64,000 nucleotides of DNA from a phage. The DNA is taken from sequence record PX068455.1; one strand, given 5' to 3'. Position numbers and translations under genes: made by a program. A model generated the notes under the pieces. That model had not been told where the DNA came from. It made no database searches and saw only the letters and a list, made by a program, of their open reading frames with translations. Below are positions 1 through 64,000 of the stretch, piece after piece. Numbering within the stretch: position 1 is the first letter of the stretch; each line of letters opens with the position of its first letter.

Positions 1-128
1 GGCGGACGAAATGGGAATACTTCTCATTCTTATAACAATTCTCAAATATCAAGGCAGTGAGGCAAATTAATAGGTGAGGCCGTTCACACAGTGGCACAAC
101 ATTTGCAACCTATCTTGTGTGGAGGAAT

Positions 129-162
129 GAGAATACCTATCATTGTGAGAACCATTATCATT
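129..162. repeat. Two tandem copies of 16-bp motif GAGAAnnnnTATCATT
   Basis: gagaatacctatcatt and gagaaccattatcatt read directly; same motif recurs near 12357 and 12493. Confidence 0.5.
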
Positions 163-434
163 ACGGGCAATTTAACATAATACCCATTATGCGCACCACT
201 GGCGATACATACAGGGATTGATAACATGAGTTACTGTTTACGCATATAACAATTATATTTCTTACTATTTGTGTGGGATATAGTTAGCAACCAATAGATT
301 AGATATTGACCTGCAGACTTCTGACCGTCCAGACGTCTAAACGCCCACACACCAAGGGTTATACATACATTCCTGAATGTAAACAGGGCCGCAAAAATGC
401 TACCATACCAGTTTGTAAATTTTTCATGCAGCAC

Positions 435-546
435 TTGACAAAGAGGAGAAAAACTTGTCTGACACTTTTGCCACTTTTGACACTTTTACCTTTGACACAA
501 TGTCACACAATATGCCATAATCTGACACCTTATACACTTTCGACAC
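435..546. repeat. Cluster of imperfect direct repeats (T)TTGACAC / TGACAC
   Basis: About six copies (ttgacaa, ctgacac, tttgccac, tttgacac x2, tctgacac, ttcgacac) spaced 10-20 bp in a gene-free region. Confidence 0.5.
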
Positions 547-585
547 AATAACGACTGTTATTATTTCATGTTTCATTGTTCACGT

Positions 586-645
586 ATAGACTATTCCCGC
601 ATAGACTGTTTACGCCTGGATAGTTTACACCTTGACAGTTTACAC
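586..645. repeat. Direct repeats GTTTAC(A/G)C with TAGACT repeats
   Basis: gtttacgc, gtttacac x2 at ~15-bp spacing; two further copies near 1047 and 1090. Confidence 0.45.
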
Positions 646-663
646 AAAGATGATAAGCCATGA

Positions 664-889
664 CATTCGTTTGCATGATAACAATTAACAAGTTAATAAT
701 ATATGACATAATATAAAAGCAGGGCAACTATTAGCAGATCTATAGTTGCCTTGCTTGTTATGTCATGATTAACTAAATACAAGGCAACTATGATCTGATT
801 AATAGATTGCAGACAAACTATCACGGGGGTGATTGTTACTGCTTTTATATTATGTCGCGACTCCGTCGCGCCATGCCATTCGTTTGCAT
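664..889. repeat. Nested direct and inverted repeats (palindromic structure)
   Basis: 13-mer cattcgtttgcat at ~664 and ~877; 18-bp inverted arms gacataatataaaagcag (~705) / ctgcttttatattatgtc (~839); inner 9-bp inverted repeat ggcaactat..atagttgcc (~723-750). Confidence 0.5.
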
Positions 890-1504
890 AGTTGCCTTAT
901 TGTTACAGGTAAAACAATTACATTGTTAACTATTTCTTATCTTTCTCTTAGTCATCTAATGATTCCAGTCAGTATAGTTATGTGCAGTAAACATTAGACG
1001 ACTAAAGATTTCTCTGATTATAGTAACCTATCGTGACAATTTAGGACTGTTTACGAAAAATGTTGACACTTGAGCTGATTTATGTTATGCAGTTTACACG
1101 AATAATTATTTTATGCAGGTATTGACTATTCCGTTATTCTGTGGTTGGAATAAATACTTTGCAGGCTATAGAATGATGTGCGTACGTGAATTCTGAGATC
1201 TGGCGGCTATAGTTACACCCGATTTTTCACGTAGGACACGCTTTTGTGGTTGTGTAAGTGTATGACTTATAAGGGTTTTTAATTGTTGACAGTATACTGA
1301 AGATGTGTATCAGGTTAAATTTTGTGCAATAGTTGCATTACGTGCATTTTTGGAAGGAAAAACGTGTAAAAATGGCCCTGCTACCACACAATGAAAGATT
1401 ATGCAATAGTTATTTTCCATGTATATTTGTACAGTATGTGGGATTGATGGCTAGTCAATTATTCCACTTGCCAGGTAGGGCCGTTTATGGTAGGAGAAGA
1501 GCAG

Positions 1505-1532
1505 ACAAAAAGAAAGGGGCCTTTAAGCCCCT
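1505..1532 (-). terminator. Rho-independent terminator closing the minus-strand early array
   Basis: Hairpin aggggc-ctttaa-gcccct followed on minus strand by TTCTTTTTG; lies just 3' of the 1552 stop. Confidence 0.55.
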
Positions 1533-1551
1533 TGATAATTCAGTTAAGAAA

Positions 1552-1971
1552 TTATAATGATTCGTATATTTCAAAAATCCGATTTGCCAGGTCGTTACGG
1601 TAGCGGAATTTTTCCTCACGTTTGATCATAAGATCTTTATAGCCGTACTCTTTAAGCACTTCATTAACTTTATGGCGGCATACTTTCATATTATCCTGCG
1701 CGTCACCAATAAATCTGTTGCTATGGTGCATGGCTTTAATTTCTTCTTCCAGGACCAGGGCAACTATGCGGACCGGATCAAGCTGATAGGCGGTAACATC
1801 CATGCGGCATTGTAAACGGCTTTTTACGTCTGCCACCGGATATACTGCAACCTCTTCCCCGTCAACATTGACAATAATTAGTTTACCATCGATTTCGAAT
1901 CCTTTCGCCGCCGGACCGTGACAAAAAGCGTTATCAAAGCTATATGCCGGATTATTAGATTTAATGTTCAT
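1552..1971 (-). CDS. hypothetical protein (139 aa)
   Basis: ORF track; last gene of co-directional minus array, followed by terminator. Confidence 0.5.
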   Translation of the reverse strand: MNIKSNNPAYSFDNAFCHGPAAKGFEIDGKLIIVNVDGEEVAVYPVADVKSRLQCRMDVTAYQLDPVRIVALVLEEEIKAMHHSNRFIGDAQDNMKVCRHKVNEVLKEYGYKDLMIKREEKFRYRNDLANRIFEIYESL

Positions 1972-2115
1972 GGTGTTTTTACCTCTTAGTTAATTTTCTT
2001 ACAACTTCCCTTCAAAAAAGAATATAGCAAAACTGCCGATCCCTGTCAACCAGGGATAGCATAATTTTTATGTGATCAAGGGGCTTTATTGCCCCTGACC
2101 ATGTAACTTGTTGTA

Positions 2116-2379
2116 TTATTTGTTGCTCATCCAGTTTTCCCAAGCTGCCTGATAATCTGCCTCACTACGGCGGATCTCTTCTTGCTCTTCAAGGCGGATC
2201 TCTTCTTCCAGGTACCCCAAGATGTCAGCCTTTTTAGTCTGGCGTAGCATCCAGTCATCTTTTTTGCGAGTGAAGATCTTATAAGCTTTCTCGCAAACCT
2301 CTTTTTTGCTACCTTTCTGGACTTCAAGAACACGATAAGCCATATATTGAACTAATTTGAGCTGATCAAGACGTTTCAT
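2116..2379 (-). CDS. hypothetical protein (87 aa)
   Basis: ORF track; upstream TTGAAT-N17-TAAGAT promoter, GGGCC-aaaa-GGCCC leader hairpin, SD AAAGAGG. Confidence 0.5.
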   Translation of the reverse strand: MKRLDQLKLVQYMAYRVLEVQKGSKKEVCEKAYKIFTRKKDDWMLRQTKKADILGYLEEEIRLEEQEEIRRSEADYQAAWENWMSNK

Positions 2380-2439
2380 GATGTTTACCTCTTTGTGCGG
2401 TTCTGATTAGTGGGCCTTTTGGCCCGTGTCATTATCTTA

Positions 2440-2712
2440 TTACTTATGGCGGCAGAATTCAAGCGTTTTTAATTGATAATCTTCCTCAGCCTGGAGTACG
2501 ACCGCCTCGATCATTTCGTTGGCATTGTTAAAGCCATAACCTTTAGCGAACTCATCCGCGCCACCTTCGTGATCATGTTCTGCGTTCATCGCTTCCACAA
2601 AATGGAATTCCAAATTGTTGAGGTAGGGGCTTGATGTTCCGTCCTCTTTTTCGATGAGATCCCAAATAGCATTAAAACGTGATTCGACTTCTTGATTAAT
2701 CCAGCTTGACAT
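2440..2712 (-). CDS. hypothetical acidic protein (90 aa)
   Basis: ORF track; preceded by promoter, hairpin and SD AGGAGAGAGG. Confidence 0.5.
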   Translation of the reverse strand: MSSWINQEVESRFNAIWDLIEKEDGTSSPYLNNLEFHFVEAMNAEHDHEGGADEFAKGYGFNNANEMIEAVVLQAEEDYQLKTLEFCRHK

Positions 2713-2766
2713 AGTGTTTTCCTCTCTCCTGGTTGTTGTGTGGGCACTTTTGCCCCTTCAAGATAA

Positions 2767-2795
2767 ATGTTACCTCACCCCATGGCAGATGTCAA
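2767..2795 (-). promoter_or_regulatory. sigma70-like promoter TTGACA-N17-TAACAT
   Basis: Hexamers read on minus strand upstream of the 2712 start; coordinates approximate. Confidence 0.45.
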
Positions 2796-2826
2796 CGGTT
2801 TTTATAGTTCTTATATGACAGGCAGG

Positions 2827-2843
2827 CCCGGTGATTGTCTCCC
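2827..2843 (-). repeat. Third copy of core motif GGGAGACAAyCACCGGG (minus orientation)
   Basis: Plus strand reads cccggtgattgtctccc, the reverse complement of cores at 12321 and 12455; intergenic. Confidence 0.5.
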
Positions 2844-2929
2844 CCTGTTCCCAAGTGCCGCCCGTTTAATAAGAATAGCAAAAGGGGCCGAACAAGTCAA
2901 CCCCAAAATCAGTACCAAAACACTTTTAT

Positions 2930-3241
2930 TTATACGGTCCGATCATTGGCCTTTGTCCAGGACCTGGCGATCCGTTTCCCGGTCACCTGGAACGGAGGCT
3001 GCATTGTGTGTAATGAGTCCAGAGTAAGGGAGGACCGTTTACGGCGTATCTTCAGGATCGCTAACGTATTGTCCATCTCACGGCCAGGTCCTGGGCGGTA
3101 TGGTGTGCCTCCAGCGTTAAGGTTGATGATCTCATGTATTGAGATCCGGCGTTGTTTTGCTTCCGCATCTTTGAAGATAGCCAGCGGAGGCGCTATGCGT
3201 TGCCGATACCAATCTAAAACGGTTGGCGTAATAGCGATCAT
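2930..3241 (-). CDS. hypothetical protein (103 aa)
   Basis: ORF track; start overlaps upstream stop (ATGA coupling). Confidence 0.4.
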   Translation of the reverse strand: MIAITPTVLDWYRQRIAPPLAIFKDAEAKQRRISIHEIINLNAGGTPYRPGPGREMDNTLAILKIRRKRSSLTLDSLHTMQPPFQVTGKRIARSWTKANDRTV

Positions 3242-3429
3242 ATTTTACCCCCTATGTAGTCCGGTCGGTTTTTCTCTGTCATACGCTTAAGCAATTCTTG
3301 CATGTTGCTTATGGCTTGTAGTGTATCCTCTTCAAGGGATGAATCAAGATAATCAGGATCATTCTTCACCTTGCAATGATTATGATAACGCAGTACCGCC
3401 AGTACTTTTTTAACTTCTTCCGCTGTCAT
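3238..3429 (-). CDS. hypothetical protein (63 aa)
   Basis: ORF track; co-directional, coupled to downstream ORF. Confidence 0.45.
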   Translation of the reverse strand: MTAEEVKKVLAVLRYHNHCKVKNDPDYLDSSLEEDTLQAISNMQELLKRMTEKNRPDYIGGKI

Positions 3430-3437
3430 TATCGCGC

Positions 3438-3572
3438 CTAAAACAATGAGTTAATATATAACACCAGATCGCTGACTACCAGGACAACATTAATCAGCAC
3501 ATACCTAACCATAAAGGGAAAGATCGCCAACATTGCCGCCACGATCCCCATGGTAATAATTATCTTTCTCAT
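3438..3572 (-). CDS. small hydrophobic protein (44 aa), not in ORF track
   Basis: ATG 2 nt after upstream stop; translation MRKIIITMGIVAAMLAIFPFMVRYVLINVVLVVSDLVLYINSLF read manually; no clear SD. Confidence 0.3.
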   Translation of the reverse strand: MRKIIITMGIVAAMLAIFPFMVRYVLINVVLVVSDLVLYINSLF

Positions 3573-3574
3573 GG

Positions 3575-3859
3575 TTAACGGTTCACGTAAGTTTTCCCGT
3601 TCACGGTTATGGGCAGATCCTCCAGGTCTGGATCTTCCTTAAGGTCGCGAGCAAGCTCACCGCACCGGATACCCTCGAATCCGTAGTACTCTGTTGTGCC
3701 GTCCTTAAAAGTTTTAGCGGCAAGGCATAAGCGATAAGTAACCCCGATTTGATTGACGGCATGAATATCCGTTAGATTAACCTCTTTTGCCAGCTCTTTA
3801 GCCATTACAGGCGCATTAAGTCCAACAACCAGGGTAACCACTGCGATCATCTTTTTCAT
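3575..3859 (-). CDS. secreted protein with N-terminal signal peptide (94 aa)
   Basis: MKKMIAVVTLVVGLNAPVMA signal-peptide-like N-terminus. Confidence 0.5.
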   Translation of the reverse strand: MKKMIAVVTLVVGLNAPVMAKELAKEVNLTDIHAVNQIGVTYRLCLAAKTFKDGTTEYYGFEGIRCGELARDLKEDPDLEDLPITVNGKTYVNR

Positions 3860-3950
3860 TGTGTCTATCCTCTTTCTGCTACGTTTAAGGCGGCGGTAAC
3901 CGCCTGTTTATGCTTTGTTGGTTAATTTTCAGGTATCTGTATAAATTAAA

Positions 3951-4166
3951 CTATGCTGTACGCTCAACTATAACAACGGTTTGGGGGATCTCCCCTTCCA
4001 CCACTAGTAAGGCCTTTTTCTGCGTGATAGATATCTTTACCCGTTGCAGCGTGGCGGTGAAGTCTTTCATTTCGTCACGCGGTGTTTTAGTGCAGTACCA
4101 GATCTCAGGCTTGCCGATCTGTAAGTTGCGTAAAAATTCCGTTTTGCCTGTTTTGTTAGTGATCAT
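3951..4166 (-). CDS. hypothetical protein (71 aa)
   Basis: ORF track; consistent with minus array; antisense ORF 3910..4302 rejected. Confidence 0.45.
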   Translation of the reverse strand: MITNKTGKTEFLRNLQIGKPEIWYCTKTPRDEMKDFTATLQRVKISITQKKALLVVEGEIPQTVVIVERTA

Positions 4167-4175
4167 TTGCCAACC

Positions 4176-4280
4176 TCACCCGATACCGTTGGAAGACAAG
4201 ATCATATTAGACATGGTTGCAATCAGGCCAATACCCAGGGCAATAACCAAGATCACTGCATCGATTAATTTCTGTTTCAT
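4176..4280 (-). CDS. small membrane peptide (34 aa), not in ORF track
   Basis: MKQKLIDAVILVIALGIGLIATMSNMILSSNGIG read manually; stop 9 nt before next ATG. Confidence 0.3.
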   Translation of the reverse strand: MKQKLIDAVILVIALGIGLIATMSNMILSSNGIG

Positions 4281-4357
4281 GGTGTTTATTCTCTTCTGTT
4301 AGTAACCTTATTCATGGGGCCGCTACCACAGCCCCAGGGTAAGGCAGCTATGTGCTT

Positions 4358-4603
4358 TTAGTGTTTCATTCCAACCATCGCGGCACGGATCGCCGTAGTG
4401 CTGTACTTGAAGCCGTCCGGGGTCTTATCTTGTCCGGTTAGCTCCAGAAAAAGCATCATATCCCGCGCCGCATCATTACGATTAGCATTGGCGTTAATAA
4501 AGCCTTGGGCCAACCGGTACAATGACTCATCGTTATTAATCCAAAGGCTTACATTCCAATGAGTTTTGTTTTTGTAACCGTTATAACCTTTATTGCTTTT
4601 CAT
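4358..4603 (-). CDS. hypothetical protein (81 aa)
   Basis: ORF 4358..4684 trimmed to internal ATG (residue 28) preceded by SD AAGAGG; TTGACA-N17-CATAAT promoter and GC hairpin lie inside the longer ORF. Confidence 0.5.
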   Translation of the reverse strand: MKSNKGYNGYKNKTHWNVSLWINNDESLYRLAQGFINANANRNDAARDMMLFLELTGQDKTPDGFKYSTTAIRAAMVGMKH

Positions 4604-4690
4604 GGTGTTTACCTCTTCTTTGTTCCAGGTGGCGGACCATTCCACCGCCTTATGTATTATGCTTTGTAAGATGGCTGTTGTCAAACTATT

Positions 4691-4870
4691 TTAACGATAA
4701 TCATCGTACGCTTTATTAACCTGGCGGATATAACATTCAAAAGCCAGATCAATAGATTTATATTCACGGATATACTCACCATAGGAAACCACATACATTT
4801 CTATAGCTTCCTCATATGCGAGGAGAATAGAATCTAAGCCTACGATCTCAGTCTTTGCAATAATAGCCAT
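4691..4870 (-). CDS. hypothetical protein (59 aa), below ORF-track threshold
   Basis: ATG preceded by SD AGAGGAT; MAIIAKTEIVGLDSILLAYEEAIEMYVVSY... read manually. Confidence 0.4.
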   Translation of the reverse strand: MAIIAKTEIVGLDSILLAYEEAIEMYVVSYGEYIREYKSIDLAFECYIRQVNKAYDDYR

Positions 4871-4945
4871 GATTTTTATCCTCTTTGTAGTTGGTGGGGT
4901 TCGTTGCCCCCTTTGATTTATATATTACAGTCTTATATGGTCATG

Positions 4946-5179
4946 TCAACTATTTTCAAAAAATTTTTCTGCTGTGATATTCTTCCCGGTAGGGTTCGCT
5001 ACTTTCAAAATTTTATCATGCACTGGACGCCCAAAAGAATAAGCGCCGTACACAGTAAACCAATAATCGCCGTCAGGTTGTACTATTACTGCCGCATATG
5101 GTACGCCTTTTTCGTTTTTGCTGACAAAATAGATCACGTTGCCATTAATAGCCTCGGCGCGTTTAATTTGTTCCATCAT
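4946..5179 (-). CDS. hypothetical protein (77 aa)
   Basis: ORF track; SD AGAGAGG upstream; antisense 4904..5245 rejected. Confidence 0.5.
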   Translation of the reverse strand: MMEQIKRAEAINGNVIYFVSKNEKGVPYAAVIVQPDGDYWFTVYGAYSFGRPVHDKILKVANPTGKNITAEKFFENS

Positions 5180-5234
5180 GATGATTTGCCTCTCTTTATT
5201 TTCATAATTGGGGGCCTTTTCGGCCCCGCCAGGT

Positions 5235-5519
5235 TTATTTATTGATAGCGTGCAGCGGGAAAGCTACGCCAGGTTGATAAATAACCTTTACAACCTCATC
5301 AGGACAAAAGAAGTTGCAGAACTCACCGCAATAGGCCTCATCCTCTTTCAACTCTTCATCAACATACTCAAAAAAGTAGTCGATGCTTGGATAATCCTGG
5401 CCGTGATTATAGTCAACCATCGTTAATAATAACTCTTGATCATTCCGTAGGATGTGCATACCCGCTTTTAAGTATTTTGCTTCCATTTCTACTACATTGC
5501 CAGCGGTAACAATAGCCAT
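5235..5519 (-). CDS. hypothetical acidic protein (94 aa)
   Basis: ORF track; co-directional. Confidence 0.5.
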   Translation of the reverse strand: MAIVTAGNVVEMEAKYLKAGMHILRNDQELLLTMVDYNHGQDYPSIDYFFEYVDEELKEDEAYCGEFCNFFCPDEVVKVIYQPGVAFPLHAINK

Positions 5520-5721
5520 GATTTTAACTCCTATCTATCTGGTCAACGATTGGGGGCCTCCCCCTCGACAACTCTTATTATCCATATTGTCGGGAATGAT
5601 GCAAGTACTTCTTTAAAAATTTTTTAAGCGCCCCGTATGCCGTTGTAACGCCAAAATAATAAAGGCCATGCAACCGCATGGCCTTTATGTGATTATATTG
5701 CTGTAGGCCCTGCCTGGGGCC

Positions 5722-6072
5722 TTATTTTGCATTCTTGCCTGTATTGCCGCCACGGTACCAGCGTTTGCGGTGAAAATGGTAATAATCACCCTCGGCATTA
5801 AACATCAGATGATTTTCAATAACCAGCTTACGAAGGTGGGCCGGATCTTGTTCCATTCTTGCCAGATTCCGGCGGCTGTTACGTAAGCGTATAAATTCCA
5901 TATTCAGGCCGTTGATTGCAGCATGGATGTCAAAGTAACCACCTTTGAGACGTTCACGCATGGCGTTAAGCTCAACACAATATACAGATTTCTCACAAAT
6001 CAAGGTATTAGCTAGGGCGCGGACCTGGGCAAGGGGGTTAAGCTCATTAAGGTAATATAGTTTGACTTTCAT
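5722..6072 (-). CDS. hypothetical protein (116 aa)
   Basis: ORF track. Confidence 0.5.
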   Translation of the reverse strand: MKVKLYYLNELNPLAQVRALANTLICEKSVYCVELNAMRERLKGGYFDIHAAINGLNMEFIRLRNSRRNLARMEQDPAHLRKLVIENHLMFNAEGDYYHFHRKRWYRGGNTGKNAK

Positions 6073-6089
6073 AAAATCGCCTGCTGAAA

Positions 6090-6410
6090 TTAGTTTGAGA
6101 AAACATCGTTCACAATAGCGATCACAATGCCGCCCACCTTGTCACGGTCAGCAATGCACAAATCACCATGGATCATGCGGTAGTCTGGATGATCTTTCAC
6201 AGAATAGTCAATAAGTGTTTTCTTGTCGTCCAGCTTCGTAACTTCCATTCTCATAACGATATGAGAATCATCAAAGGCATTATTCCGAAAAGTCATAGCC
6301 TGACCGCCAGGGCACCCGGTGATCTCAACTTCCACGCCGTCTACGATCTGACCATCAAAGAAATAGAGATTATTGGCGGGTATAAACATGATCATTGCTC
6401 CTTTTTGCAC
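6090..6410 (-). CDS. hypothetical protein (106 aa)
   Basis: ORF track; preceded by SD AAAGGAG and conserved 45-bp module. Confidence 0.5.
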   Translation of the reverse strand: MQKGAMIMFIPANNLYFFDGQIVDGVEVEITGCPGGQAMTFRNNAFDDSHIVMRMEVTKLDDKKTLIDYSVKDHPDYRMIHGDLCIADRDKVGGIVIAIVNDVFSN

Positions 6411-6433
6411 TGATTATTTTAACAGGGTTTAAA

Positions 6434-6478
6434 TTTACTTTATTGATGGCCCTGGAGTCAAGGCCATCTAAAAATAAA
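6434..6478 (-). promoter_or_regulatory. Conserved 45-bp promoter/operator module, copy 1
   Basis: Identical 45-mer in 3 copies; minus strand reads TTGACT within inverted repeat GATGGCC..GGCCATC, then TAAATT 18 bp downstream. Confidence 0.5.
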
Positions 6479-6480
6479 TT

Positions 6481-6681
6481 TTACAGATCTACAATCTCTT
6501 TAATTCGTTTTACTGCTGCCTCAGCGCCTTGAGGGTAGAAATTATGATAACCAATCACGCGGGTAATACTGATCGCCGCTTGGTGGTCCTCGTAGTCGCC
6601 TTTGAATATTTCTTGACCATCAACCAGCACAGCAATTTTTTCTTCTTTTTTGAAGTTAATAACGCGGATATTGTTGCTCAT
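6481..6681 (-). CDS. hypothetical protein (66 aa)
   Basis: ORF track. Confidence 0.45.
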   Translation of the reverse strand: MSNNIRVINFKKEEKIAVLVDGQEIFKGDYEDHQAAISITRVIGYHNFYPQGAEAAVKRIKEIVDL

Positions 6682-6780
6682 TTTGTTTCTCCTTTTGGAA
6701 CTTTGTCTGTGTGGTGGGGAGTGTCTCCCCGTTGATTGTTATTATCCATATTCTGGACCGGATTGCAACACTCAGGAAGA

Positions 6781-6826
6781 AAAATTTTTTGAAAAAAGTT
6801 AGGCCCCCAGGGATCGGGGGCCGTTA
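6781..6826 (-). terminator. Rho-independent terminator
   Basis: GGCCCCC-gatccct-GGGGGCC hairpin followed on minus strand by TAACTTTTTTCAAAAAATTTTT. Confidence 0.55.
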
Positions 6827-6946
6827 TCAGTTGCTTACAGCGATAAAATACATCCCTACGCCTAACAATATTTCAAGGGCGATGATCTCAAGCCATACCA
6901 TAACACGGCGCGCCTTATCGGTGCGGGGCTTATCCTTGGTTGTCAT
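6827..6946 (-). CDS. small membrane peptide (39 aa), not in ORF track
   Basis: ATG preceded by GGGGGAG; MTTKDKPRTDKARRVMVWLEIIALEILLGVGMYFIAVSN read manually. Confidence 0.3.
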   Translation of the reverse strand: MTTKDKPRTDKARRVMVWLEIIALEILLGVGMYFIAVSN

Positions 6947-7055
6947 CGTCTCCCCCTTCCCTCCTGCTAGCAGTTACGTGGTTTGCAATGGCCCCCAGTA
7001 GTCCGATCACGACACACATCGCAAGAAAAATTATCTCTCCCGTTGTTCGATCCAT
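6930..7055 (-). CDS. small membrane peptide (41 aa), internal start of ORF 6930..7115
   Basis: Internal ATG with SD GAGAGG; hydrophobic IIFLAMCVVIGLLGAI; longer form would start at GTG without SD. Confidence 0.25.
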   Translation of the reverse strand: MDRTTGEIIFLAMCVVIGLLGAIANHVTASRREGGDDDNQG

Positions 7056-7165
7056 TGTTATAAAACCTCTCAAGATCAGGCCTAAAAGTAAATCTTTCGT
7101 TATTGAATCCGTCACGCCAGGCGGCTGGCTTCAAATCTTCACTAAATGGATTAATTAACGTGGCA

Positions 7166-7537
7166 TTATTTAAACGGTTGGCCCACATATTTTCTATTCC
7201 TCTCAAATAAGCGATCCGCCTCAGTTAAACAAATCTCATGGGCGTGATCTCTGGTTTTAGCTTCATCGAAAACCTGTTGTGCAAGGCTGCAACGTAGGGA
7301 GACTGGGAGATCACTATAATAGGCGTTGACAAACGTTTGAGCGTCGTACAGGTCTGAAAATACTTTACCCTTTCTATTATTCCCCTTGTCAACAATTGCA
7401 AGGATAACCAATACAATAGTTGCAACCACCCCCAGGAAAATAGATATAATAAACCATAAAAAGGCGGATCTCCCCATCTTGCCAGCGATCCAGGCGTTAA
7501 ACAAGGCAACCAATATAGCCAAAATAATAAATTCCAT
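7166..7537 (-). CDS. membrane protein (123 aa)
   Basis: ORF 7166..7570 trimmed to ATG (residue 12) with SD AAGAGG; two hydrophobic helices (MEFIILAILVALFNAWIAG, FLWFIISIFLGVVATIVLVILAIV). Confidence 0.5.
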   Translation of the reverse strand: MEFIILAILVALFNAWIAGKMGRSAFLWFIISIFLGVVATIVLVILAIVDKGNNRKGKVFSDLYDAQTFVNAYYSDLPVSLRCSLAQQVFDEAKTRDHAHEICLTEADRLFERNRKYVGQPFK

Positions 7538-7601
7538 TCTATGTACCTCTTTTACAGTTCTGATCAACAATAAGGCGGCAAATATGCCGCCTGTTACCTG
7601 A

Positions 7602-7982
7602 TTAAAAATTATCGCCGTAAATCTTTCCGCTTTCTACCCATACCACCACGCGAGGCATACTATCCCACACGTCTTGTTTTAGATTGAGCGCGTGCAATTC
7701 TTCGGTGGTGCTCATACCGGGCACGGGCTGATTGTATACTGCAAAACGACCACCCGCATAATCATAGGCCAGGGTTAAATCACACTGGATCATCTTTTTG
7801 ATCATGGCATTAAGCATGGCGTTAGCCGCATACTGATCACGTTTTAAAGGCAACTCTTTGATTAGTTTGCGATAGTTTTCGATATGGTCGCACACTGTTT
7901 CACGCGGAAGATCTTTCATATCTTCACGGAATGTAACCAGGTTAAACATAACGGTGTCAATAGCCTTGGTAGTGGTTTTCAT
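7602..7982 (-). CDS. hypothetical protein (126 aa)
   Basis: ORF track; own promoter and leader hairpin. Confidence 0.5.
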   Translation of the reverse strand: MKTTTKAIDTVMFNLVTFREDMKDLPRETVCDHIENYRKLIKELPLKRDQYAANAMLNAMIKKMIQCDLTLAYDYAGGRFAVYNQPVPGMSTTEELHALNLKQDVWDSMPRVVVWVESGKIYGDNF

Positions 7983-8035
7983 GATTTTATCCTCTTTGTT
8001 TTGTGTGGGGCAAGACGTTTGCCCCTTGAGTTTTT

Positions 8036-8063
8036 AATATAGCAGGTTTTTAGATTATTGCAA
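8036..8063 (-). promoter_or_regulatory. sigma70-like promoter TTGCAA-N16-TATATT
   Basis: Read on minus strand; followed by leader hairpin GGGGCAAACGTCTTGCCCC, SD AAGAGGA and the 7982 start. Confidence 0.5.
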
Positions 8064-8071
8064 CACTTTAT

Positions 8072-8695
8072 TTATGAAAAACTCATCTCCCCATATTCAT
8101 CCACATCAAACCGCCAATCATTGGCCTCGATAAGGCCGATCAAGTATTCTGCGGTGAACTGTTCTAGATAGGCCTCCTCCAGGTCTACGTAAACCTTGCG
8201 GGATAGCTCCCGTACCGTCTCGGTGATCAGTTCTTCCAGGTCTTCCACTTTGTTTTCTTGTTTGGCGGTCAGATCTAGCCAAGTGGTATCAATGTACCCG
8301 CTTACAGTGTTTTCATGGCTGTAATGGCTGTACTTGTCGCGTTCAACACTGGCTGATAACTCGCCATCGTGCATTGTGCCGAACAAGTGACGAATTGATC
8401 TGAACTTGGTCAGGGCCTTGACTTTACGCAAAAATTTTTCTAAATCCACGTTTTCAGCACTGATTGACGCGCCGTCACCCTGGCACCAAAAGCCGGACCA
8501 ATGTACTTCGGTATCTTCAAGGCCGTACTCTGGAAAAACTTGTTCTTTATAGTATTCAATTACATTTTCTGCGAAAAAATCATCCCCGCTGCGTTCTTCT
8601 CTTTCGCGGACCATTTCAATGGCTTTTTCTTTTTGTTCGTCGGTTAGCACGTCGAAAGATAAATTGTAACCTGTGGTAATGTTAACGGTGGTCAT
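8072..8695 (-). CDS. hypothetical acidic protein (207 aa)
   Basis: ORF track; high Asp/Glu content; function unknown. Confidence 0.55.
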   Translation of the reverse strand: MTTVNITTGYNLSFDVLTDEQKEKAIEMVREREERSGDDFFAENVIEYYKEQVFPEYGLEDTEVHWSGFWCQGDGASISAENVDLEKFLRKVKALTKFRSIRHLFGTMHDGELSASVERDKYSHYSHENTVSGYIDTTWLDLTAKQENKVEDLEELITETVRELSRKVYVDLEEAYLEQFTAEYLIGLIEANDWRFDVDEYGEMSFS

Positions 8696-8752
8696 GATAT
8701 TTTCTCCTGTTTTCTTTGTTAGTGGCGGGAAGTTTTCCCGCCTGTGTGTTTA

Positions 8753-8780
8753 ATTATACTTATTGAGATTTACTTGTCAA
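8753..8780 (-). promoter_or_regulatory. Consensus sigma70 promoter TTGACA-N16-TATAAT
   Basis: Perfect consensus hexamers on minus strand; -35 overlaps last codons of upstream gene; followed by hairpin GGCGGGAAAACTTCCCGCC and SD AGGAG. Confidence 0.6.
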
Positions 8781-9030
8781 CACTATTTTTTAAATTATTG
8801 TGGCGCAAAATGTTTAAAATCTCCTCAACGTCATCAACACGGCGGCAATTTTTAAACGCTACCAATTGCCCCATGATTTTAATCACTGGGCGGCCTTGCC
8901 AGTGACCCTGGAGAAAGCGCGCCTTGACTTTATCGGTGGAACTATCACGCCACCAAATAGCCTTGTTGTTGCAGTAGTAAAAATTATTCAGGATAACATC
9001 AACTTTATCAAAATTTTTTAATTTACGCAT
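8770..9030 (-). CDS. hypothetical protein (86 aa)
   Basis: ORF track; own promoter upstream. Confidence 0.5.
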   Translation of the reverse strand: MRKLKNFDKVDVILNNFYYCNNKAIWWRDSSTDKVKARFLQGHWQGRPVIKIMGQLVAFKNCRRVDDVEEILNILRHNNLKNSVDK

Positions 9031-9062
9031 GGCGTTTACTCCTTTCTCTCTTTGATGTGGTT

Positions 9063-9090
9063 AGTATAGCTAACCTGTTGACGATGTCAA
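9063..9090 (-). promoter_or_regulatory. sigma70-like promoter TTGACA-N16-TATACT
   Basis: Read on minus strand upstream of the 9030 start. Confidence 0.55.
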
Positions 9091-9210
9091 TGATATTTTT
9101 AACGCCATAAAACGGCCCTGGGCGATGTTTTCAGGTTAAGGGGGGCGATTGCATAGGTGGGGGCCTTTTTGGCGCTTACAGGGCCAACCAGGGGCGCTAT
9201 TAGTAGGATA

Positions 9211-9240
9211 GAAATAAAAAGCCCCGCACAATGGCGGGGC
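9211..9240 (-). terminator. Rho-independent terminator
   Basis: Perfect 7-bp stem GCCCCGC/GCGGGGC followed on minus strand by TTTTTATTT, directly after the 9249 stop. Confidence 0.6.
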
Positions 9241-9248
9241 GTTGGTTG

Positions 9249-9446
9249 TTATTTGTCTTTATGGCGATATCGTTCTGCCTGTCGTTCACGTTCCAAAAGT
9301 AGGCCGGGCAATTTACGATCATAATGATTGCGCCAGATCTTCCCAAACCTTTTTGGCTTATTCAGTTTATTGTTACGCTGGCGGCGTTCTGGCAGCTCTT
9401 CGGAATCATGAGGGCGCTTTACAATTTTCTCGAAATTAATTTTCAT
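9249..9446 (-). CDS. small highly basic protein (65 aa), possible nucleic-acid binder
   Basis: ORF 9249..9470 trimmed to internal ATG (residue 9); Arg/Lys-rich. Confidence 0.4.
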   Translation of the reverse strand: MKINFEKIVKRPHDSEELPERRQRNNKLNKPKRFGKIWRNHYDRKLPGLLLERERQAERYRHKDK

Positions 9447-9789
9447 ATCTTCCCCCCTTGCTAACTTCAATATTGGCCTGAATAGCCCGGATGCGGCGCT
9501 TTATAACTTCCTGATCTGTGTGGTCGTATCCCCAAAAGTCTACAATTTTTGCGCCACCCGCTTCCAGGCGGTATAGTGTTTCCTGCATTTTGTAAGCCGG
9601 GATCGGTCGCGGTGTTACTTGGTCGCCTTCTTTATTTTTATACTTTATAATATAATCTTCGTTATCGTTGAATGCCCAAAATGGATATTCTGCAAGGGCG
9701 GTACTTCCTCTTTCCTTTTTATCCTGGATCTTATTTACAATTAAAGCCGTAGCAATAGCGCCAATAATAAAACTAGCCCCGCTAATCAT
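9436..9789 (-). CDS. membrane-anchored protein (117 aa)
   Basis: N-terminal hydrophobic helix ISGASFIIGAIATALIV. Confidence 0.5.
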   Translation of the reverse strand: MISGASFIIGAIATALIVNKIQDKKERGSTALAEYPFWAFNDNEDYIIKYKNKEGDQVTPRPIPAYKMQETLYRLEAGGAKIVDFWGYDHTDQEVIKRRIRAIQANIEVSKGGRYEN

Positions 9790-9865
9790 GTGTACTTTCT
9801 CCTTTCATGGTGTTAATAAATTATCTTTATAGATGGCCCTGCAACCAGGACCACCGAAAAAATAA

Positions 9866-10111
9866 CTATTTCACAATGCCTACAAAACAGATCCCGCCTT
9901 CACCTATGTAAGCAATATCGGTAACTTTATAATTTGTCAAGATCTGTTTATTTAGTTCATTAATAAAATCGGTCATTGCGTTGGTGTAGTTGTCTTCCAT
10001 ATCTAAGGCATAATCCCAGGCGTAAGCCTTTTTACGTCCGAAGCCTTTTACCATGATACGGGCGCTTTTGGTGTTGGTGGGCGCATAATATTTGGTGATT
10101 AGTGCTGCCAT
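9866..10111 (-). CDS. hypothetical protein (81 aa)
   Basis: ORF track; preceded by 45-bp module copy 2 and SD GAGGAG. Confidence 0.5.
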   Translation of the reverse strand: MAALITKYYAPTNTKSARIMVKGFGRKKAYAWDYALDMEDNYTNAMTDFINELNKQILTNYKVTDIAYIGEGGICFVGIVK

Positions 10112-10151
10112 GGTTTTAACTCCTCATTAGTTCAGTGTTAACAGTGTAAAG

Positions 10152-10196
10152 TTTACTTTATTGATGGCCCTGGAGTCAAGGCCATCTAAAAATAAA
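10152..10196 (-). promoter_or_regulatory. Conserved 45-bp promoter/operator module, copy 2
   Basis: Identical to copies at 6434 and 10773; TTGACT-N18-TAAACT on minus strand. Confidence 0.5.
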
Positions 10197-10197
10197 T

Positions 10198-10539
10198 TTA
10201 CTCGTTTTCTTCCAGCTCTGAAAGCTCTTCTTTCACTTCTTCGAGCTCTGTCTGCAATTCTTGGTACTCTTCATCGTCCTCAATATCCAGGCTGTCGATG
10301 TAGTCGCTAAATCCGCAGCGGTAAGCGATAGGATCTAGCTCCTTGAGGATACGCGACGGAAGAAAAGAAATGTTTCCGATCATAATTTCGCCGTAGATCT
10401 CGTCTAACCATTCATCATAGTTTTCGTCGTACTTGTCCTCGTCGATTTCAAAGTTATCGATCTTGTTCTCAAGGTCTGCGATCTGTTTTTTCAGCGCGGC
10501 GATCTGCATAGCTTTTTCTGCGGCGGTCATAGTAGTCAT
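10198..10539 (-). CDS. highly acidic coiled-coil protein (113 aa), possible DNA mimic
   Basis: Very high Asp/Glu content (EEVKEELSELEENE tail); own promoter and leader hairpin. Confidence 0.5.
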   Translation of the reverse strand: MTTMTAAEKAMQIAALKKQIADLENKIDNFEIDEDKYDENYDEWLDEIYGEIMIGNISFLPSRILKELDPIAYRCGFSDYIDSLDIEDDEEYQELQTELEEVKEELSELEENE

Positions 10540-10590
10540 GGTGTTTTCTCCTTTTGTGTGTTCTGGGAAGTTTTCCCGTTTACGTGTTTA

Positions 10591-10618
10591 AGTATACCGA
10601 TTTGGGTTAGCTTGTCAA
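10591..10618 (-). promoter_or_regulatory. sigma70-like promoter TTGACA-N16-TATACT
   Basis: Read on minus strand; followed by hairpin GGGAAAACTTCCC and SD AAAGGAGA. Confidence 0.55.
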
Positions 10619-10738
10619 TTAAAAATTTAAGAAAAATTTTGCAAAACTGTTGGCGCTACTCATTAACATTTGCGCCAGGATGTAACCGACAACGCAAACG
10701 ATAATAGTTACCTTTGTGTATTGGCGTGTAGTGCTCAT
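10619..10738 (-). CDS. small membrane peptide (39 aa), not in ORF track
   Basis: ATG preceded by AAAGGGGG, just downstream of module copy 3; MSTTRQYTKVTIIVCVVGYILAQMLMSS... read manually. Confidence 0.35.
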   Translation of the reverse strand: MSTTRQYTKVTIIVCVVGYILAQMLMSSANSFAKFFLNF

Positions 10739-10772
10739 CTTAAAGCCCCCTTTTTCGCTTAGTTGAGACTAG

Positions 10773-10817
10773 TTTACTTTATTGATGGCCCTGGAGTCAA
10801 GGCCATCTAAAAATAAA
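10773..10817 (-). promoter_or_regulatory. Conserved 45-bp promoter/operator module, copy 3
   Basis: Identical 45-mer; TTGACT within inverted repeat GATGGCC/GGCCATC. Confidence 0.5.
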
Positions 10818-10818
10818 C

Positions 10819-11223
10819 TTAGTAAGTTTTCAGTACTTTACCGTCCAACCTGTCAAGCTGGATCTCGATAGCTGCAGAAAACCTATTGTACACCACGTCG
10901 CCCATAGAATCCAACCAATCTATGACGTTATACACCTGCTCTTTGTTCTTACAGGTCCGGATCCGTTTCATGATGTAAGCCGGATCAATATTGGTACTCT
11001 CGTCGGTGTTCCCCTGTACCTGGTTTGCCGTATTAGTTACATCTTTAATGGCCTTTACCACCACCTGGAAGGGCTTTAAGGTACCTTTTGCGTTCATCTC
11101 ACGCGCTTTTGCGGCGCGGTTGTTATATGTTACACAACGGCGGCAAATGTTGATCAAATGCATGTCAATAATTTTTTCATCGTTTGCCAGTTCATTCATG
11201 ATGCGGCGTACGTTCTTATTCAT
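10819..11223 (-). CDS. hypothetical protein (134 aa)
   Basis: ORF 10819..11322 trimmed to ATG at residue 34; the in-frame upstream part contains promoter and leader hairpin. Confidence 0.5.
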   Translation of the reverse strand: MNKNVRRIMNELANDEKIIDMHLINICRRCVTYNNRAAKAREMNAKGTLKPFQVVVKAIKDVTNTANQVQGNTDESTNIDPAYIMKRIRTCKNKEQVYNVIDWLDSMGDVVYNRFSAAIEIQLDRLDGKVLKTY

Positions 11224-11272
11224 GATCTTTTTTCCTTTGTGTTGGCGGGAAACATTCCCGCCTTTTGTGCCC

Positions 11273-11300
11273 AGTTTACTTGAATTTTGCAGCGTGTCAA
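11273..11300 (-). promoter_or_regulatory. sigma70-like promoter TTGACA-N16-TAAACT
   Basis: Read on minus strand; followed by hairpin GGCGGGAATGTTTCCCGCC and SD AGGAAAAAAG. Confidence 0.5.
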
Positions 11301-11306
11301 CAATTT

Positions 11307-11705
11307 TTATTCGTGGGCGCATGTTACAATGTGCTTTTTATAGCCCAGGCGGTCAGCAAGTGCCGACAAAAACTCTTCTTCGTAGATCCAGCCGTCGGCA
11401 GTGATCCCCATAGCATTTAATGCGCTCTCAAGTGCTGCGTTGGCTTTATCATAACCGTGACCGCTCGCCTTGCCTCCAGTATAGCCGTACTTATTGTTCT
11501 TGTTGTCGTGTATCCAAAAAACGCAGTAGTGAGTGTTCCCGCTGGCGGCGGCATAATACCGGATCTCAGCTACTTCGTGCAAATTATTGTCATCGTCCAG
11601 GCCCACCAGATTATAAGCCTTGTAAAATCCACGATCACGGCGGCAGTTCTTGACATCAGAAAAAGAAAAGTCCGCATTATCAAAATTAAAGGTAGTGGTT
11701 TTCAT
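11307..11705 (-). CDS. hypothetical protein (132 aa)
   Basis: ORF track. Confidence 0.5.
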   Translation of the reverse strand: MKTTTFNFDNADFSFSDVKNCRRDRGFYKAYNLVGLDDDNNLHEVAEIRYYAAASGNTHYCVFWIHDNKNNKYGYTGGKASGHGYDKANAALESALNAMGITADGWIYEEEFLSALADRLGYKKHIVTCAHE

Positions 11706-11769
11706 GATTTTATCCTCTTAGTGTCTTTTGTGCTTTTAGTGTATTTGGTGTCGGACTGTATGTCAATAC

Positions 11770-11967
11770 TTATTTTTTATTAAACCAGTGGTTGATCTGG
11801 CCTTTTGTCAGGGCGCAACGATTAAGCTGTTGCCGAGTATAGCTCTGACCGCGACGGAATTTATAAAGGCCTTGCCCGTTGTTGATGGTTACATCCACCC
11901 GGCAAACCATTTGATCGGTGACCACCTGGCGAGTGTTGCGACGTACTTTGATTCCGTAGGCGTTCAT
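11770..11967 (-). CDS. small basic protein (65 aa)
   Basis: ORF track; SD AGAGAGGAT upstream; weak TTGACA-N17-TATTCT promoter. Confidence 0.45.
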   Translation of the reverse strand: MNAYGIKVRRNTRQVVTDQMVCRVDVTINNGQGLYKFRRGQSYTRQQLNRCALTKGQINHWFNKK

Positions 11968-12320
11968 GATTTTTTATCCTCTCTGTTAATTGGTGTGGTG
12001 TTGTTCACCTTGCGAGGATAAGAATAACAATAACTGTACGAGCTGTCAACCATTAGTTAGAATTATTTTTTTTGGGCAGAATTCTCCAGCCGCCGCCCCT
12101 ACCAGGTTAACCATCGTTTTTTCGTACTCTTCTTTATGTTCCAACGCTCCCGCCATAGCCTTTTCAACCAGGGCGATAGCCTCAGCGTCATTAATCGCTA
12201 CATTTCCAGGGGATCAAATTACCTTTCATTTTTGTACCTCCTCTTCAATTGTTACCTGCCCTATAGCATAGGCCTACCAGGTTTGCAAGCTTTCACTCTC
12301 ACGGCAGGCACCGGTGACGG

Positions 12321-12372
12321 GGGAGACAACCACCGGGGATGGGCGCTGCATAAAATGAGAACGGTTATCATT
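12321..12372 (+). repeat. Bipartite repeat unit A: core GGGAGACAACCACCGGG plus GAGAACGGTTATCATT
   Basis: Read directly; core sits inside palindrome CCGGTG..CACCGG; gene-free region. Confidence 0.5.
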
Positions 12373-12454
12373 ATCATTTAAAAATTTATGCAAAAAATCC
12401 TTGCTTTCTTTGTCCTGTGTGATACTATAATAACAAGCCGGGGCAACAGGGGCC

Positions 12455-12508
12455 GGGAGACAATCACCGGGGGTGCCCGTTATTCTGCAAACGAGAATGA
12501 TTATCATT
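12455..12508 (+). repeat. Bipartite repeat unit B: core GGGAGACAATCACCGGG plus GAGAATGATTATCATT
   Basis: Second copy ~134 bp after unit A with the same ~20-bp core-to-module spacing. Confidence 0.5.
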
Positions 12509-12638
12509 CAAAATTCTAAATGAGAACTTTTCGCATTTCATAAATTTAGTTAGCATGCTAATTACCTACCGTGACAATTCTATATAAAATAATACCTCCT
12601 TAAATATTTCCATATACAAATTTTAAAAATCCATTTCC

Positions 12639-12802
12639 GAAAACGAAAAATCGATTTCGTCCCCAAAAATTTCAGGTCGAGCTCCGGAACGATTTCCAGA
12701 AAATCTGATTCAGAAAACGAAAAACAGATCGAGTACTAAGAAATTTATCGAGAAAAATTTTCAGAAAATTCAATCTTTGAAACGAAAAACAGATCGAGTA
12801 CT
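12639..12802. repeat. Iteron-like direct repeats ACGAAAAACAGATCGAGTACT
   Basis: Two exact 21-bp copies (~12717 and ~12782) plus a partial copy (~12639), in AT-rich non-coding DNA. Confidence 0.55.
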
Positions 12803-13040
12803 GAGAGAGATGTATCAAAACCTACTGAGAATAATGGGCTTATTGTTATAAAAGGTCAAAGGTAAGCTGGGAAAGTTCTGGTAGAAGGGTGAGGGTATGT
12901 GCGGAAAATCTGGAATAGTAACTTAAAGTACGGTGCGAACGATAGAATGAGCAGCACATCTTATCGCGCCTGTCTTGAAAAATCCATTTTAGTTTTCGAT
13001 CCATTTTCTGATTTTCTAAGAATTTTAAAATATCCGGCCA

Positions 13041-13082
13041 GGTAAAATATCAAAAGGAGGAAATCCATTTTAGAAATCCTCC
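13041..13082 (-). terminator. Rho-independent terminator
   Basis: GGAGGA..TCCTCC hairpin followed on minus strand by TTTTGATATTTT, ~30 nt after the 13114 stop. Confidence 0.45.
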
Positions 13083-13113
13083 TTATACTTGATGTGCCAG
13101 GGATTTTCAAGTA

Positions 13114-13443
13114 TCAACTGTCTTTGTTTTTAGGCTTGTGCATACGTAGAGGTATGGTCTTTATAACATTCCATCTACCCAACCCCTCCCAGTTCCAATT
13201 GTGAGCGTGATACCCGGTTATGCATGCACTGCTGGCGTGATCATAAGCATAAGAGAACGCTATGCGAACCAAGTGGGGCCAGTCCCTCCACGGCTGTGGA
13301 CCGTAAGCCTTCCTCCAACACCGACACAAACTAATTGTCTCAAGAATAGGTAGAATAACAAATCCATATACCGCCACCAAAATGGTCAGAGCAATGATTG
13401 TCAGGAATACATACCCTGCAGTTGAAATAATGATCTCTGTCAT
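13114..13443 (-). CDS. membrane protein (109 aa)
   Basis: Hydrophobic N-terminal segments (FLTIIALTILVAVYGFVILPIL). Confidence 0.5.
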   Translation of the reverse strand: MTEIIISTAGYVFLTIIALTILVAVYGFVILPILETISLCRCWRKAYGPQPWRDWPHLVRIAFSYAYDHASSACITGYHAHNWNWEGLGRWNVIKTIPLRMHKPKNKDS

Positions 13444-13643
13444 TTGTCATCCCCTTTCTTACGGATATAGATGTGAGAGCCTGCTTGTACATAAATTTCC
13501 AGACCATCTTCTGCAAAGATGTGGAATACACGGTCGCCTTCGTATTCAATACGGGATATCTTCATAACGGTCTTCCCACCCGGAATGCGGATCTCATCAC
13601 CCACAGCAATGTTCCATGCAGATTTAAGCTTAAACATCTGCAC
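13440..13643 (-). CDS. hypothetical protein (67 aa)
   Basis: ORF track; ATGA overlap with downstream gene. Confidence 0.45.
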   Translation of the reverse strand: MQMFKLKSAWNIAVGDEIRIPGGKTVMKISRIEYEGDRVFHIFAEDGLEIYVQAGSHIYIRKKGDDK

Positions 13644-13875
13644 CCTCCTTTGGGAGCTCTAACTCTGGCATAGCCATATACGCCACAACAGGGTTGTAAT
13701 CAAAGTAGAAATGACCGTTAATTATCCCAGTTTTGTGGGCATAGTCACCAGATCCTGCAAGAACAATCTCGCAAACTCCGAAATCCACCTTGCCATTCTC
13801 ATCTGCCATGGCTACAATATACTTTCCTAGAGGCATGTTTTTAACGCCGTCTACAAATGTCCACCCTTTGTTCAT
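13630..13875 (-). CDS. hypothetical protein (81 aa)
   Basis: ORF track. Confidence 0.45.
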   Translation of the reverse strand: MNKGWTFVDGVKNMPLGKYIVAMADENGKVDFGVCEIVLAGSGDYAHKTGIINGHFYFDYNPVVAYMAMPELELPKEGADV

Positions 13876-13895
13876 ACTTTATCTCCTGCACTTTC

Positions 13896-14228
13896 TTAAG
13901 GTAACCAGTAAACAATTTCGCCTTTCAGTTCCATGTCGTTACCGACATAGATTTTCCAGCCATCCATTTTAGCCACTGCAGGAGTGAAGTCCGTAGAACC
14001 ACTAACCTCTTTCCAAGTCCCGTAGTCAGGTTGCCAGATATAGAATCCACCTTCCTTGTCCCATGCTCCATATACCACATCGAGCAGGTTGCCCATTGCA
14101 ACAATAGTAGGCCGTGGGAATAATACATCTACAGATGCGCCACAATTTCGGGTAGATTTTAAATTACAATCCCAAAAGATGTCTGCCAGTGTGGCGGCGA
14201 TAGCTTTACGTCTTTCTAATGTTACCAT
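13896..14228 (-). CDS. hypothetical protein (110 aa)
   Basis: ORF track. Confidence 0.5.
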   Translation of the reverse strand: MVTLERRKAIAATLADIFWDCNLKSTRNCGASVDVLFPRPTIVAMGNLLDVVYGAWDKEGGFYIWQPDYGTWKEVSGSTDFTPAVAKMDGWKIYVGNDMELKGEIVYWLP

Positions 14229-14238
14229 GGTACGATAC

Positions 14239-14430
14239 TCACTTGTTGTTAAGAAGTTCTAAAACTTTCTGTTTTACTTTATCAAGGTCTGTTGATTCAA
14301 AAACTGTGCGATATCCCCAACTTTGCCCATAGGAATGACTGCAATCCCCGTAACACCATTGCTCAACTTGATAGTATTCAAGGAATGGGTGCTGTCTAAC
14401 TATGATGCCGTCTCGATTAAAAATTACCAT
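14239..14430 (-). CDS. hypothetical protein (63 aa)
   Basis: ORF track. Confidence 0.4.
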   Translation of the reverse strand: MVIFNRDGIIVRQHPFLEYYQVEQWCYGDCSHSYGQSWGYRTVFESTDLDKVKQKVLELLNNK

Positions 14431-14493
14431 AATTTATCCCTCTCTGCTAGTCTATGTTTGTATTATATACTGCAGTTTTCAGATGTCAACCTT

Positions 14494-14688
14494 TTACAGG
14501 TTACTCCAGTATAATCGGCATTTGCATTTTGGGCAATGAGGTTCTTTTATGTAGTAACCATCAGTCTTTGGAACACTTTTTGGTGCAGTTTTAAGATTGT
14601 ACCGAGTAAAGCACCGGAAGCAGGTTACCTCTCCTACCTGTTGATCGTTTATCCACTCACCAGAGTAAAGCTCTTTCTTGTTTCTCAT
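14494..14688 (-). CDS. zinc-ribbon-like small protein (64 aa)
   Basis: ORF 14494..14745 trimmed to ATG with SD GGGAGA; CxxC..(27)..CxxC pattern. Confidence 0.45.
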   Translation of the reverse strand: MRNKKELYSGEWINDQQVGEVTCFRCFTRYNLKTAPKSVPKTDGYYIKEPHCPKCKCRLYWSNL

Positions 14689-14690
14689 AA

Positions 14691-14885
14691 TTATCTCCCT
14701 AGTCCTCTGCAATCTTCTACCAGAATCTCCAGCCAGAAAGCACACGGGAACACTTTGAGGATTGAATCTTTACTCGGCTCGGAAGTTCTTTTTCCATAGG
14801 GCAGGTAGAAATACCCTCCTGCAGATTCAAACATGGCTCCTTCTGTTGTATCTATCACAGCTAGAATTAGGATTTTAGTCTCCAT
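14691..14885 (-). CDS. hypothetical protein (64 aa)
   Basis: ORF track; abuts downstream gene. Confidence 0.4.
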   Translation of the reverse strand: METKILILAVIDTTEGAMFESAGGYFYLPYGKRTSEPSKDSILKVFPCAFWLEILVEDCRGLGR

Positions 14886-14939
14886 AGTGCTCCCCTGTCT
14901 TAATCGTTGTGGTGACTATACCACCTTAAAATATAGCTG

Positions 14940-15398
14940 TCAACACCCTTTGTACTCCACCACGATAATATCTATATCAAAAGTGGCAAGGTTAATAATG
15001 TCCTCTACATGTTCCCACTTCAAACCGCCTATGCCGCACCCGATCTTAGGGATGTAGAATGGTAAAATCGACCCCTCAAATACTTCATTGACTCGCTCAA
15101 ATCCTTTCAGTATTGAGAAATATTCAGCATTAGGTCCTGGATAGAACTGAGTATACAGATTTATTCCGTAGACAATACCTCTCGGAGATAAGTGCTCCCA
15201 ACGGGAGAACGCGCCCAGTTTACTTAGGCAACCGTGCATAGTCATTTTATCAGCTTCCAATGCTTGAGGGAATTCACGAGCAATCTGCTTTGCTACACCC
15301 TTCCCCATTGTGTGGAAGCAGTTACAACCGTGGATCAGGTGACCAGCACCGCTCTTAAAAAGGGAGATTAAATCTCCCTCTACAGTATCAATAATCAC
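14940..15398 (-). CDS. macro-domain (ADP-ribose-binding/processing) protein
   Basis: VEGDLISL..GAGHLIHGCNCFHTMGKGVAKQIAREFP resembles macro-domain signature; GTG start with SD AGGAG chosen, 11-nt overlap with upstream gene. Confidence 0.55.
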   Translation of the reverse strand: MIIDTVEGDLISLFKSGAGHLIHGCNCFHTMGKGVAKQIAREFPQALEADKMTMHGCLSKLGAFSRWEHLSPRGIVYGINLYTQFYPGPNAEYFSILKGFERVNEVFEGSILPFYIPKIGCGIGGLKWEHVEDIINLATFDIDIIVVEYKGC

Positions 15399-15813
15399 GA
15401 TATTCCAGCTCCTCTTCCACAATTTCAAAAAACTCAGTCCAGCACTGCGGCATATTGGAGTTACCGAAGTGGCTTTCATAGTAAAGGTTTTTACCGCTCG
15501 GAAGATAGAAATCTGTTACCTCATAAAATCCACAATCGTCGCACTCTCCCTCTTCAAACTTGGCCTTAATCTTAATACCAAGGAAGGTGAAAAGTTTATG
15601 GATATCTTCGGTCTCGAACTCCCAACTAATGTTGTTTTCCGCATCGGTGTAAAACTGGATCAGTAGGCCATCATCCATTTTTCCAAAATATTCTGTGAAG
15701 TAGCTCCCTTCCCAGAAGTCTTTGTGACAAATAATATCCATGCGCTTGCCCATAATAAAGGTGTGGGCGTTTCGTGCATCGTCACGAATCAGTTTTGGCA
15801 TTTCATAAATCAT
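15388..15813 (-). CDS. hypothetical protein (141 aa)
   Basis: ORF track. Confidence 0.5.
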   Translation of the reverse strand: MIYEMPKLIRDDARNAHTFIMGKRMDIICHKDFWEGSYFTEYFGKMDDGLLIQFYTDAENNISWEFETEDIHKLFTFLGIKIKAKFEEGECDDCGFYEVTDFYLPSGKNLYYESHFGNSNMPQCWTEFFEIVEEELEYRDY

Positions 15814-15878
15814 CGTAGTTCTCCAGGATCAATAGGTGGTGCTACAGGAAGATCATAAAACATGGCGATCACATTCTC

Positions 15879-16076
15879 TTACGCAGGAATTGCTTCAAAC
15901 AGGCCGTTATCGATACCATCTTTCAAGTAAAGATTATACTCTATGTCGGTATCTGTGTAAAGGGCAGCATCCAGCATTCTATCTGTGAGTCCATCCATTG
16001 GGTGGAGAAACCACCACCCACGCCAGTCAAAGTAACAACCTGGTGCATCTTCTCTCACACGGATTCGATAAATCAT
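15879..16076 (-). CDS. hypothetical protein (65 aa)
   Basis: ORF track. Confidence 0.4.
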   Translation of the reverse strand: MIYRIRVREDAPGCYFDWRGWWFLHPMDGLTDRMLDAALYTDTDIEYNLYLKDGIDNGLFEAIPA

Positions 16077-16172
16077 GGGCAGTGGCCTCCTGTTAGTTAC
16101 ACATCCCAGTTTTCTTCGTTCATCACATCCTCCAGCTCTACAAGGTTATAATTGCACACCTTACAACCTGTG

Positions 16173-16589
16173 TCAACAGAAAACTTCAACAAATTCTTCC
16201 ACAGTTTTAATGTCGTGGGAAAAAGGTTTACGGCTATAACGAGCAATAGCACTGTCAACCACCGCCCGGTACTCCAAATCTTCAGAATATTTCATGAAGC
16301 ATTGCAATGTCTCTGGACAGATAGCCAGATAGCTCCACCACCCCTCTTCAGATTGGTAGTCAAATCCCATACTCTCTAGCCACGAAGCGTATACACCTGC
16401 ACCTTCCAGCCAGTGAGTATTTTCATCAAGGAACTTGTTCACAGTCATGTGAGCTTCTAAGCATTTATCCAACTCTTTTCCGTTAACCAGCCACGCACTG
16501 ACAGTGGCGCATCCAAGGTCCACAGATTGGGTTGATAGATTGTATTGGTCATAGTTCTCAGGTTTAACAATGATATCTTCTAATGTCAT
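16173..16589 (-). CDS. hypothetical protein (138 aa)
   Basis: ORF track; follows GAAA-tetraloop terminator; SD AGAGAGGA. Confidence 0.5.
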   Translation of the reverse strand: MTLEDIIVKPENYDQYNLSTQSVDLGCATVSAWLVNGKELDKCLEAHMTVNKFLDENTHWLEGAGVYASWLESMGFDYQSEEGWWSYLAICPETLQCFMKYSEDLEYRAVVDSAIARYSRKPFSHDIKTVEEFVEVFC

Positions 16590-16604
16590 TTTTCAGTCCT
16601 CTCT

Positions 16605-16636
16605 ATACAAAAATGCCCCACCCTTTCGGGTAGGGC
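16605..16636 (-). terminator. Rho-independent terminator with GAAA tetraloop
   Basis: GCCCTACCC-GAAA-GGGTGGGGC followed by ATTTTTG on minus strand; near-identical element near 26774. Confidence 0.55.
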
Positions 16637-16651
16637 TATGTTAACTAGATG

Positions 16652-17878
16652 TTAAAAAGGTATGTCATCATCAAAGGCGTACTGTGCCGGATTCTGATCC
16701 ATCGGGTCGTCTTCCGCATCATCTACAGGAGGAGCGTCTACAGTGTTTTGCTGTGGGGCGGCTTCCTGTTTGGCAGCTTGAGGCTCTTGATGGTCAGTGG
16801 CTCCAGCACCGTTCTTGATCCAATCATACAACGGTTCAGCAAGATTAGTCAAGACATCTTTTGCCTCTGCAGTAATTGCTACTGCAAAATCATCAACTTT
16901 CGTTTTCTTGTCAATACGGCGACAAGCGTTCAATACCGCATTACCAACACTGGCACCTACTTCATCTTCAGTTCGGTTAGTGGCTTGAGCGTACTCTTTC
17001 TTAAGCTCGATGGTGACCACGTGCAGTGTTTTAGCCACATCTAAAGGGCTGTCAATCTTAAACCCGCGATCCAGGATGATCTGCAATGCATTGATACTGT
17101 GCCCTGTCTCTACACCGATGGGGTCGTAAGAGGATTTACGCTTACCACCAGAACCTTGTGTACCGTTCTCTGCTTTAGGCGGGTAGGCCTTGAAGCCGCT
17201 GATAATATTCCCGGTGTCTTTGTCAACAATAGCTGCAACACGACCGCCAACCACCAGGTCTTTAAGCTGCTCATCAGAGACAACCATAGCACCTTCACCA
17301 ATCTTGTGATCATTGACAGTAACCACGTTGCCAACAATCTGAGTCACATCACCATAGATGCGTAAAACGTCCTGATTGGCATTCTGCTGAGGTTTCTGCT
17401 TCTGGCCTTGTGATTGTGTGCCTTGTTGCTGTTTTTGTTGCTGTGGAGCTGCTGGAGCCTCTCCTGCCCCCAACTTAACCATTTTAGCCAGTGAGCCTTT
17501 GTAGTAGGTCTTGCCGTTATGCTCGTTTGCCTTCAAAGGGATATTTACGATCCATCCTGGCGTTACGGTTTCCCACTTGTCGTCAATTTTAACAGAGACG
17601 GAGTCTTGATGACCAGGCTTAAGCAGCTTATCACCCATACTGATCCAAACTTCTTCACCACCTTGGAGCAGGTTATCAGAGGAGTCCAGTTCAGAAATCA
17701 GTAAAGAGATGGTGTGGCTGGATTCAATTTTCTTACCTTGCCACACAGTGGTTTTAATACCTGTTGTAGGATCAGCACCTTTAATGGGCTTGATGCTGAC
17801 ACGTTTAATCATACCGTGAGCCAGTAAAACAGTTTCACGCGGATTCATCGGGTTGGCAAATTGTTGAATAACGCTCAT
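16652..17878 (-). CDS. ssDNA-binding-like protein with SSB-type acidic C-terminal tail (408 aa)
   Basis: C-terminus ...AFDDDIPF; Gln-rich linker QQQKQQQGTQSQGQKQKPQQ; ATG after SD AAGGAGA overlapping upstream stop (TAATG). Confidence 0.5.
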   Translation of the reverse strand: MSVIQQFANPMNPRETVLLAHGMIKRVSIKPIKGADPTTGIKTTVWQGKKIESSHTISLLISELDSSDNLLQGGEEVWISMGDKLLKPGHQDSVSVKIDDKWETVTPGWIVNIPLKANEHNGKTYYKGSLAKMVKLGAGEAPAAPQQQKQQQGTQSQGQKQKPQQNANQDVLRIYGDVTQIVGNVVTVNDHKIGEGAMVVSDEQLKDLVVGGRVAAIVDKDTGNIISGFKAYPPKAENGTQGSGGKRKSSYDPIGVETGHSINALQIILDRGFKIDSPLDVAKTLHVVTIELKKEYAQATNRTEDEVGASVGNAVLNACRRIDKKTKVDDFAVAITAEAKDVLTNLAEPLYDWIKNGAGATDHQEPQAAKQEAAPQQNTVDAPPVDDAEDDPMDQNPAQYAFDDDIPF

Positions 17879-18288
17879 TATTTGTCTCCTTGTTCTTCGT
17901 TGGTGTTTGCTGTGTGTGCAAACCCTGCTTGAATTAATTTGTCCTGCACTTGAGCCAACAGGCCCATTGCAAAACTTGTCGTCCCAGAAAGGGCCATTAG
18001 CATATCTCGTTGCTGAGCTACCCAACCTAAGGCATAATCTAAACGACGATATTTTTCTTCTTCGCGCAGAGCCTGAAATAACTGTTCAGCCTCTGGTTGT
18101 TGTGTGAGCTCCTGAAGTCTTCCCATAAAAGAAGAAAGTACCAGCAGAAGAGACACTTGATCTTTGCTTAACCCTAAGAAAAATTCTTGAGGTTGTTCTT
18201 GCTCGTTCATCGCAACCGACGCTTGATCGTTCATTTGTTCCATTGTGGAATCTCCGATTTTATTTGAACAACATAAAGGAGACACCAT
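17878..18288 (-). CDS. hypothetical protein (136 aa)
   Basis: ORF track; SD AGGAGA before ATG. Confidence 0.5.
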   Translation of the reverse strand: MVSPLCCSNKIGDSTMEQMNDQASVAMNEQEQPQEFFLGLSKDQVSLLLVLSSFMGRLQELTQQPEAEQLFQALREEEKYRRLDYALGWVAQQRDMLMALSGTTSFAMGLLAQVQDKLIQAGFAHTANTNEEQGDK

Positions 18289-18325
18289 TTTAGCATCTCC
18301 TTCTGTAAATTACAACAGCTATTTA

Positions 18326-18571
18326 TTAGCCAATTACTTCGAAAGTGCCCCAACTCCCGTTCAGCAGGCAGGTGATCGGATCACCATCATCGTCAATTAT
18401 TTCAAAGTTTTCAACATCCAGAATATGGTCATCGAACACAATACTTTCGTCACCACCACCAGAAACAACAGTGTATTCCTTACCTTGAGTCAAGTTTTGA
18501 CACCCTTTGCCACCAAAACCTACTTCAACACAACGTACTTTCTGTCCTGCGCGAGCAACTACTTCAGCCAT
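18326..18571 (-). CDS. small DDxGD-motif protein, paralogue family member 1
   Basis: Contains IDDDGDPITC; see tandem family finding. Confidence 0.5.
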   Translation of the reverse strand: MAEVVARAGQKVRCVEVGFGGKGCQNLTQGKEYTVVSGGGDESIVFDDHILDVENFEIIDDDGDPITCLLNGSWGTFEVIG

Positions 18572-18588
18572 CTTAAGGTCTCCTGATA

Positions 18589-18909
18589 TTAATCGTCAAG
18601 TTCAAAATAGATTTTAACAGCTTCATCAAAGATTGGAATCCCGATGTTGTTGATAAGCTGCCAAACTACCATATCTTTTCCTGGATCTGGGAGAATGTCA
18701 ACCTTTCTCCATGCGCTGTATATCCAGTTCGGACCGCCTTCTGCACTAACTGGTAGATTTTCACCAGCTTCCTGTAGATACTTATACAGCAAAAGGTATT
18801 CTGGATACTCTAGAACACTGTCCTCTGTAGTATACAGCAGTTCACGGTATACTTTCAAGAATCCTGTTGGGTTGATGTTTTCAGTCTTCATTTGCTGCTT
18901 CTCCTGCAT
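18589..18909 (-). CDS. hypothetical protein (106 aa)
   Basis: ORF track. Confidence 0.5.
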   Translation of the reverse strand: MQEKQQMKTENINPTGFLKVYRELLYTTEDSVLEYPEYLLLYKYLQEAGENLPVSAEGGPNWIYSAWRKVDILPDPGKDMVVWQLINNIGIPIFDEAVKIYFELDD

Positions 18910-19285
18910 TCATCAGATCTGCCATAGCGTCACCAACGAAGAGGACAACCACGTCGTTGACAGCGTCAGCATCATCTTTATTGATGTTGCTGAATTTGGG
19001 GCACACTGCAATGACCATATAGACCCCGTTGCCCAACTGAACAGTGCGTGTAGTGCACATCAGTGTGGTGCTTGTGCCTTCTTTAAAGGCAAATCCTTGC
19101 AGACGTTCTTCCAGAGAGCCACCTGTGGATTTCAACAAGGCAAGATCTCCCAGTGCGTAGGTAGTGTCCTCATAGGTCAGTCCAGAGGTCAATGTTGCCT
19201 TTCCATCAGAGACTATAATAACTCCATCGGCACCGTCAAGCTCAGAGGCTTCAAAGATATTAATATCCCAAATGTTTTTCATCAC
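18881..19285 (-). CDS. hypothetical protein (134 aa)
   Basis: ORF track; antisense 18644..19306 rejected. Confidence 0.5.
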   Translation of the reverse strand: MMKNIWDINIFEASELDGADGVIIVSDGKATLTSGLTYEDTTYALGDLALLKSTGGSLEERLQGFAFKEGTSTTLMCTTRTVQLGNGVYMVIAVCPKFSNINKDDADAVNDVVVLFVGDAMADLMNAGEAANED

Positions 19286-19554
19286 GCTTCCTCGTCATCT
19301 AAGTAATCATCAAGAGAGGTGAAGATTTCACCGAAGTATTCTAATACCTCCAGCTCTCTGGTGGTGCAACAAACATAATCTCCCTGGTCATCCTTGATAG
19401 TAGCCTCCTTACCTAGCACATCCACTTCAAATTCATCGTTTAGCAGGACGGCCCCTGTGTAAATTTTGTCTGCTGTGCAGTCCCGAAAAGCAGAGTCCTT
19501 CTCCAGATAGTCTGGCTTAACCTTGGCTTTAATTCGTTGATATTGTTTGGTCAT
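19282..19554 (-). CDS. small DDxGD-motif protein, family member 2
   Basis: ORF 19282..19614 trimmed to ATG with SD AAGGAG; KPDYLEKDSAFRDCT..IKDDQGDYVCCT parallels next gene. Confidence 0.5.
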   Translation of the reverse strand: MTKQYQRIKAKVKPDYLEKDSAFRDCTADKIYTGAVLLNDEFEVDVLGKEATIKDDQGDYVCCTTRELEVLEYFGEIFTSLDDYLDDEEA

Positions 19555-19617
19555 TGCTGTGGTCTCCTTTCGTTTTGATAGGGCCATTATATTAGACCCC
19601 ATCTCTATTGTCAAGTA

Positions 19618-19872
19618 TTAATGCTCAGGTTTTACAAAAACTACTTCGTTAACAGTGCACCAGACAGAATCCCCTTCATCATCTTTAAAGGTAAGACACT
19701 GGGCCGAGTTTTCCAACTCATCAAGTTCTTCTTGTGATAAACAGGTTCCTTCTTCCAGAAGGGCTTTTACCAAAGGGTTCTCACAAAACTCTGCTTCATA
19801 AATTGCACCGAGTGTGCAATCTTTAAAAGCTCGGTCATTTGCAACGCATTCTGGCTTCAAAGTGATTTGCAT
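19618..19872 (-). CDS. small DDxGD-motif protein, family member 3
   Basis: KPECVANDRAFKDCT..FKDDEGDSVWCT. Confidence 0.5.
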   Translation of the reverse strand: MQITLKPECVANDRAFKDCTLGAIYEAEFCENPLVKALLEEGTCLSQEELDELENSAQCLTFKDDEGDSVWCTVNEVVFVKPEH

Positions 19873-19948
19873 CTTAGCAGTCTCCTCAATTATTTAAAAA
19901 TCAAATCTCTGTTTGTGTGAAGTATCTTATATCCAATCTTACTTCTTG

Positions 19949-20347
19949 TCAATGGCTATTTTCAATCATCCACACAGGGTCGAGGTAAATTTGTTGGCGT
20001 TTTGCCCAATGACAAACTTCATTGTACATCTGAATCTCTTTGTCTGTCAATTCACGAATAGGCTCATCTATACCCTCATTTTTGTGGTAATCCCAGTCGG
20101 CATCGATTTCCCACAACCATGACTTACGATCTTCACGCTTACGCACACAGAAGTCCCCAGGACGGCCTGCCAGTGCATTTAAGAACTCGTTCTCCGCTCG
20201 CTCCTGAAGAATACTAAGGAGCAAAACGTTGGAGCATGACCGTAAAATATGCTTCAGCTCACAATCATCAATCTCAACTTCAATACGTTGCTTGACTGTG
20301 TGGGTACCTTTTACTAACATTCTACCTCCTCTATACAAACTCTGCAA
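19949..20347 (-). CDS. hypothetical protein (132 aa)
   Basis: ORF track. Confidence 0.5.
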   Translation of the reverse strand: MQSLYRGGRMLVKGTHTVKQRIEVEIDDCELKHILRSCSNVLLLSILQERAENEFLNALAGRPGDFCVRKREDRKSWLWEIDADWDYHKNEGIDEPIRELTDKEIQMYNEVCHWAKRQQIYLDPVWMIENSH

Positions 20348-20525
20348 GGGTTGTGTTGTTCACCGCACCGCAGTAGATGGAATATCCCAACCCATTAGGG
20401 TGCAGAAACCACGGCACACCTTGGTCATCCTTCACGTATACATCTCCATTTTTCGTGAAGGGCCAATACTCTTCCCCAAGGGTAAAATACCTACTCATAC
20501 CTTCAGCCAGATACTTTACTTTCAT
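20331..20525 (-). CDS. small DDxG-motif protein, family member 4
   Basis: VKDDQGVPWFLHPNG. Confidence 0.5.
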   Translation of the reverse strand: MKVKYLAEGMSRYFTLGEEYWPFTKNGDVYVKDDQGVPWFLHPNGLGYSIYCGAVNNTTLAEFV

Positions 20526-20749
20526 AGATCCTCTTCAACAGCTACAAACTTGGCAAGTAGGGTGGTTCCATAGATATGATACTCACCGTTTGCCAGATGG
20601 GAGATATACCAGGAGATACCGTCCTCGTCTTCGATCATATTGTTTCTGCGATCCTTATCGTAATAAACCTTGTAGACCTTACCTTCTTCAAAGAATGATA
20701 AATCTGTCATCTTCTCTTCTACAAACGTCGCTTTAACCAAAGTTGTCAT
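20522..20749 (-). CDS. small DDxG-motif protein, family member 5
   Basis: FFEEGKVYKVYY..IEDEDGISWYI. Confidence 0.5.
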   Translation of the reverse strand: MTTLVKATFVEEKMTDLSFFEEGKVYKVYYDKDRRNNMIEDEDGISWYISHLANGEYHIYGTTLLAKFVAVEEDL

Positions 20750-21030
20750 TGATCTGCCTCCTTCTTGTTAAGCCGGAACACTGCAATAATAGCATTTCCA
20801 AGATGCAGTGTCAAATCATTTCCCAGATACCACAGCATTCCACGGTCATCTTTAATGAAAGGGTAACAGTCTGGTGCCTTCCAGACATTATACACTTTGC
20901 CGACCTGAAAGAAATCAGGCCCTGTTGGAATTTTAGTACCGGGCCACACTTGAGACACCTGAACGCACTCTACCTGCATAATAACAGGAATAGTCATGGA
21001 GGTAAATGTTTTTGTCGGTTCTACTACCAT
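20746..21030 (-). CDS. small DDxG-motif protein, family member 6
   Basis: FFQVGKVYNVW..IKDDRGMLWYL. Confidence 0.5.
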   Translation of the reverse strand: MVVEPTKTFTSMTIPVIMQVECVQVSQVWPGTKIPTGPDFFQVGKVYNVWKAPDCYPFIKDDRGMLWYLGNDLTLHLGNAIIAVFRLNKKEADQ

Positions 21031-21081
21031 AAAAGTCTCCTCTCTTTGTCTAGCAACACTTCCGTGTGTTGATAGTTTACA

Positions 21082-23859
21082 TTAGTGACAATCGCCCCAG
21101 TTACGACCGCACAAGTATTCACCTGTGATCTGGAACGGAACGCCCATCATTTTAGAAGCCTGCCAGAAGCAATGCACCACCATTTCGCCCACAGGGCTCC
21201 AGATAAGTTCAAGCTTTCCGTCATCGTTCAAGATAGGATCGTATACCGTATTTCCGTCCTTGTCAACCATTTCGTTTCCATCCTCATCTTTGCGTGCCTT
21301 TTTGTACTTATGACCGTCGAACACATGAAGTTTAGCCTCCTGCTTGGCCTTAAATGTTTCCAGCTCTTCAATTGTGTCGAAGGTGTATACGGTTTTATAC
21401 TTAGGTGTGTCAGGCACTTGAAGCTGATATTCGTCATGGTAATAAATAATACGACGAACACCTTCATCATACCATCCACGCTTCACCATTTGGTGGTGCA
21501 TGAGGATTCCGACCAAGTCGCACAACGATGCACCGCCATTTTGCTGATATGCATTAAGCAAAGAGTGTTTAGAGCGGGTCCAAATGGCATGCCCGTCAAA
21601 AGAGTAGATAAATTTCTTACCTGTTGCTTCCCAGAATTTCTCCAGATCCTCTTTACGCCCCTTAAGGCCTGGGTTGGCATCCCAGAGAGCATCAATTACT
21701 CTCTGTCCAAGTTCTGGAGAGATATCTAGCATATCTGCAACTTTATCTTTTTGTGCCCCGTACATAACCCCATATGTGACAGGCTTACCATCGTTACGAG
21801 ACACCTCTCTACCTGCTACTTTTGTATATGCCTCAGCATTGTTTTGGTGCGCGTCCCCGTTACTTACAACATCATAATACAGACCGTTGTCAAACTCAAA
21901 GGCACCCCAGGCCCCGATGAGCTGCTCTAAGTTGGACCCGTCAATACCGATCTCAAAGTATCCCGGAGGAACACCCCACAGACTACGCATCTCTTTACCC
22001 ATAACCACTTTAGGAGATGGTTTAGGCATGTTTGCACAAATACTATGTTTCTGTCTGGAAGTGTTTGTTAATCCAGAACTTTTAGCAGGAAGCTTGTGGT
22101 CAATCTTCAAACGTGGATGATTAAGAAGACCAGTATCAACCTTATCTTCCTTGATTGGATCAAGGACCGATCTGCGGTTTCGCAATGATAACCACAAAAC
22201 GATATCTTTAGCCATCTCTCCGTTCAATTTTTCAAGATTCGGGCACAGGTGTCCAAACGTATCTTTCAGTTGCGGAGAAGTAATAAGCGCTCTGGCTTTT
22301 CTACGTATCTTCCCAAACACTTCCTTTTTAATCCTTTCTGAGTTAGGGAAGCTTCGGAACTTATGCACAGTTGTCTGGAACTTGGCATCAGTTTTGTTCC
22401 AGAAGTTGATAATTAGATCACAATACTCTGACTCTAAAAGCTCGTCCATATATGCATATACTCGTGCATCAACATCTGCATCAGGTAAAGCTTTCTTCTT
22501 ACTATCCTTAGTTACATCCTTAGTTCTCCACATTGTTGGGAGCCAACCAGCACTGATCAGGTATCGCTTGATGTCGTCCTGATTGCTGATTTTCATAGGT
22601 ATCTTGCAGTCAGGCATTCGCTTCTGCTGTAGGTCACTTATCGCCTGATCCATCAGCTCTTTAGGTAAAGGGTGTGGTGTAGAAGTTCCTTTGATATACC
22701 CCCTCAAGAAATCAGCCATCTTATCGGGGTCTTTACAGCCCATCTCTTCACACCATTTTATCCCCATCTTACTTACATCCCCTGTGGAGGTAAATGCTCG
22801 CTTAGGAGGGGCTTTAAATTCTAAAGCACTCATGTCTACAGGATAGCCAAGCTTGTCTTTTAACCATTTCCAACCATTATTGGAGATTGTCCCATCTTGG
22901 TTAAACGGCTTTTCAGGGAACTTAGGCCGTTGAGACATTGATAGCTCTTTTAAAGGAAGTTGTGGTTCAACACGATCAGCGATCTCTTTCATCCACGCAT
23001 CGCAGCGGTCACGTAAAGCAATAGCCCCATCTATGTCGAAATACACCCCCTGTCGAGCCTGCAGCTCCATCAGGAAGTGCTGTAACATGCCTCGGCGTAA
23101 TGCGTTCTTCCAGGTGATCTTCTTGAAGCCTTTCGGCTTCTCTTTGGCAGGATCGTACATAAAGTTCTGCATGTCAGATTTGCCGTAGAATACACCTTTT
23201 GATTCAGCTACCAACTCCTTCCAGAGCAACTCCTGAATGATAACGTCCTCGAACACACGATCCACATACTTCCACAGCGGAAGCTCACGCCAGTCATCGA
23301 TTTGAACTTTCTGGTTACCAAGGGCATAGCCCCATGCCATAAGGCCATGAGGCCCAACAGGCTGCATTTTCTTGGTAACTGGATTGAATACTGCGTCCGG
23401 ACAACCTTTTGGCAAAGGGCGGTCAGGCCACAAGATTCGACTCATCGCTAACGTATCAAACAGATTAACCTGGTGGTCGTTGATAGTTCCCATGCATTTA
23501 GGATCACGGAACATATCAAAATGAATACCGGATAATCTTTCCATCAGCATAAAGTCGTAACTGTAGCAGTTATGGCAGTTCAAAGCCGTAGGTGACCAGT
23601 CTGAATTGCCTGTAAGCCAGCCTTCCAACTCTGAAAAATCTGCTATGCGAGCCTCAAAATCTGTATAAAGGGTCTTCTTTGCCAGAATGAAGTTCTTAGC
23701 TTTCTCCACATCCTCTTCAGAGTAGTGTGTGCGGTCATTTAGGGGAAGGAACAGCATAAAACGGTTCTTATTCAGCTCTTTAAACAAACCGCAGTGATAA
23801 TAAAGATCTGGGTCTTCCAGCAAGCCAGAGGCCTCAAAATCGAACGACCACATGCTCAT
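21082..23859 (-). CDS. DNA polymerase, family A (Pol I-like) with 3'-5' exonuclease domain (925 aa)
   Basis: N-terminal exo motif SFDFEASG; Pol A motif B KPVTYGVMYGAQ; motif C YHDE; ATG with SD AAGGAGA. Confidence 0.85.
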   Translation of the reverse strand: MSMWSFDFEASGLLEDPDLYYHCGLFKELNKNRFMLFLPLNDRTHYSEEDVEKAKNFILAKKTLYTDFEARIADFSELEGWLTGNSDWSPTALNCHNCYSYDFMLMERLSGIHFDMFRDPKCMGTINDHQVNLFDTLAMSRILWPDRPLPKGCPDAVFNPVTKKMQPVGPHGLMAWGYALGNQKVQIDDWRELPLWKYVDRVFEDVIIQELLWKELVAESKGVFYGKSDMQNFMYDPAKEKPKGFKKITWKNALRRGMLQHFLMELQARQGVYFDIDGAIALRDRCDAWMKEIADRVEPQLPLKELSMSQRPKFPEKPFNQDGTISNNGWKWLKDKLGYPVDMSALEFKAPPKRAFTSTGDVSKMGIKWCEEMGCKDPDKMADFLRGYIKGTSTPHPLPKELMDQAISDLQQKRMPDCKIPMKISNQDDIKRYLISAGWLPTMWRTKDVTKDSKKKALPDADVDARVYAYMDELLESEYCDLIINFWNKTDAKFQTTVHKFRSFPNSERIKKEVFGKIRRKARALITSPQLKDTFGHLCPNLEKLNGEMAKDIVLWLSLRNRRSVLDPIKEDKVDTGLLNHPRLKIDHKLPAKSSGLTNTSRQKHSICANMPKPSPKVVMGKEMRSLWGVPPGYFEIGIDGSNLEQLIGAWGAFEFDNGLYYDVVSNGDAHQNNAEAYTKVAGREVSRNDGKPVTYGVMYGAQKDKVADMLDISPELGQRVIDALWDANPGLKGRKEDLEKFWEATGKKFIYSFDGHAIWTRSKHSLLNAYQQNGGASLCDLVGILMHHQMVKRGWYDEGVRRIIYYHDEYQLQVPDTPKYKTVYTFDTIEELETFKAKQEAKLHVFDGHKYKKARKDEDGNEMVDKDGNTVYDPILNDDGKLELIWSPVGEMVVHCFWQASKMMGVPFQITGEYLCGRNWGDCH

Positions 23860-23917
23860 ATACAGTTCTCCTTAAAGGGGAGGCGGTTGTACTACCCCTC
23901 CCACTCTTGGTTAAACA

Positions 23918-25996
23918 TTAAAAAGGTGTTTCGTCGTCTTCAAAACCAGGAACGTGGTTAGAGGACGGATCATCATACTGAAGATCTTCCTGTGTGTCAA
24001 CAGGGTTAACAGCAGGAGTTATAACCTTATCAGCCACAACCTTGCCCACAGGTGTTTCTACAACTGCATGCTCCTGATCCTCAAACATAGCTTGAGGTCT
24101 CCAAACAACCTCTCCACCTTCCCCGTCTGTAAACATCTGCATCTCTTTATCCCAATACCAATTGCTGGCATCGTGGAACTTGCCTGTGTGGGGATCCATA
24201 ACTAGGGTGTCCGCAATACCTAAGGTTTTTGCTGGGCGGTTTTTAAGACCTACCAGCCGGACACGTCCACGGGAACGATCCACCATCTCCTCTGCCTCTA
24301 CCCCGACAACCACCCAGCTAAGTTGCTCCAATCCGGCACTACCGCGAAGGTTCTCTTTTCGCACAGGGTACCAGAAAGGTAACGGATTTCCATCCTTATC
24401 CTTCGGAGGTACAATCTCTGTGCGCTTCAGGTGAGCAATCACCAAGATAAACACATTAAACTGCTTACAGAACGCGGCTAGTTGAGTCATAGCCATGTCA
24501 AGCTCTTTACGCTCATCCTTAACATTAAGCCCTGAAATCACCATAGACAAGTGATCCAGCACAATGTAACGGCAGTGATACAGGCACACCATTTGTTTAA
24601 GCTTAGTGATCAGCTCATCTACAGGGATGGAGCCGAAATGCTTGAACACTTTGATTTTTCCGGCCTTGGCCCAAGATTGATGAATCTCAGCGTGCTCCTG
24701 ATCGGTCAGGAACTGACTGGGGTCTTCAACAAACTCTTTAACATCAAACCCCAGCTGGTTAGCGTACAGAGAGTTGATTGCTTCCTCAGGATCCTCTTCA
24801 AGGTGAATCAGGCACAGGCGATCATCCTCTTCATAATCATCAGCTTTAGGGCATGTTGGGTCCATCAAGTATCTTGCAATGCAATGTTCCAGCTTCTTGG
24901 CTACAGTTGTTTTACCACCGCCAGACGGGCCTGTCAGCATCATCAAGGTGCCTTTGTGGAGTCCTTTCAGCATCTTCTGCAGTTTAGGGAACTCTGCACT
25001 AATATCCACGCCATTGGAAGTCTTCTTACGAAGAGATTCAATGGAGAAGTCTTCTAAATCAGATACAGCATCAGGCACATATTTGACTGGGTGACGGAAC
25101 ATGTTGACAATATCTTCCAGCTTTTTAGCCTTCAGCATGTCACGAATATCTTTTACACCATCAGGGTCGTTTACCTCACCTGGGTATTCCACGTGGTAAA
25201 CGTTGTCAGCCATCAAAAATGCTGCGATATTATGCGTAGCTTCAACACCTTTGATAACGTGTTTTTGCTTCTCTACCTCGTTAGCTGCATCGTTGTCCAT
25301 TGCAAGGACTACTGTTCCGTAGCTACGGATAAATTTCTCATTGTTCGCAAAAGTGTCTACGGCGTTTGCACACCCGCAGTTAATTCCGACAAAAGGCAGG
25401 CATGGTTTTCCTGCCAGATCACCGCCGTTGATAACTGCATCAATCCCATCCTGGACTTCTTTAGCCCACTGCTTCACCTTCGCTGGGGCTTTAGCATTGG
25501 TGAGAATACCTTTTACTTGTACCTGATATGCAGCCTGCCACGCTGCAATAACATCTCCTTCCCCCTCACAAACGTTAATCTGCTTGCGGTTGTTGGAGGA
25601 TGCACACAGCTTTTGACCAAACATCTGGGAGTTGGCCTTTACTATGCCGACAACCGAGAAATGGCCCCTTTGCTCTTTAGGGATTGTCCAGTCACGCTTT
25701 TTAAAGCCAGATAGATTACCGTAGCGGTCATAATACGGAAAGTAGGTGGCAGTAACAGTTACGCCATCCTCTTGGGATAGCGATGATCGTACACCAAAAT
25801 ATTGTGCAGCCATCAGTCCAATATTTTGTTGTGGAACAGGGACAATTTTAGTATTTTCTAAAACAGTCTCTACAGTTTCAACTTCTTTTTCATCACGATA
25901 GTCTCGTTTCACACTTCCCCCACTTTTATACTTAGTTGCTTTCGGGTTTGGCTCACCGAAACGGTTGTATGCAGATGCCATGAATTTACTGCCCAT
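23918..25996 (-). CDS. primase-helicase fusion (TOPRIM primase plus DnaB-like helicase; 692 aa)
   Basis: TOPRIM-like EGEGDV; Walker A GPSGGGKTT; Walker B-like ILVIAH. Confidence 0.8.
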   Translation of the reverse strand: MGSKFMASAYNRFGEPNPKATKYKSGGSVKRDYRDEKEVETVETVLENTKIVPVPQQNIGLMAAQYFGVRSSLSQEDGVTVTATYFPYYDRYGNLSGFKKRDWTIPKEQRGHFSVVGIVKANSQMFGQKLCASSNNRKQINVCEGEGDVIAAWQAAYQVQVKGILTNAKAPAKVKQWAKEVQDGIDAVINGGDLAGKPCLPFVGINCGCANAVDTFANNEKFIRSYGTVVLAMDNDAANEVEKQKHVIKGVEATHNIAAFLMADNVYHVEYPGEVNDPDGVKDIRDMLKAKKLEDIVNMFRHPVKYVPDAVSDLEDFSIESLRKKTSNGVDISAEFPKLQKMLKGLHKGTLMMLTGPSGGGKTTVAKKLEHCIARYLMDPTCPKADDYEEDDRLCLIHLEEDPEEAINSLYANQLGFDVKEFVEDPSQFLTDQEHAEIHQSWAKAGKIKVFKHFGSIPVDELITKLKQMVCLYHCRYIVLDHLSMVISGLNVKDERKELDMAMTQLAAFCKQFNVFILVIAHLKRTEIVPPKDKDGNPLPFWYPVRKENLRGSAGLEQLSWVVVGVEAEEMVDRSRGRVRLVGLKNRPAKTLGIADTLVMDPHTGKFHDASNWYWDKEMQMFTDGEGGEVVWRPQAMFEDQEHAVVETPVGKVVADKVITPAVNPVDTQEDLQYDDPSSNHVPGFEDDETPF

Positions 25997-26750
25997 TAAT
26001 TCTTCTCCTTACTGCAGGCTCGTTTGCTAAGAATACAGCTCTTGCCCAGCCACGTGGTGTAAGGCTTCGAATCATCTTCGTCCTTGCACTCTTTCCACCT
26101 AGCTTAGCGTGTTGCATGGAATAACCACTAACCACATCAACTATTTGCGGGACAGGTTTTGTGGCGGGGATTATAAATCCATTGCCTATCCAACCGCAAG
26201 TTATTTTTGGGTAGGCATCACGTGGAGCTATAAATTCAGGAAACCATGGGTTTACATCATCCTCTGGTAGATACCCACCATAATCCGAAGGATGAAAACG
26301 GTAATCAGGTTTTCGCCACAGTGTTGACATAACTCCTACAGGGTTCTCTACATGCCACGGGCAATCGTAAATCTCTCCCAACTCTTCTGCAACCCGAGCA
26401 TCTTTCACAGCATCAATTTGGATCAGAGGATCCTTAGCCAGCTTTTTCTTAAAGTGTGCAGCTCCGGATACTGCTAAATGCGTGCACGGAGGAAATGCAA
26501 GAATAAAGTCTGGAGCTGGGTACATGCAAAAAGTTTCTTGAGGGAACCACGGGTCAATCCAATAATCCACGTAGTGAATGTTGGAATGATCGGTTATCAC
26601 CTCTGCATAACTGCCATGGTCAGCACCTTCTGCGTTAAAGCACAGGCACAGATATCCAGCTTTTGCCCAGTCAATAACTGCACCACCAGACCCGTCAAAT
26701 AGACTCCACACAACACCTTTGTGGTAGTGTTCTTTGTAGATAAATTTCAA
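25986..26750 (-). CDS. C5-cytosine methyltransferase-like protein, short and divergent (254 aa)
   Basis: Motif I-like LFDGSGG, motif IV-like FPPCTHLAVSGA (PCT not PCQ), motif VI-like HVENPVG; TTG start after SD AGGAGG chosen because the ORF-track GTG lies inside a terminator hairpin. Confidence 0.5.
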   Translation of the reverse strand: MKFIYKEHYHKGVVWSLFDGSGGAVIDWAKAGYLCLCFNAEGADHGSYAEVITDHSNIHYVDYWIDPWFPQETFCMYPAPDFILAFPPCTHLAVSGAAHFKKKLAKDPLIQIDAVKDARVAEELGEIYDCPWHVENPVGVMSTLWRKPDYRFHPSDYGGYLPEDDVNPWFPEFIAPRDAYPKITCGWIGNGFIIPATKPVPQIVDVVSGYSMQHAKLGGKSARTKMIRSLTPRGWARAVFLANEPAVRRRINGQ

Positions 26751-26765
26751 TTTGCTGCCTCCTAA

Positions 26766-26795
26766 TGCAAAAAGCCCCACCCTTTCGGGCAGGGC
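26766..26795 (-). terminator. Rho-independent terminator with GAAA tetraloop
   Basis: GCCCTGCCC-GAAA-GGGTGGGGC followed by TTTTTG on minus strand; twin of element at 16615. Confidence 0.55.
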
Positions 26796-26801
26796 CTAGT
26801 G

Positions 26802-27284
26802 TTAAACCCGGATACCTATTGTATACTCGGTGGATACCAATGTCAAATCTAAATTTAAAATTTCTTGCATCTCATAGTATGCATCCAGAGTGAGATACAT
26901 TTCCCCATCCTCTTCTACATACTTGTCGAGATGTTTGAGGCACTTTGGATAACTATCAAGGGCAGCTTTTAAGCACTCAAACTCCGTGCTGTTGATGAAT
27001 CCTTCCATCTTGGCTACCCGTTCTGGAGTAACAATAGCACTGTAGTGAGATTTAGCTTCCTGAATGCAATGGGTCCAAGCATCAACTTTCTCTTCAAAAA
27101 GCCCGAAGAATTTCTTTTTGGTAAGTTTCAGATTTTTTAAGTGCTTAAGCACTCGGTTGCCGATTACAGCCACATCACGAAACTTAAAGATAACTTTGTC
27201 GATATCCTCGCGGCCTATTTTCACAAAGCAGGCCTTGCACATCTCGGGAGCAGCGTAGCCTACCTTCCACATAAAATCTGACAT
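26802..27284 (-). CDS. hypothetical protein (160 aa)
   Basis: ORF track. Confidence 0.5.
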   Translation of the reverse strand: MSDFMWKVGYAAPEMCKACFVKIGREDIDKVIFKFRDVAVIGNRVLKHLKNLKLTKKKFFGLFEEKVDAWTHCIQEAKSHYSAIVTPERVAKMEGFINSTEFECLKAALDSYPKCLKHLDKYVEEDGEMYLTLDAYYEMQEILNLDLTLVSTEYTIGIRV

Positions 27285-27296
27285 AACACTCCCTCC

Positions 27297-27695
27297 TTAT
27301 TCTTGAAAAGCAACGATATCGTATGAGCTTGCAGACGAGCCGGGTGAAGAGTGGCTCCAGTCTAGATCATCAGAATAGTCAGCATACTGTGCACCACTCC
27401 GCAGTTTATATTTTACCCACTTACCTGGTGCAGGGTTTTCACCACCTTCCCATACTTCCCAACCTTCTGGCAATCCGTCGTCCTGAGAGTTGTCGTCCAC
27501 CTCACTAATAATCTTAGGGTTTGGAACCAAGATCCATGCAGGCTCTTCCTTCTTAGCAAGTGTCCACACAATGTATGTGTCTGAGCAGGAGCATGTCAGT
27601 AAAGTATACCCACTGTTCAGAGCTTCTGCAAGCTCTTTTTCAGCATCTTCTAATTTGGTTAGGTGGTATTGGATAATCTTCACATCTGTAATCAT
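27297..27695 (-). CDS. hypothetical protein (132 aa)
   Basis: ORF track. Confidence 0.5.
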   Translation of the reverse strand: MITDVKIIQYHLTKLEDAEKELAEALNSGYTLLTCSCSDTYIVWTLAKKEEPAWILVPNPKIISEVDDNSQDDGLPEGWEVWEGGENPAPGKWVKYKLRSGAQYADYSDDLDWSHSSPGSSASSYDIVAFQE

Positions 27696-28000
27696 CAGAA
27701 ACCTCCTGTCTCTTCAGCAAATGCAGCCGCTGTTGTTGCTGCATCCAGATAGGACTCTAGTTCACGTGCTGCCCGTTTGTAAATCGAGTGGCGCATATCG
27801 TTCGGCAGTTGGTGAAAATCCACCTCTTCTCCGTTGTGGTAAACATGCACATCAGTAATCTGTCTAAATCCATAATAATCAACATCAGAATCACGGCACT
27901 CTGGATCTGGCAACTGGACAACTGCCTGAGCCTCTACAGTGAGCATATTGTCAAGTTCGAAATCGATTTCAAAAGTATATGGTTTATAACGCTTCATCAT
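27695..28000 (-). CDS. hypothetical protein (101 aa)
   Basis: ORF track. Confidence 0.5.
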   Translation of the reverse strand: MMKRYKPYTFEIDFELDNMLTVEAQAVVQLPDPECRDSDVDYYGFRQITDVHVYHNGEEVDFHQLPNDMRHSIYKRAARELESYLDAATTAAAFAEETGGF

Positions 28001-28056
28001 TCGGTGTTCTCCTTGTCTTGTGTGAAGAGTAGACCTCTCCTTCGATATTTTAAATA

Positions 28057-29400
28057 TTACTCTAAATCTTCTTCTGAGTCAAGCCTATCTTTCACAACTA
28101 AGTTCTGGGCAAGTTTGTAATAACGAAAGCCCCCACCACCTTGCCAGTTTACAGATTTAGAAATACCACTTTGATCTTCACCATCGATCACTTTTTGCAA
28201 GCGTGGAATAATATGGGTATGACAATGATCTCCTAGCTCAACCGAGATCCAACGTCTTTTCATCTTGTGAGCTACAGCAGCAGTAGTTCCCGAACCGCCG
28301 AATGAATCCAATACTAAATCTCCTTCTCGCGTACACATTTCTAAAATCCGCTTCAAAAGCGCTTCAGGTTTTTTTCCATTTTTGAAACTAACGCCCCCTT
28401 CATTTGCTATTCCATTCCAACTAATGTCAGTCCAAACATCAGTTATTAGTTCAGCAGGCTGCATCTCACCGTCAATTTCCAAAAGCCTATTGGAATAAAA
28501 GACCATTTGCCTACCATTTGCGATATAAAAGCCTTCGACATCCTCATTTGGATGTACATAAACCTTATCCCTATCTTTCTTTGACTTCTCGATAGTTTCT
28601 TTTCTCTTTATTTTGGCACCACCGCCAATTGCAACGGATTGAAATACACGTTCTGCATTATCAATTGCAAATTGTGCTAATTCATAATCAAATGTATCAG
28701 GCAGTTTTTTCTTGGCTTCTTTTGTATCTTTATAGCCATTGGCCTTTGCAAACGCATCGGCAATACCGCACCACGTCCAACTTTTATAATGGTCATCTGG
28801 GTTTAATAGATATTTGTTATATCCCGTATCATACTCTTTAGGTATATAGATTTTGTTAAGTGGTTTCTTGGTACGATCTTTTGCATATACAAGCAAAAAG
28901 TTTGCTGTGGAGAAAACTGTAGTTCCTGTTGCTTTAAAGCCTGAAGGGCAATTTGTAGTCATCGATATGGTATTTAACTGATTTGCACGACCAAAAATCT
29001 CGTCCATCAAGACTTTTAAATAAGCCATTTCGCAGTCATCTAAGTGAACGAATATCACTCCATCATCGCTTAGCAGATTACGAATTATTTCTAATCTGTC
29101 CCGCATTAAGCCCAGCCAAATGGAGTGCTCCAGGCTATCATCGTAGTGCTCAAAATCCCTTCCGGTATTGAATGGCGGGTCTATGTAAACACACTTCACT
29201 TTGCCTGCATACTCTTGCTCTAGTGCCTTCAATGCCAGTAAGTTATCTCCAAAAATCAGTTTATTATCAAAAATATCGTTTTCGGTCACCTTTTTACTGG
29301 CGTGATAAGACTTGCTCGAATCTTCTAACAAAATGTGAGGCTCTAGCTTTTTGCGCTCGTTCTTACCTATCCAGGTAAGTTCTAATTTGGTTTTACTCAT
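28057..29400 (-). CDS. DNA methyltransferase, N6-adenine/N4-cytosine class (beta motif order; 447 aa)
   Basis: Catalytic motif DPPF (IDPPFNTGRDF) near N-terminus; SAM motif FGGSGTT near C-terminus. Confidence 0.8.
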   Translation of the reverse strand: MSKTKLELTWIGKNERKKLEPHILLEDSSKSYHASKKVTENDIFDNKLIFGDNLLALKALEQEYAGKVKCVYIDPPFNTGRDFEHYDDSLEHSIWLGLMRDRLEIIRNLLSDDGVIFVHLDDCEMAYLKVLMDEIFGRANQLNTISMTTNCPSGFKATGTTVFSTANFLLVYAKDRTKKPLNKIYIPKEYDTGYNKYLLNPDDHYKSWTWCGIADAFAKANGYKDTKEAKKKLPDTFDYELAQFAIDNAERVFQSVAIGGGAKIKRKETIEKSKKDRDKVYVHPNEDVEGFYIANGRQMVFYSNRLLEIDGEMQPAELITDVWTDISWNGIANEGGVSFKNGKKPEALLKRILEMCTREGDLVLDSFGGSGTTAAVAHKMKRRWISVELGDHCHTHIIPRLQKVIDGEDQSGISKSVNWQGGGGFRYYKLAQNLVVKDRLDSEEDLE

Positions 29401-29461
29401 CGTTTGGTGCTCTCCTTAATTTTTGTGGGGAGGAGTGCCTCCCCTTTATACTCACATCTTA

Positions 29462-29803
29462 CTACTCAAGGTCTTCAGAGTCAAGCTCAAAAAGAATCAA
29501 ACTGTGCATGCCTGCAGAGAGATCAACACACCCTGCAACAATAAGGGTTTGATAGTAAGGTTCAGCACCCTCAATATCTTCGTTAAAATCCACAACAAGG
29601 TAGTCACCTTTGTTAAAGGTGTATTTGTCCGATGTAAACGCAAAACCTGCCCAGTCACCTACTGCAGGATCTTTATCAGTCACCTTTGTTAGCAGTAGAT
29701 CTTTTTCACGAGATCTTTTAGTAAAATCGTGAATCACAACATCCTTCTCTTCAGGAGTCGGATTGCCACACACGTAGTTAACGATATTTCTCCACAAACT
29801 CAT
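29462..29803 (-). CDS. hypothetical protein (113 aa)
   Basis: ORF track; coupled to helicase gene. Confidence 0.5.
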   Translation of the reverse strand: MSLWRNIVNYVCGNPTPEEKDVVIHDFTKRSREKDLLLTKVTDKDPAVGDWAGFAFTSDKYTFNKGDYLVVDFNEDIEGAEPYYQTLIVAGCVDLSAGMHSLILFELDSEDLE

Positions 29804-31170
29804 ACGTCCCCCTTTTCTGCTCTAGTTTCAAAATCTTTCCTGACTTTCTCGTCTAAGCCAGGAAAAGTTGTATTATAAAACTCTACGACTCTCGGGTCAA
29901 CAATAATATCCACCTCTCTTAATGGACGCAACAAGTTTATTCCTTGTATCGTCTTAACCCGACTCAAGGCAACATACGTCATTCCGGGAGAGAAAGCTCC
30001 GTTCTTTCCGAGGTCCAGGTTGTAACAATCTAGCGTAAGTCCTTGACTTTTATGTGATGTTACTGCGTACCCTGATTTCAAAGGGAGTTGCTCATAAGAC
30101 CCGATCACAACCCTCTCTATGAACTTCTCCATCTTCCTTTCGGCAATATTGTACCTCTGGGAAGGTTTGTACTCGTTATTCTCCCACAATCTCGGCTCAA
30201 TTTCAACCTGTGCCCCGTCTTCCAGCTCAACTACTACAGATTTGGTCTTGAATTTTACCACTGTGGCGCGTGTCCCGTTGACATAGTACGGAACTTTGTG
30301 GGTAGGGTCAACATCGTTTGAGGTTATCATAACCTTCATCCCTATCTTCAGCCTCATTTCCTGCTCCACAGGCAGTGTGGAAGGGAACTTACCTTTCATT
30401 TTACCAATGTAGGTCTTCTCTGGGGCCTTGATGGCATCATAGAAACGTCTGTTCACCTCCTCTGCTTGCTTATTGGTGGCACAGATGGTCAAGGCATCTG
30501 TTGGGACACCACCATGATAGCAACGAGTGTTAAGCTCTGCTACAACCTCTTTTATGCGACGACCTTCACGAACACAGTTCAACATTGTGGCGAAGCGAAC
30601 AGATTCCTGACGGAACTGGTCTACTAAGGCTATATTGTGAAGATTAAGATCCTCCCAAGATTTTGTATAGCAACACAGATCTGTGTGGTAGAAGTTGAAG
30701 TAGGCCTCCTTCTCCATAGAAGAGACAACTGGAGGTGCTTGGTAGAAGTCTCCAAACAATAACACCTGAATGCCTCCGAAAGGCTTGTCATTTTTCCGAA
30801 GAAAGCGGAGTTTTCTATCCATCTCTATGAACTTGTCAGCACGGATCATGGAGATTTCATCGATAATTAGGATGGTAAATGCCTTGCTTTTCAGAGGCTT
30901 TGCTGTTTTTGCCCTTATTGCTGTCCAGTCTGACTCCATGCTCACACCTGCGGCAAGATCGAAAGTTCGGTGAGCTGTTGCTCCATTAACGTTTAAAGCG
31001 GCTACCCCTGTCGGGGCAACCGTTATGCAAGAGTCTCCATACATGGACTGGATTATGTTGATAAGATATGTCTTCCCTGTTCCACCAGGTCCACTTACGA
31101 AGACATTCTCACCGCTCATGATTGCAACAAGGGCAGCATCTGTGCCTACATCGTACTGCCCTTTTTCCAT
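29800..31170 (-). CDS. SF1 DNA helicase, Dda/PIF1/RecD-like (456 aa)
   Basis: Walker A GPGGTGKTY; Walker B ILIIDEISM. Confidence 0.75.
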   Translation of the reverse strand: MEKGQYDVGTDAALVAIMSGENVFVSGPGGTGKTYLINIIQSMYGDSCITVAPTGVAALNVNGATAHRTFDLAAGVSMESDWTAIRAKTAKPLKSKAFTILIIDEISMIRADKFIEMDRKLRFLRKNDKPFGGIQVLLFGDFYQAPPVVSSMEKEAYFNFYHTDLCCYTKSWEDLNLHNIALVDQFRQESVRFATMLNCVREGRRIKEVVAELNTRCYHGGVPTDALTICATNKQAEEVNRRFYDAIKAPEKTYIGKMKGKFPSTLPVEQEMRLKIGMKVMITSNDVDPTHKVPYYVNGTRATVVKFKTKSVVVELEDGAQVEIEPRLWENNEYKPSQRYNIAERKMEKFIERVVIGSYEQLPLKSGYAVTSHKSQGLTLDCYNLDLGKNGAFSPGMTYVALSRVKTIQGINLLRPLREVDIIVDPRVVEFYNTTFPGLDEKVRKDFETRAEKGDV

Positions 31171-32375
31171 TACGCCTCCTCGTAGATAATGTCGATAGTG
31201 TTACCGTCGCGGTCAACCACGTACTCAATTGGGTCGCCATCTTTGCGTGATTCTGGAGCTACTACGATTTCGTAGCGGCATGCACGGCACTTGGCACTGT
31301 TGTGTTGGTAAGGCACACTAACTACATCAGCAGGGTCAACCATAACCGTCATCACAGTTCCATAGCTCTTTGCATACTCTTTGCTGGCACAGTGCAGGCC
31401 ATAAGAGCATGCAGCTTCCGGATCATCCTCTACAAAGTTACGGGGCATGGATACAAAAGCCCCCTGGTATTGTGGGACTTTACCACTGTGCCAATCCACC
31501 CACTTGTCGCCGTTAAACTGAACCCCTTTGTAGCAAATGATTCGACCATCTTCTGCAATCTGAATGTCGTTTGCCTGCATAAAATCGTAGAGCATGTTTA
31601 CAGATTTTGCAGAAGGATTGCGTAGCAGGCGAACGAGGAATTTCACATAGCGGTCATCCAGTGTTCCGTCTGCATAATCTTTCTCAATTTTCTTTGCAAT
31701 GGTGGATCGCATCTCTACACCGTAGTAGTAGAGCTTACCATCTTTCATGATCAGGTTGTCTGCAAGTGTGGTGAACTCATTCTTGCGTTCCAGCCAGACA
31801 AGGATTTCACCAATTGCCTCGTCATATTCCTGAACAGAGATATGTTCGAAGACTTTCTGGTAAACTTCCTCGCTTTCACTGCGGCGAATTTCAAAAATAC
31901 CTTCGTTGCAGGTGATCTGGAGGAGTTCCCCGCAAATAACCACCAAAGGCTCGATGCTTCGGGTCTGTTGCTGAGACACACTGCTCACCACCTCCAGCAC
32001 CGGGTCTTTGACTTCTACTAAAGGTTCTTCTGACTTGATTGCTACCCCAGTGAACCCTACACCGTGAACAACACACAGCGGATATACCACGCCCCAACGT
32101 TTAACGGAACCTTCTCCTAAATCTAAGATCATGGCGTACTTACCGTTATCTTCCAGCCCATATCGAAATAAACGGGCCTCTTCACGGGTTTCAAAATCCT
32201 CACGGGTGTAGCAGACGCTGTCACGGTCAGGATCGAACAACTCTGGGGCACCTACTGCCAGTGTCCAGGTTGTGTTACCTTTCTCAATAGCGCATGTGAA
32301 ACCCTTCTTCTCAAGCTCTGCACGGCGGTCACGTGCTTCTTTACGAGTTTTGAAATGTTCGTAGATGAAAATCAT
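31170..32375 (-). CDS. rIIB-like protein (401 aa; tentative)
   Basis: Directly downstream of the rIIA-like GHKL gene; ATG with SD AAGGAGA; no catalytic motif; named from gene order and size only. Confidence 0.4.
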   Translation of the reverse strand: MIFIYEHFKTRKEARDRRAELEKKGFTCAIEKGNTTWTLAVGAPELFDPDRDSVCYTREDFETREEARLFRYGLEDNGKYAMILDLGEGSVKRWGVVYPLCVVHGVGFTGVAIKSEEPLVEVKDPVLEVVSSVSQQQTRSIEPLVVICGELLQITCNEGIFEIRRSESEEVYQKVFEHISVQEYDEAIGEILVWLERKNEFTTLADNLIMKDGKLYYYGVEMRSTIAKKIEKDYADGTLDDRYVKFLVRLLRNPSAKSVNMLYDFMQANDIQIAEDGRIICYKGVQFNGDKWVDWHSGKVPQYQGAFVSMPRNFVEDDPEAACSYGLHCASKEYAKSYGTVMTVMVDPADVVSVPYQHNSAKCRACRYEIVVAPESRKDGDPIEYVVDRDGNTIDIIYEEA

Positions 32376-32385
32376 CTTGGTCTCC

Positions 32386-34368
32386 TTATTTGATGTTATT
32401 CTTTGTATCAATCAGTTCACGGTATTCAATCATAGCAGGAGTGTCCCAATATTTCAAGCCTACATGCTTCAAAAGTGGATATTTCTTTTCCAATCTTGCA
32501 ATATAGGCCTTCCCGCACTTAACCCGGTTGGCGATTAAGATTTTGGCACGATGATTTAGCTCACCGTACTTCCACGTGGTGCTACCTTCCCACTTGTGAA
32601 AATGTGGCCGATAACTTCCAAAATCCTGCATGGGGATAATTTTACCTAACTGTCTGTACAGGCTGTCATATGAAGTTTCATTTGCTGCGCGAGTTAGTAA
32701 GAATTTCCAAGCATCCTCTTTCAACAAATGTTCCACATTCTTCTCTGTAACATATTGGCAATCAGGATCAGTCCAAAGCAGACGAGATTCCGACACCAGG
32801 TACAGATCTTCCCCTTCAGGAATCTGGAGTGCCGCACGCACACGGTCATAATCTTGCTGGTAGATGTTGCTCATCTGCCCTAGCCAACAACTTCCGCGTT
32901 GGATATCCCCCTCATACGGTATGCAGTGCTTAATCTTCCTGAACTCTGCCTTAGTAATACGCTCACGCCGGAAGTAACCATCCTTCTCAAGTTTTTTAAC
33001 CCAATAGCCTGGTTCGTAACGGGTTTTGGTTTCACCTTTCTTCGTAGGTCGGCGTGGAAGCTCCGATAACAATTTGACCGTATCTGCAAAAAACGGATGG
33101 TGTGCCGCCTCTTTAAACTCTTTCACCAGATCCGTGTTACGGCAATAGAAAACGTTGCGTCCGGTAATCTCGCTTAAGTAGTTACACTTATTCCGGTTAT
33201 ATTTGCCGTCTCCGTCGTTAAATACTAAATAAACTCCCCGTAAGAATTCTACCTTTCCGTAGCAGGCGTAACCTATGCGGCCTTTATTTAAGCCGCCAGC
33301 GAAGATCTCGCAGTCCCCCAAATTTCCTAGCCCTGTTTCTTCCCAGCGGTCATACATAAAATTCTTACCGAAGATGTGCCCGAACACTCCACTGTTCTTC
33401 ATCATCTCGCGTGCTTCTGAGGATGTTTTTGCTGTCTCCAGTTCTGCAACAACTTCTGCTCCACGAAGGCGAATGCCTTCTTTGACAAAAGCTTCCAAAC
33501 GCTCTTGGAATCCACCATCGTCGTGACCTTCTATGGTCCATTCACGCCCTGGGTTAATATTGCAATCTCCGATAGGGATCTCTACACAAATTGCAGGATA
33601 ATCTATTAGTGTCTCCAGGAACTTAGAACGGTAAGGTTGGTGACCCATTACCACACGACTCTCGTCAGAGCTGGTATAACCCTTCAGGATGGTCATTTTC
33701 CAACCATCCTTCTCGTAGTGATACTGCGCCTCAACCTTGTCACCTTCCAGCATCTTACTGGTCATAGGGTCGGTAACGGTAAACGGAAACTTTGCATAGC
33801 GTAGGCATGACGCAATAGCAGTGCGATATTTCAGGACATGCTCTTTCTTAACATGGAACTGAACTTTTACCCCGTTGTGCTCTTCAGTCTTCCGCTCGCG
33901 GATCTTGGTAACGTTTGGGATACCCTGATCCAAGAACAATAGATATGTGCTTTCAACACCATTGTGCACACTGATAACATCGAAAGTGTCCACCATGCTG
34001 AACGGAGCCTTTGAACCAACACCTTTATTACCTACCAGAGCGTTGCTGTTGCGCTTGGTTGACTCCCCGAGGTTCATGAAAGTGTTGCGGACCATCTCTT
34101 CTGACATGCCCAATCCAACGTCCTGCACAAAGAAGTATGGTTCAAGGTCTGTAGGGGAGTGAATGATGATCGGTACATCACCCCGTCCAGACTCAACATG
34201 AGAGTCCACAGCATTGAAGATTGGTTCACGGCAGCTTGCCAGCACCTTATCTTCGTAAATCCCTTTAATGATTAGCCCAAAAGTCTCTTTGTTCAGAGAA
34301 ATTGAGCCCCTGGTGACCTCCATATTTCCGGTTAGTACTGCTTTAGTTTCATTACTGTTTACAATCAT
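32386..34368 (-). CDS. rIIA: GHKL-family ATPase, rIIA-like (660 aa)
   Basis: Bergerat-fold motifs EPIFNAVD (N box), DVGLGM (G1), GNKGVGSKAPFS (G2); no TOPRIM seen; recalled rIIA similarity. Confidence 0.55.
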   Translation of the reverse strand: MIVNSNETKAVLTGNMEVTRGSISLNKETFGLIIKGIYEDKVLASCREPIFNAVDSHVESGRGDVPIIIHSPTDLEPYFFVQDVGLGMSEEMVRNTFMNLGESTKRNSNALVGNKGVGSKAPFSMVDTFDVISVHNGVESTYLLFLDQGIPNVTKIRERKTEEHNGVKVQFHVKKEHVLKYRTAIASCLRYAKFPFTVTDPMTSKMLEGDKVEAQYHYEKDGWKMTILKGYTSSDESRVVMGHQPYRSKFLETLIDYPAICVEIPIGDCNINPGREWTIEGHDDGGFQERLEAFVKEGIRLRGAEVVAELETAKTSSEAREMMKNSGVFGHIFGKNFMYDRWEETGLGNLGDCEIFAGGLNKGRIGYACYGKVEFLRGVYLVFNDGDGKYNRNKCNYLSEITGRNVFYCRNTDLVKEFKEAAHHPFFADTVKLLSELPRRPTKKGETKTRYEPGYWVKKLEKDGYFRRERITKAEFRKIKHCIPYEGDIQRGSCWLGQMSNIYQQDYDRVRAALQIPEGEDLYLVSESRLLWTDPDCQYVTEKNVEHLLKEDAWKFLLTRAANETSYDSLYRQLGKIIPMQDFGSYRPHFHKWEGSTTWKYGELNHRAKILIANRVKCGKAYIARLEKKYPLLKHVGLKYWDTPAMIEYRELIDTKNNIK

Positions 34369-34865
34369 TTATTGCGCTCCTTGTAGTAGATATGACTCCC
34401 GAACTGAGCTGTCCTCTGCATCTTTTTTGCCCATTTCGGTCGTACTTTGGTTGTATGGTAGTGTGTTGCTCCACCTGTTATGTCCATAGCCATGTATGCA
34501 ACATGGTTGTTATTATAGACCTTTAGAAGCATCTTTGCAAGACTTTTAGCGTGATCCCATGAATCTTTTTCTGTCACCTTAAAAGTTTTGCCGTGGTTTG
34601 TCCACGAAAACTGGTTAGGTTGGTAGACAATCTTTCTTATGGTGTCTGGGTATTTGGGGTGAGATTTCCTGTTTAGGGTGGCAAACCCAGATGCCAGCAT
34701 ACCCATCGTGCCATCCCCTCTAGCTTCCCTGTAGATATTGCATGCTAGAATGTTTTCCTTAGTATCTGATGGCTTGCAAGTATGGTATACTTTTTGTTTT
34801 GGTGCTGCAACAACAGGCAGCGATAAAAATGCGCTCAAAATAATAGCAAAGATCTTAATTTTCAC
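34365..34865 (-). CDS. secreted cell-wall hydrolase, SleB/Hydrolase_2-like (166 aa)
   Basis: Signal peptide MKIKIFAIILSAFLSLPVVAAP; NIYREARGDG..ATLNRKSHPKYPDTIRKIVYQPNQFSW matches SleB-family pattern. Confidence 0.6.
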   Translation of the reverse strand: MKIKIFAIILSAFLSLPVVAAPKQKVYHTCKPSDTKENILACNIYREARGDGTMGMLASGFATLNRKSHPKYPDTIRKIVYQPNQFSWTNHGKTFKVTEKDSWDHAKSLAKMLLKVYNNNHVAYMAMDITGGATHYHTTKVRPKWAKKMQRTAQFGSHIYYKERNK

Positions 34866-34914
34866 AATAACTCCAAATAGAAAATCCCCGCCGAAGCGGG
34901 GGAGGTCTTAGAAA

Positions 34915-35295
34915 TTAATCGTAGTGTGCCAAAATCTCTCCATCGTTGCAAGTTCCCTCTACAAAGTTATGAAGATTCATGCACTCATCTTGATAGAAGA
35001 ATTTACCGCTTTTCAGCCGTAAGCCAAACAACTCCGCATCTCCACGATGGCAAGCCTCTACAAGTTCATAGATTTCATACGGCAACTCTCCGTCGTCATG
35101 GAAGAACCCAGCCTTATCGTTGACATAGATGAAGAAATAATCACTGCTGTCGCAAGCGTCCAATATTTTAAACCAGATTTCATCTACATCTTTTTCTCGG
35201 ATATCGATCACGCAAGTGGAGCTGCATTCGTACTCCTTCTCCGGCTCCTCGGTCAATACCACCAGGTAGTTTCCCCGCTTACCTACTTTAGCCAT
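34915..35295 (-). CDS. hypothetical protein (126 aa)
   Basis: ORF track. Confidence 0.5.
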   Translation of the reverse strand: MAKVGKRGNYLVVLTEEPEKEYECSSTCVIDIREKDVDEIWFKILDACDSSDYFFIYVNDKAGFFHDDGELPYEIYELVEACHRGDAELFGLRLKSGKFFYQDECMNLHNFVEGTCNDGEILAHYD

Positions 35296-35304
35296 ACAAC
35301 CTCC

Positions 35305-36489
35305 TTAAGCTTTAGCCAAAATGGCGCTAAACTCTTCACCAAACTCTTTTACAATCTTCATCAGGTTTGGGTATGCTTTGATCAGCTGAGCAACGATCTT
35401 GTCACGACCTTTACCGATAAGCAAGGCATTTCCTAAGGCATTAGGTTTCATCATCGCCATAAAGACTGAAAATACAAAATCTCGGTTCTCGTCCTTGAAG
35501 TTTTCCCAAAGGAAATCGAGAAAGTTTGCCACACAGCTAACAAGATCTTCGTCGGAGATACTTGCATTTTCCATCATATTACGAATAGCGATGCAACCTT
35601 CAGATCCAAGAATCCACAAGATGTCTGGCTGTTTAGGACCTACGTATTCTTTGCAACCTCCTGCCATAATCCGACCGATTTCCGGTAAGTTGCGTTTCTT
35701 GGTGTGGTAAGTCCAGATCTCTACCGCTGCAGTGTGACCAATAGCACCTTGCAGAAGAACACGGGCCATAGCGTCAGAAATAATACCGCTGTCAAAATCG
35801 TGCAAGATATCAGATGCAGCAACCCAAGATCGCGGTGTGGCAAAAGATGGACAATTAATCTCAGCCATGGCCTCATAATTATCGATAGCTGATGGAACTC
35901 TTTTCAGATATCCAATTACAGAGGAGTGCACCCCATTAAGGAATGCGTAGTCCTCAATAAACACCTCTGCATTGCTTGTAACCTCTACAATGATAAAACG
36001 GTTAGCCAGAGGGGCTTCGAGCGCCGAAAGAACCGCACCATCTGTAGAACGGTTACCAGCAGCCACAAAAACAGACCCCTTAGGGAATGCATAAGTACCG
36101 CACTTGTGGTCAAGCATAATTTGCATTGCAACCTTTTGTAGGTAGTTATCTGCATGAGTGAGCTCATCCAGAAAGATAATTCCGCTCCAGTCAGGATCCG
36201 CAGGCCAAAATTCTGGAATTGCAAACACTGTACGTGTAGTTCCATCCGCTTCTACAGGGATAGGTAGCCCAGATAAGTCGGCAGGATCTTTATCTGACAG
36301 CCGCACGTCAACAAGGTTGTCATCTCGCTCACCGAACATATTATCAGCGATCTGCTTCATCACCTGGCTTTTACCTACACCCATTGGTCCCAAAATTAGG
36401 ACAGATCGGCTATGACGTTGGGCAAACTGAATAATAGCTGGCAACTCACGGACAGTGATTTGACCACTTTCGAATACGTTTCTTGACAT
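35305..36489 (-). CDS. AAA+ ATPase, MoxR-like (394 aa)
   Basis: Walker A GPMGVGKS; Walker B IIFLDELTHA; sensor-like AAGNRS. Confidence 0.75.
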   Translation of the reverse strand: MSRNVFESGQITVRELPAIIQFAQRHSRSVLILGPMGVGKSQVMKQIADNMFGERDDNLVDVRLSDKDPADLSGLPIPVEADGTTRTVFAIPEFWPADPDWSGIIFLDELTHADNYLQKVAMQIMLDHKCGTYAFPKGSVFVAAGNRSTDGAVLSALEAPLANRFIIVEVTSNAEVFIEDYAFLNGVHSSVIGYLKRVPSAIDNYEAMAEINCPSFATPRSWVAASDILHDFDSGIISDAMARVLLQGAIGHTAAVEIWTYHTKKRNLPEIGRIMAGGCKEYVGPKQPDILWILGSEGCIAIRNMMENASISDEDLVSCVANFLDFLWENFKDENRDFVFSVFMAMMKPNALGNALLIGKGRDKIVAQLIKAYPNLMKIVKEFGEEFSAILAKA

Positions 36490-36758
36490 TAGTAAAAGTC
36501 CTCTACTTGTGTGTAAGTGTTTTCAAAGTTTTCCAAAACAGATATCACATCGGATCTGTCAATATCATACGTGACTCTCCAGTTGTACGCAACCCTTTCT
36601 GCTGTTGCCTCTTCTGGCGCTAGTCGTCTGCTGGCATAAAAGAGTGTTGGAGTACACTTTCTTGCTTGCCCTCTAACTTTCCCATAATAATATCTGTGAA
36701 TATCTTTGTCAAAATTTAACTCTTTTTCTGCACGAAGTTCATATTGCTGGTATAACAT
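36489..36758 (-). CDS. hypothetical protein (89 aa)
   Basis: ORF track. Confidence 0.5.
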   Translation of the reverse strand: MLYQQYELRAEKELNFDKDIHRYYYGKVRGQARKCTPTLFYASRRLAPEEATAERVAYNWRVTYDIDRSDVISVLENFENTYTQVEDFY

Positions 36759-36802
36759 CTCTACTACTCCTTAAGCAGCATCCTTGCCGCCATTCCTGCC
36801 CA

Positions 36803-37183
36803 CTAAAATGCAGTCCGAATCCAGACAAGGTTCTTATCTGCCCAATCATAGAGGCAAGTCATTGCACTATTGAATTGCTCACACGGAGGATAATCTTCTT
36901 CCATCTGACGCATAGCAGAGCCTTGTGGGTAAAGCTCCCGTGCTGCAAACCACGCGTCGTAGTCATCAACGGTGTCGAAGTAGTATACAACATCCTCCAA
37001 CTCAGGATCGAACTTTGAACTATCAGGATCCAGTTGTTCAGGGAACTTGGAGCGTAACTTGCCAGCCACAATACTTGCCAACTCGCTAACATGCTTATTG
37101 TCCCACTCCATTAGCTTCCCGTCTTCAGTGATGCGTCCTAACCACTGATCATGAAGGTCAACTGTTGTCTTCCACCGGGCCAT
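36803..37183 (-). CDS. hypothetical protein (126 aa)
   Basis: ORF track. Confidence 0.5.
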   Translation of the reverse strand: MARWKTTVDLHDQWLGRITEDGKLMEWDNKHVSELASIVAGKLRSKFPEQLDPDSSKFDPELEDVVYYFDTVDDYDAWFAARELYPQGSAMRQMEEDYPPCEQFNSAMTCLYDWADKNLVWIRTAF

Positions 37184-37185
37184 TA

Positions 37186-37443
37186 TCAGTCCACCTCTTC
37201 TTCTCGTTGTAGTTCAAGATACCCGTAGGTCTGGACATCTTCAAGGGTGTGGAACTCCCCATCTGCCGCTAATGCACGAACAACTTGGCACAAAACCTTA
37301 TGAGGAACTTCATCCAGACCAAGATTCAGTGCAGGGAACACCTTATCTAAGTCAACAAAATAAATGAACTGTAGCTCACCAGCTTCAAAAGGTGTATCTT
37401 CAATAAACATCTTCTCGGCATTAGTCAAGATCTGCACTTTCAT
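37186..37443 (-). CDS. hypothetical protein (85 aa)
   Basis: ORF track. Confidence 0.5.
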   Translation of the reverse strand: MKVQILTNAEKMFIEDTPFEAGELQFIYFVDLDKVFPALNLGLDEVPHKVLCQVVRALAADGEFHTLEDVQTYGYLELQREEEVD

Positions 37444-37799
37444 TATTCTACCTCCTCTTCTTTTTCTTCGGCATTAGTTTCATGGCTACCCCACTCTGGA
37501 GTTTCCACCTCGATAGTAAACTCACGCACTACACGGTAATTGCCCATGAAGCGCTCCACTTCGTCAAGGCTTATGGAGAGGCCATTGGCAACCAGGTCTG
37601 CAGCACCCTCTTCTACCAGGTAGTCCAGATTGGCTTCCAGAGCTTCAGGTTCAAACCCTGTCAATGCAATCAGATAACCTTTCCCTTCATCAGGGAGGAC
37701 AATACATCCCAACTGATTTTCTTTAAAAAGGCAGTGACCATCATTATTGATTGGGTGTTCATTGCAGTAAATAGCTGCACGATAAGTAACTTTAGACAT
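37443..37799 (-). CDS. hypothetical protein (118 aa)
   Basis: ORF 37443..37820 trimmed to ATG with SD AGGAGA. Confidence 0.5.
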   Translation of the reverse strand: MSKVTYRAAIYCNEHPINNDGHCLFKENQLGCIVLPDEGKGYLIALTGFEPEALEANLDYLVEEGAADLVANGLSISLDEVERFMGNYRVVREFTIEVETPEWGSHETNAEEKEEEVE

Positions 37800-37812
37800 C
37801 GGCAAGGTCTCC

Positions 37813-38091
37813 TTAGGCAATTGTCATTTTACATTCTTGAAATTTTAACACAAGACGGTGATTGTGTCTAGTGTCTAAAAAGATTTTTTCAACCATCAGG
37901 CACACGGTATAACCGTCCATCTTGTTGACAACAAAATCTCCAGGGTAAGGGAGAGTGTCCCCTGGGCTGGGAAAGCATAACCCGCTCAGAAAGGCATCAT
38001 CGGTGGTGGACTTAATGGATTTCCACACACTATCTGCCTGAACATTCTCACCAACATAATATACACTACCACATGACTTCATCATAGTCAA
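37813..38091 (-). CDS. hypothetical protein (92 aa)
   Basis: ORF track. Confidence 0.5.
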   Translation of the reverse strand: MTMMKSCGSVYYVGENVQADSVWKSIKSTTDDAFLSGLCFPSPGDTLPYPGDFVVNKMDGYTVCLMVEKIFLDTRHNHRLVLKFQECKMTIA

Positions 38092-38987
38092 ATCTCCGCG
38101 TAAATTAAACTGGAATCAGTATACTTCTTTAATGGGTAAATATCCTGTCCATAGATGCAATCATTAAACACCTCATCTACCCAAAGGCTACGCTTATATC
38201 CCATCATTTCTAAAACACTCATCTCTTCTTCGGTAAACTTATCACCACTCTTGCAAGATGTCAATACCTCATTTTGAACTCTTGCTACCTCGAATCGGTT
38301 ATTGGCAATATCGCTATTGGCGATCAAATACTCACCTAGAGGGTGTGCGGCATTAAAGATGCACAGTGGACGGCTGACGTAATAGTCTCCGGGTGTATAA
38401 AAATTGTTGAGGTCTTTCACTAGAACATTCTTATCAGTCACTTCATTTATAACATCATGCATATCGCACATCTTTATATGTTTGAGGATTCCATCTCCCA
38501 TCACAAAATAAAAACTTGCTGAGACACTTTCGGCATAGATCTTACTAGATCCGTTGTAGTTGTATTTTACTCGGATGCTAACGGGGGTTTTTCCTGTCGC
38601 GTTAGCCATCATCCAAAGAAATGGCAGCTCATACTTCTCCTCTGAGGAAACAAAAGGTGAGGTAGCCAGAGATCGAAAACCTCCAGAGAAGTTGAAAGTT
38701 ACAGAACCGCTCCGGCGGTATGATACCGCGTATTCTACTTTTATATCGACGTACCCATTGGAATAGGTGTGTCCTTCATTATCTAAATATGTCCACTTAT
38801 CAGACCCAGATACCAATCTACGCTCAATAACCTTCATCACTACAGGAATTAGTGGGTTGGTACAAACCGCTTTTGAAGTAGCTTTATCATCTAAAGCCTC
38901 GTAAATTGCAGAAAGGATGTCCCCAGCTGAAAGATTGGTTGTTATGTCCTGTTTCCACCGCGTACTAAAACTGTTAAGATTTGCCAT
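38088..38987 (-). CDS. hypothetical protein (299 aa); first gene of minus operon at divergent junction
   Basis: ORF track; TTGACT-N17-TATAGT promoter upstream. Confidence 0.55.
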   Translation of the reverse strand: MANLNSFSTRWKQDITTNLSAGDILSAIYEALDDKATSKAVCTNPLIPVVMKVIERRLVSGSDKWTYLDNEGHTYSNGYVDIKVEYAVSYRRSGSVTFNFSGGFRSLATSPFVSSEEKYELPFLWMMANATGKTPVSIRVKYNYNGSSKIYAESVSASFYFVMGDGILKHIKMCDMHDVINEVTDKNVLVKDLNNFYTPGDYYVSRPLCIFNAAHPLGEYLIANSDIANNRFEVARVQNEVLTSCKSGDKFTEEEMSVLEMMGYKRSLWVDEVFNDCIYGQDIYPLKKYTDSSLIYAEI

Positions 38988-39027
38988 AAGTAAGTGCTCC
39001 TATGTTAGTTTTCTTTCGAATGGGTGC

Positions 39028-39056
39028 ACTATATTGTGGAGTTAGAGTAAAGTCAA
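39028..39056 (-). promoter_or_regulatory. sigma70-like promoter TTGACT-N17-TATAGT (divergent, minus)
   Basis: Read on minus strand upstream of the 38987 start. Confidence 0.5.
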
Positions 39057-39069
39057 CACGTTTTTGATG

Positions 39070-39098
39070 TTGACATCTGTTGAGACAATTGATACGAT
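39070..39098 (+). promoter_or_regulatory. sigma70-like promoter TTGACA-N17-TACGAT (divergent, plus)
   Basis: Read on plus strand upstream of the HNH gene. Confidence 0.45.
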
Positions 39099-39129
39099 TT
39101 CTTCACTTACAGAGCACGAGAGACGACGC

Positions 39130-39609
39130 ATGAATCTTGAAAAATATTATACACCAGAAGAGTTAGAGCGCTTGCTCAAAAAATATAGACGCAAACAGAA
39201 TAACGCACGGAAACGAGATATAGAGTTCGACCTGTCATGGGAAGAATACCTCCTATTTGGTAAAAAACTTTTAGGAGATGGAGTATGCGACTATACCCTT
39301 ATACCTTTTGACATGCACACAGATGAAAACGGGCTGGGGAATCCTTTCTACCCATCTTTGGAGCGTATAGATGATGAAGGTCCTTACGCAATTGACAATT
39401 GTTGTGTGGTAGGGTTGAGGTGCAATGCTCTGAAAGACTGTCTGGTAGATAAAAAGACTGCAATCCTGATTAAAGACAAAACTGATCGAAAAATTGTCCA
39501 GCAGATGATGCTCCACCTGAGTGAAGAGCGTATGGAGAAGTTGAAAGGTGATTATACTTTTGAAGATTTCATCTTGCAATACGGGACAGAAGAAGACAGA
39601 AGAAATTGA
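39130..39609 (+). CDS. HNH-family endonuclease-like protein (homing-endonuclease-like; 159 aa)
   Basis: ERIDDEGPYAIDNCCVVGLRCNALK resembles HNH_3-type motif; ORF 39064..39609 trimmed to first ATG downstream of promoter. Confidence 0.45.
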   Translation: MNLEKYYTPEELERLLKKYRRKQNNARKRDIEFDLSWEEYLLFGKKLLGDGVCDYTLIPFDMHTDENGLGNPFYPSLERIDDEGPYAIDNCCVVGLRCNALKDCLVDKKTAILIKDKTDRKIVQQMMLHLSEERMEKLKGDYTFEDFILQYGTEEDRRN

Positions 39610-39988
39610 AGAACAGACATCTGAAGAGGAAAAAGAGCCTCAGGTGGTTGAAGAGGAGATTGCAGAAGAGGTTCCTGCACTGCCTGATGATGTTGAGATT
39701 GCTAAGGCTTACACTTTCTATTGTCAAACGTTCTACGATGCAGGTATGAAAGTTGACCTGTCGTTCAGCCAATTTAAGAGTTCGTATATTCGCAAATGCT
39801 GTGCTTTAACTGGTGAACGTCTCGGAGCTGGACTTAAACCACTGTTGGTGACCGACTGGAATAAAGGTTTCACTAAAGGAAACTTTATGGTAGTATCTCC
39901 AATTATGGAGAAAGCTATGACAGATCTTATGAAGACCACCCGCATGACAATGACCGAGTTGGCAGGTATTTTCAAACACGTTAAATAA
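39548..39988 (+). CDS. hypothetical protein, acidic N-terminus; start uncertain
   Basis: ORF-track coordinates overlap HNH gene by 60 nt; true start probably downstream (GTG ~39653 or ATG ~39746). Confidence 0.35.
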   Translation: MIILLKISSCNTGQKKTEEIEEQTSEEEKEPQVVEEEIAEEVPALPDDVEIAKAYTFYCQTFYDAGMKVDLSFSQFKSSYIRKCCALTGERLGAGLKPLLVTDWNKGFTKGNFMVVSPIMEKAMTDLMKTTRMTMTELAGIFKHVK

Positions 39989-40021
39989 TGACAGGGGCCA
40001 TTGGCCCCTTCTGGAGTTTTA

Positions 40022-41482
40022 ATGGATAGCAGAAGTTCAGAAATCATTGCCTCACAGAAAGATGATGCCCTGAGAATGTTGCAGGCTGCACGTATGTATC
40101 TCCTTGAAAAGCTGCCGTTTTATGGCACACTGCTGTCAGGATTGCAGTTCGTAGAAAACCACACATGGTGCTCCACCATGGCAACCGACCATAAACGCAT
40201 CTATTACAGCCCTGAGTTCATTATGGGATTGGCTGATGAACGCAAGGTTATTCTTAAGGCTTCTCTAACTGACGAACAGTTTGAGATGGCTGAGGTTTTC
40301 TATTCCCTCAAATCTGTGAAAGAGGTGGCTTTTCTTCTGTCACACGAGGTGGGGCATATTATCTGTGATCACCTGGTCCGTGGTAAAAGCTTCGAGCCGG
40401 AACTGTTTAATATTGCTTGTGATCATGTTATCAACACAGGTCTTGTGGTTGACTTTAGCAAGCCTCCCTGTGTTTTCTTCCCGAAGGGGAAAAGCACTAC
40501 GTTCGTGAAAGGTAAGCCTTTTGGTTTCTTAGCCAGCTGCTACTGCGACATGAGGTTTCATGGATGGATTGCTGAGAACGTCTATGCGGTTCTTGATAAG
40601 CAAAGAGATCAGAATAACGGTAAAAGTAAGAGCGGTAAAGGTGAGAACTCTCAAGGGGATAAGCGACAAACCGATGATCACATGAGTGGGAACGGTGGCA
40701 CCAGCGATGATCTTGGAAAGGCTATGGGGTATGATCAGCCACAACCTGTAATCAGCCAATCTGATAAAGATCAGGCCATGCAAGACTCTGGTGACATGCT
40801 GGAAGCAGCAATGCAAGCTTCCGGAGGTCGTTGCCCCGAGGCGGTGCGTGAGTTTGTCAAGAACAGAGGTAAGCCTGTAATCAACTATATAGACATCATT
40901 AAGCAACGCATGTTGTCTAAACGAAAGGCCGAACTGACCTACAGAAAACCTGGTCGCCGATCTGGGTCTTTGACCAGCACAATGCGAAAAGTTGGGGCTA
41001 TAAACAAGAACCAGCACGTTATTGTTCCTGGTCGTAATCCGGAAAACACCATAGATATTGTGGTAGCTTTAGACGTTTCTGGCTCGATATCTCAAAGAAC
41101 TTTAAAGAAAATGTTCAATGAAATCACCGGATTGTGCAATCTGTATAAAGAGTTTAAGGTTACAATGTTCTGTTGGTCAACTGAAGTCGGAGAGGTTAAA
41201 GTATATACTCGCGGCAACATAGACGAAATGATCAACTATGAGGTCCACTCAACATGGGGCACAACAGCTGCTTGCGTGTTCGAGTATCTGGATGCCAACA
41301 TACCAAATGCAAAAGATGTCATCGTCCTGACCGACCTATACTTTGAGCATAACTTTGAACAAAAGGCTGTTGACAACAAGTGGAAAAAGTACGATACTTT
41401 ATGGGTTCTCACCGAAGGGTATAATAAAAATTATATCCCTAGCTTTGGTAAAACTGTGGAATTAATCGAGTACGCTAAGTAA
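40022..41482 (+). CDS. metallopeptidase-like plus VWA domain protein (DUF2201-like; 486 aa)
   Basis: HExxH motif LSHEVGHIICDH; MIDAS motif VVALDVSGSIS; ATG at residue 8 of ORF 40001..41482. Confidence 0.7.
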   Translation: MDSRSSEIIASQKDDALRMLQAARMYLLEKLPFYGTLLSGLQFVENHTWCSTMATDHKRIYYSPEFIMGLADERKVILKASLTDEQFEMAEVFYSLKSVKEVAFLLSHEVGHIICDHLVRGKSFEPELFNIACDHVINTGLVVDFSKPPCVFFPKGKSTTFVKGKPFGFLASCYCDMRFHGWIAENVYAVLDKQRDQNNGKSKSGKGENSQGDKRQTDDHMSGNGGTSDDLGKAMGYDQPQPVISQSDKDQAMQDSGDMLEAAMQASGGRCPEAVREFVKNRGKPVINYIDIIKQRMLSKRKAELTYRKPGRRSGSLTSTMRKVGAINKNQHVIVPGRNPENTIDIVVALDVSGSISQRTLKKMFNEITGLCNLYKEFKVTMFCWSTEVGEVKVYTRGNIDEMINYEVHSTWGTTAACVFEYLDANIPNAKDVIVLTDLYFEHNFEQKAVDNKWKKYDTLWVLTEGYNKNYIPSFGKTVELIEYAK

Positions 41483-41497
41483 GAGAGGATGTTATTT

Positions 41498-41755
41498 ATG
41501 GCAACAGAGGTAGTAATTAAAGCTGAACGCCCAGTTAAAAAAGCTATCAACACGTTCCCTGTGGGGACCATTGTGAGCATGATCACAGAGTCAGGTCGTG
41601 TATCTACGCTGCTGATTGTGAAATCTGCATGTTCTTCTTGTGTGTGGGCTTACGATCTGGACGAGAAAGAACTAAAAGATTTTGTTGGGGAGCTGAAAGC
41701 AACCGAGCTCGATGCTCGTATCGAAGTATTTGGTGAAACTATGGAGGAAGAGTAA
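41498..41755 (+). CDS. hypothetical protein (85 aa)
   Basis: ATG with SD GAGAGGA. Confidence 0.5.
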   Translation: MATEVVIKAERPVKKAINTFPVGTIVSMITESGRVSTLLIVKSACSSCVWAYDLDEKELKDFVGELKATELDARIEVFGETMEEE

Positions 41756-42018
41756 TGACCACGAAAATCACTATTGCAGAACCGAAAGCTAACACGCAAC
41801 CTATCGAAAAGTTTAAATGCGGCGAGGTGGTAACATTCACACCAGATAATGAAGATGCTAAGATTTTCGCAATGGTCACAGCTGAGTGGATGTGTGACAA
41901 CACCACACAGGTTCTGCGTTTTGACACCTATCTTACCGATGAAATCAGGAACGACAAGATTGTGACTGGTGTGGATACTGAGATTGTTTTCTACAAGAGC
42001 TTTTTAGAGGGTTTCTGA
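41755..42018 (+). CDS. hypothetical protein (87 aa)
   Basis: ORF track; coupled start. Confidence 0.5.
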   Translation: MTTKITIAEPKANTQPIEKFKCGEVVTFTPDNEDAKIFAMVTAEWMCDNTTQVLRFDTYLTDEIRNDKIVTGVDTEIVFYKSFLEGF

Positions 42019-42019
42019 T

Positions 42020-42253
42020 ATGGCAAAAATTCGAAAATTATCTAGCAATCAGGTTGTGAAAGACTTCGAATCTGGAGAGATTCTTTATGTTCGTGATGCA
42101 GATGACGAAGGTGAAGATCTCGTTATGTTGGTGGGGCACGCTGAGGACGGATGCATCCAAGCTGTTTTTCTTGAAACAGCTATGGTGCACTGGATAGAGC
42201 TGGACTTGAAAGCACGAAAACCTAAAGCAGAAATCCTGATTTACGAAGATTAA
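42020..42253 (+). CDS. hypothetical protein (77 aa)
   Basis: ORF track. Confidence 0.5.
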   Translation: MAKIRKLSSNQVVKDFESGEILYVRDADDEGEDLVMLVGHAEDGCIQAVFLETAMVHWIELDLKARKPKAEILIYED

Positions 42254-42269
42254 CAAAAAGGAGATAGCC

Positions 42270-42719
42270 GTGTTGAGCAAGCGTGAATGCGACAGCATTA
42301 GCCTGAATTCTTATAAGAAACAATGGTTTGGGGTAGAAGTTTGCCGACTGCGGCTAGGCTCCTACCTGAACTTCGTTTATTATGAGAGCGATAGTCGTAT
42401 CGTTTCTTATGAAGTGTTCTACACTAAGAACACCTTCGAACTGCGCCGTAAAGTGGATGGCGGGAGAACTACCGCTCAGAATAATTGGGAAACTATCCTA
42501 CCTACAGATGTTATAGGAAGTCCCCTGAATGTATCTGAAGATGAAAATCTTATGGTTCATGCTATGATGGGACTTGACAGCTTAGAGCTGGCAATCTATG
42601 ATATGTCCATCGAAGCAGTTAAGCTGGACTACATCGAAAACACTTTAGAGGAAGGTATCAAGAAGTTTCTCAGTGAGAAATTAAAAGACCACTTTCATAA
42701 GGAGCTATACCTGTTATGA
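42270..42719 (+). CDS. hypothetical protein (149 aa)
   Basis: GTG start 5 nt after SD AAGGAGA. Confidence 0.5.
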   Translation: MLSKRECDSISLNSYKKQWFGVEVCRLRLGSYLNFVYYESDSRIVSYEVFYTKNTFELRRKVDGGRTTAQNNWETILPTDVIGSPLNVSEDENLMVHAMMGLDSLELAIYDMSIEAVKLDYIENTLEEGIKKFLSEKLKDHFHKELYLL

Positions 42720-42961
42720 AGACCCGTAAAGAACGTAACAAAATTTTACCTGGAGCTCTCGAACACCTGATGAAGTGCAGATCTATTTGGCACTCTGCCA
42801 AGGAAGGGCAGAAGGTGGTTGTGGTTAGTGACAATACCAACCCGTTTGGAGATTATACCACTATGATGGCCCCGTATGTCCGTGATGGTGTTGTGGAAGT
42901 GGTCCCTTACAACGGTCTGCATGAACGGCACTTTGAAAGCACTTTGCTAGTGGAGCTATAG
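42716..42961 (+). CDS. hypothetical protein (81 aa)
   Basis: ORF track. Confidence 0.5.
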   Translation: MKTRKERNKILPGALEHLMKCRSIWHSAKEGQKVVVVSDNTNPFGDYTTMMAPYVRDGVVEVVPYNGLHERHFESTLLVEL

Positions 42962-42963
42962 TC

Positions 42964-43530
42964 ATGGCGGTCAATGTGGCTTACAACACAGGAAAGCTTG
43001 ACAGAGACATTGGGTGTCTTGTCCTTTCAGATACAGAAGAGTATTGGGGTTATGGGTTGCTGTCAGACCCACACCCGAGCAACCTTGTATCAACAGTGCT
43101 ATACCGCTACGACCCTGTGCCAACGGTACACGACAAAGACATTCACGACCTTCGGATCAAGTGTCTGGAAGATCTGCTGAACAATGGTTGCAATGATCTG
43201 AGGGTAGCCAAAGAGAAGCTTACAAACATTCACAAAGAGGAAGTGATGAGCACCCTCAGTAAGAGATCAGTGCACAAAAAGATGATGCTGAACTTTGCAA
43301 TGGGTATCTACATGGACGGGTATAAGGGAGGTGATCCGATTCTCAAGCTTCGCTGCCCAACACTGTGGGAAAGGGTGGTTGACAGTAAGGACGGCACTGC
43401 CCTGCTTGAGCTTCACACTGCAGGTTGGATATGGCGGTATGTTGATGGATACCCTCTATGGGCATGTGGGCCTGGGGAATTTGTTGACAGGCCTAGTGCG
43501 GTGGTGGACCTGCTATTGCAGTTTGAATAA
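42964..43530 (+). CDS. hypothetical protein (188 aa)
   Basis: ORF track. Confidence 0.5.
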   Translation: MAVNVAYNTGKLDRDIGCLVLSDTEEYWGYGLLSDPHPSNLVSTVLYRYDPVPTVHDKDIHDLRIKCLEDLLNNGCNDLRVAKEKLTNIHKEEVMSTLSKRSVHKKMMLNFAMGIYMDGYKGGDPILKLRCPTLWERVVDSKDGTALLELHTAGWIWRYVDGYPLWACGPGEFVDRPSAVVDLLLQFE

Positions 43531-43585
43531 AAGTGAGATATAAGGTGTTCATGCACCTACTAACAATACAACAAGAGAGACTGAG

Positions 43586-43861
43586 ATGACGAAAGAAGAA
43601 GCTGACGTATTAGACTTTGCACTGGAGGCTACGCAAGAGGCTCTGGTGTTAGCTTGGAAAATGAACCAGCGTGCTGCAGAATGCAACCGCCGAATCAATG
43701 AGATCCTGGGCATGTCTATGTATGATTTCACCATGCATGCTGGAGAGATTCCTGAATTAACTGCTGAGATGAATGATCTTGACGATAAAATTAATATCAT
43801 TCTGAAGACAGCAGAAACAACTCACCAAACCGCCCGTAAATTTATCAACGAGAAGGTGTGA
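43586..43861 (+). CDS. hypothetical protein (91 aa)
   Basis: ORF track. Confidence 0.5.
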   Translation: MTKEEADVLDFALEATQEALVLAWKMNQRAAECNRRINEILGMSMYDFTMHAGEIPELTAEMNDLDDKINIILKTAETTHQTARKFINEKV

Positions 43862-44328
43862 ATATGGACTACAGCTACTGCGGGGAAGAGGTCCCTTTTA
43901 ACTACAGCAATCTTACCACAAGCAATCCATATGAGACACGCCACGGCACACACATCATTGCCATTGACTTTGATGGAACATTTAATGCGAGTCCTTTCAT
44001 CTTCTCCCGCCTGATCAGGGACCTGAAGAAGGAGAGGTGGACAGTATACCTTGTGACTTTCCGATTCATTACTCAAGACAATGTGGACATTGAGTATTGG
44101 CGCAAGGAGCTTGATGTTGGTGTGTTTTATACTGGAGGTATTCAGAAGGCAGCCTATCTGGCGCAGTTTGATATCTACCCAGATATTTGGATTGATGATT
44201 CTCCGGCATGTATTCCGGCTAAAAATCAGTTAGAGTTTGCAATGAAGGAGATCGAGTATAAGTCTGAGGCTAAGCGGAACGGATGGCCTTTTATTATTGA
44301 AGATTACCCAGATCCTGAACCGGAGTAA
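43858..44328 (+). CDS. HAD-superfamily phosphatase-like protein (156 aa)
   Basis: HAD motif I IAIDFDGT; later IWIDDSP. Confidence 0.55.
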   Translation: MNMDYSYCGEEVPFNYSNLTTSNPYETRHGTHIIAIDFDGTFNASPFIFSRLIRDLKKERWTVYLVTFRFITQDNVDIEYWRKELDVGVFYTGGIQKAAYLAQFDIYPDIWIDDSPACIPAKNQLEFAMKEIEYKSEAKRNGWPFIIEDYPDPEPE

Positions 44329-44333
44329 GAGCC

Positions 44334-44504
44334 ATGAGGCGAAGATATCATTACCTGATGTGGAAGTTATATCATGGTGCTGCTAAAGCTTACCGCACCG
44401 TGTTTAGTAATGACAATCACTGCATTATGTTACGCCTTGCCGCCATTGGACATCACAATGAGTGGATTCGTGCAATCGTAATAGGTGACAAAGATTTTAA
44501 GTAA
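44334..44504 (+). CDS. small protein (56 aa), not in ORF track
   Basis: ATG after GGAG; MRRRYHYLMWKLYHGAAKAYRTVF... read manually. Confidence 0.35.
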   Translation: MRRRYHYLMWKLYHGAAKAYRTVFSNDNHCIMLRLAAIGHHNEWIRAIVIGDKDFK

Positions 44505-44534
44505 AGTATTGCTTTCTAGATGGAGACTGATTAA

Positions 44535-44915
44535 ATGTGCAAGTGTAAATCCTATAATTGGAAAGTGAAAGGTGCCAAGCATCAAAATGTTATCGTTGAT
44601 GTGCCTAAAAAGCTCCGTGACGGCAAAAAACGTGTGTGCCTTGATAAGTGCATGGCTAAGCCTATCATGAGTCTATGGGCGGCAGGATTGAAAACTCTAA
44701 ACTGCTGCTGTGGTCATAACAAAGATGTTCCAAGTATCATTATCCCAGAAGATGCAGACCCTAAAGCTTATGCAAAAATACTGACCCGCTACCCCAGCAC
44801 CTTCCTGATCGGAAAATGGTGTCACGATGAACTTCAATGGTGGGTAGCATACGGTAGTATAGGTACTGCTTTTGGCTTTCCAGCCCTGTCAGAGCGCTAC
44901 GTAAAAGTGTCATAA
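44535..44915 (+). CDS. cysteine-rich protein (126 aa)
   Basis: ORF track; CKCK..C..C..CCC pattern. Confidence 0.5.
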   Translation: MCKCKSYNWKVKGAKHQNVIVDVPKKLRDGKKRVCLDKCMAKPIMSLWAAGLKTLNCCCGHNKDVPSIIIPEDADPKAYAKILTRYPSTFLIGKWCHDELQWWVAYGSIGTAFGFPALSERYVKVS

Positions 44916-45080
44916 TCGATTTTAAGGCCTCAAACGAGGCCTGTGCCTTCATAAATTGTCCTACCCTATGTGATTACCCACCCTGAACAAAATACCTCTC
45001 CAAAATCGTTTAAAATTAAGCTTGACCCCAACATCAGATCTATGTATGATTACCTCACCAACCAAACAGAGGAGATCGTC

Positions 45081-45488
45081 ATGAACAATCTTGCAGATGT
45101 AAATGTCGAAATTGTTAAACTAAAGTTCTTGGGCTTTCGAGACCCTTATTCTTTAACAGCTATACTAATGGACACTCACTTCACACCAGGTAAAGAGTAC
45201 ACAGCCTTCCGTTATATTTGTGGAGATCACGAATCAGCTTATAGTGTGAATACAAACCTCGGCGAGGGATATTTCATCAGAGATATCACAGATCACTTAT
45301 GGGGAATGTGGGAGTTGGTGGAAGAAGAGAATAAATCCCTTCCTAAAGAGATTTGGGTGCACACCTTCCACACAGGTAAGTTTGGAGGTACGGAACATAA
45401 GTCTATCCACTATGATGAAGAAAGTGCCATCAAACAACAAGCTGTGCTTGGTGGATCTGTAGAAAAATTTTTTAAATGCGAGGACTGA
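45081..45488 (+). CDS. hypothetical protein (135 aa)
   Basis: ORF 44970..45488 trimmed to ATG with SD GAGGAG. Confidence 0.5.
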   Translation: MNNLADVNVEIVKLKFLGFRDPYSLTAILMDTHFTPGKEYTAFRYICGDHESAYSVNTNLGEGYFIRDITDHLWGMWELVEEENKSLPKEIWVHTFHTGKFGGTEHKSIHYDEESAIKQQAVLGGSVEKFFKCED

Positions 45489-45491
45489 GAA

Positions 45492-45692
45492 ATGGCTGAT
45501 TTTTGTAAAGATTGCTCTGAAGAGTTGTTTGGCTTTGACTGCAAAGATTTGGAAGGTCTGATCACTGAGGATCAGTGGAAGGAAGGCTATGCAGCACCTG
45601 TTATTTGTGAAGGTTGTGGCTATACCTATGTTGACCATAAAGGTAAGCGCGTCAAGCCGTCTGAAGATGGGGCATGTTGGGAGTATTACTAA
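45492..45692 (+). CDS. zinc-ribbon-like small protein (66 aa)
   Basis: CxxC..CxxC..C pattern; SD GAGGA. Confidence 0.5.
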   Translation: MADFCKDCSEELFGFDCKDLEGLITEDQWKEGYAAPVICEGCGYTYVDHKGKRVKPSEDGACWEYY

Positions 45693-45696
45693 CTAT

Positions 45697-45730
45697 AAAA
45701 AGAAAGGGGCCGTTTGGCCCCTTTTTATTT
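45697..45730. terminator. Bidirectional rho-independent terminator between convergent modules
   Basis: GGGGCC-gttt-GGCCCC flanked by AAAAAGAAA and TTTTTATTT. Confidence 0.7.
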
Positions 45731-45738
45731 ACCCCTTG

Positions 45739-48700
45739 TTAACGAGAAAAGGTTGCGTAGGCTTCTAGACGATACTGCTGGTCACCAGGGAACATAACAC
45801 CTATAGAGGCTGTCCCTAGAATCCTGCCTTCCCTTCCAGACTCCATTCTGAACCCTACCCATCCTGAACTCCTTGCAGCCTCGATGTTGTCGCTATACCC
45901 GAAAGTGGCAAGATCGTCAACACCAGCCCCAAACAGCAACTGAAGCTGACTTCTCGGAAGCCCTATAATTTCAGGAATATACGCACCAAAGTACACCATC
46001 TGCCCTACCTTAGGACCGCTGCCGTACTCCATCGGTTTGCTTGTAGAGAAAGTCTTCATACCAGAAGTACCTGCCGGATTAGGGTATGCCCCGTTTGTTG
46101 CTGTACCTATCCACATTCTCCACTGTGGTGCCATCTGTTTAACAGTAAAAGATGTTGAGGACGTTTTGCGGCCTGCATCATCTGTAACTACAAACTTTAT
46201 GGTGACATTCCCAGTAGCTTTAAATGTTACCAGTCCTGTGGTAGCATCCACTGTTGCAATGTTGGTATTGCTACTTTCCCAAGTCTTTCTAATCCCAGAT
46301 ACGTTGGAAGGGGTAATAGAAGGTTCCTGCATCTGCAGTTTACCGCCCACAATCCCTATGCCGTTGCCAGGATTATACAGTGCACCAACCTCGTCTATAA
46401 TGTTCCCTGCTTTGAGACTATACTTCCTTGAGAAATTGTAGGTTCCGTTATAAGTGTGTGTCCCTGAGAAGGTGACATCTGCCTTCCCGTAAGAGATGCA
46501 AACCAACGCATACTTCCTGTCAGGCAACGTTTCTCCAGTCTCTGGGTGAGTTTTACCTACCTGGAACACACTCGGGTCAGTAGAGTCGTGACTATCACTA
46601 ACGGAGCTTGGACCGCCCATCAACTGTGACAAACAATTCCTTACCCATGTCCAGTTATTATCGCTGGAGAAGTCCACAGTCAAATCAAACACAACCCACT
46701 CATTTGGCTTCCACACAGGTGTTGTAATGGACTTGCCTACACCACCTCCTTGGAGTGTTGCCGACTGTTCAGTGATCAGGGCCGCATAGGCCAGAGTTCC
46801 TAAACTCAGAGTCTGGCTTGCTGTCCTCACTACCTTAGAATCAGCATCTGTGAAGTTGTTGATGATTTGGAATGTGCCATAAGTGTTTTTACAGGTAATT
46901 CTGGCGTTCAGTGTGTCAATCTTCCTCACATCTGCCATAGCAGTGTTAGACACAGAGAAGTCAGAAGCTTTAGCTGAGTTTGCCGCAACAGCAGGATCAA
47001 CGTTAAGAGTTGCGTTGAACTGACAAGCAGGAGTAACCAGTAGCTTGTTATCACCTATTTGCTTCCATGAAACACTTTGAACAGGGAGATTCCATTTAAT
47101 ACCTGAGAAAACCTTAGCAACCCTTGGCCCCAAAGCTCCAGTCCTGTTGTCTTTACAGCACATAGACATGGTGATCGTTGACGGAGTGGCCTGACCAAAT
47201 AATTGCTGTGCTTTTGCAGAGGACATAGTGTAGAAATTGTCCTTAACAAACTCATCAGCAGCTAAAGATCCATCAGCTCTCCACCACTGAACCTGATACC
47301 CTGTTTTGTCCCAACCACCGACCTGCTTCAAGTCCTCCCAGGAGATTTCCAGATCCCCGGTGGTAGGATTGATTGCAGCAGTTCCTGGTGTTCCAGATGA
47401 CCATATTGGAATATCGAACCACGCTGGTTTAACCGACTGCACTGCGCTGGGACCTATTGCGGCAGCAAGTTGCTGGCCCATCAATACGCGAGCATCTTTC
47501 ACCAGACCCCACTCAATCATAGACCCAGAGTAACCTTCTTTCTTGTAGGCTGAGGATCCGTTCAAATGGATGAGTCGGCTTGTGCCAAAGTTATGTGCTC
47601 CACCACCGTTGTCGTCTGCAAAATTGGTTATGATTCTGTCCCTGATATTTTTCCATGCCCTGCCTCCAATCTCGTAGTCATGGTCATAACATCTTTGCAG
47701 TGTTGTCCAGCAAATGATCGCCATCCTTCTACCATTGCTGAAGCCAAAGGCCTGATCGTTAAGCTCTCTCCACAAGTAGCAGTTGGTGGTCCACATGGCC
47801 CTATGAATGTTAAACCAGTTTATAGATTTGGCTGAGTTGTTCCACTGAGTCCCAGGTAATTCAGGCCATACTGCATTAACCAGCATGTCTTCTGTTCCTG
47901 CATCAACCAAGAACCCTCTCACCTTCTTACCCATGCCTACCCTATCTTTTGCAATCCAACTGCCAAACAATCTCAGTTTTGGACCGTAGACAACATCTTC
48001 CGGATGCTCAAAAGAAATATATTTTAGGTATATTGTAGGGTCACCATAGGTGCCATCACAAACAGCTTTGTGCATGTTCTCACCAAGGTCTAGACGAAGT
48101 CCTGTTACAACTCTAGACGTGTCGGTGAATTTGTCTGTTAAATCAAACTCATACCACCACCAACCTGCACCCAACAATACTTTCTTACAACGCTGTGCAT
48201 CTGTATCAGATATTCTCTTATCGCCTGCAAAAGGTGAGTCAGCAAACTGATAGTGCAGAGCAACCTCAAAAGGATGTGTGGATGTCCCGTTTTCTGCAAG
48301 AACTTGTTTACCTATCAGGTCGCACTTAATGATCATCACAACACGTTTGTATCCGTTTGTTACCGGAATTTGCATGGACATGGATGTCCCATCCATGTTT
48401 GATCTCAGTGCAGTCATGATGATATAAGGGTCAACGGCATTGCCCAAAGTCTCAGGACCGGGGATTATCTTATACTTCTTGACCTGCCCCATGATGTAGT
48501 CACTTGCGTAAGTTGCCTCATTCAAGCAAGATCCTCCACCAGGTAACTCACCAGGTCCCCAGAAAAATGCGCCGTAACAGTTGTAGAACCACTTGTTAGG
48601 ATCGTATTTATTCTTGAAGGTCTGAACCTCGTTGGCCTGTTTTGTCAAGAAAACCTGCGTGTCTGTGAAGATTGCAGGGTTTACTCTCGCCTGTCTTGGA

Positions 48701-51375
48701 GGGTAACCTGTAGTTTGGTTAAACCACAAATTACAAGAGTAATCCCTCATATAGTCATAATCAGAGTATTTGTTTACATCTTCGTTCCAACACATGTTTA
48801 GGTTGGTACCGCCCATGCATACAATATATTCTGCGACATACTTATCACTTCTGGTAGGAATACCTATGAACCATCTGTTAACAGGCTCATCCCAAGCTGT
48901 GCGCTCATCTTTAACGCAGATAGCAATCCAGTCATGTGTTCCTGTTTTCTTGCACACATCTCGCTTCATACCATAGTAGAACTCTTTAGTATTCGGCTCA
49001 GGTGCATTTATCAGGTAACTCCATGCCTGATTTGCATAAGTTCCATTGGTGCGTGGATCATGATCAAAGGCATACATGATGATCCTTTCCCCACCAAGAT
49101 GTTCGCCAAGAGTAACTTTGACATTCACATCGCCGTAACCATTGCGAACAACATCCATATTGTCAATAGAGATGCCTCTGGGAGTGTAGGCAATCTTCAG
49201 CGAGTTATCCTCACTAGTGCCACCAAGTGTAATCCCTATGTTGTTTGTTGTCCCGTCGGCATATCTTACTGTGGCTTCCCAGCGTATTCCGAAATATCCT
49301 GCATCATGGCTAACAATTTTCAGTGTACGAGCACCAGAGTTAGGTTTTCCAGGATCAGGCCAAGGATTTGGATGTTCATGGACAGTCAACGATGTCCCGT
49401 TTTGCTCGTTGACCTGCAACATTTTACCGCCTCTGCCGTTAGGGTTGAACTCCCACAAGGCTTGTGTTTTCACAATATTGTCATACGTGGTACGTCTCTG
49501 ATCGTAGATCTCCTGAGTCACATCGTAGGTTACAGACCCGGCATCCATTCTATGGAGTCGTACTATATACGATGTATCGCCTTCTACAGCAGGTTGAGCT
49601 GCGTTAAGCCCGAAGTATACAGTATCGTTGACATGGAACTGTTTGTTTCTACCGACAGTATGCCACTTGCCGTTGGACGGGTACGCTGGGACGATAGTGT
49701 TCCAGTTCAAAGTCCTTGTTGTGTGGGTTCTGCCTGTGCCATGTTTGTCATGATAGGTTATTTTTACAGAGTACAGTCCACGTCTGTTAACATTTCTGTT
49801 ATATTGGGTAACAACAACTTCGTTGGCCCCGCCGTGGTTCCAGTTGGTGGAGAATTGGTAATTTGCATCTGTAACAACCGTGCCTGCAGCATTTACCAGT
49901 TCAATCTTGTCAATAATGAACGTAGCCCCCTCTGGCTGAGGCTTCAATTTCATCTTGACCGTGTCACCAATGTAAATATTGCTAACGCTGCTAACACCGT
50001 TAACTTCGAAAATATCATCAACACCCCAACTGTCTACTGGGACATTTTTATACCAATTCTCAGGAACCTCTGTGAACCCCTGGCTATTAAGTCTGCCGCC
50101 AAACAGGTTGTTAGATCCTGCAAAACTTCCCCTTGGGATGCCTGACCACCAAAGTTTACCATTAACAACAGTAAAGGTTCCTAAGAAACCTTCTCTGTGG
50201 ATGCCTTGGAAATAAACACTCTCTGTCCAGCTAACTGGCAGGCGTTGCTCAACATATTTAGCTGTAGCAAGAGCTTGATAGTGGATAAAATTAGCCCTAG
50301 GGCTATTGTTTGCAGATTGTGCACCAATATCATTACACAAGTTGCGAGAGAATCCACGATACTGTTTAGTGCCATTATTGAAGAAAATGCCACTTGTGCC
50401 ATATCCACGAGCCATTATCACCTCATGGGTGTAGGTGATATTTAAGGAACGCCATGTGTCATCTCCCCAGACGTCTTGCCCGTAGAATACGTTAACAAGC
50501 TGCTGGTCATTGGGTTTGTGCATCCTCTGTGTGGCAATTATTGCCCCGTTAGGGCCACACATAAACCCTTTCCACTCCTCATCTGCAGGAATGCCCCTCA
50601 AATCGTTACGAGTAATCTGCACAGGGGGCCAAACAAGGTCGTTTCTACTGTTATTTCTCAGAAAGTCGTATCCAGCAATCCAGAAACCCCTAGGACCACC
50701 GAAAATAACAGAATTGTCATGCACCTCGCAGTTGATGCTTGGGTTTTTCCAAGGTCCTGTTTCAGGATTTTCCGATGTCTCACCAATCTTCACAGGGGTT
50801 GCATGCTGATTTTTATCTACATGTAAAGATCCGTAGGTGTTGTTACCAGATCCATACAGGTTAAGTATGCCAGTACCTTCTGCCTCTGCAATAACCCAGA
50901 CAGTGTTGTTAATACCGCCCATCACCTCAATAAGGCGTTCTGGGTGGGTGTCAAGGTGCAATCCTTTAACAATCTGCTCTGGGAGTGGTGTCCACTCGTT
51001 TACGCAAACATCATTACCGCCTGCAGCAGTGGATCCGATAAGACCTGCAGTGCAGCCGATGTAGAAAAACTGGTTATCAAAAGTCCGGATCACAAACGCG
51101 CGGTCTGCTCTCCACACATGATCAACATTCCAGGCTGTTTCGCTCGGATAGTTTATAGGGCTACGATCCCCAGTGCGGCACTCTCCGAACTTGTTATAGC
51201 CGGTAATATTAAGCTGACCATCATCAAAAAGTATAGCTAAGCTATTTACATAGGATACTGTGTTGCTTGTACCATCACTGTTGTCTATTGGGTATGACAG
51301 AACAGCAAGTTCCTTAATTCCACCCCTCTTATCGAGGAAATGACGACCAAGTTTTAGCAAAGGGATTGGAAGCAT
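45739..51375 (-). CDS. large virion structural protein, putative tail fibre/tailspike with Ig-like (Big_2-type) domain (1878 aa)
   Basis: Location in tail module; Big_2-like segment NIATVDATTGLVTFKATGNVTIKFVVTDDAG near C-terminus. Confidence 0.6.
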   Translation of the reverse strand: MLPIPLLKLGRHFLDKRGGIKELAVLSYPIDNSDGTSNTVSYVNSLAILFDDGQLNITGYNKFGECRTGDRSPINYPSETAWNVDHVWRADRAFVIRTFDNQFFYIGCTAGLIGSTAAGGNDVCVNEWTPLPEQIVKGLHLDTHPERLIEVMGGINNTVWVIAEAEGTGILNLYGSGNNTYGSLHVDKNQHATPVKIGETSENPETGPWKNPSINCEVHDNSVIFGGPRGFWIAGYDFLRNNSRNDLVWPPVQITRNDLRGIPADEEWKGFMCGPNGAIIATQRMHKPNDQQLVNVFYGQDVWGDDTWRSLNITYTHEVIMARGYGTSGIFFNNGTKQYRGFSRNLCNDIGAQSANNSPRANFIHYQALATAKYVEQRLPVSWTESVYFQGIHREGFLGTFTVVNGKLWWSGIPRGSFAGSNNLFGGRLNSQGFTEVPENWYKNVPVDSWGVDDIFEVNGVSSVSNIYIGDTVKMKLKPQPEGATFIIDKIELVNAAGTVVTDANYQFSTNWNHGGANEVVVTQYNRNVNRRGLYSVKITYHDKHGTGRTHTTRTLNWNTIVPAYPSNGKWHTVGRNKQFHVNDTVYFGLNAAQPAVEGDTSYIVRLHRMDAGSVTYDVTQEIYDQRRTTYDNIVKTQALWEFNPNGRGGKMLQVNEQNGTSLTVHEHPNPWPDPGKPNSGARTLKIVSHDAGYFGIRWEATVRYADGTTNNIGITLGGTSEDNSLKIAYTPRGISIDNMDVVRNGYGDVNVKVTLGEHLGGERIIMYAFDHDPRTNGTYANQAWSYLINAPEPNTKEFYYGMKRDVCKKTGTHDWIAICVKDERTAWDEPVNRWFIGIPTRSDKYVAEYIVCMGGTNLNMCWNEDVNKYSDYDYMRDYSCNLWFNQTTGYPPRQARVNPAIFTDTQVFLTKQANEVQTFKNKYDPNKWFYNCYGAFFWGPGELPGGGSCLNEATYASDYIMGQVKKYKIIPGPETLGNAVDPYIIMTALRSNMDGTSMSMQIPVTNGYKRVVMIIKCDLIGKQVLAENGTSTHPFEVALHYQFADSPFAGDKRISDTDAQRCKKVLLGAGWWWYEFDLTDKFTDTSRVVTGLRLDLGENMHKAVCDGTYGDPTIYLKYISFEHPEDVVYGPKLRLFGSWIAKDRVGMGKKVRGFLVDAGTEDMLVNAVWPELPGTQWNNSAKSINWFNIHRAMWTTNCYLWRELNDQAFGFSNGRRMAIICWTTLQRCYDHDYEIGGRAWKNIRDRIITNFADDNGGGAHNFGTSRLIHLNGSSAYKKEGYSGSMIEWGLVKDARVLMGQQLAAAIGPSAVQSVKPAWFDIPIWSSGTPGTAAINPTTGDLEISWEDLKQVGGWDKTGYQVQWWRADGSLAADEFVKDNFYTMSSAKAQQLFGQATPSTITMSMCCKDNRTGALGPRVAKVFSGIKWNLPVQSVSWKQIGDNKLLVTPACQFNATLNVDPAVAANSAKASDFSVSNTAMADVRKIDTLNARITCKNTYGTFQIINNFTDADSKVVRTASQTLSLGTLAYAALITEQSATLQGGGVGKSITTPVWKPNEWVVFDLTVDFSSDNNWTWVRNCLSQLMGGPSSVSDSHDSTDPSVFQVGKTHPETGETLPDRKYALVCISYGKADVTFSGTHTYNGTYNFSRKYSLKAGNIIDEVGALYNPGNGIGIVGGKLQMQEPSITPSNVSGIRKTWESSNTNIATVDATTGLVTFKATGNVTIKFVVTDDAGRKTSSTSFTVKQMAPQWRMWIGTATNGAYPNPAGTSGMKTFSTSKPMEYGSGPKVGQMVYFGAYIPEIIGLPRSQLQLLFGAGVDDLATFGYSDNIEAARSSGWVGFRMESGREGRILGTASIGVMFPGDQQYRLEAYATFSR

Positions 51376-51423
51376 TGTGTTCTCCAGATAAGAAAACCGC
51401 CCCGTCAGGAGCGGTTAGATATA

Positions 51424-53169
51424 TTAACGTTGTGCAATTACTACGTCTACGATATCACCAACACCACAATACGTTAATTGCAGCAAGGTAACACTGTTAG
51501 CCTTGTTGTTAATAACAGGTGTTGCCGACAGGATAGCATACTTATCGTGCAAAGTCACGTTGTGACCTACAGCATCCTGAATTACATAGATAACCGCAGT
51601 GAATGGATAAGGTTTATCTTCCGCTGATGTCCCAGGCCACTGTCCTATTGTAAAATCCCCTTTCGCGTGAACAACATACATACTGGCCTGCCCGTTAGGT
51701 GTCCATGTCCCACTGGACGCGTCAACCTCCTCTAAATCAAAATCTACCTTTCCTGCGTGGAAAGTAGGGGCAGTAATGGTTTTACCCGCCTCAATTTCTT
51801 GAGAGGTGGTTATCTTGCCACTGGAGTTAATGCCATTACAGACAAAGTTGACATTAGAGAAGTCAGGCAACCACCCAGTCACCGTGCCGGATATTTCAAG
51901 GTTGTGAACAGAGGTGGTGCCAGTCCCTGCTGCGTTTAAACTGACATCTCCATTTACCTGCAAGTTGCGGGTAACGTTGCAGTTTTCAGAGTTTGCAGTT
52001 GTTGCAGTTAAAGTGGTTGTTGTCAGCTCGGTAATTACACCTTTGTTGGCTGTAAGCCCTTCTCCTTCAAAAGTTGCACGCTCATTGACTCTTAAGGTAT
52101 TCAGAGCTATGTTTTGGATAGAGGCCGTACCTCGAATAACTACAGACCCGCCAATCTCCAAATCGCCATTTATCAATGCATCACCAGTGCTTTCAATATA
52201 GCTAGGATAGATCATGGTGCCATCGACAGAGTATGTTATCCCTGTAACGGTACCTGTCACCTCAAGGTTCTTAACCCTGGTGGTCCCATCGACCTGCAAT
52301 GTCGGTTCGGTTGCTGCCTTCATGGCATTACCACGAATGTACACGTAGTCAAAAAAGTTATTACCCAGACCATCAAAATGCACATCGTTATTATTAGCCA
52401 CTGGTTTCCCAGAAGTTATAGTGTCAGCTATAACCCTGTGGGTGGACACTTCATGAGGTTGCAGCTCTGTACTTCTCCAGTCTGCATGCTTAGGATCGCT
52501 CCACGCAAAAGTAAGTGTAGAAGTATTTGCCGTGAGGATTAGATTCCTAAAGCGTGCAGTAGAATCTGCCCCATTAACAGGTCCATGTAAGGTAAGGGTG
52601 CCACCAACTATAGTGTTAGCGAGTTCTGTAAGACCTTTTACCACCAAAGATCCTACAGTAACTTTCATCCCCTCCATGGCTTTAAATATGCTATCAACAT
52701 AGTCAACAACAAACTCTGTGTTTGCTATGGACTCTGACTTATCGTCCATTGGAGGTGTAGGTACTCGCGGGTCACCTTCGAACCTTGGGCTGTTAAGTTT
52801 TGCGTAGTATTTTGCCATTACTGCAGAGTCGGTGTATAATCTCCAGTTTGGAGATTGTGAAGGATCTGCTGGCATTCTAACCGGGTTAGATTTTGATGCT
52901 GCTGGGGCGTACCACCACTGAGTGCCTGTATCCCCTTTAAACTCATACAACTGGTTAAAAACTGTTGTGGATGCACCATACGCCCAAGGGATTGGTGGCG
53001 TTTTAAAATAAAGGGTGTCAAGCATGGCTTTTCGTACCGTAGGGATAGTGGTCCCATCCTCTACGACAACTTCATCCACAGCGTTACCGTTGACAATCAA
53101 GTGCAAACGTTCAGAATCAACAATTACTTGATCTACCGCCTGCTCGAAGCTTGTCATGTCTTGCGCCAT
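51424..53169 (-). CDS. tail fibre / tailspike protein with beta-helix-like repeats (581 aa)
   Basis: Gly/Thr/Asn-rich repetitive segments; tail-module context. Confidence 0.55.
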   Translation of the reverse strand: MAQDMTSFEQAVDQVIVDSERLHLIVNGNAVDEVVVEDGTTIPTVRKAMLDTLYFKTPPIPWAYGASTTVFNQLYEFKGDTGTQWWYAPAASKSNPVRMPADPSQSPNWRLYTDSAVMAKYYAKLNSPRFEGDPRVPTPPMDDKSESIANTEFVVDYVDSIFKAMEGMKVTVGSLVVKGLTELANTIVGGTLTLHGPVNGADSTARFRNLILTANTSTLTFAWSDPKHADWRSTELQPHEVSTHRVIADTITSGKPVANNNDVHFDGLGNNFFDYVYIRGNAMKAATEPTLQVDGTTRVKNLEVTGTVTGITYSVDGTMIYPSYIESTGDALINGDLEIGGSVVIRGTASIQNIALNTLRVNERATFEGEGLTANKGVITELTTTTLTATTANSENCNVTRNLQVNGDVSLNAAGTGTTSVHNLEISGTVTGWLPDFSNVNFVCNGINSSGKITTSQEIEAGKTITAPTFHAGKVDFDLEEVDASSGTWTPNGQASMYVVHAKGDFTIGQWPGTSAEDKPYPFTAVIYVIQDAVGHNVTLHDKYAILSATPVINNKANSVTLLQLTYCGVGDIVDVVIAQR

Positions 53170-53178
53170 GATTTCTCC

Positions 53179-53445
53179 TTAAGCTTTTTGCTCTTCGTTT
53201 TTAACGTGGTCAGGGTGCTGGCAACCCCACCGGAGCGAGATGAATTTGCTAATAAGCTGGGGGCAGGCTACTGAAGGTGCATATATCCACGCATACCATT
53301 CAGGAAGCGTATCATTATACCCCATATGAATAAACACCCCAGTCATCACCGCCATGCCTATGTTCGACCATAGCTTAGATTGGGATACTTTCGTAGGGTC
53401 ATCAGATGCCGCAACCAGTCCCCATAAAAACTGAGTTAGTTTCAT
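53179..53445 (-). CDS. small membrane protein, holin-like (88 aa)
   Basis: Two to three hydrophobic segments with charged C-terminus HVKNEEQKA; function tentative. Confidence 0.3.
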   Translation of the reverse strand: MKLTQFLWGLVAASDDPTKVSQSKLWSNIGMAVMTGVFIHMGYNDTLPEWYAWIYAPSVACPQLISKFISLRWGCQHPDHVKNEEQKA

Positions 53446-53456
53446 TTACCCTCTTT

Positions 53457-54503
53457 TTAAGCATAAGATATAGTGATCCATTGACCGTTTACAAGTTTTT
53501 GGATAGCACCTGTCCAGTAATCACCTTGATAAGGGTGTTTATAAGCGTAGTTACCAGAGCACATCACATGTCCAGGGTAGACTCTTGACTCTCTGTAGGT
53601 GGTTTTGAAACGGTTTGCTATCCTTACATCGTCAACCCCTCTACTGGGCATAGGGACAGTAAGGTTACCACTACCGTCTGCGCTGTTACCGTTTACCCTG
53701 CGGACCACGTTTCTTCCACCAACGGTTGCATATTGGCCTCTAACGGTTTCATCGTTACAATCAACTCTTCCACCTATTTGAGCGCTTCCGCAGGATTGTT
53801 GTCCGTTAACAGTGGCTCTTGGTATCGTGACCGCATTGGCATTTGCAGAGGAACTTTTTGCATCGTTGCATTCAAGATTTCCTTGGATAGCCAGTCTTGC
53901 ACGGTTGGCAGTTATAGCATTGAGCTTCATAGCCGAAAACACAGGCTGCCCACCAGAAGGTTGAAATCTCCAACGGAACCCGTCTATTTGGTGAGAAGGA
54001 TCATCAAGGTCTGTGCCGTCAGCACCACCGATGTTGTCCATAATCCAGAAATCCATCGTCGTCTTGTCTGGCGTTATGGTGGTATATATTGCCGCACTGT
54101 CTGTTGACGCAGATGCAAACTCGATTCTTTGGAGACCTAAAGTTTGAGTCTGAGTCATTATGTCTCCAGACTTGTCAACATATAGATCGTCCATTTCTTC
54201 AGGTGAGTATACATTGAGAACTTGACGTGCAGCAGCTTTGTCTGGAACGTCTGCTAGATTATTAGTGACCCTTAAGAATCTATTATCCCATCCTGGGACA
54301 ACATCTTCTGTTAAATGCTTCAACCACGCAGAAAGCATGTGAAGTTCAAAGTTAACAACTTCACATGCCATTCTTTGTGTCATATCCCAACCTTTCAATC
54401 TCTCTTCTTTTTTTGGTTGAGACTTATTCAACTCTCCCGTATTTTCAAGCACAACATCCTGATTGGCCCAAATATCAAGAGGGATAACTGGTTTAGTCAT
54501 CAC
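53457..54503 (-). CDS. tail fibre protein, paralogue 1 (348 aa)
   Basis: Shares N-terminal pattern (PLDIWANQD) and C-terminal KLVNGQWITISYA with 55515..56555. Confidence 0.6.
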   Translation of the reverse strand: MMTKPVIPLDIWANQDVVLENTGELNKSQPKKEERLKGWDMTQRMACEVVNFELHMLSAWLKHLTEDVVPGWDNRFLRVTNNLADVPDKAAARQVLNVYSPEEMDDLYVDKSGDIMTQTQTLGLQRIEFASASTDSAAIYTTITPDKTTMDFWIMDNIGGADGTDLDDPSHQIDGFRWRFQPSGGQPVFSAMKLNAITANRARLAIQGNLECNDAKSSSANANAVTIPRATVNGQQSCGSAQIGGRVDCNDETVRGQYATVGGRNVVRRVNGNSADGSGNLTVPMPSRGVDDVRIANRFKTTYRESRVYPGHVMCSGNYAYKHPYQGDYWTGAIQKLVNGQWITISYA

Positions 54504-54589
54504 GTTCTCCTGAGAAAATTCCTTAGGACTATTTTAACACTTTAGAGAACAAAATGCAAGAACGGAGTCCTTTCCGTTCTGACCTTTGT

Positions 54590-54904
54590 TTACCTTTTAC
54601 TATGCTCTACGAGCATGTGCAAAATCTTTTGTACATCAGCTCGGATGCCGGAGACATCTGTCCTGACATCCTGCTTAAGGTCGTTAATATCGGCCTCTAG
54701 CTTGCTTAACCGGGTCTCGATAACGGAATCAAGTCTATCTTTTGTAACCATACTGTTTTTCACTAAGATGAGGTCTTTCTCCAGTTCATCCAACCTCTGG
54801 GAAATGCCTTTCCATTTGGTGTGCCACTGGTTGAAAGCCCATACACAGATCGGGACAACGGTACCCATACAGATACCGTACAATGCCGCCAAATCCAACT
54901 CCAC
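54590..54904 (-). CDS. membrane protein with coiled-coil C-terminus (104 aa; spanin- or holin-like)
   Basis: N-terminal TM LAALYGICMGTVVPICVWAF then charged helix. Confidence 0.35.
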   Translation of the reverse strand: MELDLAALYGICMGTVVPICVWAFNQWHTKWKGISQRLDELEKDLILVKNSMVTKDRLDSVIETRLSKLEADINDLKQDVRTDVSGIRADVQKILHMLVEHSKR

Positions 54905-54915
54905 AACACCTCCTC

Positions 54916-55500
54916 TTAGAGGGTAGGTCGCTCCGGGAAGAAAATGTCAGGGGCTTTAGATGTATCTATTTCAAGAAGTTTTACCCTGTACATTTTCAAA
55001 TCTCTGATGTTACGTTTCTGGTCATCAGTAAGATCATATTCAAGGTCAATCATGTCTTGATAGGCACCAATTCTAGCAGTAGCCCAAGCAAGTTCTGTCT
55101 CTATGACACCCTCTGCCTGTTGAACAAAGAATTCATTGTCTGTGACAAATTCATCACCAACTAAACGCAAAGCGTCGTGGTGAAGCATAATGTTTTCTGG
55201 TACCTCTTCTTTTTTGGCGATAACCACACGAAGACCTGGAGCAGGCCATAAGGCATCAGGTTCTTCTGTAGATGTCTTAAGAATTCCCTTCTCGTCAACA
55301 AGTAGGAAGATACAACCTGGATTTTCTTGTCGCAATGTTCGTGACTGCACATACCAATCGCCATCATCATTACGTAAAAAATACCCAGTGTATGCGGTGT
55401 AATCCTCAACCTCTTGAGGGGTCAGCTCCTTGGTTTCCTTGTTGGCGTGGTATTCGCCAGATCCCGGTTGGTAAAGTTTAAACTCTTGAAGTATTTTCAT
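54916..55500 (-). CDS. tail fibre assembly chaperone (Caudo_TAP-like; 194 aa)
   Basis: C-terminal signature LKMYRVKLLEIDTSKAPDIFFPERP; directly downstream of a fibre gene. Confidence 0.7.
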   Translation of the reverse strand: MKILQEFKLYQPGSGEYHANKETKELTPQEVEDYTAYTGYFLRNDDGDWYVQSRTLRQENPGCIFLLVDEKGILKTSTEEPDALWPAPGLRVVIAKKEEVPENIMLHHDALRLVGDEFVTDNEFFVQQAEGVIETELAWATARIGAYQDMIDLEYDLTDDQKRNIRDLKMYRVKLLEIDTSKAPDIFFPERPTL

Positions 55501-55514
55501 GCTAGTCCTCCGAT

Positions 55515-56555
55515 CTATGCATAATTAACAGTGATCCATTGACCGTTTACAAGTTTTTGTAAAGGTCCTGCCCAGTAAGTTGAACCACGCATCTCTTTTT
55601 TGTCACCGAAATGCCAGCCTGTGACAACGTAGCCGTTGCGGATTGGAGATTCAGAAACGCCGTCCACAAGTCTTGCACCGATTCTGATGTCTTGCACACC
55701 TGTCTGCGGGATAGTGATCGTTACATCACCGTTACCGTTAGCCGTCACTCCGTTCACAGAGCGAACCACATTTCTGTTACCGACAACACAGTGCTGGCTT
55801 CTTACAACCATACTGTCACAACTTGCACCACCATTAACATATACTGACCCAGCCGTCAATTGACTAGCCACATTGCAGTTGGTGAATGTTGCTGTATTAC
55901 TGATAGTAAGGTTATTACACCTCATGTTATCGACAACTTCAACATTGCCTACCACTTTCAACAGCGCACGGTTAGCCGTGATCGCGTTAAGGTACATCAA
56001 AGTGAACTCTGGATTAATATCCGGCTGAGTTGGCTGGAATCTCCAACGAAACGCATCTACTGTAGATGTACCGCCATCATCAAACGACCCGGTATTATCA
56101 CTTAACCCAAAGTCGAGAGTTGTCTTATCTGGGCCAATAGTCGTCTCTATCCAAGCCTTATCTGTCTCGGCAGCTTTAAAGTTGATACGTTGCAAACCCA
56201 AGGGGCCTGTCATTGTATCACCTGTAACTTTTACATACCTGGCGTCTGCCTCTTCCTTGGTAATAATCCCAAGGTTTCTACGGGCAACAGGGATGTTCAA
56301 AAGATCACTCAAGTTATTATCACGTACCAGATAACGGCCTTCTTGAGCGGGGATCTGCTCGTCAGCAATATATTTTGCCCAAGTTCCGAGCATATTGAAA
56401 ATATAGTTAAGTTCTTCACATGAGGGCTTTTGACCAAGATCCCAACCTTTTCTCCACAAATCATCAATCGGGCGTAGCCTGTTCTGTCTGTGGGTGTTAG
56501 GCAGAACCTGATCCTCCTCTGCCCAAATCTCTAATGGAAAACTAGGTTTTGACAT
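55515..56555 (-). CDS. tail fibre protein, paralogue 2 (346 aa)
   Basis: N-terminal PLEIWAEED; C-terminal KLVNGQWITVNYA; followed by Tfa-like chaperone. Confidence 0.6.
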   Translation of the reverse strand: MSKPSFPLEIWAEEDQVLPNTHRQNRLRPIDDLWRKGWDLGQKPSCEELNYIFNMLGTWAKYIADEQIPAQEGRYLVRDNNLSDLLNIPVARRNLGIITKEEADARYVKVTGDTMTGPLGLQRINFKAAETDKAWIETTIGPDKTTLDFGLSDNTGSFDDGGTSTVDAFRWRFQPTQPDINPEFTLMYLNAITANRALLKVVGNVEVVDNMRCNNLTISNTATFTNCNVASQLTAGSVYVNGGASCDSMVVRSQHCVVGNRNVVRSVNGVTANGNGDVTITIPQTGVQDIRIGARLVDGVSESPIRNGYVVTGWHFGDKKEMRGSTYWAGPLQKLVNGQWITVNYA

Positions 56556-56567
56556 TTTATCTCCTGA

Positions 56568-58640
56568 TTATGAGAAGTCTGGCGGGACAACATCTTCTAC
56601 ATACCCTTTCAGAGCAACCTGCCCCATATGAAGCACGGTAGAATCTCTAGCGGTAACAGTGATGCTGTCAGACATTACTTGCGGGTATGCCCACACATAC
56701 TGTTTTACCTCAGGGTATCTATACTCTATAGTTGCCATGTTTCCGCAAATACATCTCCATAAAAATTCTTGGTAATTCCTAGTTGGGTCATAGCCATATA
56801 CCGGAGCAAGCTCTTTACTAGGAACGAACCCTGCAAGGTATTGTATTTCAGACGGTTGCCAACCTAACCTAACGATAGGTATGTTTACAGACTCTTTTGC
56901 CTTTTCAATACCTCCCTGCATCACCCAATCGTAGCACTCGGTGCAGAAGAAATCAAGAGCACCTGCTTCCTTTTTATATTGGTCAGCAAGGTTCAGCTTT
57001 TGTGTAAGCTCGGTTTCCATAATGGTTGGGAAAAACAGCAAAGCTGTCATCTGAGCTGATGCAGCGTGTGCCTTTACTGCCTTTGAAATAGCCGCAATAC
57101 GAGCGCCAAGCTTACCACGACAAAATGCCACATACTTGTCGTAAACACCGCCAGTTTTAGGATCGTCAATAGTCCCAATATCTAATGCATACTCACCTGT
57201 CTCATCATAAAACGCCTGCTTTGTAGGGTAATCATAAATACAAGGCCTACGAGTATCGGTATTGTACCACCACCACGGTTCACCAACCTGCATAATCACT
57301 GGCAGGTTGTTTCTCATAGCGGCTGATGCAAAATTCTTAAATACTGCAGTAAGGAAATTCATACCCTCTTCAATGGTTGGAGATAGGAGGTAGCTACAAG
57401 GTGTATACCCTGTTTTAGCGTAGTTATCGTTCCAGTCTCTTTGGGTCCATTCCAACGGGCAGGCATCGCTGAAAAGCTCAAAACTTACAGATTGCATAAC
57501 GTCGAAGTTATGTCGTTTGGCATTGTACATAAAATCATCATGCCATTTATAAGCTGCAGCGTTTAGCGCTCCTGTTCTGTTTATAGACCATTGGGTTCCG
57601 GACCATGTGTAGTCATAATAATGACTCATACCAACATAATGGTTTATGGTTCCGGTATATCCCAGACGCTTGATATTGTTCAACACCCTTAAAGGAGAGA
57701 CGTTCCACATATCGTCATATGCGGTGCAGATCCCAACGTCGTGCTCTCTCACCTGAATATTATTAAGTTGCATCATTTTCCAGCCTGTGTCTGGCTGAAG
57801 CAAATCTAGGCGCAACTCACACTCTACATTTTCCGTTCTCGGGTCTGTGCTATTACTTACCCAGTCTTTAGGCATGAGTGGTATTAAAATCCTTCTCACC
57901 TGCCGAGGATCAACACCCATCATGTTGTTGTTCTGGTCCATCCCGACGCAGTCCTCGAAATCAATATGAATTTCTGCAACATTCTTATCCTCTGAGATGC
58001 TGACAGCATATTGAGCTAAAGGAACATAGATGATTGTGCCATCAACAAGGTCTACAGTCATAATCATCTTTTCAGGAGTGGAGAAGTTGCTGGCGTTGGT
58101 TATTGACATTCTGAACCAAAGTTTGGTGTTTCTCATCTCATAGTGATCATCAAACCCAATACCGAAATGGTCATACTTGTCAACTGTTTCCCAAATGCAT
58201 CCAGCCATACCCCCATATGTTCTTGACACTAAACGGTTAATACAACAGTTGTTATCTGCAACAATACAGGTACTTTCAGTCTGCTGAGTAGTTGTAACCC
58301 AATATCTTGGGTGGAACATTCTCTCCTCGACAGTATCCCAAGATATCCTGTCAAGATTCTCATCTGAAACTATTGTACATTTCGCCCTTTGTGTCCCGAT
58401 CATCACCCCTTGAGATTTTGATGAAAACTCCATAAAGAAGCTTCTTGGCAACCTGTTGGGTAATTTGTCAACAATTTCCACCGGAATCTCAATACTGGTT
58501 GCCCCGACTGGGATAGTTACATCGCCCTCAACATGATCATAATCCCTACCAGGAACGGCAGTATCCTGAACTGTGCGGTAATGAAACTGCGCAGCCATTG
58601 TAGAGTAATCACGGTAAGGTTTAAAAACAGCTGTTGCCAT
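56568..58640 (-). CDS. tail/baseplate-associated protein (690 aa)
   Basis: ORF track; position between baseplate and fibre genes. Confidence 0.5.
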   Translation of the reverse strand: MATAVFKPYRDYSTMAAQFHYRTVQDTAVPGRDYDHVEGDVTIPVGATSIEIPVEIVDKLPNRLPRSFFMEFSSKSQGVMIGTQRAKCTIVSDENLDRISWDTVEERMFHPRYWVTTTQQTESTCIVADNNCCINRLVSRTYGGMAGCIWETVDKYDHFGIGFDDHYEMRNTKLWFRMSITNASNFSTPEKMIMTVDLVDGTIIYVPLAQYAVSISEDKNVAEIHIDFEDCVGMDQNNNMMGVDPRQVRRILIPLMPKDWVSNSTDPRTENVECELRLDLLQPDTGWKMMQLNNIQVREHDVGICTAYDDMWNVSPLRVLNNIKRLGYTGTINHYVGMSHYYDYTWSGTQWSINRTGALNAAAYKWHDDFMYNAKRHNFDVMQSVSFELFSDACPLEWTQRDWNDNYAKTGYTPCSYLLSPTIEEGMNFLTAVFKNFASAAMRNNLPVIMQVGEPWWWYNTDTRRPCIYDYPTKQAFYDETGEYALDIGTIDDPKTGGVYDKYVAFCRGKLGARIAAISKAVKAHAASAQMTALLFFPTIMETELTQKLNLADQYKKEAGALDFFCTECYDWVMQGGIEKAKESVNIPIVRLGWQPSEIQYLAGFVPSKELAPVYGYDPTRNYQEFLWRCICGNMATIEYRYPEVKQYVWAYPQVMSDSITVTARDSTVLHMGQVALKGYVEDVVPPDFS

Positions 58641-59326
58641 TAACCCTCCTGTCTAGTTGCGTTTACTGTAATACTTTCACAATAAATGGTTGTGGTGTCC
58701 CAATCAGGTCTTACGTCAGGAACATACAGCAAAGTAGCCAGCCCACCAACTCCGAATTGGTTTTCTTCCCACACTGATCCGAAGCCAAGAGCTGTATGGT
58801 CCCCTTCAAAACCAAAAGCTTGCCCTTGCGATTCTGTAAGACGCAAATGACAAGGCAATGGTAGCATGTCTAAGATCTGATCGATAGACTGCAATATGTC
58901 AAAGCAAGTTTTTCTAATATTTATGTCAAATCTGAAGTTGTCTCCTTTCCACGTATCGAAATTGTCCCTTCCGAACAATTGTCGCAAGGTGGAGATGACA
59001 TCTTCGCGAGTCCCACCCCTTGATGCTGCGGCCTGCTGAATAATCAGCGTGGCACGAAAATCAGCATCTGAAAGTCCATTCCTAAGAATACCAAGTTGAT
59101 TACCAACTTCGTCAAGGTATCTTCCGCTAGCATTGTTAAGCAATCTTCCTTCAGCCAAACCTACCAGCATCTTATCAACATCCTCCAACCTTTTAAGGTA
59201 CACGGTTAAGAATGTGACCAAATTAACCTTCTCAGCCAGAAAATCTCCAGGCAGGTAGTCAAGACCTCCCTGAACAAAATCTGGCAGAGTGTGGATGTGG
59301 TTAACATCCGACTTAATCTCTGCCAT
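58640..59326 (-). CDS. baseplate component (228 aa)
   Basis: ORF track; ATGA coupling to upstream gene. Confidence 0.45.
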   Translation of the reverse strand: MAEIKSDVNHIHTLPDFVQGGLDYLPGDFLAEKVNLVTFLTVYLKRLEDVDKMLVGLAEGRLLNNASGRYLDEVGNQLGILRNGLSDADFRATLIIQQAAASRGGTREDVISTLRQLFGRDNFDTWKGDNFRFDINIRKTCFDILQSIDQILDMLPLPCHLRLTESQGQAFGFEGDHTALGFGSVWEENQFGVGGLATLLYVPDVRPDWDTTTIYCESITVNATRQEG

Positions 59327-59337
59327 ATCTCGCCGCC

Positions 59338-60828
59338 TTAAATAGTTTGTTGGAAAGTTATATTACTTTCGTCGAGGTCAAACACCTCGGTCATGTTCGC
59401 AACAATATCGTTTGTAGTGTAAGCTTCATCAGAAGCTCCTACTGGTTTAACTTGAATTACCAGTCTATTAAATCTGCCTATTGACACAGCAGCAGATGCA
59501 GCACCGACCAATTGGATATTATACAACGTATCTGCAACATCCAGTCCGTTAACAACCTGTAAAAGAGCCTCTACAATGGCATCTTTTTCGGTTGTGGAAA
59601 GCGCAGCACCAGAGTAGGTAATTCTTACATCCAGGCGGTAGGTATTTGCCTTGGAGTAATAAATTCTTTCAGTTTGACCGTCAGATGTAGTGACATCGTA
59701 GAAAATATTACCATAAGTCCTGTTCGTACAGGCTATAGTTTGGTAAAGTGCTTGGCAAATGTCCTCCGTTGCACCACCAAACACAACCACTTGGAACTTG
59801 TAAGGAGGTATACCTTTAGCATCAGTTTTATCGGTGTTGTTGGAGAACACTCTCACTTTCTCAACACCTTTCACCTCGCTTACAGCGCTAAGGATTGCAG
59901 GACGGGTAGCCTTAGATGTTAACTGTTTTGTGCTGGAAGCTCTTAAGCGATACTCTGAGTCTTTCTCAACATCTCTGCCCTCATTGAATCTTTCTCGGTT
60001 GGTAAGTTTGATAAATCCACTAGGGGTAGGTGACATTGTTGTCACGGTTTCTGCCTCTCTTGACAGCTCACCAGCCTCGTTAGCGATAACATCCAGGGTG
60101 ATAGTTCTTTCTCCTACAATCGGGGATACTCTGAAATCTACCCTGCTATTAAGTCCAACTTGATCAAGATTCGAATTGTACCCTATCCACAACGTTCCTG
60201 TCAACATATCGATCTGAATCAAATCGTCGTTCAACAGGGTTGTATTATCGACAATGAACTGCTTAATCTCTCCGTAAAAGCTTGGCAGATCAGAGGAGTC
60301 CAGAGCCTTATCTGTTAAAACCAGACTTTTTGTTTTGATACTTCCGTCTGTCTGGTTGGTAATTTGAAAGTTGTATTTCCCAATTCTTAGGTCTGGAGCG
60401 TTTATTCTGTGAGCAATAAGATTTCCAGCCACCTGCACATCGTTGCTAAGAACAAAGTTGCCACTGTCCAGCGTATAAGTTTTGGAATCATAAATCATAT
60501 TGTACGGCACAGTTGTGTTGATTGTCAACTGGCAGGTACCTGATGATTTAGAACGGCCTCTTCGGTAAATACCCTGCCTTCCAAGAAGCTCATCCAGGTA
60601 AATACCTTCTGCCCCATACAGCGTCTGTGATGCGTATACAGATGCTGCCATAAGAATAAGTTGATATTCTCGCTCGTTGAAAATAGTGGTCAGCTTATCT
60701 GCAACTGAGTTACTCTGTACGTTGAAGTTTTCGCCAAAAGCACGGATCAGGCTTTGCTTAGTTTCAACGATTAGGTCATTTAGGGTTGGTATAACGAAAC
60801 CAGCCTCTGTCAATCCATACTTAGCCAC
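59338..60828 (-). CDS. baseplate J-like protein (496 aa)
   Basis: GTG start after SD GGAGGAG; N-terminus MAKYGLTEAGFVIPTLNDL recalled as baseplate-J-like. Confidence 0.5.
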   Translation of the reverse strand: MAKYGLTEAGFVIPTLNDLIVETKQSLIRAFGENFNVQSNSVADKLTTIFNEREYQLILMAASVYASQTLYGAEGIYLDELLGRQGIYRRGRSKSSGTCQLTINTTVPYNMIYDSKTYTLDSGNFVLSNDVQVAGNLIAHRINAPDLRIGKYNFQITNQTDGSIKTKSLVLTDKALDSSDLPSFYGEIKQFIVDNTTLLNDDLIQIDMLTGTLWIGYNSNLDQVGLNSRVDFRVSPIVGERTITLDVIANEAGELSREAETVTTMSPTPSGFIKLTNRERFNEGRDVEKDSEYRLRASSTKQLTSKATRPAILSAVSEVKGVEKVRVFSNNTDKTDAKGIPPYKFQVVVFGGATEDICQALYQTIACTNRTYGNIFYDVTTSDGQTERIYYSKANTYRLDVRITYSGAALSTTEKDAIVEALLQVVNGLDVADTLYNIQLVGAASAAVSIGRFNRLVIQVKPVGASDEAYTTNDIVANMTEVFDLDESNITFQQTI

Positions 60829-60861
60829 GTCACTCCTCCGGTATGAAAATCTCTACAAGGT

Positions 60862-60890
60862 ATTTTACCAAATTTTGTAACAATAGTCAA
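60862..60890 (-). promoter_or_regulatory. sigma70-like promoter TTGACT-N17-TAAAAT
   Basis: Read on minus strand between terminator at ~60909 and the 60828 start. Confidence 0.45.
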
Positions 60891-60894
60891 TCTG

Positions 60895-60924
60895 AGCATA
60901 AAAATAAACCCCGCCGAAGCGGGG
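60895..60924 (-). terminator. Rho-independent terminator
   Basis: CCCCGC-ttcg-GCGGGG hairpin followed on minus strand by TTTATTTTTATG, just after the 60934 stop. Confidence 0.55.
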
Positions 60925-60933
60925 CTTTAAAGG

Positions 60934-63900
60934 TTAGTCGTGAGACTCGTTCCAAGGTCCTTGGAAACTAGAGTTAGAACGGCTTACCACAACAGTAGGA
61001 CAGGATATTGCGACCCCTGTTACAGAAGACGTTGACCATGGTGTGTAGATTTCAACAACAATATCTATGGTTTGTTCACCAAGACCCGTTATCCCTACTG
61101 CACACATACCGTTGTTGTCGTTTCCGTACTTCTTACCTGCAAGGATTTGATGTCCGGCTATCCAAACGTTAAGCTGGGAGCCAGACAAGGTTCCGTTTAG
61201 TTTAAAGAAGAATGTTACGTTCTTACCTTGTCCTGAAACGTTGTCCACATATCTCCACCTCCAACGGCAAACCCTCTGCTGTGAGTTATATACTGGAGGA
61301 CAGTCACCGTAGGTTCTGTGTGCAACTATTGCACCTTCGAACTGGTTAGCACGGATAACAGAAGCTTCTACACGCCCACGAAAGGTACCTCCGGTTGCAT
61401 CTATGGTGCCCCTAAAGCTACCATTATTGGCATAAACATCCCCACGGAAGGTACCACTAGTGGCGTTAACTGCCCCTGTGAAGTTACCAGAACTGGCGTT
61501 GATGTTGCCTTTCACCCACACATCCATAAATTGGGCGTGCCCGTTCTTGTTAATATACCAACCGTATTTATGGTACCCGTTGCCATCGTAGTTGTTTGAC
61601 GAAATTTCTTGTGCGATCTTGGCAGATGAAATCGTCCCGTTCTCTATAAAAGCATCTTTCAAGAACGCTTGGTTGTTCTTGATTGCGAAAGCAAGGGTTG
61701 CTGTTCCATTTCCAGGGTTGTATACCGCAAAATTGTTTGCACTAACCATGAAGTAGGATTGAACTTGGCCTCCAGACCCTTCCATCCCCAACTGGATACC
61801 TGCAACATATTTATTCCCTGCGGAGTCTACCTGTATTTTTGTGCCCCATTGAGCATTTACTTTACCCTCTAAGTCGGTTACAGCCTTAGATGTTGTAGCT
61901 ACTGCAGCCCTGATCTCGGACACATCCCCAACATCATCAATGATCTCCTGCTTAGCAACAGCAAGTTCTTGACGAATAGCTGACGCTGTGCCGTTGATAA
62001 GGTCCACAGTAGCTTTGTTGGTATCGGAAATTGTAGCATCCAGCGCTGTTTTTGTGGAAGTCAGTTTTCCATCCAAAGCATCAATCGCCTGCTTGTTGGT
62101 AGAAATCTCCCCACGTGCAGAAGTTATCTGCTCTGACAGTGCAGATGTTTTCTGATTCAACAAGTCAGTGGTGGCCTTGTTGGTATTGGCAATCAAGGTG
62201 TTGAGGTCAGTTTTTGCGGTGGTTATCTTGCCATCCAGGGTGGTATAGTTTTTAGATACCGTCGCGTTTGTCTGACTGATCTTTTGATCCAGAGTTTCAG
62301 ATGTCCTGTTCAAAAGATCCACAGTTGCCTGGTTAGTGCTCAAGATGCTTGCGTCAAGTTCTGTTCTCTGAGTATTGATCTTACCATCCAGAGTTTTATC
62401 TCCGGCTAAATACCCGCTCTCAACTCCCTCTATCTGCTCTACCAGCTCACCTTTGGCGGCAACCAATTTCTCATCTAAAGCCTCTGTCTTTTTGTTCAGA
62501 AGATCAGTAGTTGCTTTATTGGTTGTCTCGATCAGAGATGCCAGTCTGCCACTTTCAGTGTTCAGATCGTTGGTGAATTTGTTCTGTGCAGCAACAAGTT
62601 TCCTATCCAGCGCTGTAATGTTACCATTGACATCTTCAAACTTCTGAGTTGTTTCTGTAACTACCGCACCTATTCTGTCCCCAAGTTGTTGGAACGCTTC
62701 ATCTACCCTACCATCCATGTACCTGTTAAGTTCTGTGACACGATTTTCAACCTCTTCAATAGAGGAATCCAAAGTGCTCATCAACTCTTTATAAGTTTCT
62801 GTCTTTTTGAATTCAGCATCTATCTGAGGCATCAAATCCTCAATAGAGGTATAGCAGCGTGCAGCGCATTCTACAAACTGAGAGCTACCAAAAGCGTTTG
62901 TGGTTCGAATATACCAATAATAAACCTTATCGTTCTGCAGACCTTCAGATGTCCAAGTCGAACCAACACCCATACGGGTGGCTTCTGAAGTAACGGTTGC
63001 ATCACTAGTGTCTGGCAACCTTGTCATACCAGATGTCCAAAAGTCATACTGGGTGCTTACACTTGCTAAATCCCTGCTGTGTGGAATCAAGGTGATAGCA
63101 AAGTATCCTTGCTTAACCTCTACAGAAACAGGAGCTTCAGGTGCCTGAATGTTAAACTCGCAGTACGCTTCTGGAGATACACCACCTTTATAAGATGTTG
63201 CAACCACGGTTGCTGTGTATGACCCTTTGGTCAAGCCTTCTACTCTGACAAACTGCTCAACTGTCTGTGCTGTCCAAACAATCTCTCCGTTCTTTCTTAC
63301 CTGCACAATATTTTGAGCGTAAGTTCCAACGTTGTCCCAAGCCAAAACACCGTGAGTTACTTCCCCAGCTTGGAGAACGGAGTATCTGAAGTTTTGCGGT
63401 TGAGCTACACCGGATGGGGATATCGGAATATCTACATCGCCGGAATCCGGAAGTTGCCCTGTGGCATCATTCCACTCTTTAGCATCTTGACGAAGTTTTA
63501 CCTTGACACCGCCCTTTTTGGTGAACTCCCATTCAAGAACCCTCATTTCTTGGCCCACTATACCAATACTTGGGAGATTCATTGTAACGTAACGGCCAGG
63601 TTTAAATTTAAAACCTCGCATATTGCAGGTGACTTCAATAATCCTGCCAGCTCTAGCACGTCTTAAAAATATTGCAGAAACACGCTGAGCTTGATAAGGG
63701 CTGGTAACAAAGCGGTAGTCTATATCGATTATCTTTCTTTCTCCATCCTTCTCTATCCACTCTGGGACAAACACTGATGGAAAATCTGTTTCAGAATACC
63801 CTTTGGTCGGACTGGTGAATCTGCCAGTTATTGTGTTGGATCTTTTGTCAAACGAGGCTTCCGGATAGATCTTAACCTCACCACAGACACAGTCCTCACT

Positions 63901-64000
63901 CAGTGTCATTGTTGCCGGACCATAATATGCACCTACCAGCAGTCCATACTTACCAGCTACATAGCTGAGATCTGCACCACAAGCTTTCAGCATTTCTGCC
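60934..64000 (-). CDS. tail tip/central fibre protein, J-like with coiled-coil repeats; 5'-truncated at window edge
   Basis: Over 1019 aa; GTKIQVDSAGNKYVAGIQLGMEG..SYFMVSANNFAVY resembles J-type tail-tip motif; ORF open to window end. Confidence 0.6.
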   Translation of the reverse strand, partial: AEMLKACGADLSYVAGKYGLLVGAYYGPATMTLSEDCVCGEVKIYPEASFDKRSNTITGRFTSPTKGYSETDFPSVFVPEWIEKDGERKIIDIDYRFVTSPYQAQRVSAIFLRRARAGRIIEVTCNMRGFKFKPGRYVTMNLPSIGIVGQEMRVLEWEFTKKGGVKVKLRQDAKEWNDATGQLPDSGDVDIPISPSGVAQPQNFRYSVLQAGEVTHGVLAWDNVGTYAQNIVQVRKNGEIVWTAQTVEQFVRVEGLTKGSYTATVVATSYKGGVSPEAYCEFNIQAPEAPVSVEVKQGYFAITLIPHSRDLASVSTQYDFWTSGMTRLPDTSDATVTSEATRMGVGSTWTSEGLQNDKVYYWYIRTTNAFGSSQFVECAARCYTSIEDLMPQIDAEFKKTETYKELMSTLDSSIEEVENRVTELNRYMDGRVDEAFQQLGDRIGAVVTETTQKFEDVNGNITALDRKLVAAQNKFTNDLNTESGRLASLIETTNKATTDLLNKKTEALDEKLVAAKGELVEQIEGVESGYLAGDKTLDGKINTQRTELDASILSTNQATVDLLNRTSETLDQKISQTNATVSKNYTTLDGKITTAKTDLNTLIANTNKATTDLLNQKTSALSEQITSARGEISTNKQAIDALDGKLTSTKTALDATISDTNKATVDLINGTASAIRQELAVAKQEIIDDVGDVSEIRAAVATTSKAVTDLEGKVNAQWGTKIQVDSAGNKYVAGIQLGMEGSGGQVQSYFMVSANNFAVYNPGNGTATLAFAIKNNQAFLKDAFIENGTISSAKIAQEISSNNYDGNGYHKYGWYINKNGHAQFMDVWVKGNINASSGNFTGAVNATSGTFRGDVYANNGSFRGTIDATGGTFRGRVEASVIRANQFEGAIVAHRTYGDCPPVYNSQQRVCRWRWRYVDNVSGQGKNVTFFFKLNGTLSGSQLNVWIAGHQILAGKKYGNDNNGMCAVGITGLGEQTIDIVVEIYTPWSTSSVTGVAISCPTVVVSRSNSSFQGPWNESHD

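Follow-up and report, generated by a model that had tools for sequence, protein, structure and literature searches.

The DNA analysed here, a 64,000-nucleotide stretch referred to below as the window, is the left start of the genome of Escherichia phage ECP2309, an rV5-like Vequintavirus and 137-kb myovirus (record PX068455.1). It opens with DNA that the initial annotation had described as a 1.5-kb ORF-free region (Table 1). This DNA is indeed gene-free, but the edge of the window cuts through a box that in the phage measures ~3 kb, comprises record positions 135443-136863 together with 1-1551, and lies between two convergent gene blocks. The ORFs that had been dismissed as low-complexity translations, 231..434 (minus strand), 306..551 (plus strand) and 1333..1557 (plus strand), are present but spurious: frameshifts or stops break them in most of 12 close relatives, and the region is thus non-coding. 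The 139-aa protein encoded at the inner edge of the box shows ~89% identity in phAPEC8-like phages and is terminus-proximal there too. Pfam gave no significant family for three adjacent proteins, so there is no adjacent candidate for a DNA-binding or initiator protein; the labels 'FtsK' and 'Rel homology' that adjacent proteins carry in other records were likewise unsupported by Pfam. When the junction was sought in other genera by tblastn, with the 87-aa and 139-aa flanking proteins as queries, the search extended no further than the A73-like clade and the phAPEC8-like phages; Seunavirus, Certrevirus and phi92 were not reached. In rV5, an ORF-free box between convergent blocks, at genes 163/164, was drawn without explanation (Kropinski et al., 2013); this 'non-coding' box is the same as the one described here.

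Window positions 1-459 are 100% identical to record positions 136405-136863. The same sequence thus stands at both genome ends and constitutes a direct terminal repeat (DTR). The ends of ECP2309 were placed on the basis of the depositor's record and its agreement with sister phages. The records of EdH4, HdK5, YN3, bov10K2 and Gotham have window position 1 as their first base, that of ECP2303 begins at window position 460, and that of Pr121LW opens with the reverse complement of 459..1; altogether, no fewer than eight records from independent depositions start or end at position 1, 459 or 460. An assembly artefact in CM1 restarts exactly at position 1, the Gotham record annotates a repeat_region at 1..459, and the length of the DTR is near-constant (457-460 bp in 13 genomes). 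Published analyses report 458-bp redundancies in EdH4 and HdK5 (Korf et al., 2019, PMC6563267) and, for Gotham, repeats of 459 bp and one site at which packaging starts (Dias et al., 2020, PMC7471380), and the related phage KPP-1 was assigned by PhageTerm to the T7-type class with a 514-bp DTR (PMC9862379). A 458/459-bp DTR with fixed ends in Vequintavirus is already published. Comparison with the termini of related phages, one of the checks that had been proposed for this region, yielded the same 458/459-bp repeat at the same nucleotides in EdH4, HdK5 and Gotham. At the level of deposited sequence, these concordant ends establish position 1 as the physical left end of the virion DNA. Among the functions initially suggested for the region, that of genome terminus was therefore confirmed by an exact DTR on which sister records and published termini agree.

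Table 1. Features of the left part of the window (positions are those of the window).
Feature	Position	Strand	Remarks
Left DTR	1..459	+	459/460 is the inner boundary, and the right physical end in the other copy
Box 2, inverted copy, GAATGAGAA	21..29	-	Inverted repeat
Box 1, CAAATATCA	43..51	+	Candidate recognition element for the left-end cut
Box 2, GAATGAGAATA	125..135	+	Common to the DTRs of KPP-1 (+397, +439) and Mt1B1_P17 (+56)
Box 3, ATTTAACATAA	170..180	+	In all four DTRs: +170, +214, +201, +265
Right-boundary segment	412..459	+	TTTGTAAATTT at 412-422, TTGACA at 435-440, purine-rich AAAGAGGAGAAAAA at 440-453, CTTGTC at 454-459 at the boundary
Array A, TGACAC type	460..546	+	~7-8 units, each 9-11 bp long with ACAC or GCAC at its end; hypervariable
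Array B	576..645	+	15-16-bp units, core (G/A)TT(T/C)AC(A/G)(C/T); copy number variable
20-bp direct repeat GCCATG(A/C)CATTCGTTTGCAT, left copy	657..676	+	Flanks the hairpin module
Long multi-branched hairpin	705..856	.	Closing stem 705-722/839-856
Alternative 15-bp hairpin, then TTTATATTAT on the minus strand	717..756	-	Inverted repeat; terminator-like
Small GC hairpin GCGAC-TCC-GTCGC, then GCCA	857..869	.	Fold
20-bp direct repeat, right copy	870..889	+	Same direct-repeat pair
Spacer, non-coding	890..1513	.	87-96% conserved; ORF 1333..1557, which begins within it, not conserved
Intrinsic terminator, end of leftward gene block	1514..1533	-	Equivalent annotated in EdH4, Gotham and Murica
Last gene of leftward block, 139 aa	1552..1971	-	Inner edge of the non-coding box

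We compared the DTRs of four lineages from two subfamilies (Vequintavirinae and Stephanstirmvirinae), namely ECP2309, KPP-1, Mt1B1_P17 and A73, the boundaries of A73 having been inferred from motif similarity and hence not being independent evidence. AAATATCA or CAAAATATC was located at +43/+44 from the DTR start in all four, and a purine-rich box lay 4-11 nt before the right boundary in 4 of 4 lineages. TTTGTAAATTT and CTTGACAA were also found in KPP-1, at identical offsets. Overall, 16 9-mers were common to at least three of the four lineages, where 2.2 were expected and no more than 9 arose in any of 200 simulations, and their offsets matched. The sequence GAATGAGAA has only two copies in 64 kb, both of them within the DTR. 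Further copies of box 1 stand directly upstream of the left cut, and the motifs on the right-unique side, where 900 bp are highly conserved, comprise CCTGAAGAG (four copies), CAAATATCA (two) and CCCCTGCCCCGCCGG (two). Exact-pattern scans of IMG/VR were unspecific, both for the boundary 15-mer AAAACTTGTCTGACA, with true relatives at 2 of 97 loci, and for the box-2 16-mer GAATGAGAATAATTAT, with no locus carrying all three boxes. Being conserved in position across two subfamilies, the boxes are concrete targets for terminase-binding work, although they could have another end-linked role, e.g. in injection, end protection or replication.

Array A begins at the first base past the DTR. TGACAC occurs exactly at 460, 478, 493 and 523 and with one mismatch at 469 (TGCCAC), 501 (TGTCAC) and 541 (CGACAC), all on the plus strand, and TRF detected a 9-bp period over 460-498. 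A comparable density (4 exact copies in 70 bp or 6 relaxed copies in 110 bp) was reached in none of 200 first-order Markov simulations of the 64-kb window, and the roughly six TGACAC-type repeats in ~110 bp that had first drawn notice are thus real and non-random. The TGACAC array is absent from the right-unique side, and exact TGACAC is absent from 1-459. GTTTACRC, the motif of array B, is exact at 236, 608, 623, 638 and 1092, which makes up five of its six copies in 64 kb; three of these lie in a tandem of 15-bp period (604-645, TRF), and 0 of 200 first-order Markov simulations reached the same clustering. The five GTTTAC(A/G)C repeats previously counted in 586-1098 are real as repeats, but their number is corrected to four exact copies and a near-copy, GTTTACGA, at 1049-1056. 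The spacer contains isolated units of the array-B type (1046-1056 and 1092-1099) as well as ATAGTTGCA at 1329-1337.

Both arrays differed widely between relatives. Array A had 4-11 units in 13 genomes, with a modal spacing of 9-11 bp and a strand bias of 85:19, while array B had 1-9 units per genome, with a strand bias of 60:1 and a single unit in EmilHeitz and CM1. TGACA(C/T) always stood at the first base past the DTR, with at least four units of array A, in 13 of 13 scorable genomes. The distance from the DTR end to the anchor GATAAGCCATG, which directly precedes the 20-bp direct repeat and thereby encloses both arrays, ranged from 109 to 232 bp across 13 genomes. Identity with relatives dropped from 93-98% to 39-60%, with gaps, exactly at 451-650, and hypervariability in the box, which is otherwise 93-100% conserved, is confined to the two arrays. 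Since they are free to vary in copy number, the arrays would be at most accessory rather than a specific recognition signal. Furthermore, no comparable tandem array was found directly past the DTR in KPP-1 and Mt1B1_P17, and the arrays are thus not a universal part of the mechanism. We rejected a reading of the TTGACA-containing repeats as sigma-70 promoters, since their -10 elements either are poor or lack conservation and the sites fall in hypervariable or insertion-prone DNA.

Beyond the arrays lies a hairpin module flanked by the direct repeat. The inner stems of the long hairpin are built on GGCAACTAT/ATAGTTGCC (at 723, 742 and 783), with a small ATCAC...GTGAT hairpin at 821-836. The region had initially been annotated as a nested palindrome at 664-889; its perfect 18-nt arms held up, and the other dimensions were revised. 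The inner inverted repeat is present, though not as 9 bp but as 15 nt at 93% (717-731/742-756), and the 13-bp direct repeat is exact over 13 nt but in full spans 20 nt with one mismatch. Relative to shuffled sequences, the hairpin segment folded with z = -7.7 to -9.9, the values for 705..856 being -9.6 on the plus and -9.9 on the minus strand. Its stems are invariant within the genus, where indels occur only at ~704 and ~757, and the sole difference of the hairpin variants with '82% identity' is a loop insertion. Counterparts with other arm sequences are found 200-310 bp inside of the DTR in KPP-1, Mt1B1_P17 and A73, and the GTCGC...TCGCGCCA motif also follows the right arm in A73 and KPP-1. 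In the viable phage FV3, and only there, 677-869 is deleted, and one copy of the direct repeat is left at the junction; that FV3 does without the hairpin argues against an essential role. The proposal that phased repeats and palindrome are recognition elements is weakened accordingly: both lie outside the DTR, the arrays are hypervariable, and the palindrome is missing in viable FV3. A minus-strand terminator is annotated within the 717..756 segment in the Murica record, and a terminator lies under the match to 677-869 in the Alma record. Against Rfam 15, neither the window nor the right end gave a match that reached the gathering threshold, and permissive thresholds gave only sub-threshold matches to miRNA-precursor or generic hairpin families (E = 0.008-0.2).

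We consider it probable that 1-1551 is the left half of a concatemer-junction box serving vequintavirus packaging with fixed ends and a short exact DTR (T7-type), together with a mechanism of the following kind. Replication would produce concatemers in which a single repeat joins right-unique to left-unique DNA. Terminase would then recognise the boxes within the DTR, i.e. AAATATCA at a fixed +43/+44 from the left cut, GAATGAGAATA and ATTTAACATAA, with a T-rich and purine-rich segment, whose end lies 4-11 nt short of the right cut, as a putative further signal. It would cut or nick at both boundaries, TGCCA/GGCGGAC and CTTGTC/TGACA (the slash marking the boundary), and the repeat would be duplicated by DNA synthesis. 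Arrays A and B, strand-biased and phased at ~1 and ~1.5 helical turns, may be the counterpart of the array that abuts the DTR of T7, and may contribute at most in an accessory way, through spacing, bending or low-specificity loading of protein. The hairpin at 705-869 would be a conserved but dispensable accessory element, perhaps a barrier to transcription or replication that shields the packaging signals, or an ssDNA or RNA structure with a part in replication or in the duplication of the ends. If this reading is correct, the long-unexplained 'non-coding box' of rV5-like phages is the concatemer junction, with its boundaries now placed at the nucleotide level.

In the T7 genome, as examined here, the left repeat occupies 1-160. 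Behind it, 175-341 consists of ~12 units with a 13-bp period and the core CCTAAAG on one strand, and a similar array is found just inside the right repeat. These end arrays are said to have been named SRL and SRR by Dunn and Studier in 1983. To our knowledge their function has not been established, and the analogy thus covers layout and not mechanism. T7 and ECP2309 share a short exact DTR, with ends that are probably fixed in ECP2309 as well, and in both a tandem array in single-strand orientation abuts the left repeat, with a 13-bp period at 175-341 in T7 and a 9-11-bp period at 460-546 in ECP2309. However, T7 is a 40-kb podovirus whereas ECP2309 is a 137-kb myovirus; in T7, further copies of the core stand within the repeat itself and form a mirror array at the right end, and ECP2309 has neither; and the second array and long hairpin of ECP2309 have no counterpart in the first 420 bp of T7. 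Moreover, ECP2309 has no phage RNA polymerase, so that pausing of the polymerase at the junction, as in T7, cannot apply as such. Several short repeats beside a terminase cut site are likewise a feature of P1 pac, where hexamer repeats flank the cut, and of lambda cosB and SPP1 pacL-pacR, where the repeats are bound by the terminase small subunit. In these systems the repeats are sequence-constrained recognition sites, whereas those by the cut in ECP2309 are the most variable DNA of the box, and its ends are probably fixed and bear an exact repeat instead of being headful or cohesive. The available text of three earlier papers is confined to repeat length or the absence of ORFs; the arrays, the coincidence with the boundary, the boxes of the DTR and the hairpin go unmentioned there (Korf et al., 2019; Dias et al., 2020; Kropinski et al., 2013). 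The finding is ordinary overall, and its details are modestly new.

A pac site of the headful type had also been proposed, in which one initiating cut at the repeats is followed by processive filling and yields permuted, terminally redundant genomes. Repeated hexamers likewise surround the cut of the P1 pac site, and the rV5 genome was described as circularly permuted (Kropinski et al., 2013). That statement, however, is older than read-based end analysis and stems from 3.6-fold Sanger coverage, and published end analyses give defined terminal repeats with one packaging start. End positions that are identical in independent records and an exact repeat of constant length leave a headful pac site unsupported, and we regard it as extremely improbable. 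A replication origin, in contrast, could coexist with terminus function. Array B would then represent iterons, the 85-88% A+T at 676-718 an unwinding element, and the hairpin or a cruciform an aid to loading of primase-helicase. Consistent with this, phased direct repeats beside an AT-rich stretch and inverted repeats are typical of iteron-type origins of plasmids and phages, and in ECP2309 the repeats are phased at 15-16 bp in single-strand orientation, adjoin the most AT-rich 40-mer of the region (678-718) and are followed by a very stable inverted repeat, whose position is kept across four lineages. In T7, too, secondary origins are located close to the genome ends, at phiOL and phiOR, and both promoters are annotated on its genome. 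However, there is no conserved set of multiple iterons, array B being down to one repeat in viable relatives (EmilHeitz and CM1); the AT-rich stretch is an insertion hotspot; FV3 lacks both this stretch and the hairpin with 677-869; and Pfam revealed no adjacent initiator-like gene. In rV5, skew changes were found to track only the direction of transcription (Kropinski et al., 2013), and beyond the window, on the other side of the DTR, a near-consensus promoter with a G-rich tract behind it makes a better-looking candidate. We therefore judge an origin at this site to be improbable.

The arrays might instead be neutral, slippage-prone tandem repeats that are tolerated in a non-coding buffer between packaging signals and genes. 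Their very fast turnover in copy number and sequence next to 93-100% identical flanks fits this, as does the lack of a tandem array at the equivalent position in KPP-1 and Mt1B1_P17. In contrast, an array A of at least four units at the DTR edge in 13 of 13 genomes, the strict strand bias of both arrays and a period of about one helical turn speak against this, and the same design is retained in T7. Taken together, these observations suggest that presence, orientation and phasing are under selection, and neutrality strikes us as a possibility with some weight but not the likelier one. As for the hairpin module, it may encode a structured non-coding RNA or act as a bidirectional terminator or insulator keeping convergent transcription out of the DTR, which we think rather unlikely. 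The folds are very stable on both strands; the plus strand is at least as stable in 4 of 4 lineages, and clearly the more stable one in Mt1B1_P17 (-76.8 versus -60.9 kcal/mol, with 5 versus 1 G-U pairs); a T-rich run follows the 717-756 hairpin on the minus strand, and a terminator was called in this segment by the annotators of two records; and bidirectional terminators were expected in the box by the rV5 authors (Kropinski et al., 2013). However, no Rfam family matches at the gathering threshold, no U-run stands behind the plus-strand structure, and a good terminator at 1514-1533 already ends the leftward operon. Furthermore, the promoter-like sites on the plus strand are not conserved, as 492-521 lies in the hypervariable array and 685-712 is split by insertions in relatives. 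Finally, the 20-bp direct repeats on both sides, the single repeat copy left in FV3 where the module is lacking, and the nearby insertion hotspots are what a MITE-like mobile element at 677-869 would leave, with a 20-bp target duplication and FV3 as the empty site. Yet 118 of 120 phage records have the module just once each and at one position, and it had no match in 5,426 E. coli genomes. With no dispersed copies in either set, we rejected the mobile-element reading as scarcely credible. Structurally equivalent modules at the same position in three other lineages speak for an ancestral resident that was deleted in FV3.

With little confidence, we also raise the idea that the hairpin and the position-fixed DTR boxes form a previously undescribed cis-acting 'end module' of Vequintavirinae and Stephanstirmvirinae. 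If true, its ssDNA, cruciform or RNA structure might prime or organise duplication of the DTR or initiation of end-proximal replication, which would be a solution for large myoviruses without a phage RNA polymerase, unlike the polymerase-pausing route of T7. Vequintaviruses are widely used as therapeutic and biocontrol candidates. The packaging interpretation favoured here sets likely cis-essential DNA, namely the boundaries and boxes of the DTR, apart from stretches that vary among natural isolates or have been lost in them: both arrays, the hairpin, and the insertion hotspots at ~704 and ~757. These latter stretches may serve as natural sites for payload insertion. The boundaries also aid correct orientation and annotation of rV5-like genomes. 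Arbitrary permutation affects many of the 120 phage records, a duplication in one of them is an artefact, and spurious ORFs are annotated in this region in several.

Over positions 1-1600, the window matched the same positions of Escherichia phage ECP2309 (PP464953.1, 136,863 bp; Vequintavirus, rV5-like) at 100% identity. Positions 1-459 were also identical to the final 459 bp of that record, which gives the deposited genome a direct terminal repeat (DTR) of 459 bp. Records of related phages shared these boundaries: the first bases of Gotham aligned to position 1 and its annotated repeat ended at 459, those of EdH4, HdK5, YN3 and the bov phages likewise began at position 1, that of Pr121LW began with the reverse complement of 459..1, and that of ECP2303 began at 460 and closed with the repeat. 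DTR length was 457-460 bp across 13 genomes, and a passage of Korf et al. (2019, PMC6563267) gives 458-bp terminal redundancies for EdH4 and HdK5; Dias et al. (2020, PMC7471380) describe 459-bp repeats and one packaging start in Gotham. These data show the region to be a genome terminus that has a short, exact repeat and probably fixed ends. The observation behind the initial annotation, which had proposed a pac site, an origin or a terminus, was confirmed. Of these readings the terminus was correct, also by the comparison with related termini that it had suggested, and a pac site in the headful sense was wrong, the repeat being exact and its boundaries the same from record to record. A terminal-repeat terminus is already known for the genus, and this part of the result is correct and not new; passages of the 2013 rV5 paper (PMC3606486) draw the region as an unexplained ‘non-coding’ box, assume circular permutation, and state that expected terminators were looked for and not found in rV5. 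In the record of Shigella phage CM1 (MK962749.1; 1601-2587 of our slice L013), 523 bp (the DTR and 64 bp of array) are perfectly duplicated in tandem; the duplication restarts exactly at position 1, the physical left end, and is almost certainly an assembly artefact.

Positions 1-1600 matched 120 phage records, vequintaviruses without exception, and a more sensitive search with the region gave no match beyond the genus Vequintavirus. Eighteen ‘Campylobacter phage’ records (MG0656xx) were 92-97% identical to the E. coli vequintavirus region; the two inspected were UNVERIFIED or unannotated, and these are probably mislabelled or contaminant genomes. The 1.5 kb described initially as ORF-free was indeed gene-free, but because the minus-strand genes of ECP2309 end at 1552 and the plus-strand genes at 135442, at the far end, it is only the window-truncated half of a ~3-kb box between convergent gene blocks. 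Three ORFs, already dismissed as genes in the initial annotation, were present in the window and broken by frameshifts or stops in most of 12 relatives, showing that the junction region in the window is non-coding. The ECP2309 CDS 1372..1557 (+) is probably spurious, since it overlaps the terminator of the leftward genes and is nested in ORF 1333..1557, which relatives do not keep open.

Both repeat families reported earlier, TGACAC (array A) and GTTTACRC (array B), were present and non-randomly clustered: their total counts were unremarkable, and the clustering was reached in 0 of 200 simulated sequences. We aligned right-unique DNA, DTR and left-unique DNA of ten vequintaviruses. Identity across the box was 93-100% and dropped sharply at 451-650 to 39-60%, with many gaps; all aligned genomes read ...AAAAACTTGTC|TGACA and diverged from there on. 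In 13 genomes, 109-232 bp separated the end of the DTR from the GATAAGCCATG anchor that immediately precedes the 20-bp direct repeat, a segment spanning both arrays. Array A comprised 4-11 units spaced 9-11 bp apart (85 cores on the plus and 19 on the minus strand), and array B 1-9 units spaced 15-16 bp apart (60 plus, 1 minus). The repeat motifs are thus the sole fast-evolving part of the box, because its high identity collapses just there and the arrays vary in length. This turnover rules the arrays out as a specific recognition signal; they are most likely accessory or neutral. That they are retained, strictly oriented and phased at approximately helical intervals points to a structural role or one of low specificity.

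Repeats, hairpin elements and terminator in the window
Feature	Position	Strand	Remark
TGACAC, exact	460, 478, 493, 523	+	array A, 9-bp period (TRF); starts at first base past the terminal repeat
TGACAC, one mismatch	469, 501, 541	+	array A
GTTTACRC	236, 608, 623, 638, 1092		5 of 6 copies in 64 kb; three form a 15-bp tandem (array B)
Direct repeat, 20 nt	657-676/870-889	+	flanks hairpin module
Inverted arms, 18 nt perfect	705-722/839-856		confirmed, with inner inverted repeats
GGCAACTAT or complement	723-731, 742-750, 783-791, 888-896, 1329-1337		five copies, four exact, both orientations; only two other exact copies in 64 kb
Terminator	1514-1533	-	closes leftward genes

The T7 layout was examined on NC_001604 itself. 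After its 160-bp terminal repeat come, at 175-341, about 12 units, each of 13 bp, whose CCTAAAG core is confined to one strand; a comparable array is found immediately inside the right repeat, and the core also occurs within the repeat. Array A has the same layout, an array of short, mostly like-oriented units after the left repeat; this layout and the start of the array exactly at the DTR boundary are modestly new. In contrast to T7, the array A core does not recur in a mirror array in ECP2309, whose right-unique side has CCTGAAGAG four times and CAAATATCA and CCCCTGCCCCGCCGG twice each. T7 end processing also involves pausing of T7 RNA polymerase at the junction; rV5-like phages are not known to encode such an RNA polymerase.

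The nested palindrome and direct repeat of the initial annotation were likewise found. Folding of the segment gave z-scores of -7.7 to -9.9 against shuffles, and the stems were invariant within the genus, insertions being confined to ~704, just outside the closing stem, and ~757, in the apical loop; in the most divergent relative, hairpin substitutions fell in the predicted unpaired apex. In FV3 exactly 677-869 was missing and a single copy of the 20-bp direct repeat was left, the sole such deletion among the 120 records. Thus, this terminus-proximal hairpin, itself modestly new, is conserved but dispensable. It has a single copy and no match in 5,426 E. coli genomes, and so is not a mobile element. 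The inserts at ~704 and ~757 in relatives are 30-100 bp long and themselves hairpin-forming, e.g. GGTGACCTTTGGTCACC then CACCCCTTCGGGTG. The GGCAACTAT copies within and next to the hairpin could be a family of protein-binding sites and not merely stem sequence.

An iteron-type replication origin at array B and the AT-rich stretch was unsupported and is improbable: array B can shrink to one unit, the AT-rich stretch contains an insertion hotspot, and the FV3 deletion also speaks against it; such an origin may nevertheless exist, as phages often have redundant origins. An RNA role of the hairpin module is also unlikely: it has no conserved promoter or terminator, and an Rfam search of the junction region returned no match at the gathering threshold.

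We compared the junctions of ECP2309, KPP-1 (Mydovirus; 514-bp DTR, T7-type by PhageTerm, PMC9862379), Mt1B1_P17 (Phapecoctavirus, subfamily Stephanstirmvirinae; an exact repeat of 328 bp shared by the two ends of its record, the length also given for phage Schickermooser) and A73 (unclassified Vequintavirinae; boundaries placed by motif similarity). BLAST gave no alignment between lineages for these four DNAs, and 16 9-mers were common to at least three of the four (2.2 expected; maximum 9 in 200 simulations). All four had (C)AAATATCA at +43/+44 relative to the left end, that of A73 being placed by motif similarity; ECP2309 and KPP-1 had additional copies immediately upstream of the left cut. 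Three DTRs contained GAATGAGAATA, of which the 64 kb of ECP2309 has just two copies, one at 125-135 and one, inverted, at 21-29; ATTTAACATAA occurred in all four. All four lineages had a purine-rich box 4-11 nt ahead of the right boundary, where TTTGTAAATTT and CTTGACAA sat at equal offsets in ECP2309 and KPP-1, and the left boundary TGC(C/T)(A/T)|(G/A)(G/A)C(G/A). Each also had a 15-19-nt long-range inverted repeat, its arm sequences differing between lineages with complementarity kept; it closes a multi-branched hairpin 200-310 bp inward from the DTR end, and a small GC hairpin comes next (fold z -8 to -10 in three lineages, -2.5 in A73). The plus strand folded at least as well as the minus strand in all four, markedly in Mt1B1_P17. 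No tandem array was obvious directly after the DTR of KPP-1 or Mt1B1_P17. The shared words thus form DTR boxes that hold their positions across two subfamilies, which is modestly new. In the most likely mechanism, concatemers would hold one repeat copy per junction, and terminase would recognise the conserved DTR boxes and cut both boundaries, DNA synthesis duplicating the repeat.

The right-unique half of the ECP2309 junction (record 135443-136404; 9443-10405 of slice L003) lies beyond the window, is gene-free over ~960 bp and was 96-100% identical in 10 vequintaviruses, exceeding the DTR. Besides the four CCTGAAGAG and two CCCCTGCCCCGCCGG copies, it carries a near-consensus sigma-70 promoter (L003 9571-9598; TTGACA-16-TAAAAT with TG), followed by a ~280-nt G/A-rich stretch closing with GAAGGGGAGGGGGGTTTC; it could encode a non-coding RNA or be a transcription-primed (R-loop) origin. 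Pfam gave no support for the ‘DNA translocase FtsK’ label that several records attach to an 87-aa protein (2116-2379, -), and the 139-aa terminus-proximal gene (1552-1971, -) had no Pfam match. The product of the latter is ~89% identical in the phAPEC8-like phages, which belong to another subfamily (Phapecoctavirus), and where the gene is again nearest to the left end and the neighbouring non-coding DNA is unalignable, suggesting exchange, or strong conservation, of this ‘end gene’. GC skew flips sign at ~39 kb and reverts at ~46 kb, probably reflecting changes in transcription direction, to which a passage of the rV5 paper (PMC3606486) attributes rV5's own skew changes.

Follow-up and report, generated by a model that had tools for sequence, protein, structure and literature searches.

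Fur-box-like palindromes and a separate promoter-leader motif in non-coding DNA of the Vequintavirus ECP2309

The window analysed here is the left 64 kb (64,000 nucleotides) of ECP2309 (PX068455.1), a strictly lytic, rV5-like Escherichia coli phage of the genus Vequintavirus with a whole genome of 136.9 kb. It opens with the left copy of a direct terminal repeat (1–459), which is identical to positions 136405–136863 of the record; terminal repeats of Vequintavirus phages measure 458–459 bp (PMC6563267, PMC7471380). Among the early genes are dozens for small proteins with no assigned function, and the annotation of the phage lists ribonucleotide reductases of classes I and III together with a glutaredoxin, each of which needs iron. 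A tblastn search of the 137-kb genome with the E. coli Fur sequence as the query found no Fur homologue (best E-value 2.4), and the sole annotated 'transcriptional regulator' of the genome has no Pfam domain. The non-coding regions are AT-rich and hold many other repeats. A segment of 130 bp at position 12301, present in the GenBank record and in all relatives, is absent from the window.

Motif 1 (GAGAAnnnTTATCATT) forms the core of a 19–21-bp palindrome, AAATGrGAAnnnTTmTCATT, of which there are six copies; in its 19-bp form the palindrome reads AATGAGAA-N3-TTmTCATT. The copies, to which no strand is assigned, were scored with a Fur position weight matrix (PWM) built from 21 ChIP/MEME sites of E. 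coli Fur (PMC10219339, Table S6). Three lie in the terminal repeat: box A (10–28; AATGGGAATACTTCTCATT; 18.1 bits), 9 bp from the physical left end, box B (126–144; AATGAGAATACCTATCATT; 16.5 bits) and box C (144–162; TGTGAGAACCATTATCATT; 19.7 bits), which abuts box B. The other three lie in a non-coding block. Box D (core 12354–12372; AATGAGAACGGTTATCATT; 24.3 bits) is overlapped by a second register shifted by 6 bp (…TTATCATTATCATTT; 18.3 bits) and extends with it to 12378, box E occupies 12490–12508 (AACGAGAATGATTATCATT; 24.2 bits), and box F (12519–12537; AATGAGAACTTTTCGCATT; 18.2 bits) starts 29 bp after E. Since positions 1–459 are duplicated at 136405–136863, boxes A, B and C are found at both genome ends, and the packaged genome carries nine boxes, the six plus the three of the right terminal repeat. 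The exact sequence GAGAANNNTTATCATT occurs at 147–162, 12357–12372 and 12493–12508, and the copy at 129–144 (CTATCATT) differs from it by one mismatch. The tandem pair at 129–162 and the copies near 12357 and 12493 had been described in an earlier note on this DNA and are confirmed, but that description was incomplete, the copies at 10–28 and 12519–12537 having been missed.

The earlier note called the likeness of motif 1 to Fur boxes weak, an assessment that does not hold: compared at the sequence level, the resemblance is strong, and the scores are in the range of genuine operators of E. coli Fur (16.5–24.3 bits in the phage; 10.7–25.3 bits, median 18.3, for the E. coli sites scored leave-one-out). 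The motif as first written fits the gpmA site TAATGAGAATTATTATCATT, the top E. coli ChIP site. The ten best PWM matches in the 137-kb genome are the phage Fur-box sites, the next match scoring 14.2 bits, and at a threshold of at least 14 bits there were 11 matches versus 0.4 expected from shuffles. Likewise, the 19-mer Fur consensus AATGATAATNATTATCATT, with up to three mismatches, matched six times in the genome versus 0.23 times in shuffles, and motif 1, with up to two mismatches, matched 13 times versus 2.5 expected, in line with the non-random reuse noted earlier. An extra PWM match at 3549, within what is probably a small ORF, is likely to be fortuitous. The half-sites TGAGAA and TGGGAA are common to the phage boxes and the E. 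coli gpmA, exbB and yncD operators; box D is close to exbB (TAATGAGAACGACTATCAATT), and box A resembles yncD (AAATGGGAATGGTAATCATT). The exact box-E 17-mer is present in more than 120 bacterial species of many phyla. Flanking genes were inspected for this 17-mer only, at 20 loci sampled regardless of function, with ten proteins chosen by eye from the flanking ORFs for a Pfam scan; at nine of the 20, the chosen ORFs encoded domains of iron or metal uptake (TonB-receptor plug, Peripla_BP_2, ferric SBP, FTR1, ZnuA). The 17-mer thus stands upstream of genes for TonB receptors, siderophore-binding proteins and iron permeases. Motif 1 thus probably represents functional binding sites for host Fur, a conclusion in which we have considerable confidence. 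Our search of the literature found no earlier description of these phage Fur boxes, nor did it turn up Fur-binding experiments for any of the Vequintavirinae or a transcriptome of an rV5-like phage.

The positions of the boxes passed the check that the earlier note had set as a possible refutation, conservation in related phages: they are the same in five Vequintavirus relatives, with variation mostly in the central triplet. Box A is kept in six of six relatives with only this triplet varying, box C has CCA, TAG or CTG at the triplet between constant half-sites, and box D is kept in HdK5, FFH2 and nimi. TGAGAAT and the canonical TGATAAT interchange at orthologous sites, as in the box B orthologue of an IMG/VR locus (L008), which has the canonical half-site TGATAAT. 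The 17-mer core of box E is identical in phages of E. coli, Enterobacter, Serratia, Klebsiella and Aeromonas, and the box F orthologues of other genera form almost perfect palindromes, such as AAATGAGAATGCTTCTCATTC. Seunavirus, Certrevirus, Mydovirus and Phapecoctavirus have arrays of two to four boxes with an exact phasing of 29 bp, and box positions are kept across genera although the flanks diverge. The Fur-type motif also occurs in T5-like phages, jumbo phages and many IMG/VR contigs that share few genes. Downstream of the array, after an AT-rich stretch, three direct repeats (GAAAACGAAAAAnnGATCGAGTACT) follow on the plus strand at 12639–12659, 12713–12737 and 12778–12802; they are context, outside the original finding. 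Repeats with CGATCGAG also follow the Fur array in EC152, Kashira, a Klebsiella Mydovirus, POP15, CR8 and phiTE.

Motif 2 (GGGAGACAAyCACCGGG; GGGAGACAAYCACCGGG) occurs in exactly three copies in the window, versus 0.18 matches expected even with three mismatches allowed, and the rest of the 137-kb genome holds no further copy at up to three mismatches. Copy 1 (GGGAGACAACCACCGGG) lies at 12321–12337 and copy 2 (GGGAGACAATCACCGGG) at 12455–12471, both on the plus strand, and copy 3 (GGGAGACAATCACCGGG) is inverted, at 2827–2843 on the minus strand; the positions and the intergenic promoter setting of copy 3 agree with the earlier description. Copy 3 belongs to the 2713–2929 intergenic region, between sigma-70-like promoters at 2900–2872 and 2795–2767 on the minus strand. 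The former (TTGACT-17-TATTCT with TG), whose orthologue in the Certrevirus CR9 is TTGACT-18-TATCCT, is predicted to drive the leader that contains copy 3, 28 nt after the −10. P1 (TTGACA-17-CACAAT) precedes copy 1 by 34 nt in the record and all relatives; in the window, copy 1 stands without it because of the 130-bp gap at 12301. P2 (12401–12431, plus strand) was read from the sequence as TTGCTT followed after 16 nt by TACTAT or after 19 nt by an overlapping TATAAT, and the promoter scan missed it because of the 19-nt spacer. Copy 2 begins 23 nt past the −10 of P2 and ends 18 nt ahead of box E. Other genera, too, have promoters at the position equivalent to P2, such as TTGCAA-17-TATATT in POP15; in the rV5 paper, promoters are given as predictions only.

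A promoter thus stands upstream of every copy of motif 2, and all copies and their homologues lie on the transcribed strand 22–34 nt downstream of a sigma-70 −10, usually 16–18 nt upstream of a Fur box. Promoter, leader with motif 2 and Fur box together make up a cassette, which forms a tandem pair on the plus strand at 12.3–12.5 kb and recurs in two IMG/VR Vequintavirus contigs (L005, L017) and a 347-kb jumbo phage contig (L025). No Fur box follows copy 3 in this phage; at the same locus in the Certrevirus phages CR9 and KaOmega, the promoter is followed by GGGGGAGACAAACACCGG and then by the Fur box AAATGAGAATGGTTATCATTC. Transcripts from P1 and P2 would be antisense to all neighbouring genes, no plus-strand ORF follows these promoters, and no iron gene was found near the boxes. 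The earlier proposal that one DNA-binding protein recognises both motifs survives, as a host-factor site, for the AT-rich motif 1 and fails for motif 2, which is asymmetric, keeps its sense orientation to transcription despite lying on opposite genomic strands, varies in its distance from the promoter and is also present in an unrelated phage where no Fur box accompanies it. On these features, motif 2 behaves as a separate transcript-leader element with no Fur-box character.

The folding models lend weak support to RNA structure in this leader. In single-sequence folds of copy 2, GACAA occupies an apical loop on the stem GGGCA/TGCCC (12441–12445/12474–12478), and most single folds place GACAA or ACAAA in a loop, though an unpaired A-rich core is expected from composition alone. 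A possible hairpin on the plus strand at 12479–12501 (GUUAUUCU-GCAAACG-AGAAUGAU), which would join the U-rich leader tail to the left half of box E, was predicted in six of the eight P2 leaders folded; its left arm shows only wobble-preserving transitions among genera, and the pairing is lost in phiWec179. The alifold consensus for the leader was poor, single-sequence z-scores ranged from −1.0 to −3.7, complementarity between the 5′ and 3′ parts of the leader was no better than in shuffles, and two substitutions in copy 1 of HdK5 break predicted pairs. Rfam 15 gave no covariance-model match at the motifs (window positions 1–14000, E up to 5) and none in six related loci at E up to 1.

Fur sites that repress in E. 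coli have their centres near −20 (median), counted from the start of transcription (PMC10219339). With P1 and P2 as the reference, boxes D, E and F fall at about +50 to +100, an unusual location for repressing sites. The promoter scan found no convincing promoter overlapping boxes A–C, and a weak minus-strand candidate over box E (TTGAAT-18-CAGAAT), compared by eye, is not kept in all genera. Considering these results, we propose the following scenario, in which Fur occupancy and all functional consequences of the boxes are inferred from sequence. Fur–Fe2+ dimers of the infected cell are predicted to occupy the phage boxes, and Fur at about +50 to +100 may act as a roadblock or silencer, so that P1 and P2 would produce mostly a short structured leader RNA while Fur is on the DNA. 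Under low iron, or with Fur displaced, RNA synthesis would continue into the AT-rich stretch and the direct repeats; in Certrevirus, where the 2.8-kb locus that corresponds to copy 3 has a Fur box, read-through at this locus would reach early genes. The three boxes of the terminal repeat would load Fur at the genome ends. Gating by Fur is a tentative element of this scenario, which may well prove wrong, yet the account as a whole, combining Fur boxes, cassette and gating, is the one that we favour on balance.

The best-placed alternative, though an unlikely one, is that the boxes serve as decoys that titrate host Fur as the genome replicates and do not regulate phage promoters. Fur is present at a few thousand copies per cell, and nine boxes per genome in hundreds of genome copies could derepress host iron uptake and feed the iron enzymes of the phage, whose two classes of ribonucleotide reductase and glutaredoxin need the metal. 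The location of the boxes in non-coding DNA off the promoter cores, with high-scoring sites in phased arrays, would suit such a role, as would the principle of the Fur titration assay, in which multicopy Fur boxes derepress Fur-regulated genes (Stojiljkovic, 1994, as cited in PMC10219339). However, Fur would be titrated only once the genome has replicated, too late for additional iron uptake to help much in a short lytic cycle, and titration leaves unexplained the fixed promoter-leader geometry, the 29-bp phasing and the box 9 bp from the genome end.

Recognition of the palindrome by a protein that the phage itself encodes, an early repressor or an origin binder with no relation to Fur, is doubtful, too. 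The preferred half-sites TGAGAAT/ATTCTCA are one base off the textbook TGATAAT, this preference is common to the phage arrays, and the unassigned small proteins of the early region provide dozens of candidates. Nevertheless, the same sequences are operators of iron genes in bacteria, including E. coli gpmA, exbB and fepB, orthologous sites drift to the canonical TGATAAT, and the motif recurs in unrelated phage groups with few genes in common; the lack of a Fur homologue in the genome also speaks for the host protein.

Comparison with phage T5 raises another reading, about as doubtful as the last, in which a nucleoprotein block or anchor of Fur on its boxes would cause a pause in DNA transfer, organise it or shield the genome ends, the region at 12.2–13.1 kb being analogous to the T5 injection stop signal (iss). 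The annotated T5 iss (9140–10149) has Fur-PWM matches of 20.8, 14.1, 28.3 and 22.3 bits around the shear point at 9618, and in DT571/2, which is T5-like, the equivalent untranslated repeat region contains seven to eight boxes of this kind. Both genomes have a non-coding palindrome array followed by direct repeats, 8–9% from the left end and past minus-strand early genes: the T5 array (9551–9710) precedes GTGCAAATCCGACA direct repeats as the array at 12354–12537 precedes the repeats at 12639–12802, the array of ECP2309 lies at 9% of the genome length, against 7.9% for the DNA that T5 transfers in its first step, and both genomes start on the left with minus-strand genes. In addition, gTGCCCcTGATTCTCAAATGAGAAT directly upstream of one T5 box resembles the Vequintavirinae leader tail, and three boxes of ECP2309 lie within 162 bp of its physical end. 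On the other hand, the T5 block is inside a 10-kb terminal repeat, versus 459 bp here, and is accompanied by DnaA boxes; the paired DnaA boxes that Davison noted as a conserved feature are missing near the motifs, TTWTNCACA occurring only twice in the 64 kb and at neither motif. To our knowledge, T5 and BF23 are the only phages with documented two-step transfer; rV5-like myoviruses are not known for it, and stopping DNA translocation with a cytoplasmic repressor is mechanistically speculative. The T5 literature that we searched does not mention Fur, so the comparison is one between two uncharacterised arrays. The broader idea that virulent phages with defined ends recruit Fur both structurally and regulatorily, the rV5-like block and the T5 iss being one type of device, is speculative and in our view improbable. 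It would cover rV5-like myoviruses and T5-like siphoviruses, with phased arrays in the terminal repeats and at the edge of the early region that enters first, and, if true, would identify Fur as a host factor, long sought, by which genome entry or early read-through is paused or gated according to host iron status.

That the palindromes act at the RNA level, as hairpins, terminators or processing sites in P1 and P2 transcripts, with an incidental likeness to Fur boxes, is very improbable. In favour of this reading, read-through from P1 and P2 would carry transcription across boxes D, E and F, the leader tail is able to pair with the left half of box E, and in POP15 a terminator-like hairpin directly follows the array. 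Yet no promoter was identified for boxes A–C, an AT-rich stem of 8 bp with a 3-nt loop makes a weak hairpin, mismatches in the palindrome are uncompensated (box F in the window), and conserved half-sites around a variable central triplet are the signature of a dimeric DNA-binding protein. Chance recurrence in AT-rich non-coding sequence, which is full of other repeats and has produced a probably fortuitous match at 3549, is effectively refuted by an enrichment of 25- to 30-fold above shuffles, by the PWM scores and by phased arrays whose positions are kept across genera despite divergent flanks. Binding of host Fur to motif 1 remains the preferred reading.

Among known systems, motif 2 recalls the PeSLs of T4-type phages, which are reportedly mobile segments that combine an early sigma-70 promoter with a conserved stem-loop. 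The likeness is one of pattern: both are repeated within a genome and common to unrelated phages, and PeSLs differ in having no association with Fur boxes. The lambdoid nut boxB and put elements are orientation-specific and promoter-proximal, lying in the first 25–45 nt of early transcripts, and the boxB loop of P22 is GACAA. Motif 2 has the same sense position in a presumed early transcript and a predicted apical GACAA loop like that of P22 boxB; unlike nut boxB, it has no covariation-supported stem, two of its three copies point into non-coding DNA, and no boxA (CGCTCTTTA-like) was seen by eye in the leaders. Bacterial Fur boxes (gpmA, exbB, fecI, yncD) have the same palindrome, aAATGAkAAtnATTmTCATTt, with the same half-site variants, but they lie over the −35 and −10 elements, whereas the phage boxes lie in the terminal repeat or 50–100 nt downstream of promoters, in 29-bp-phased arrays and in the genome of a strictly lytic phage. 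Phage-borne DNA that would use the Fur of the host as its sensor also has a parallel in temperate phages, in the Fur-regulated stx1 and sitABCD genes of lambdoid prophages, and a Fur box has been reported upstream of sit operons in lambda-like coliphages (PMC6969025). There, a single box over the promoter of a cargo gene benefits the lysogen, whereas in ECP2309 the boxes form arrays in a virulent phage and stand apart from any cargo gene.

The window aligned, starting at record position 1, with the genome of Escherichia phage ECP2309 (PP464953.1; Vequintavirus, rV5-like; 136,863 bp). The first 459 bp of this record recur exactly at its right end, in agreement with the direct terminal repeats of 458–459 bp published for Vequintavirus (PMC6563267; PMC7471380), and window position 1 is thus the physical left end of the genome. 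Every annotated gene from 1.5 kb to approximately 98 kb is on the minus strand, except for a small predicted plus-strand ORF at 1372–1557. Three non-coding regions carry the motifs, namely the terminal repeat, the intergenic region at 2713–2929 and a block of approximately 0.9 kb at about 12.2–13.1 kb, in which neither an annotated gene nor a credible ORF was found. The earlier note had reported two motifs there, and both were confirmed in the window at the positions claimed. Motif 1, the AT-rich GAGAANNNTTATCATT, gave 13 matches at up to two mismatches versus 2.5 expected. Motif 2, GGGAGACAAYCACCGGG, occurred exactly three times, at 12321–12337 (plus strand, copy 1), 12455–12471 (plus strand, copy 2) and 2827–2843 (minus strand, copy 3), with 0.18 matches expected even at up to three mismatches.

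Motif 1 proved to be the core of a 19-bp palindrome, AATGAGAA-N3-TTmTCATT, with six copies in the window: boxes A (10–28), B (126–144) and C (144–162) in the terminal repeat, and boxes D (12354–12372), E (12490–12508) and F (12519–12537) in the non-coding block. At up to three mismatches, the whole genome held no palindrome beyond these except the copies in the right-hand terminal repeat. Fur boxes are textbook elements, and their palindromic 19-mer consensus AATGATAATNATTATCATT matched the genome six times at up to three mismatches, against 0.23 in shuffled sequences, all but one of the matches being motif-1 sites. The remaining match, a seventh site at 3549–3567, was rejected as fortuitous because it is explained by an unannotated minus-strand ORF of 47 codons (3430–3572; MRKIIITMGIVAAMLAIFPFMV…), which looks like a small membrane protein.

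A symmetric position weight matrix (PWM) built from 21 Escherichia coli ChIP-seq/MEME Fur sites (PMC10219339, Table S6) scored boxes A to F at 18.1, 16.5, 19.7, 24.3, 24.2 and 18.2 bits, respectively; the leave-one-out scores of the real E. coli operators ranged from 10.7 to 25.3 bits, with a median of 18.3. The ten top scorers in 137 kb were the phage sites, followed by a runner-up of 14.2 bits, and the mean maximum of shuffled sequences was 13.5 bits. The top Fur site of Table S6, gpmA (TAATGAGAATTATTATCATT), exactly fits the motif-1 pattern as the earlier note wrote it, and boxes D and A are similar to the E. coli operators of exbB (TAATGAGAACGACTATCAATT) and yncD (AAATGGGAATGGTAATCATT), respectively. 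Furthermore, the exact 17-mer of box E (GAGAATGATTATCATTC) is found in more than 120 bacterial species of the cyanobacteria, alpha-, beta- and gamma-proteobacteria, Firmicutes, Actinobacteria and Bacteroidetes. Among 20 such loci chosen irrespective of function, with the ORFs for the Pfam scan hand-picked by eye, nine had flanking ORFs of the TonB-receptor plug, siderophore-type periplasmic binding, ferric solute-binding, FTR1 iron permease or ZnuA-type families. In related phages the central triplet varies and the half-sites are kept, and in a relative at 88% identity the canonical TGATAAT replaces TGAGAAT at the same sites, with diverged flanks.

The earlier note had judged the resemblance to Fur-box half-sites weak; this was an understatement, because the consensus, the E. 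coli operator scores, the bacterial use and the variation among relatives all agree and no Fur homologue was found in the phage genome. The assignment of motif 1 as predicted Fur boxes is thus well supported. The consensus sites of other E. coli regulators (CRP, FNR, ArgR, KdgR, RcsB and UvrY) did not fit in spacing or half-sites. A Fur-repressed minus-strand promoter over box E (TTGAAT-18-CAGAAT) was also rejected, its −10 element not being conserved in phiTE, an Aeromonas phage contig (L055) or a 347-kb jumbo-phage contig (L025); being plausible in Vequintavirus and Seunavirus, it is retained as a caveat only.

A 110-nt query around box E matched 267 phage records. The region was read in Seunavirus (EC152, GAP31), Serratia phage Kashira, Mydovirus, Certrevirus (POP15, CR8, phiTE) and Phapecoctavirus (ESCO13, phiWec179), and in Avunavirus (Av-05) and one Aeromonas phage the reading was limited to the leader, the short stretch following the promoter, and the first boxes. 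Where the reading was complete, the genera have a common layout, in which one or two plus-strand sigma-70 promoters are followed by a GC-rich leader, two to four Fur boxes spaced by exactly 29 bp, and direct repeats that contain CGATCGAG, Phapecoctavirus excepted. The 29-bp start-to-start spacing was found in at least six genera (loci L245–L250, L031, L067 and L099). Boxes E and F of the window start 29 bp apart (12490 and 12519), and in the terminal repeat the spacing is 116 bp (4 × 29) from A to B and 18 bp from B to C. This phasing suggests that Fur may form a higher-order assembly on the DNA. Highly diverse viral contigs of IMG/VR also contained the box E 17-mer, in 103 stretches, often in the form of the complete palindrome or with an overlapping TATAAT, and 28 of these loci carried at least three sites of at least 15 bits.

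Beyond the Fur array, a perfect palindrome, TTAGCATGCTAA (12549–12560), precedes an AT-rich stretch; it is similar to the SlyA/MarR-type consensus, TTAGCAAGCTAA. Three direct repeats, GAAAACGAAAAAnnGATCGAGTACT, follow the AT-rich stretch at 12639–12802, each with a GATC, and have equivalents in most genera read; they resemble iterons and may thus be an origin or a repeat set like that of the T5 injection stop signal (iss). The Fur-box block is not the pseudo-ToxI locus of phiTE, because that locus is at 106.7 kb and the block matches at approximately 39.6 kb in the phiTE record (JQ015307.1).

A sigma-70-type promoter lies 5′ of every copy of motif 2, and all copies have the transcribed orientation. 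Copy 3 begins 28 nt after the −10 element of TTGACT-17-TATTCT (minus strand), copy 2 begins 23 nt after that of P2 (12401–12431, plus strand), and copy 1 begins 34 nt after that of P1 (TTGACA-17-CACAAT, plus strand). P1 is absent from the window, which lacks 130 bp at 12301 that are present in its own record (PP464953.1, 12301–12430) and in every relative examined; the missing segment also includes part of a (C)CAGGT repeat run and another promoter-like site. A second length difference between window and record, of approximately 119 bp, falls within window 19871–63751. Boxes D and E follow copies 1 and 2 after 16–18 nt. Copy 3 has no Fur box in phage ECP2309, and at its orthologous locus in Certrevirus CR9 and KaOmega a promoter is followed by an GGGGGAGACAAACACCGG leader and the Fur box AAATGAGAATGGTTATCATTC. 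The recurring unit is thus a cassette of promoter, leader and Fur box. Further cassettes were found in other Vequintavirus contigs, and a version without motif 2 in the 347-kb jumbo-phage contig.

Four copies of motif 2 were found in a 46.8-kb phage of IMG/VR (3300027123_000194; L011, L014) that is unrelated and has no match in INPHARED. Its units consist of a TATAAT −10 element (preceded by TGn in three of four), approximately 22–25 nt, GGAGACAAyCACCGGGG and a U-run, with no Fur box, and may be small RNA genes organised around motif 2. The earlier proposal that the recurring motifs are sites for one host or phage DNA-binding protein is partly supported, in that motif 1 is a predicted site of a host protein, and fails as regards a single protein for both motifs. 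Motif 2 lies at variable distances from its promoters, keeps a strict orientation and also occurs where there are no Fur boxes, which argues for a separate signal, acting in the transcript or on the non-template strand. The motif-2 leader appears not to have been described before, and its cassette would represent a mobile transcript-leader element common to unrelated phages.

Single-sequence folds of the leaders recurrently gave an outer GC stem, an inner hairpin with a GACAA or ACAAA loop, and a tail hairpin, predicted to form between the left half of the first Fur box and the U-rich tail; the segment predicted to be exposed is GAGACAAUCACC. Between genera the tail arm differs only by wobble-preserving transitions, and the outer stem, GGGGCA(C)...(G)TGCCCC, recurs around another loop in the T5-like phage DT571/2. 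The RNAalifold consensus was poor and uninformative, z-scores were modest (−1.0 to −3.7), and the complementarity of the 5′ and 3′ flanks was at shuffle level (mean z −0.5). Substitutions in copy 1 of HdK5 disrupt predicted pairs, the tail hairpin is lost in phiWec179, the stems shift register between genera, and an unpaired A-rich core is expected from composition alone. Considering the poor consensus, the modest z-scores, the shuffle-level complementarity and the broken pairs, a structured leader RNA is called possible only. An Rfam scan of window 1–14000 and six related loci returned nothing at either motif, and blastn of 12436–12545 against 5,426 E. coli genomes gave no match to a host leader or sRNA. 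ARAGORN found no tRNA anywhere in the window, nor under the tRNA-Met annotated in the homologous stretch of Klebsiella phage K45PH128C2 (OY978796.1). The tRNA-Met, tRNA-Ile and tRNA-Lys features of that record all fall on sequence without an ARAGORN tRNA, and its feature table thus seems displaced relative to the sequence.

A different promoter-driven element of approximately 95 nt (…GCCACCCCACGGCGAAAAGGCGGGGCTAAC…GGAAGGTGAATCGCCGGTAG…) is nearly invariant in Seunavirus, Certrevirus, Mydovirus and Phapecoctavirus (L245, 522–640; L246–L250; L018, 3815–3935; L019, 3805–3925; L020, OY978796.1, 2300–2420) and absent from Vequintavirus. Its variable apical stem carries compensatory changes (GC to AU, CG to GC), and it has no match in Rfam. 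The element may represent a new structured RNA, and GCCGGTAG in its 3′ part resembles the RfaH ops core.

Non-coding DNA adjoining the terminal repeat on its right side (420–1320) is dense in further repeats, namely TGACACTTT (4.7 copies, 460–498), GACAGTTTACACCTG (2.8 copies, 604–645), the palindromes GGCAACTAT/ATAGTTGCC (approximately 720–900) and CCATTCGTTTGCAT, present twice. Plus-strand sigma-70-like promoters over 1–3300, oriented against the genes, numbered 18 versus 8.6 expected. Short GC-rich stem-loops without U-tracts (e.g. GGGCCAAAAGGCCC and GGGGCAAAAGTGCCC) at 2080–2100, 2405–2430 and 2740–2755 lie 5′ of the ribosome-binding sites of consecutive early genes on the minus strand, where they may serve in processing or stability; many similar sites are labelled terminators in the HdK5 annotation.

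The sequence establishes that the predicted Fur operators are of high quality, phased and conserved, and that they are located in the terminal repeat and directly 3′ of short leaders next to promoters. As the best-supported model, we propose that Fur-Fe2+ bound at about +50 to +100 would limit read-through from P1 and P2, and from the local promoter at the Certrevirus counterpart of the 2.8-kb locus. Iron status would then decide whether the output is a short leader RNA or longer transcripts. The weak points of this read-through scheme are that repressing Fur sites of E. coli centre near −20 (PMC10219339), that the DNA downstream of P1 and P2 is non-coding and that boxes A–C have no evident promoter. 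Alternatively, the boxes may titrate Fur and derepress iron uptake for the iron-dependent ribonucleotide reductases, which are annotated in the phage, or may act in a T5-like manner during DNA entry or at the ends of the genome. The palindromes might also act at the RNA level, the tail hairpin being predicted to include half of a Fur box in folds of modest z-score. Binding by a phage protein with Fur-like specificity is disfavoured by the lack of a Fur homologue in the genome.

No such motif is listed in the rV5 genome paper, which reports sigma-70 promoters, terminators and a 'non-coding' box. A full-text literature search for Fur boxes in virulent phages returned nothing, and the only match for Fur boxes and phage genomes concerned boxes upstream of sit operons in temperate lambdoid phages (PMC6969025). 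The Fur box is a known type of element. What appears to be undescribed is its use by virulent phages in phased arrays, conserved across subfamilies, within terminal repeats, early control regions and leader cassettes. Should Fur bind, such phages would use the host's own sensor to read its iron status directly, or to manipulate it, with a bearing on their iron-dependent nucleotide synthesis, on performance in the iron-limited gut and at infection sites, and on therapy with rV5-like and T5-like phages.

To our knowledge, the host factor of the T5 injection stop signal has not been known for decades. The same analysis placed strong predicted Fur boxes inside this signal: in the annotated iss of T5 (NC_005859, 9140–10149), PWM hits of 20.8, 14.1, 28.3 and 22.3 bits at 9551–9710 flank the first-step-transfer shear point at approximately 9618 and are followed by direct repeats. 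The untranslated repeat region of T5-like DT571/2 (5463–7582; L056) contains seven to eight such boxes, with a leader-like tail, gTGCCCCTGATTCTCAAATGAGAAT, preceding a Fur box. Davison compared 25 T5-like iss regions and discussed DnaA boxes without using the word Fur, and a 2026 T5 preprint makes no mention of Fur. The window differs from T5 in that DnaA boxes, for which we searched, are absent near its motifs. It resembles T5 in that a Fur array with direct repeats lies past the minus-strand early genes, at a distance from the left end of 9% of the genome length.

Follow-up and report, generated by a model that had tools for sequence, protein, structure and literature searches.

Promoter-hairpin cassettes of the early region

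Small early genes of this phage are preceded by a recurrent unit of promoter, GC hairpin and SD sequence, which we tentatively interpret as a modular early-gene expression cassette of the PeSL type, whose hairpin would form a 5'-terminal structure on an mRNA with a predicted start. The window (64,000 nt of record PX068455.1) belongs to a Vequintavirus, an rV5-like coliphage whose minus strand carries all the genes between 1.5 and 12 kb. An earlier note on this DNA had spoken of at least eight such units within 2380-11300; we count ten there, all on the minus strand, with the order TTGACA-like hexamer, 16-17 nt, TAnnnT, 6-13 nt, GC hairpin of 13-22 nt, A/C-rich and T-poor spacer, SD and ATG, and with an A-rich tract upstream of the promoter. 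Throughout, promoters and transcription starts are predictions from sequence. The stems have 4-8 bp and no more than two additional outer pairs, the loops 3 to 8 nt; every hairpin is G-first, with a G-rich 5' arm and a C-rich 3' arm. The four hairpins quoted in the note are all present on the minus strand (GGCGGGAAAACTTCCCGCC at 8742-8724, GGGAAAACTTCCC at 10577-10565, GGCGGGAATGTTTCCCGCC at 11262-11244, GGGGCAAACGTCTTGCCCC at 8025-8007). The gap between the -10 box and the hairpin is 6-13 nt (10 nt precisely in six cassettes) and that between hairpin and ATG 20-34 nt, and therefore the hairpin is anchored to the promoter; its distance from the upstream stop codon is far more variable (-23 to +134 nt).

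Compared with dinucleotide shuffles, the MFE of the leaders gives z-scores from -0.6 to -4.7, with p<=0.01 in 4 of the 10 cassettes and p<0.05 in two more. Promoter leaders of this phage and its relatives were also pooled, 57 in all after removal of redundancy. In 16 of them a GC hairpin begins 9-14 nt past the -10 box, versus 0.33 +/- 0.6 in 200 shuffles (maximum 3), and none of the 57 has one at any other offset.

Cassette 1 (2377..2462; minus strand, as are all the cassettes) consists of TTGAAT (2462-2457), 17 nt, TAAGAT (2439-2434), hairpin GGGCCaaaaGGCCC (2425-2412), an A/C spacer, the SD and the ATG at 2379; its leader has z=-3.1, and the hairpin is kept in 17 of 17 genomes with a loop change from AAAA to GGGA. 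Cassette 2 (2710..2795) has TTGACA-17-TAACAT (2795-2767), hairpin GGGGCAaaagTGCCC(C) at 2756-2741 and its ATG at 2712, and cassette 3 (4601..4684) TTGACA-17-CATAAT (4684-4656), hairpin GGCGGTGGaatggtCCGCCACC at 4649-4628 and its ATG at 4603. In cassette 4 (4868..4949; TTGACA-16-TAATAT, 4949-4922; hairpin GGGGGcaacgaaCCCC, 4911-4896; ATG 4870) relatives differ in poly-G/poly-C length and in the loop. The hairpin of cassette 5 (5517..5604; TTGCAT-16-GATAAT, 5604-5577; GGGGGaggCCCCC, 5564-5552; ATG 5519) is nested in a longer two-tier fold, in which GC to GU changes in 6 genomes keep the pairs. Cassette 6 (6679..6768; TTGCAA-16-GATAAT, 6768-6741; GGGGAGacaCTCCCC, 6730-6716; ATG 6681; z=-3.1) shows the loop variants ACAC, GCTAA and AACA on a constant GGGGA/TCCCC stem, and cassette 7 (7980..8063; TTGCAA-16-TATATT, 8063-8036; GGGGCAAacgtcTTGCCCC, 8025-8007; ATG 7982; z=-4.0) AU to GU and GU to GC changes that likewise keep the pairs. 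The TTGACA-N16-TATAAT promoter singled out in the note matches the consensus at 12 of 12 positions (8780-8753) and heads cassette 8 (8693..8780; hairpin GGCGGGAAaacTTCCCGCC, 8742-8724; ATG 8695; z=-4.7), where the -35 box overlaps the 3' end of the preceding gene. Cassette 9 (10537..10618; TTGACA-16-TATACT, 10618-10591; GGGAAaacTTCCC, 10577-10565; ATG 10539) shows a weak folding signal (z=-1.1), its hairpin lying at offset 12-15 in every genome with the gene. Cassette 10 (11221..11300) has TTGACA-16-TAAACT (11300-11273), hairpin GGCGGGAAtgtTTCCCGCC (11262-11244), its ATG at 11223 and z=-4.3. The promoters of cassettes 2, 4, 8, 9 and 10 are P168, P174, P185, P192 and P194 of the rV5 paper.

Related elements in the same region

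For three GC hairpins no convincing sigma70 promoter was found: 3888..3905 (no U-tract, 28 nt before the ATG at 3859, conserved in relatives), which may be what remains of a half-decayed cassette, or an intercistronic stabiliser; 4315..4336 (TGGGGCTGTGGTAGCGGCCCCA, 34 nt before the ATG at 4280), whose stem sequence differs in L008 with pairing intact; and 5211..5227 (GGGGCCgaaaaGGCCCC, 31 nt before the ATG at 5179), all on the minus strand. The first of these is also flagged as plus-strand terminator-like by our scan. Four strong or good promoters are hairpin-less, at 9063..9090 (minus strand, 11/12, leader 26 nt, ATG 9030), 2049-2021, 11766-11738 and 12049-12021. The leaders of two of these, g9030 and g11705, measure 26 nt versus 43-53 nt with a hairpin, so that the hairpin behaves as a discrete insert of about 20 nt.

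A second type of cassette in the region is a 48-nt minus-strand repeat with a hairpin that encloses the -35 box. In the copy at 6431..6480 the hairpin GATGGCCTTGACTCCAGGGCCATC (6468-6445) surrounds the -35-like TTGACT, followed by 18 nt and TAAATT; two more copies lie at 10150..10200 (hairpin 10186-10163) and 10771..10820 (hairpin 10807-10784). A diverged fourth copy of the hairpin (GGTGGTCCTGGTTGCAGGGCCATC, 9832..9855) has lost TTGACT, while 10 of 10 pairs survive three one-sided changes.

Conservation, recurrence and recombination

The earlier note had staked its reading on the hairpins being conserved in position in related phages, and they are, in 16 of 16 Vequintavirus relatives, two Stephanstirmvirinae and jumbo phage 121Q; all orthologs in all genomes fold at the same place (dG -5.5 to -18.4). 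The promoter hexamers and both stem arms are under purifying selection, with the loop free. Mean pairwise diversity, over up to 17 genomes, is 0.000 in the -35 box, 0.043 in the -10 box, 0.037/0.045 in the stems, 0.154 in the loop, 0.084 in the ITS, 0.095 in the post-hairpin spacer, 0.035 in the SD and 0.034 in the CDS: the stems are about as conserved as the -10 box, the SD and the coding sequence, and the loops about four times more variable. Variants that break a pair are singletons only, and those that preserve it (AU/GU, GU/GC, GC/GU) are mostly common to 3-6 genomes.

The design is seen again, with stems of unrelated sequence, both in replacement cassettes and in other phage lineages. 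Non-homologous replacement cassettes (L009, L012-L016) carry other hairpins 11 nt past their own -10 box, and cassettes of the same design are found in ESCO5 and alia (Stephanstirmvirinae) and in 121Q. In four lineages the homologs of the gene at 7602-7982 have hairpins that differ from one lineage to the next and lie at roughly the same offset (about 11-14 nt in ESCO5, alia and 121Q). Among described elements, PeSL cassettes, known from T4-like phages, come closest. The stem-loop of the RB49 PeSL 211/210 cut the expression of a lacZ placed behind it to the same extent as rrnB T1, and PeSL mini-circles were demonstrated in RB49 and phi1 (PMC2839356). ORFans of this phage also occur in Phi1 (90.5% aa identity) and in 121Q-like phages.

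Gene insertions, deletions and replacements among the relatives break mostly within cassettes. The junctions lie at 2376-2411, 4297/4589, 4645-4676, 4944, 9841/10156 and 10196/10771, most of them in the -35 or SD region rather than in the hairpin. In rV5, L014 and L015 the 36 nt at 2376-2411 (cassette 1) are duplicated and flank an inserted gene; in rV5, L006, L007 and L010 a deletion with a 32-nt overlap puts cassette 3 in place of hairpin 4336-4315. At cassette 3 of L009 and L012-L015 homology stops in or just past the -35 box (TTGACAACA), beyond which come another -10 box, another hairpin at +11 nt and another gene, and is back by 4645-4676; the replacement junction of L016 is at the -35 box of cassette 4. 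The second-type copy at 10150..10200 bounds two deletions, that of L015 on the left (47-nt overlap) and that of L016 on the right.

Possible functions of the hairpin

The statement in the note that the hairpins lack a U-tract and are not intrinsic terminators holds for the coding strand: the post-hairpin spacers are T-depleted (A 55%, C 27%, T 9%, G 9%, with T at 25% across the whole region), and elsewhere the region does use canonical U-tract terminators, at 7573..7592 (minus strand, same gene array; AGGCGGCATATTTGCCGCCT followed by TATTGTT), 1533-1514, 5688-5659, 6822-6802 and 9240-9221, among which the rV5 paper names t184, t164, t177 and t181. These observations also argue against the view, proposed for PeSLs, of an attenuator, terminator or pause element that would pause or curb transcription entering from upstream cassettes, and perhaps also that from the cassette's own promoter, and so prevent a build-up along the array. 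Read-through is indeed expected, because promoters occur every 300-600 bp, and the lacZ result with RB49, the G-first polarity of all the hairpins and the three promoter-less hairpins all agree with such an element. Terminator stems typically are G-first as well. However, a read-through terminator has no need to be anchored to the -10 box rather than to the upstream stop codon, and a hairpin downstream of its own promoter would lower the expression of its own gene too; on balance we find this somewhat unlikely. That the hairpins terminate antisense transcription is highly improbable. On the plus strand the A-rich initial transcribed region and the -10 box turn into a U/G-rich tail behind the hairpin, and 6 of the 10 leader hairpins look terminator-like there (4896-4910, 6712-6734, 8007-8025, 8724-8742 and 11244-11262 in our scan, 2741-2756 by eye), but an AT-rich promoter alone accounts for the U-richness, many cassettes (GUGUCAU, GUUGAU), like those of Stephanstirmvirinae (CUAUGUG) and 121Q (UCUCGAU), have a poor tract beside the stem, and no plus-strand genes or strong plus-strand promoters were found inside the array.

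The note's two suggestions of RNase III sites and protein-binding sites fare less well than its account of a recurrent, non-terminator architecture. An intergenic location in an early polycistronic array recalls the processing sites between T7 early genes; RNase III substrates, however, span about 20 bp, or about two helical turns, whereas these stems, with 4-8 bp and at most two outer pairs, show no internal-loop architecture, and an Rfam search gave no match, so that such sites are very unlikely, the least probable of the readings. Loop-specific binding is disfavoured because the loops, unlike those of boxB-type sites, vary freely while the stems are conserved. A phage or host protein (for example an early-gene shut-off repressor, or a factor marking phage early messages) might instead bind the stem, either in the RNA or, as an inverted repeat at +5 to +23, in the DNA; sites just past +1 are classical operator positions. 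A core GGGAA-N3/4-TTCCC (often GGCGGGAA...TTCCCGCC) is present in 3 of the 10 cassettes and in most of those of ESCO5, alia and 121Q, but the other seven stems are unrelated in sequence (GGGCC, GGGGCAA, GGGGAG, GGCGGTGG and others), loop lengths of 3 to 8 nt shift the half-site spacing, and no candidate binder was identified; we regard such binding as unlikely. Slightly less probable still is the absence of any RNA-level function: the hairpin would then belong to the DNA of a mobile or recombinogenic cassette, perhaps as a palindrome or G/C run promoting slippage, cruciforms or mini-circle formation, and would owe its fixed position to the common descent of copied cassettes. The clustering of junctions in cassettes, the poly-G/poly-C length slippage, the PeSL mini-circles and the ORFans in common with Phi1 and 121Q-like phages are consistent with this, yet the stems, unlike the drifting loops and flanks, are as conserved as coding sequence, variation keeps the pairing, unrelated stems stand at the same offset in lineages with differing ITS, and most junctions fall outside the hairpin.

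Of the four functions offered in the note, stabilisation of the mRNA 5' end fits best and is the most likely, if tentative, role. Host RNA polymerase would start about 7-8 nt past the -10 box, which would leave about 3-5 nt between the 5' end of the early mRNA and its stem-loop, the latter being then as near to +1 as promoter melting permits. Work by Emory, Bouvet and Belasco (1992), Bouvet and Belasco (1992) and Arnold et al. (1998), which PMC3997798 lists among its references, reportedly showed that a 5'-terminal stem-loop stabilises E. coli mRNA; here it would impede 5'-end-dependent decay (conversion by RppH and binding to the 5' sensor of RNase E) and thereby lengthen the life of very short monocistronic messages, while a spacer poor in G and U would keep the SD single-stranded. 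On read-through RNA from upstream cassettes the hairpin could block 3' exonucleases and shield the ribosome site from the sequence before it. Several points count against 5' protection. No mapped transcription start was found in the literature for any rV5-like phage, so the overhang is a prediction only. Its predicted length is about 3-5 nt in this phage and reaches about 7 nt in 121Q and some g10539 orthologs, at or beyond the protection limit usually quoted. RppH requires just 2-3 unpaired nucleotides. A scanning RNase E readily bypasses a simple stem-loop (PMC9943677), and therefore protection is expected only if the hairpin is truly terminal. The promoter-less hairpins and hairpin-less promoters, the lack of double-sided compensatory changes within the genus and, by analogy, the terminator-like effect of the PeSL stem-loop on lacZ also weigh against it, and the G-first polarity is left unexplained by a pure stability role.

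The best reading of the junctions is that the cassette also doubles as a recombination module and marks the sites of gene gain and loss. Recombination would be a by-product: a repeated cassette of 60-90 nt may provide the homology for the insertion, deletion and swapping of small genes.

Promoter-hairpin cassettes in the early region

Over 2000-12000 the window matches Escherichia phages ECP2303 and ECP2309 with 100% identity, and its identity to some 120 rV5-like phages (genus Vequintavirus) is 91-96%. The minus strand carries all genes from 1.5 to ~39 kb, and the early array must therefore be read on that strand, where the order is stop codon of the upstream gene, promoter, hairpin, Shine-Dalgarno (SD) sequence and ATG. 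We have read the 110 nt 5' of each gene start, scoring both promoters and hairpins. Ten complete units could be recognized between 2380 and 11300, with ATGs at 2379, 2712, 4603, 4870, 5519, 6681, 7982, 8695, 10539 and 11223; the four hairpins quoted in an earlier note on this DNA are all present, and hairpin cassettes are found only within 2.3-11.3 kb of the window. The promoters of the ten cassettes match the sigma70 consensus at 8 to 12 of 12 positions and have an AT-rich tract 5' of the -35 box. A promoter scan of 1-13 kb gives 51 sigma70-like sites versus 32 +/- 6 in shuffled sequences, and the top minus-strand promoters (12/12 at 8780-8753; 11/12 at 10618, 9090, 4684 and 2049) all lie immediately 5' of genes. 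Most cassette promoters had been named in the rV5 genome paper (P168, P174, P185, P192, P194; PMC3606486), which does not mention the leader hairpins and lists as terminators only U-tract structures; the hairpins are also unannotated in the GenBank records of Murica and rV5. Two features of the surrounding sequence were recorded on the side. Near the left end, the non-coding segment 420-720 (plus strand) is rich in short repeats of TTGACA(C)/TGACAC and in sites resembling plus-strand promoters, among them one at 492-521 (11/12, with an extended -10), which face the bidirectional terminator at 1514-1533. At 12300/12301 the window is missing ~100-140 bp present in all 16 relatives, and past this point the annotation of ECP2309 is shifted by +130, despite its 100% identity over 2000-12000.

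The hairpin is positioned by reference to the promoter. Counted from the last base of the -10 box, pairing begins at a distance of 6-13 nt, which is exactly 10 in six of the ten units; the hairpin is separated by 6-21 nt from the SD and by 20-34 nt from the ATG. All ten stems are G-first, and several consist purely of G(n)/C(n) and show length slippage. The post-hairpin spacer is actively depleted in T and G (A 55%, C 27%, T 9%, G 9%, versus 25% T on the coding strand of the region), which agrees with the earlier statement that no U-tract follows the stems. Four strong promoters lack a hairpin; in two of these (ATGs at 9030 and 11705) the leader measures 26 nt, versus 43-53 nt for the hairpin leaders, so that the hairpin looks like a discrete module of ~20 nt. 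Folded from the predicted +1, the leaders have minimum free energy (MFE) z-scores from -0.6 to -4.7 with respect to 500 dinucleotide shuffles (p<=0.01 in 4/10, p<0.05 in two more). For a pooled test, leaders were collected whose promoter scored at least 10/12 and was followed by an SD, an ATG and an open reading frame of 30 or more codons. They came from the window, from 16 loci of Vequintavirus and from four loci of greater distance, and were collapsed to 57 non-redundant sequences. A perfect stem of at least 5 bp with at least four G-C pairs, beginning 9-14 nt past the -10, was present in 16 of the 57, compared to 0.33 +/- 0.6 in the shuffles (maximum 3 in 200 trials); at any other offset such a stem was found in 0/57. 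The cassettes are real, statistically solid, and conserved in evolution well beyond the genome of the window.

Conservation of the leaders among Vequintavirus relatives

The homologous region was taken from 16 Vequintavirus genomes, and the mean pairwise diversity was calculated for each part of the cassette. The -35 box is invariant over the 17 genomes (0.000). Low values were also obtained for the coding sequence (0.034), the SD region (0.035), the 5' stem arm (0.037), the -10 box (0.043) and the 3' stem arm (0.045), and higher ones for the promoter spacer (0.076), the initial transcribed sequence (0.084), the post-hairpin spacer (0.095) and the loop (0.154). The stems are under selection: they are constrained to the same degree as coding sequence, and of all cassette parts the loops vary most freely. 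The hairpin folds at the same place in all orthologs of all cassettes in all genomes, with dG from -5.5 to -18.4 kcal/mol. Variants that break a pair are singletons only, for example in the leader of the gene with ATG at 8695 (g8695) in relatives L005, L007 and L013, or in that of g11223 in L004; variants that preserve pairing are mostly common to several genomes, and comprise AU to GU and GU to GC in g7982, GC to GU in g5519, and loop variants that keep the stem (AAAA to GGGA in g2379; ACAC/GCTAA/AACA in g6681). In the folded alignments of orthologous leaders all pair-keeping changes were one-sided, with no double-sided compensatory change, as the genus, only 4-9% divergent, is too shallow for that test. 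Structure is conserved over sequence, since stems of different sequence occupy the same position in different cassettes and lineages.

Hairpins of different sequence at the same position

In several relatives another gene takes the place of 4358-4603 or 4691-4870, and there homology ends in or shortly after the -35 (TTGACAACA). Past this point the replacement cassettes have a new -10, 11 nt, a new GC hairpin (GGCGGCAatgaTGCCGCT, CGCGGGAAtacTTCCCGC, GGCGGGGCAataaggcaACGCCC), an A/C spacer, an SD and the new gene. A more stereotyped version of the cassette is found in Stephanstirmvirinae (ESCO5 and the phi92-like alia), where the order is TTGACA-16/17-TAnnnT, TTAYCACRTAG, GGCGGGAA-N3-5-TTCCCGCC, an A-rich spacer, AAAGG and ATG. 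The Asteriusvirus jumbo phage 121Q has an array of ~20 small genes, at least 10 of which carry a cassette composed of aaagtacTTGCAA-16-TATAAT and gttttacatcRag followed by a GC hairpin such as GCGGGAAnnnTTCCCGC or GGGGAGAAatgaTTCTCCCC.

The membrane-protein gene 7602-7982 (minus strand) allows a direct comparison, as it has homologs with 61-72% amino acid identity in Stephanstirmvirinae, Avunavirus and the 121Q-like jumbo phages of ~350 kb (L018 6046-6408, L019 14996-15358 and L140 8010-8372 in the loci of these relatives). In each lineage a promoter precedes the gene, followed at an offset of ~10-14 nt by a hairpin whose sequence differs from one lineage to the next. The homologs provide the strongest argument that structure and position, rather than any particular sequence, are what is maintained. 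The concern raised in the earlier note, that the hairpins might not be conserved in position in related phages, is removed by the nearly constant offset among these homologs. More distant relatives of the same gene occur in Cronobacter phage GAP32 and Xanthomonas phage XbC2. Throughout the window and the three loci L018, L019 and L140, the 5' arm of every leader hairpin is rich in G and the 3' arm is rich in C; ~60% of the hairpins, over three phage lineages, have an inner core GGGAA-N3/4-TTCCC. A pattern scan of IMG/VR with the promoter plus GGCGGGAA returned mostly chance matches (the full hairpin was present in 7/129 among the matches listed) and gave no usable distribution.

Gene exchange at the cassettes

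With the window aligned to each relative and the breaks listed, cassette junctions are found at 2376-2411, 4297/4589, 4645-4676, 4944, 9841/10156 and 10196/10771, with overlapping homology of 17-47 nt; breaks outside cassettes occur at 2883/3237 and 5732/6082. The extra gene rV5 ORF166 sits between two copies of the 36-nt post-hairpin leader (2376-2411). Gene 4358-4603 was lost in four genomes via a 32-nt overlap of the SD regions of neighboring cassettes, placing cassette 3 5' of gene 4176-4280. Replacements start at or near -35 boxes, with homology resuming at 4645-4676 and 4944, and two deletions fall between copies of a 48-nt repeat, at 10196/10771 (47-nt overlap) and 9841/10156. With breakpoints so placed, a role of the stem-loop purely at the DNA level, in recombination, was considered; we regard it as quite improbable.

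The 48-nt repeat has three exact copies (6431-6480, 10150-10200 and 10771-10820, minus strand; chance expectation 0), and contains a 10-bp hairpin, GATGGCCTTGACTCCAGGGCCATC, whose stem-loop encloses a -35-like TTGACT. On both strands its flanks are T-rich on the 5' side and A-rich on the 3' side, so that it is not a canonical terminator in either direction, though the Murica record names it as such. A diverged fourth copy at 9832-9855 retains all 10 pairs via three one-sided changes and has lost the TTGACT.

Exchange extends to unrelated families. The ORFan 14239-14430 (minus strand, 63 aa) has 90.5% amino acid identity to ORF260 of the T4-like phage Phi1 (L142 6501-6692), and occurs in other Krischvirus phages as well. 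This level of identity points to a recent exchange between rV5-like phages and phages that carry promoter-early stem-loop cassettes (PeSLs). At the DNA level the match to Phi1 is 82% and comprises the coding sequence and SD only, the promoter being excluded, so that the evidence of exchange covers the gene and not a whole cassette; the Phi1 copy has three tandem partial promoter copies upstream (aagttgttgacaagtacaaccgaaaat). In the rV5 record ORF167 is annotated as similar to an RB49 protein; a tblastn search with its homolog in the window, gene 2440-2712, showed no Krischvirus among the best 60 of 148 records.

Comparison with PeSL cassettes

PeSLs are the closest described element. They are known from the T4-like phages RB49/phi1, PST/T4 and nt-1/KVP40 (Arbiol et al. 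2010, PMC2839356; Comeau et al. 2014, PMC4122927), and consist of a sigma70 promoter close to consensus, preceded by an AT-rich tract, together with a stem-loop of the form G(n)-loop-C(n) and an SD with ATG; they crowd between ORFans in hyperplastic regions, and have been proposed to end upstream transcription and to drive modular gene shuffling, mini-circles included (PMC2839356; PMC4122927). The cassettes of the window share with them the near-consensus early promoter with its A-rich upstream tract (AAAATAGT-TTGACA in both; AAAATAGT(G/T)TTGACA is common to window cassettes and Phi1 PeSLs), an adjacent G-first GC stem-loop (G-run, loop, C-run), an SD and ATG at the 3' end, the dense arrangement among small ORFans of a plastic region whose indels and replacements break in cassettes, and some of the ORFans themselves, such as 14239-14430. 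They differ in the location of the stem-loop. In RB49/phi1 PeSLs it is usually located between the -35 and -10 or overlaps them, as confirmed by inspection of the Phi1 genome (for example TTGACAggggatcggcgatccccTATACT), and in those of PST and nt-1 it is upstream of the promoter, whereas in the main class of the window it begins 6-13 nt past the -10. Thus in rV5-like, phi92-like and 121Q-like phages the main class has the stem-loop inside the predicted transcript, at a fixed distance past the -10; in the window only the family of the 48-nt repeat has a stem-loop overlapping the -35, and this matches a described PeSL subclass. Furthermore, the PeSL phages described are all T4-like myoviruses, while the window is from a Vequintavirus and the same design occurs in Stephanstirmvirinae and Asteriusvirus. 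In the literature searched, which is incomplete, no description of this architecture turned up for Vequintavirinae or their relatives, nor anything on Vequintavirus transcriptomics or on hairpins at PVP-SE1 or phi92 promoters. The cassettes are best classed as PeSL-like elements that occur beyond the T4-like phages and whose stem-loop has shifted to the predicted 5' end of the transcript.

Possible functions of the leader hairpin

The hairpins resemble intrinsic terminators in their GC-rich, G-first stem of 5-8 bp, short loop and intergenic location; they differ in lying downstream of a promoter and in having no U-tract, the 10-20 nt past the stem being 82% A+C and 9% T (tails ACTAAC, ACACAA, ACCAAC, ACCACA, AACACA). 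A terminator scan of the minus strand flagged none of the ten, and canonical U-tract terminators exist elsewhere in the array, at 1533-1514, 5688-5659, 6822-6802, 7592-7573 and 9240-9221, matching rV5 t164, t177, t181 and t184; termination on the coding strand was rejected on account of these terminators and of the T-depleted tails. Another arrangement was seen at 26818-26846 (minus strand), where a good promoter (TTGACA-17-TACAAT) has, ~20 nt downstream and ahead of the SD, a canonical terminator (GGCCCTGCCCGAAAGGGTGGGGC TTTTT) equivalent to rV5 t232/t213; the leader hairpins differ from this arrangement. On the plus strand six of the ten leader hairpins did score as terminator-like in the scan, as would be expected if they ended antisense transcription, but these flags result from the AT-rich promoter that adjoins the hairpins. 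The array has no plus-strand genes, and the stem-adjacent tract is poor in many cassettes and in other lineages; since the proximal U-tract is not conserved in those lineages, antisense termination was rejected and is very unlikely. A greater, though still low, probability attaches to the main rival, an attenuator or pause element in the manner of PeSLs: the hairpin has a fixed place inside its own transcript and a T-depleted tail, to which the published terminator/attenuator reading is poorly suited.

RNase III sites of the T7 early type are duplexes of ~20 bp, often with an internal loop, whereas these stems have 4-8 bp plus at most two outer pairs; too short for the RNase III processing suggested in the earlier note, they make that role exceedingly improbable, and it was rejected. 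An Rfam E-value scan of window 1-30000 gave two sub-threshold chance matches only, none at gathering score. As in lambdoid nut/boxB sites, a small hairpin lies in the early-transcript leader of strong promoters; however, boxB is read through a conserved loop, together with boxA, and a nut site occurs once per operon, while the element of the window precedes almost every gene, its loops are the most variable part of the cassette, and no boxA-like motif is common to the cassettes. Recognition of the loop is thus unlikely, and a boxB-like site was rejected, as was a Rho rut site in the A/C spacer, which at 6-21 nt is far too short. Recognition of the stem by a factor has in its favor the recurrent GGGAA-N3/4-TTCCC core, and RNA stability alone explains neither this core nor the G-first polarity; even so, we consider a stem-binding factor improbable.

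The function that we tentatively favor, at somewhat less than even probability, is that of a 5'-terminal mRNA stabilizer. Stem-loops at the 5' terminus, like those of ompA and papA, are the classical mRNA stabilizers of E. coli and hinder RppH as well as the RNase E sensor of 5'-monophosphates; a 5' stem-loop is also present in the T7 gene 10 leader, which pET vectors use. Stabilization by ompA hp1 and papA was reportedly established by Emory, Bouvet and Belasco in 1992 and by Bricker and Belasco in 1999. The leaders of the window are similar in having a stable hairpin a few nt from the predicted +1, an unstructured spacer and a strong SD, and in that structure matters rather than sequence. 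They differ in that ompA and papA are single, experimentally proven cases, while here an exchangeable module with predicted starts is repeated on at least 10 genes. E. coli RNA polymerase usually starts 7-8 nt past the -10, at a purine after a pyrimidine. In the cassette TATAAT taaacacaca GGCGGG the predicted start would be the A at position 8, possibly 6, and 3-5 unpaired nt would precede the 8-bp GC stem; for the cassettes in general (offset 6-13, mode 10), the same placement of +1 implies ~3-5 unpaired nt, the starts being predicted. In a 5'-terminal stabilizer the hairpin should begin within ~0-4 nt of the mapped transcription start, with respect to which the predicted overhang of 3-5 nt is borderline. 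Any closer, a GC stem would enter the melted region, so that 10 nt may be the closest approach to the 5' terminus that a promoter permits. The leader stem-loop would then hinder RppH and the RNase E sensor, while the spacer, poor in G and U, would keep the SD unpaired, as it is in every MFE fold of the leaders. In read-through RNA, the hairpin would block 3' exonucleases and isolate the ribosome site from upstream sequence. The stabilizer interpretation is weakened by the predicted starts with their borderline overhang, by three look-alike hairpins without promoters, and by the universal G-first polarity, which it does not explain. It is also weakened by the ability of RNase E to bypass internal stem-loops when scanning (PMC9943677); as simple stem-loops are bypassed, a role as obstacle to RNase E scanning was rejected.

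A bolder idea, to which we assign a low probability, is that the hairpin, often with its GGGAA-N3/4-TTCCC core, could be a shared mark of "self" on the early messages of Vequintavirinae, Stephanstirmvirinae and 121Q-like phages, by which a factor of phage or host would spare or boost phage early mRNAs during host shut-off, when the mRNAs of the host are destroyed, for example through an Srd-like stimulation of RNase E, and that the cassette would travel with ORFans between families. The overlapping ORFs 39064-39609 and 39548-39988 (plus strand) correspond to the rV5 gp11-like gene, which in ECP2309 is a single 347-aa "anti-termination protein". Both halves strongly match PHROG 3118 ("HNH endonuclease"), the first half has weak matches to "decoy of host sigma70" (1e-10) and "Srd anti-sigma factor" (6e-6), and a Pfam search with the gene gave no match; a link to Srd through this gene is speculation.

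Implications

If the hairpin is truly the 5' end of the message, the PeSL concept would reach beyond the T4-like phages, and the meaning of the stem-loop would shift from a terminator to an mRNA 5'-end device in a portable promoter cassette. The signature of the cassette can aid in finding islands of early accessory genes in large coliphages and in correcting phage start codons, and the cassettes offer synthetic biology a set of small natural parts, namely promoter, 5' hairpin, spacer and RBS. The same view would account for the way in which dozens of very small and rapidly evolving accessory genes, many of them likely anti-defense or host-takeover factors, are expressed in large virulent coliphages as short, stable, individually promoted messages, and for how easily these genes are swapped, even across unrelated phage families.
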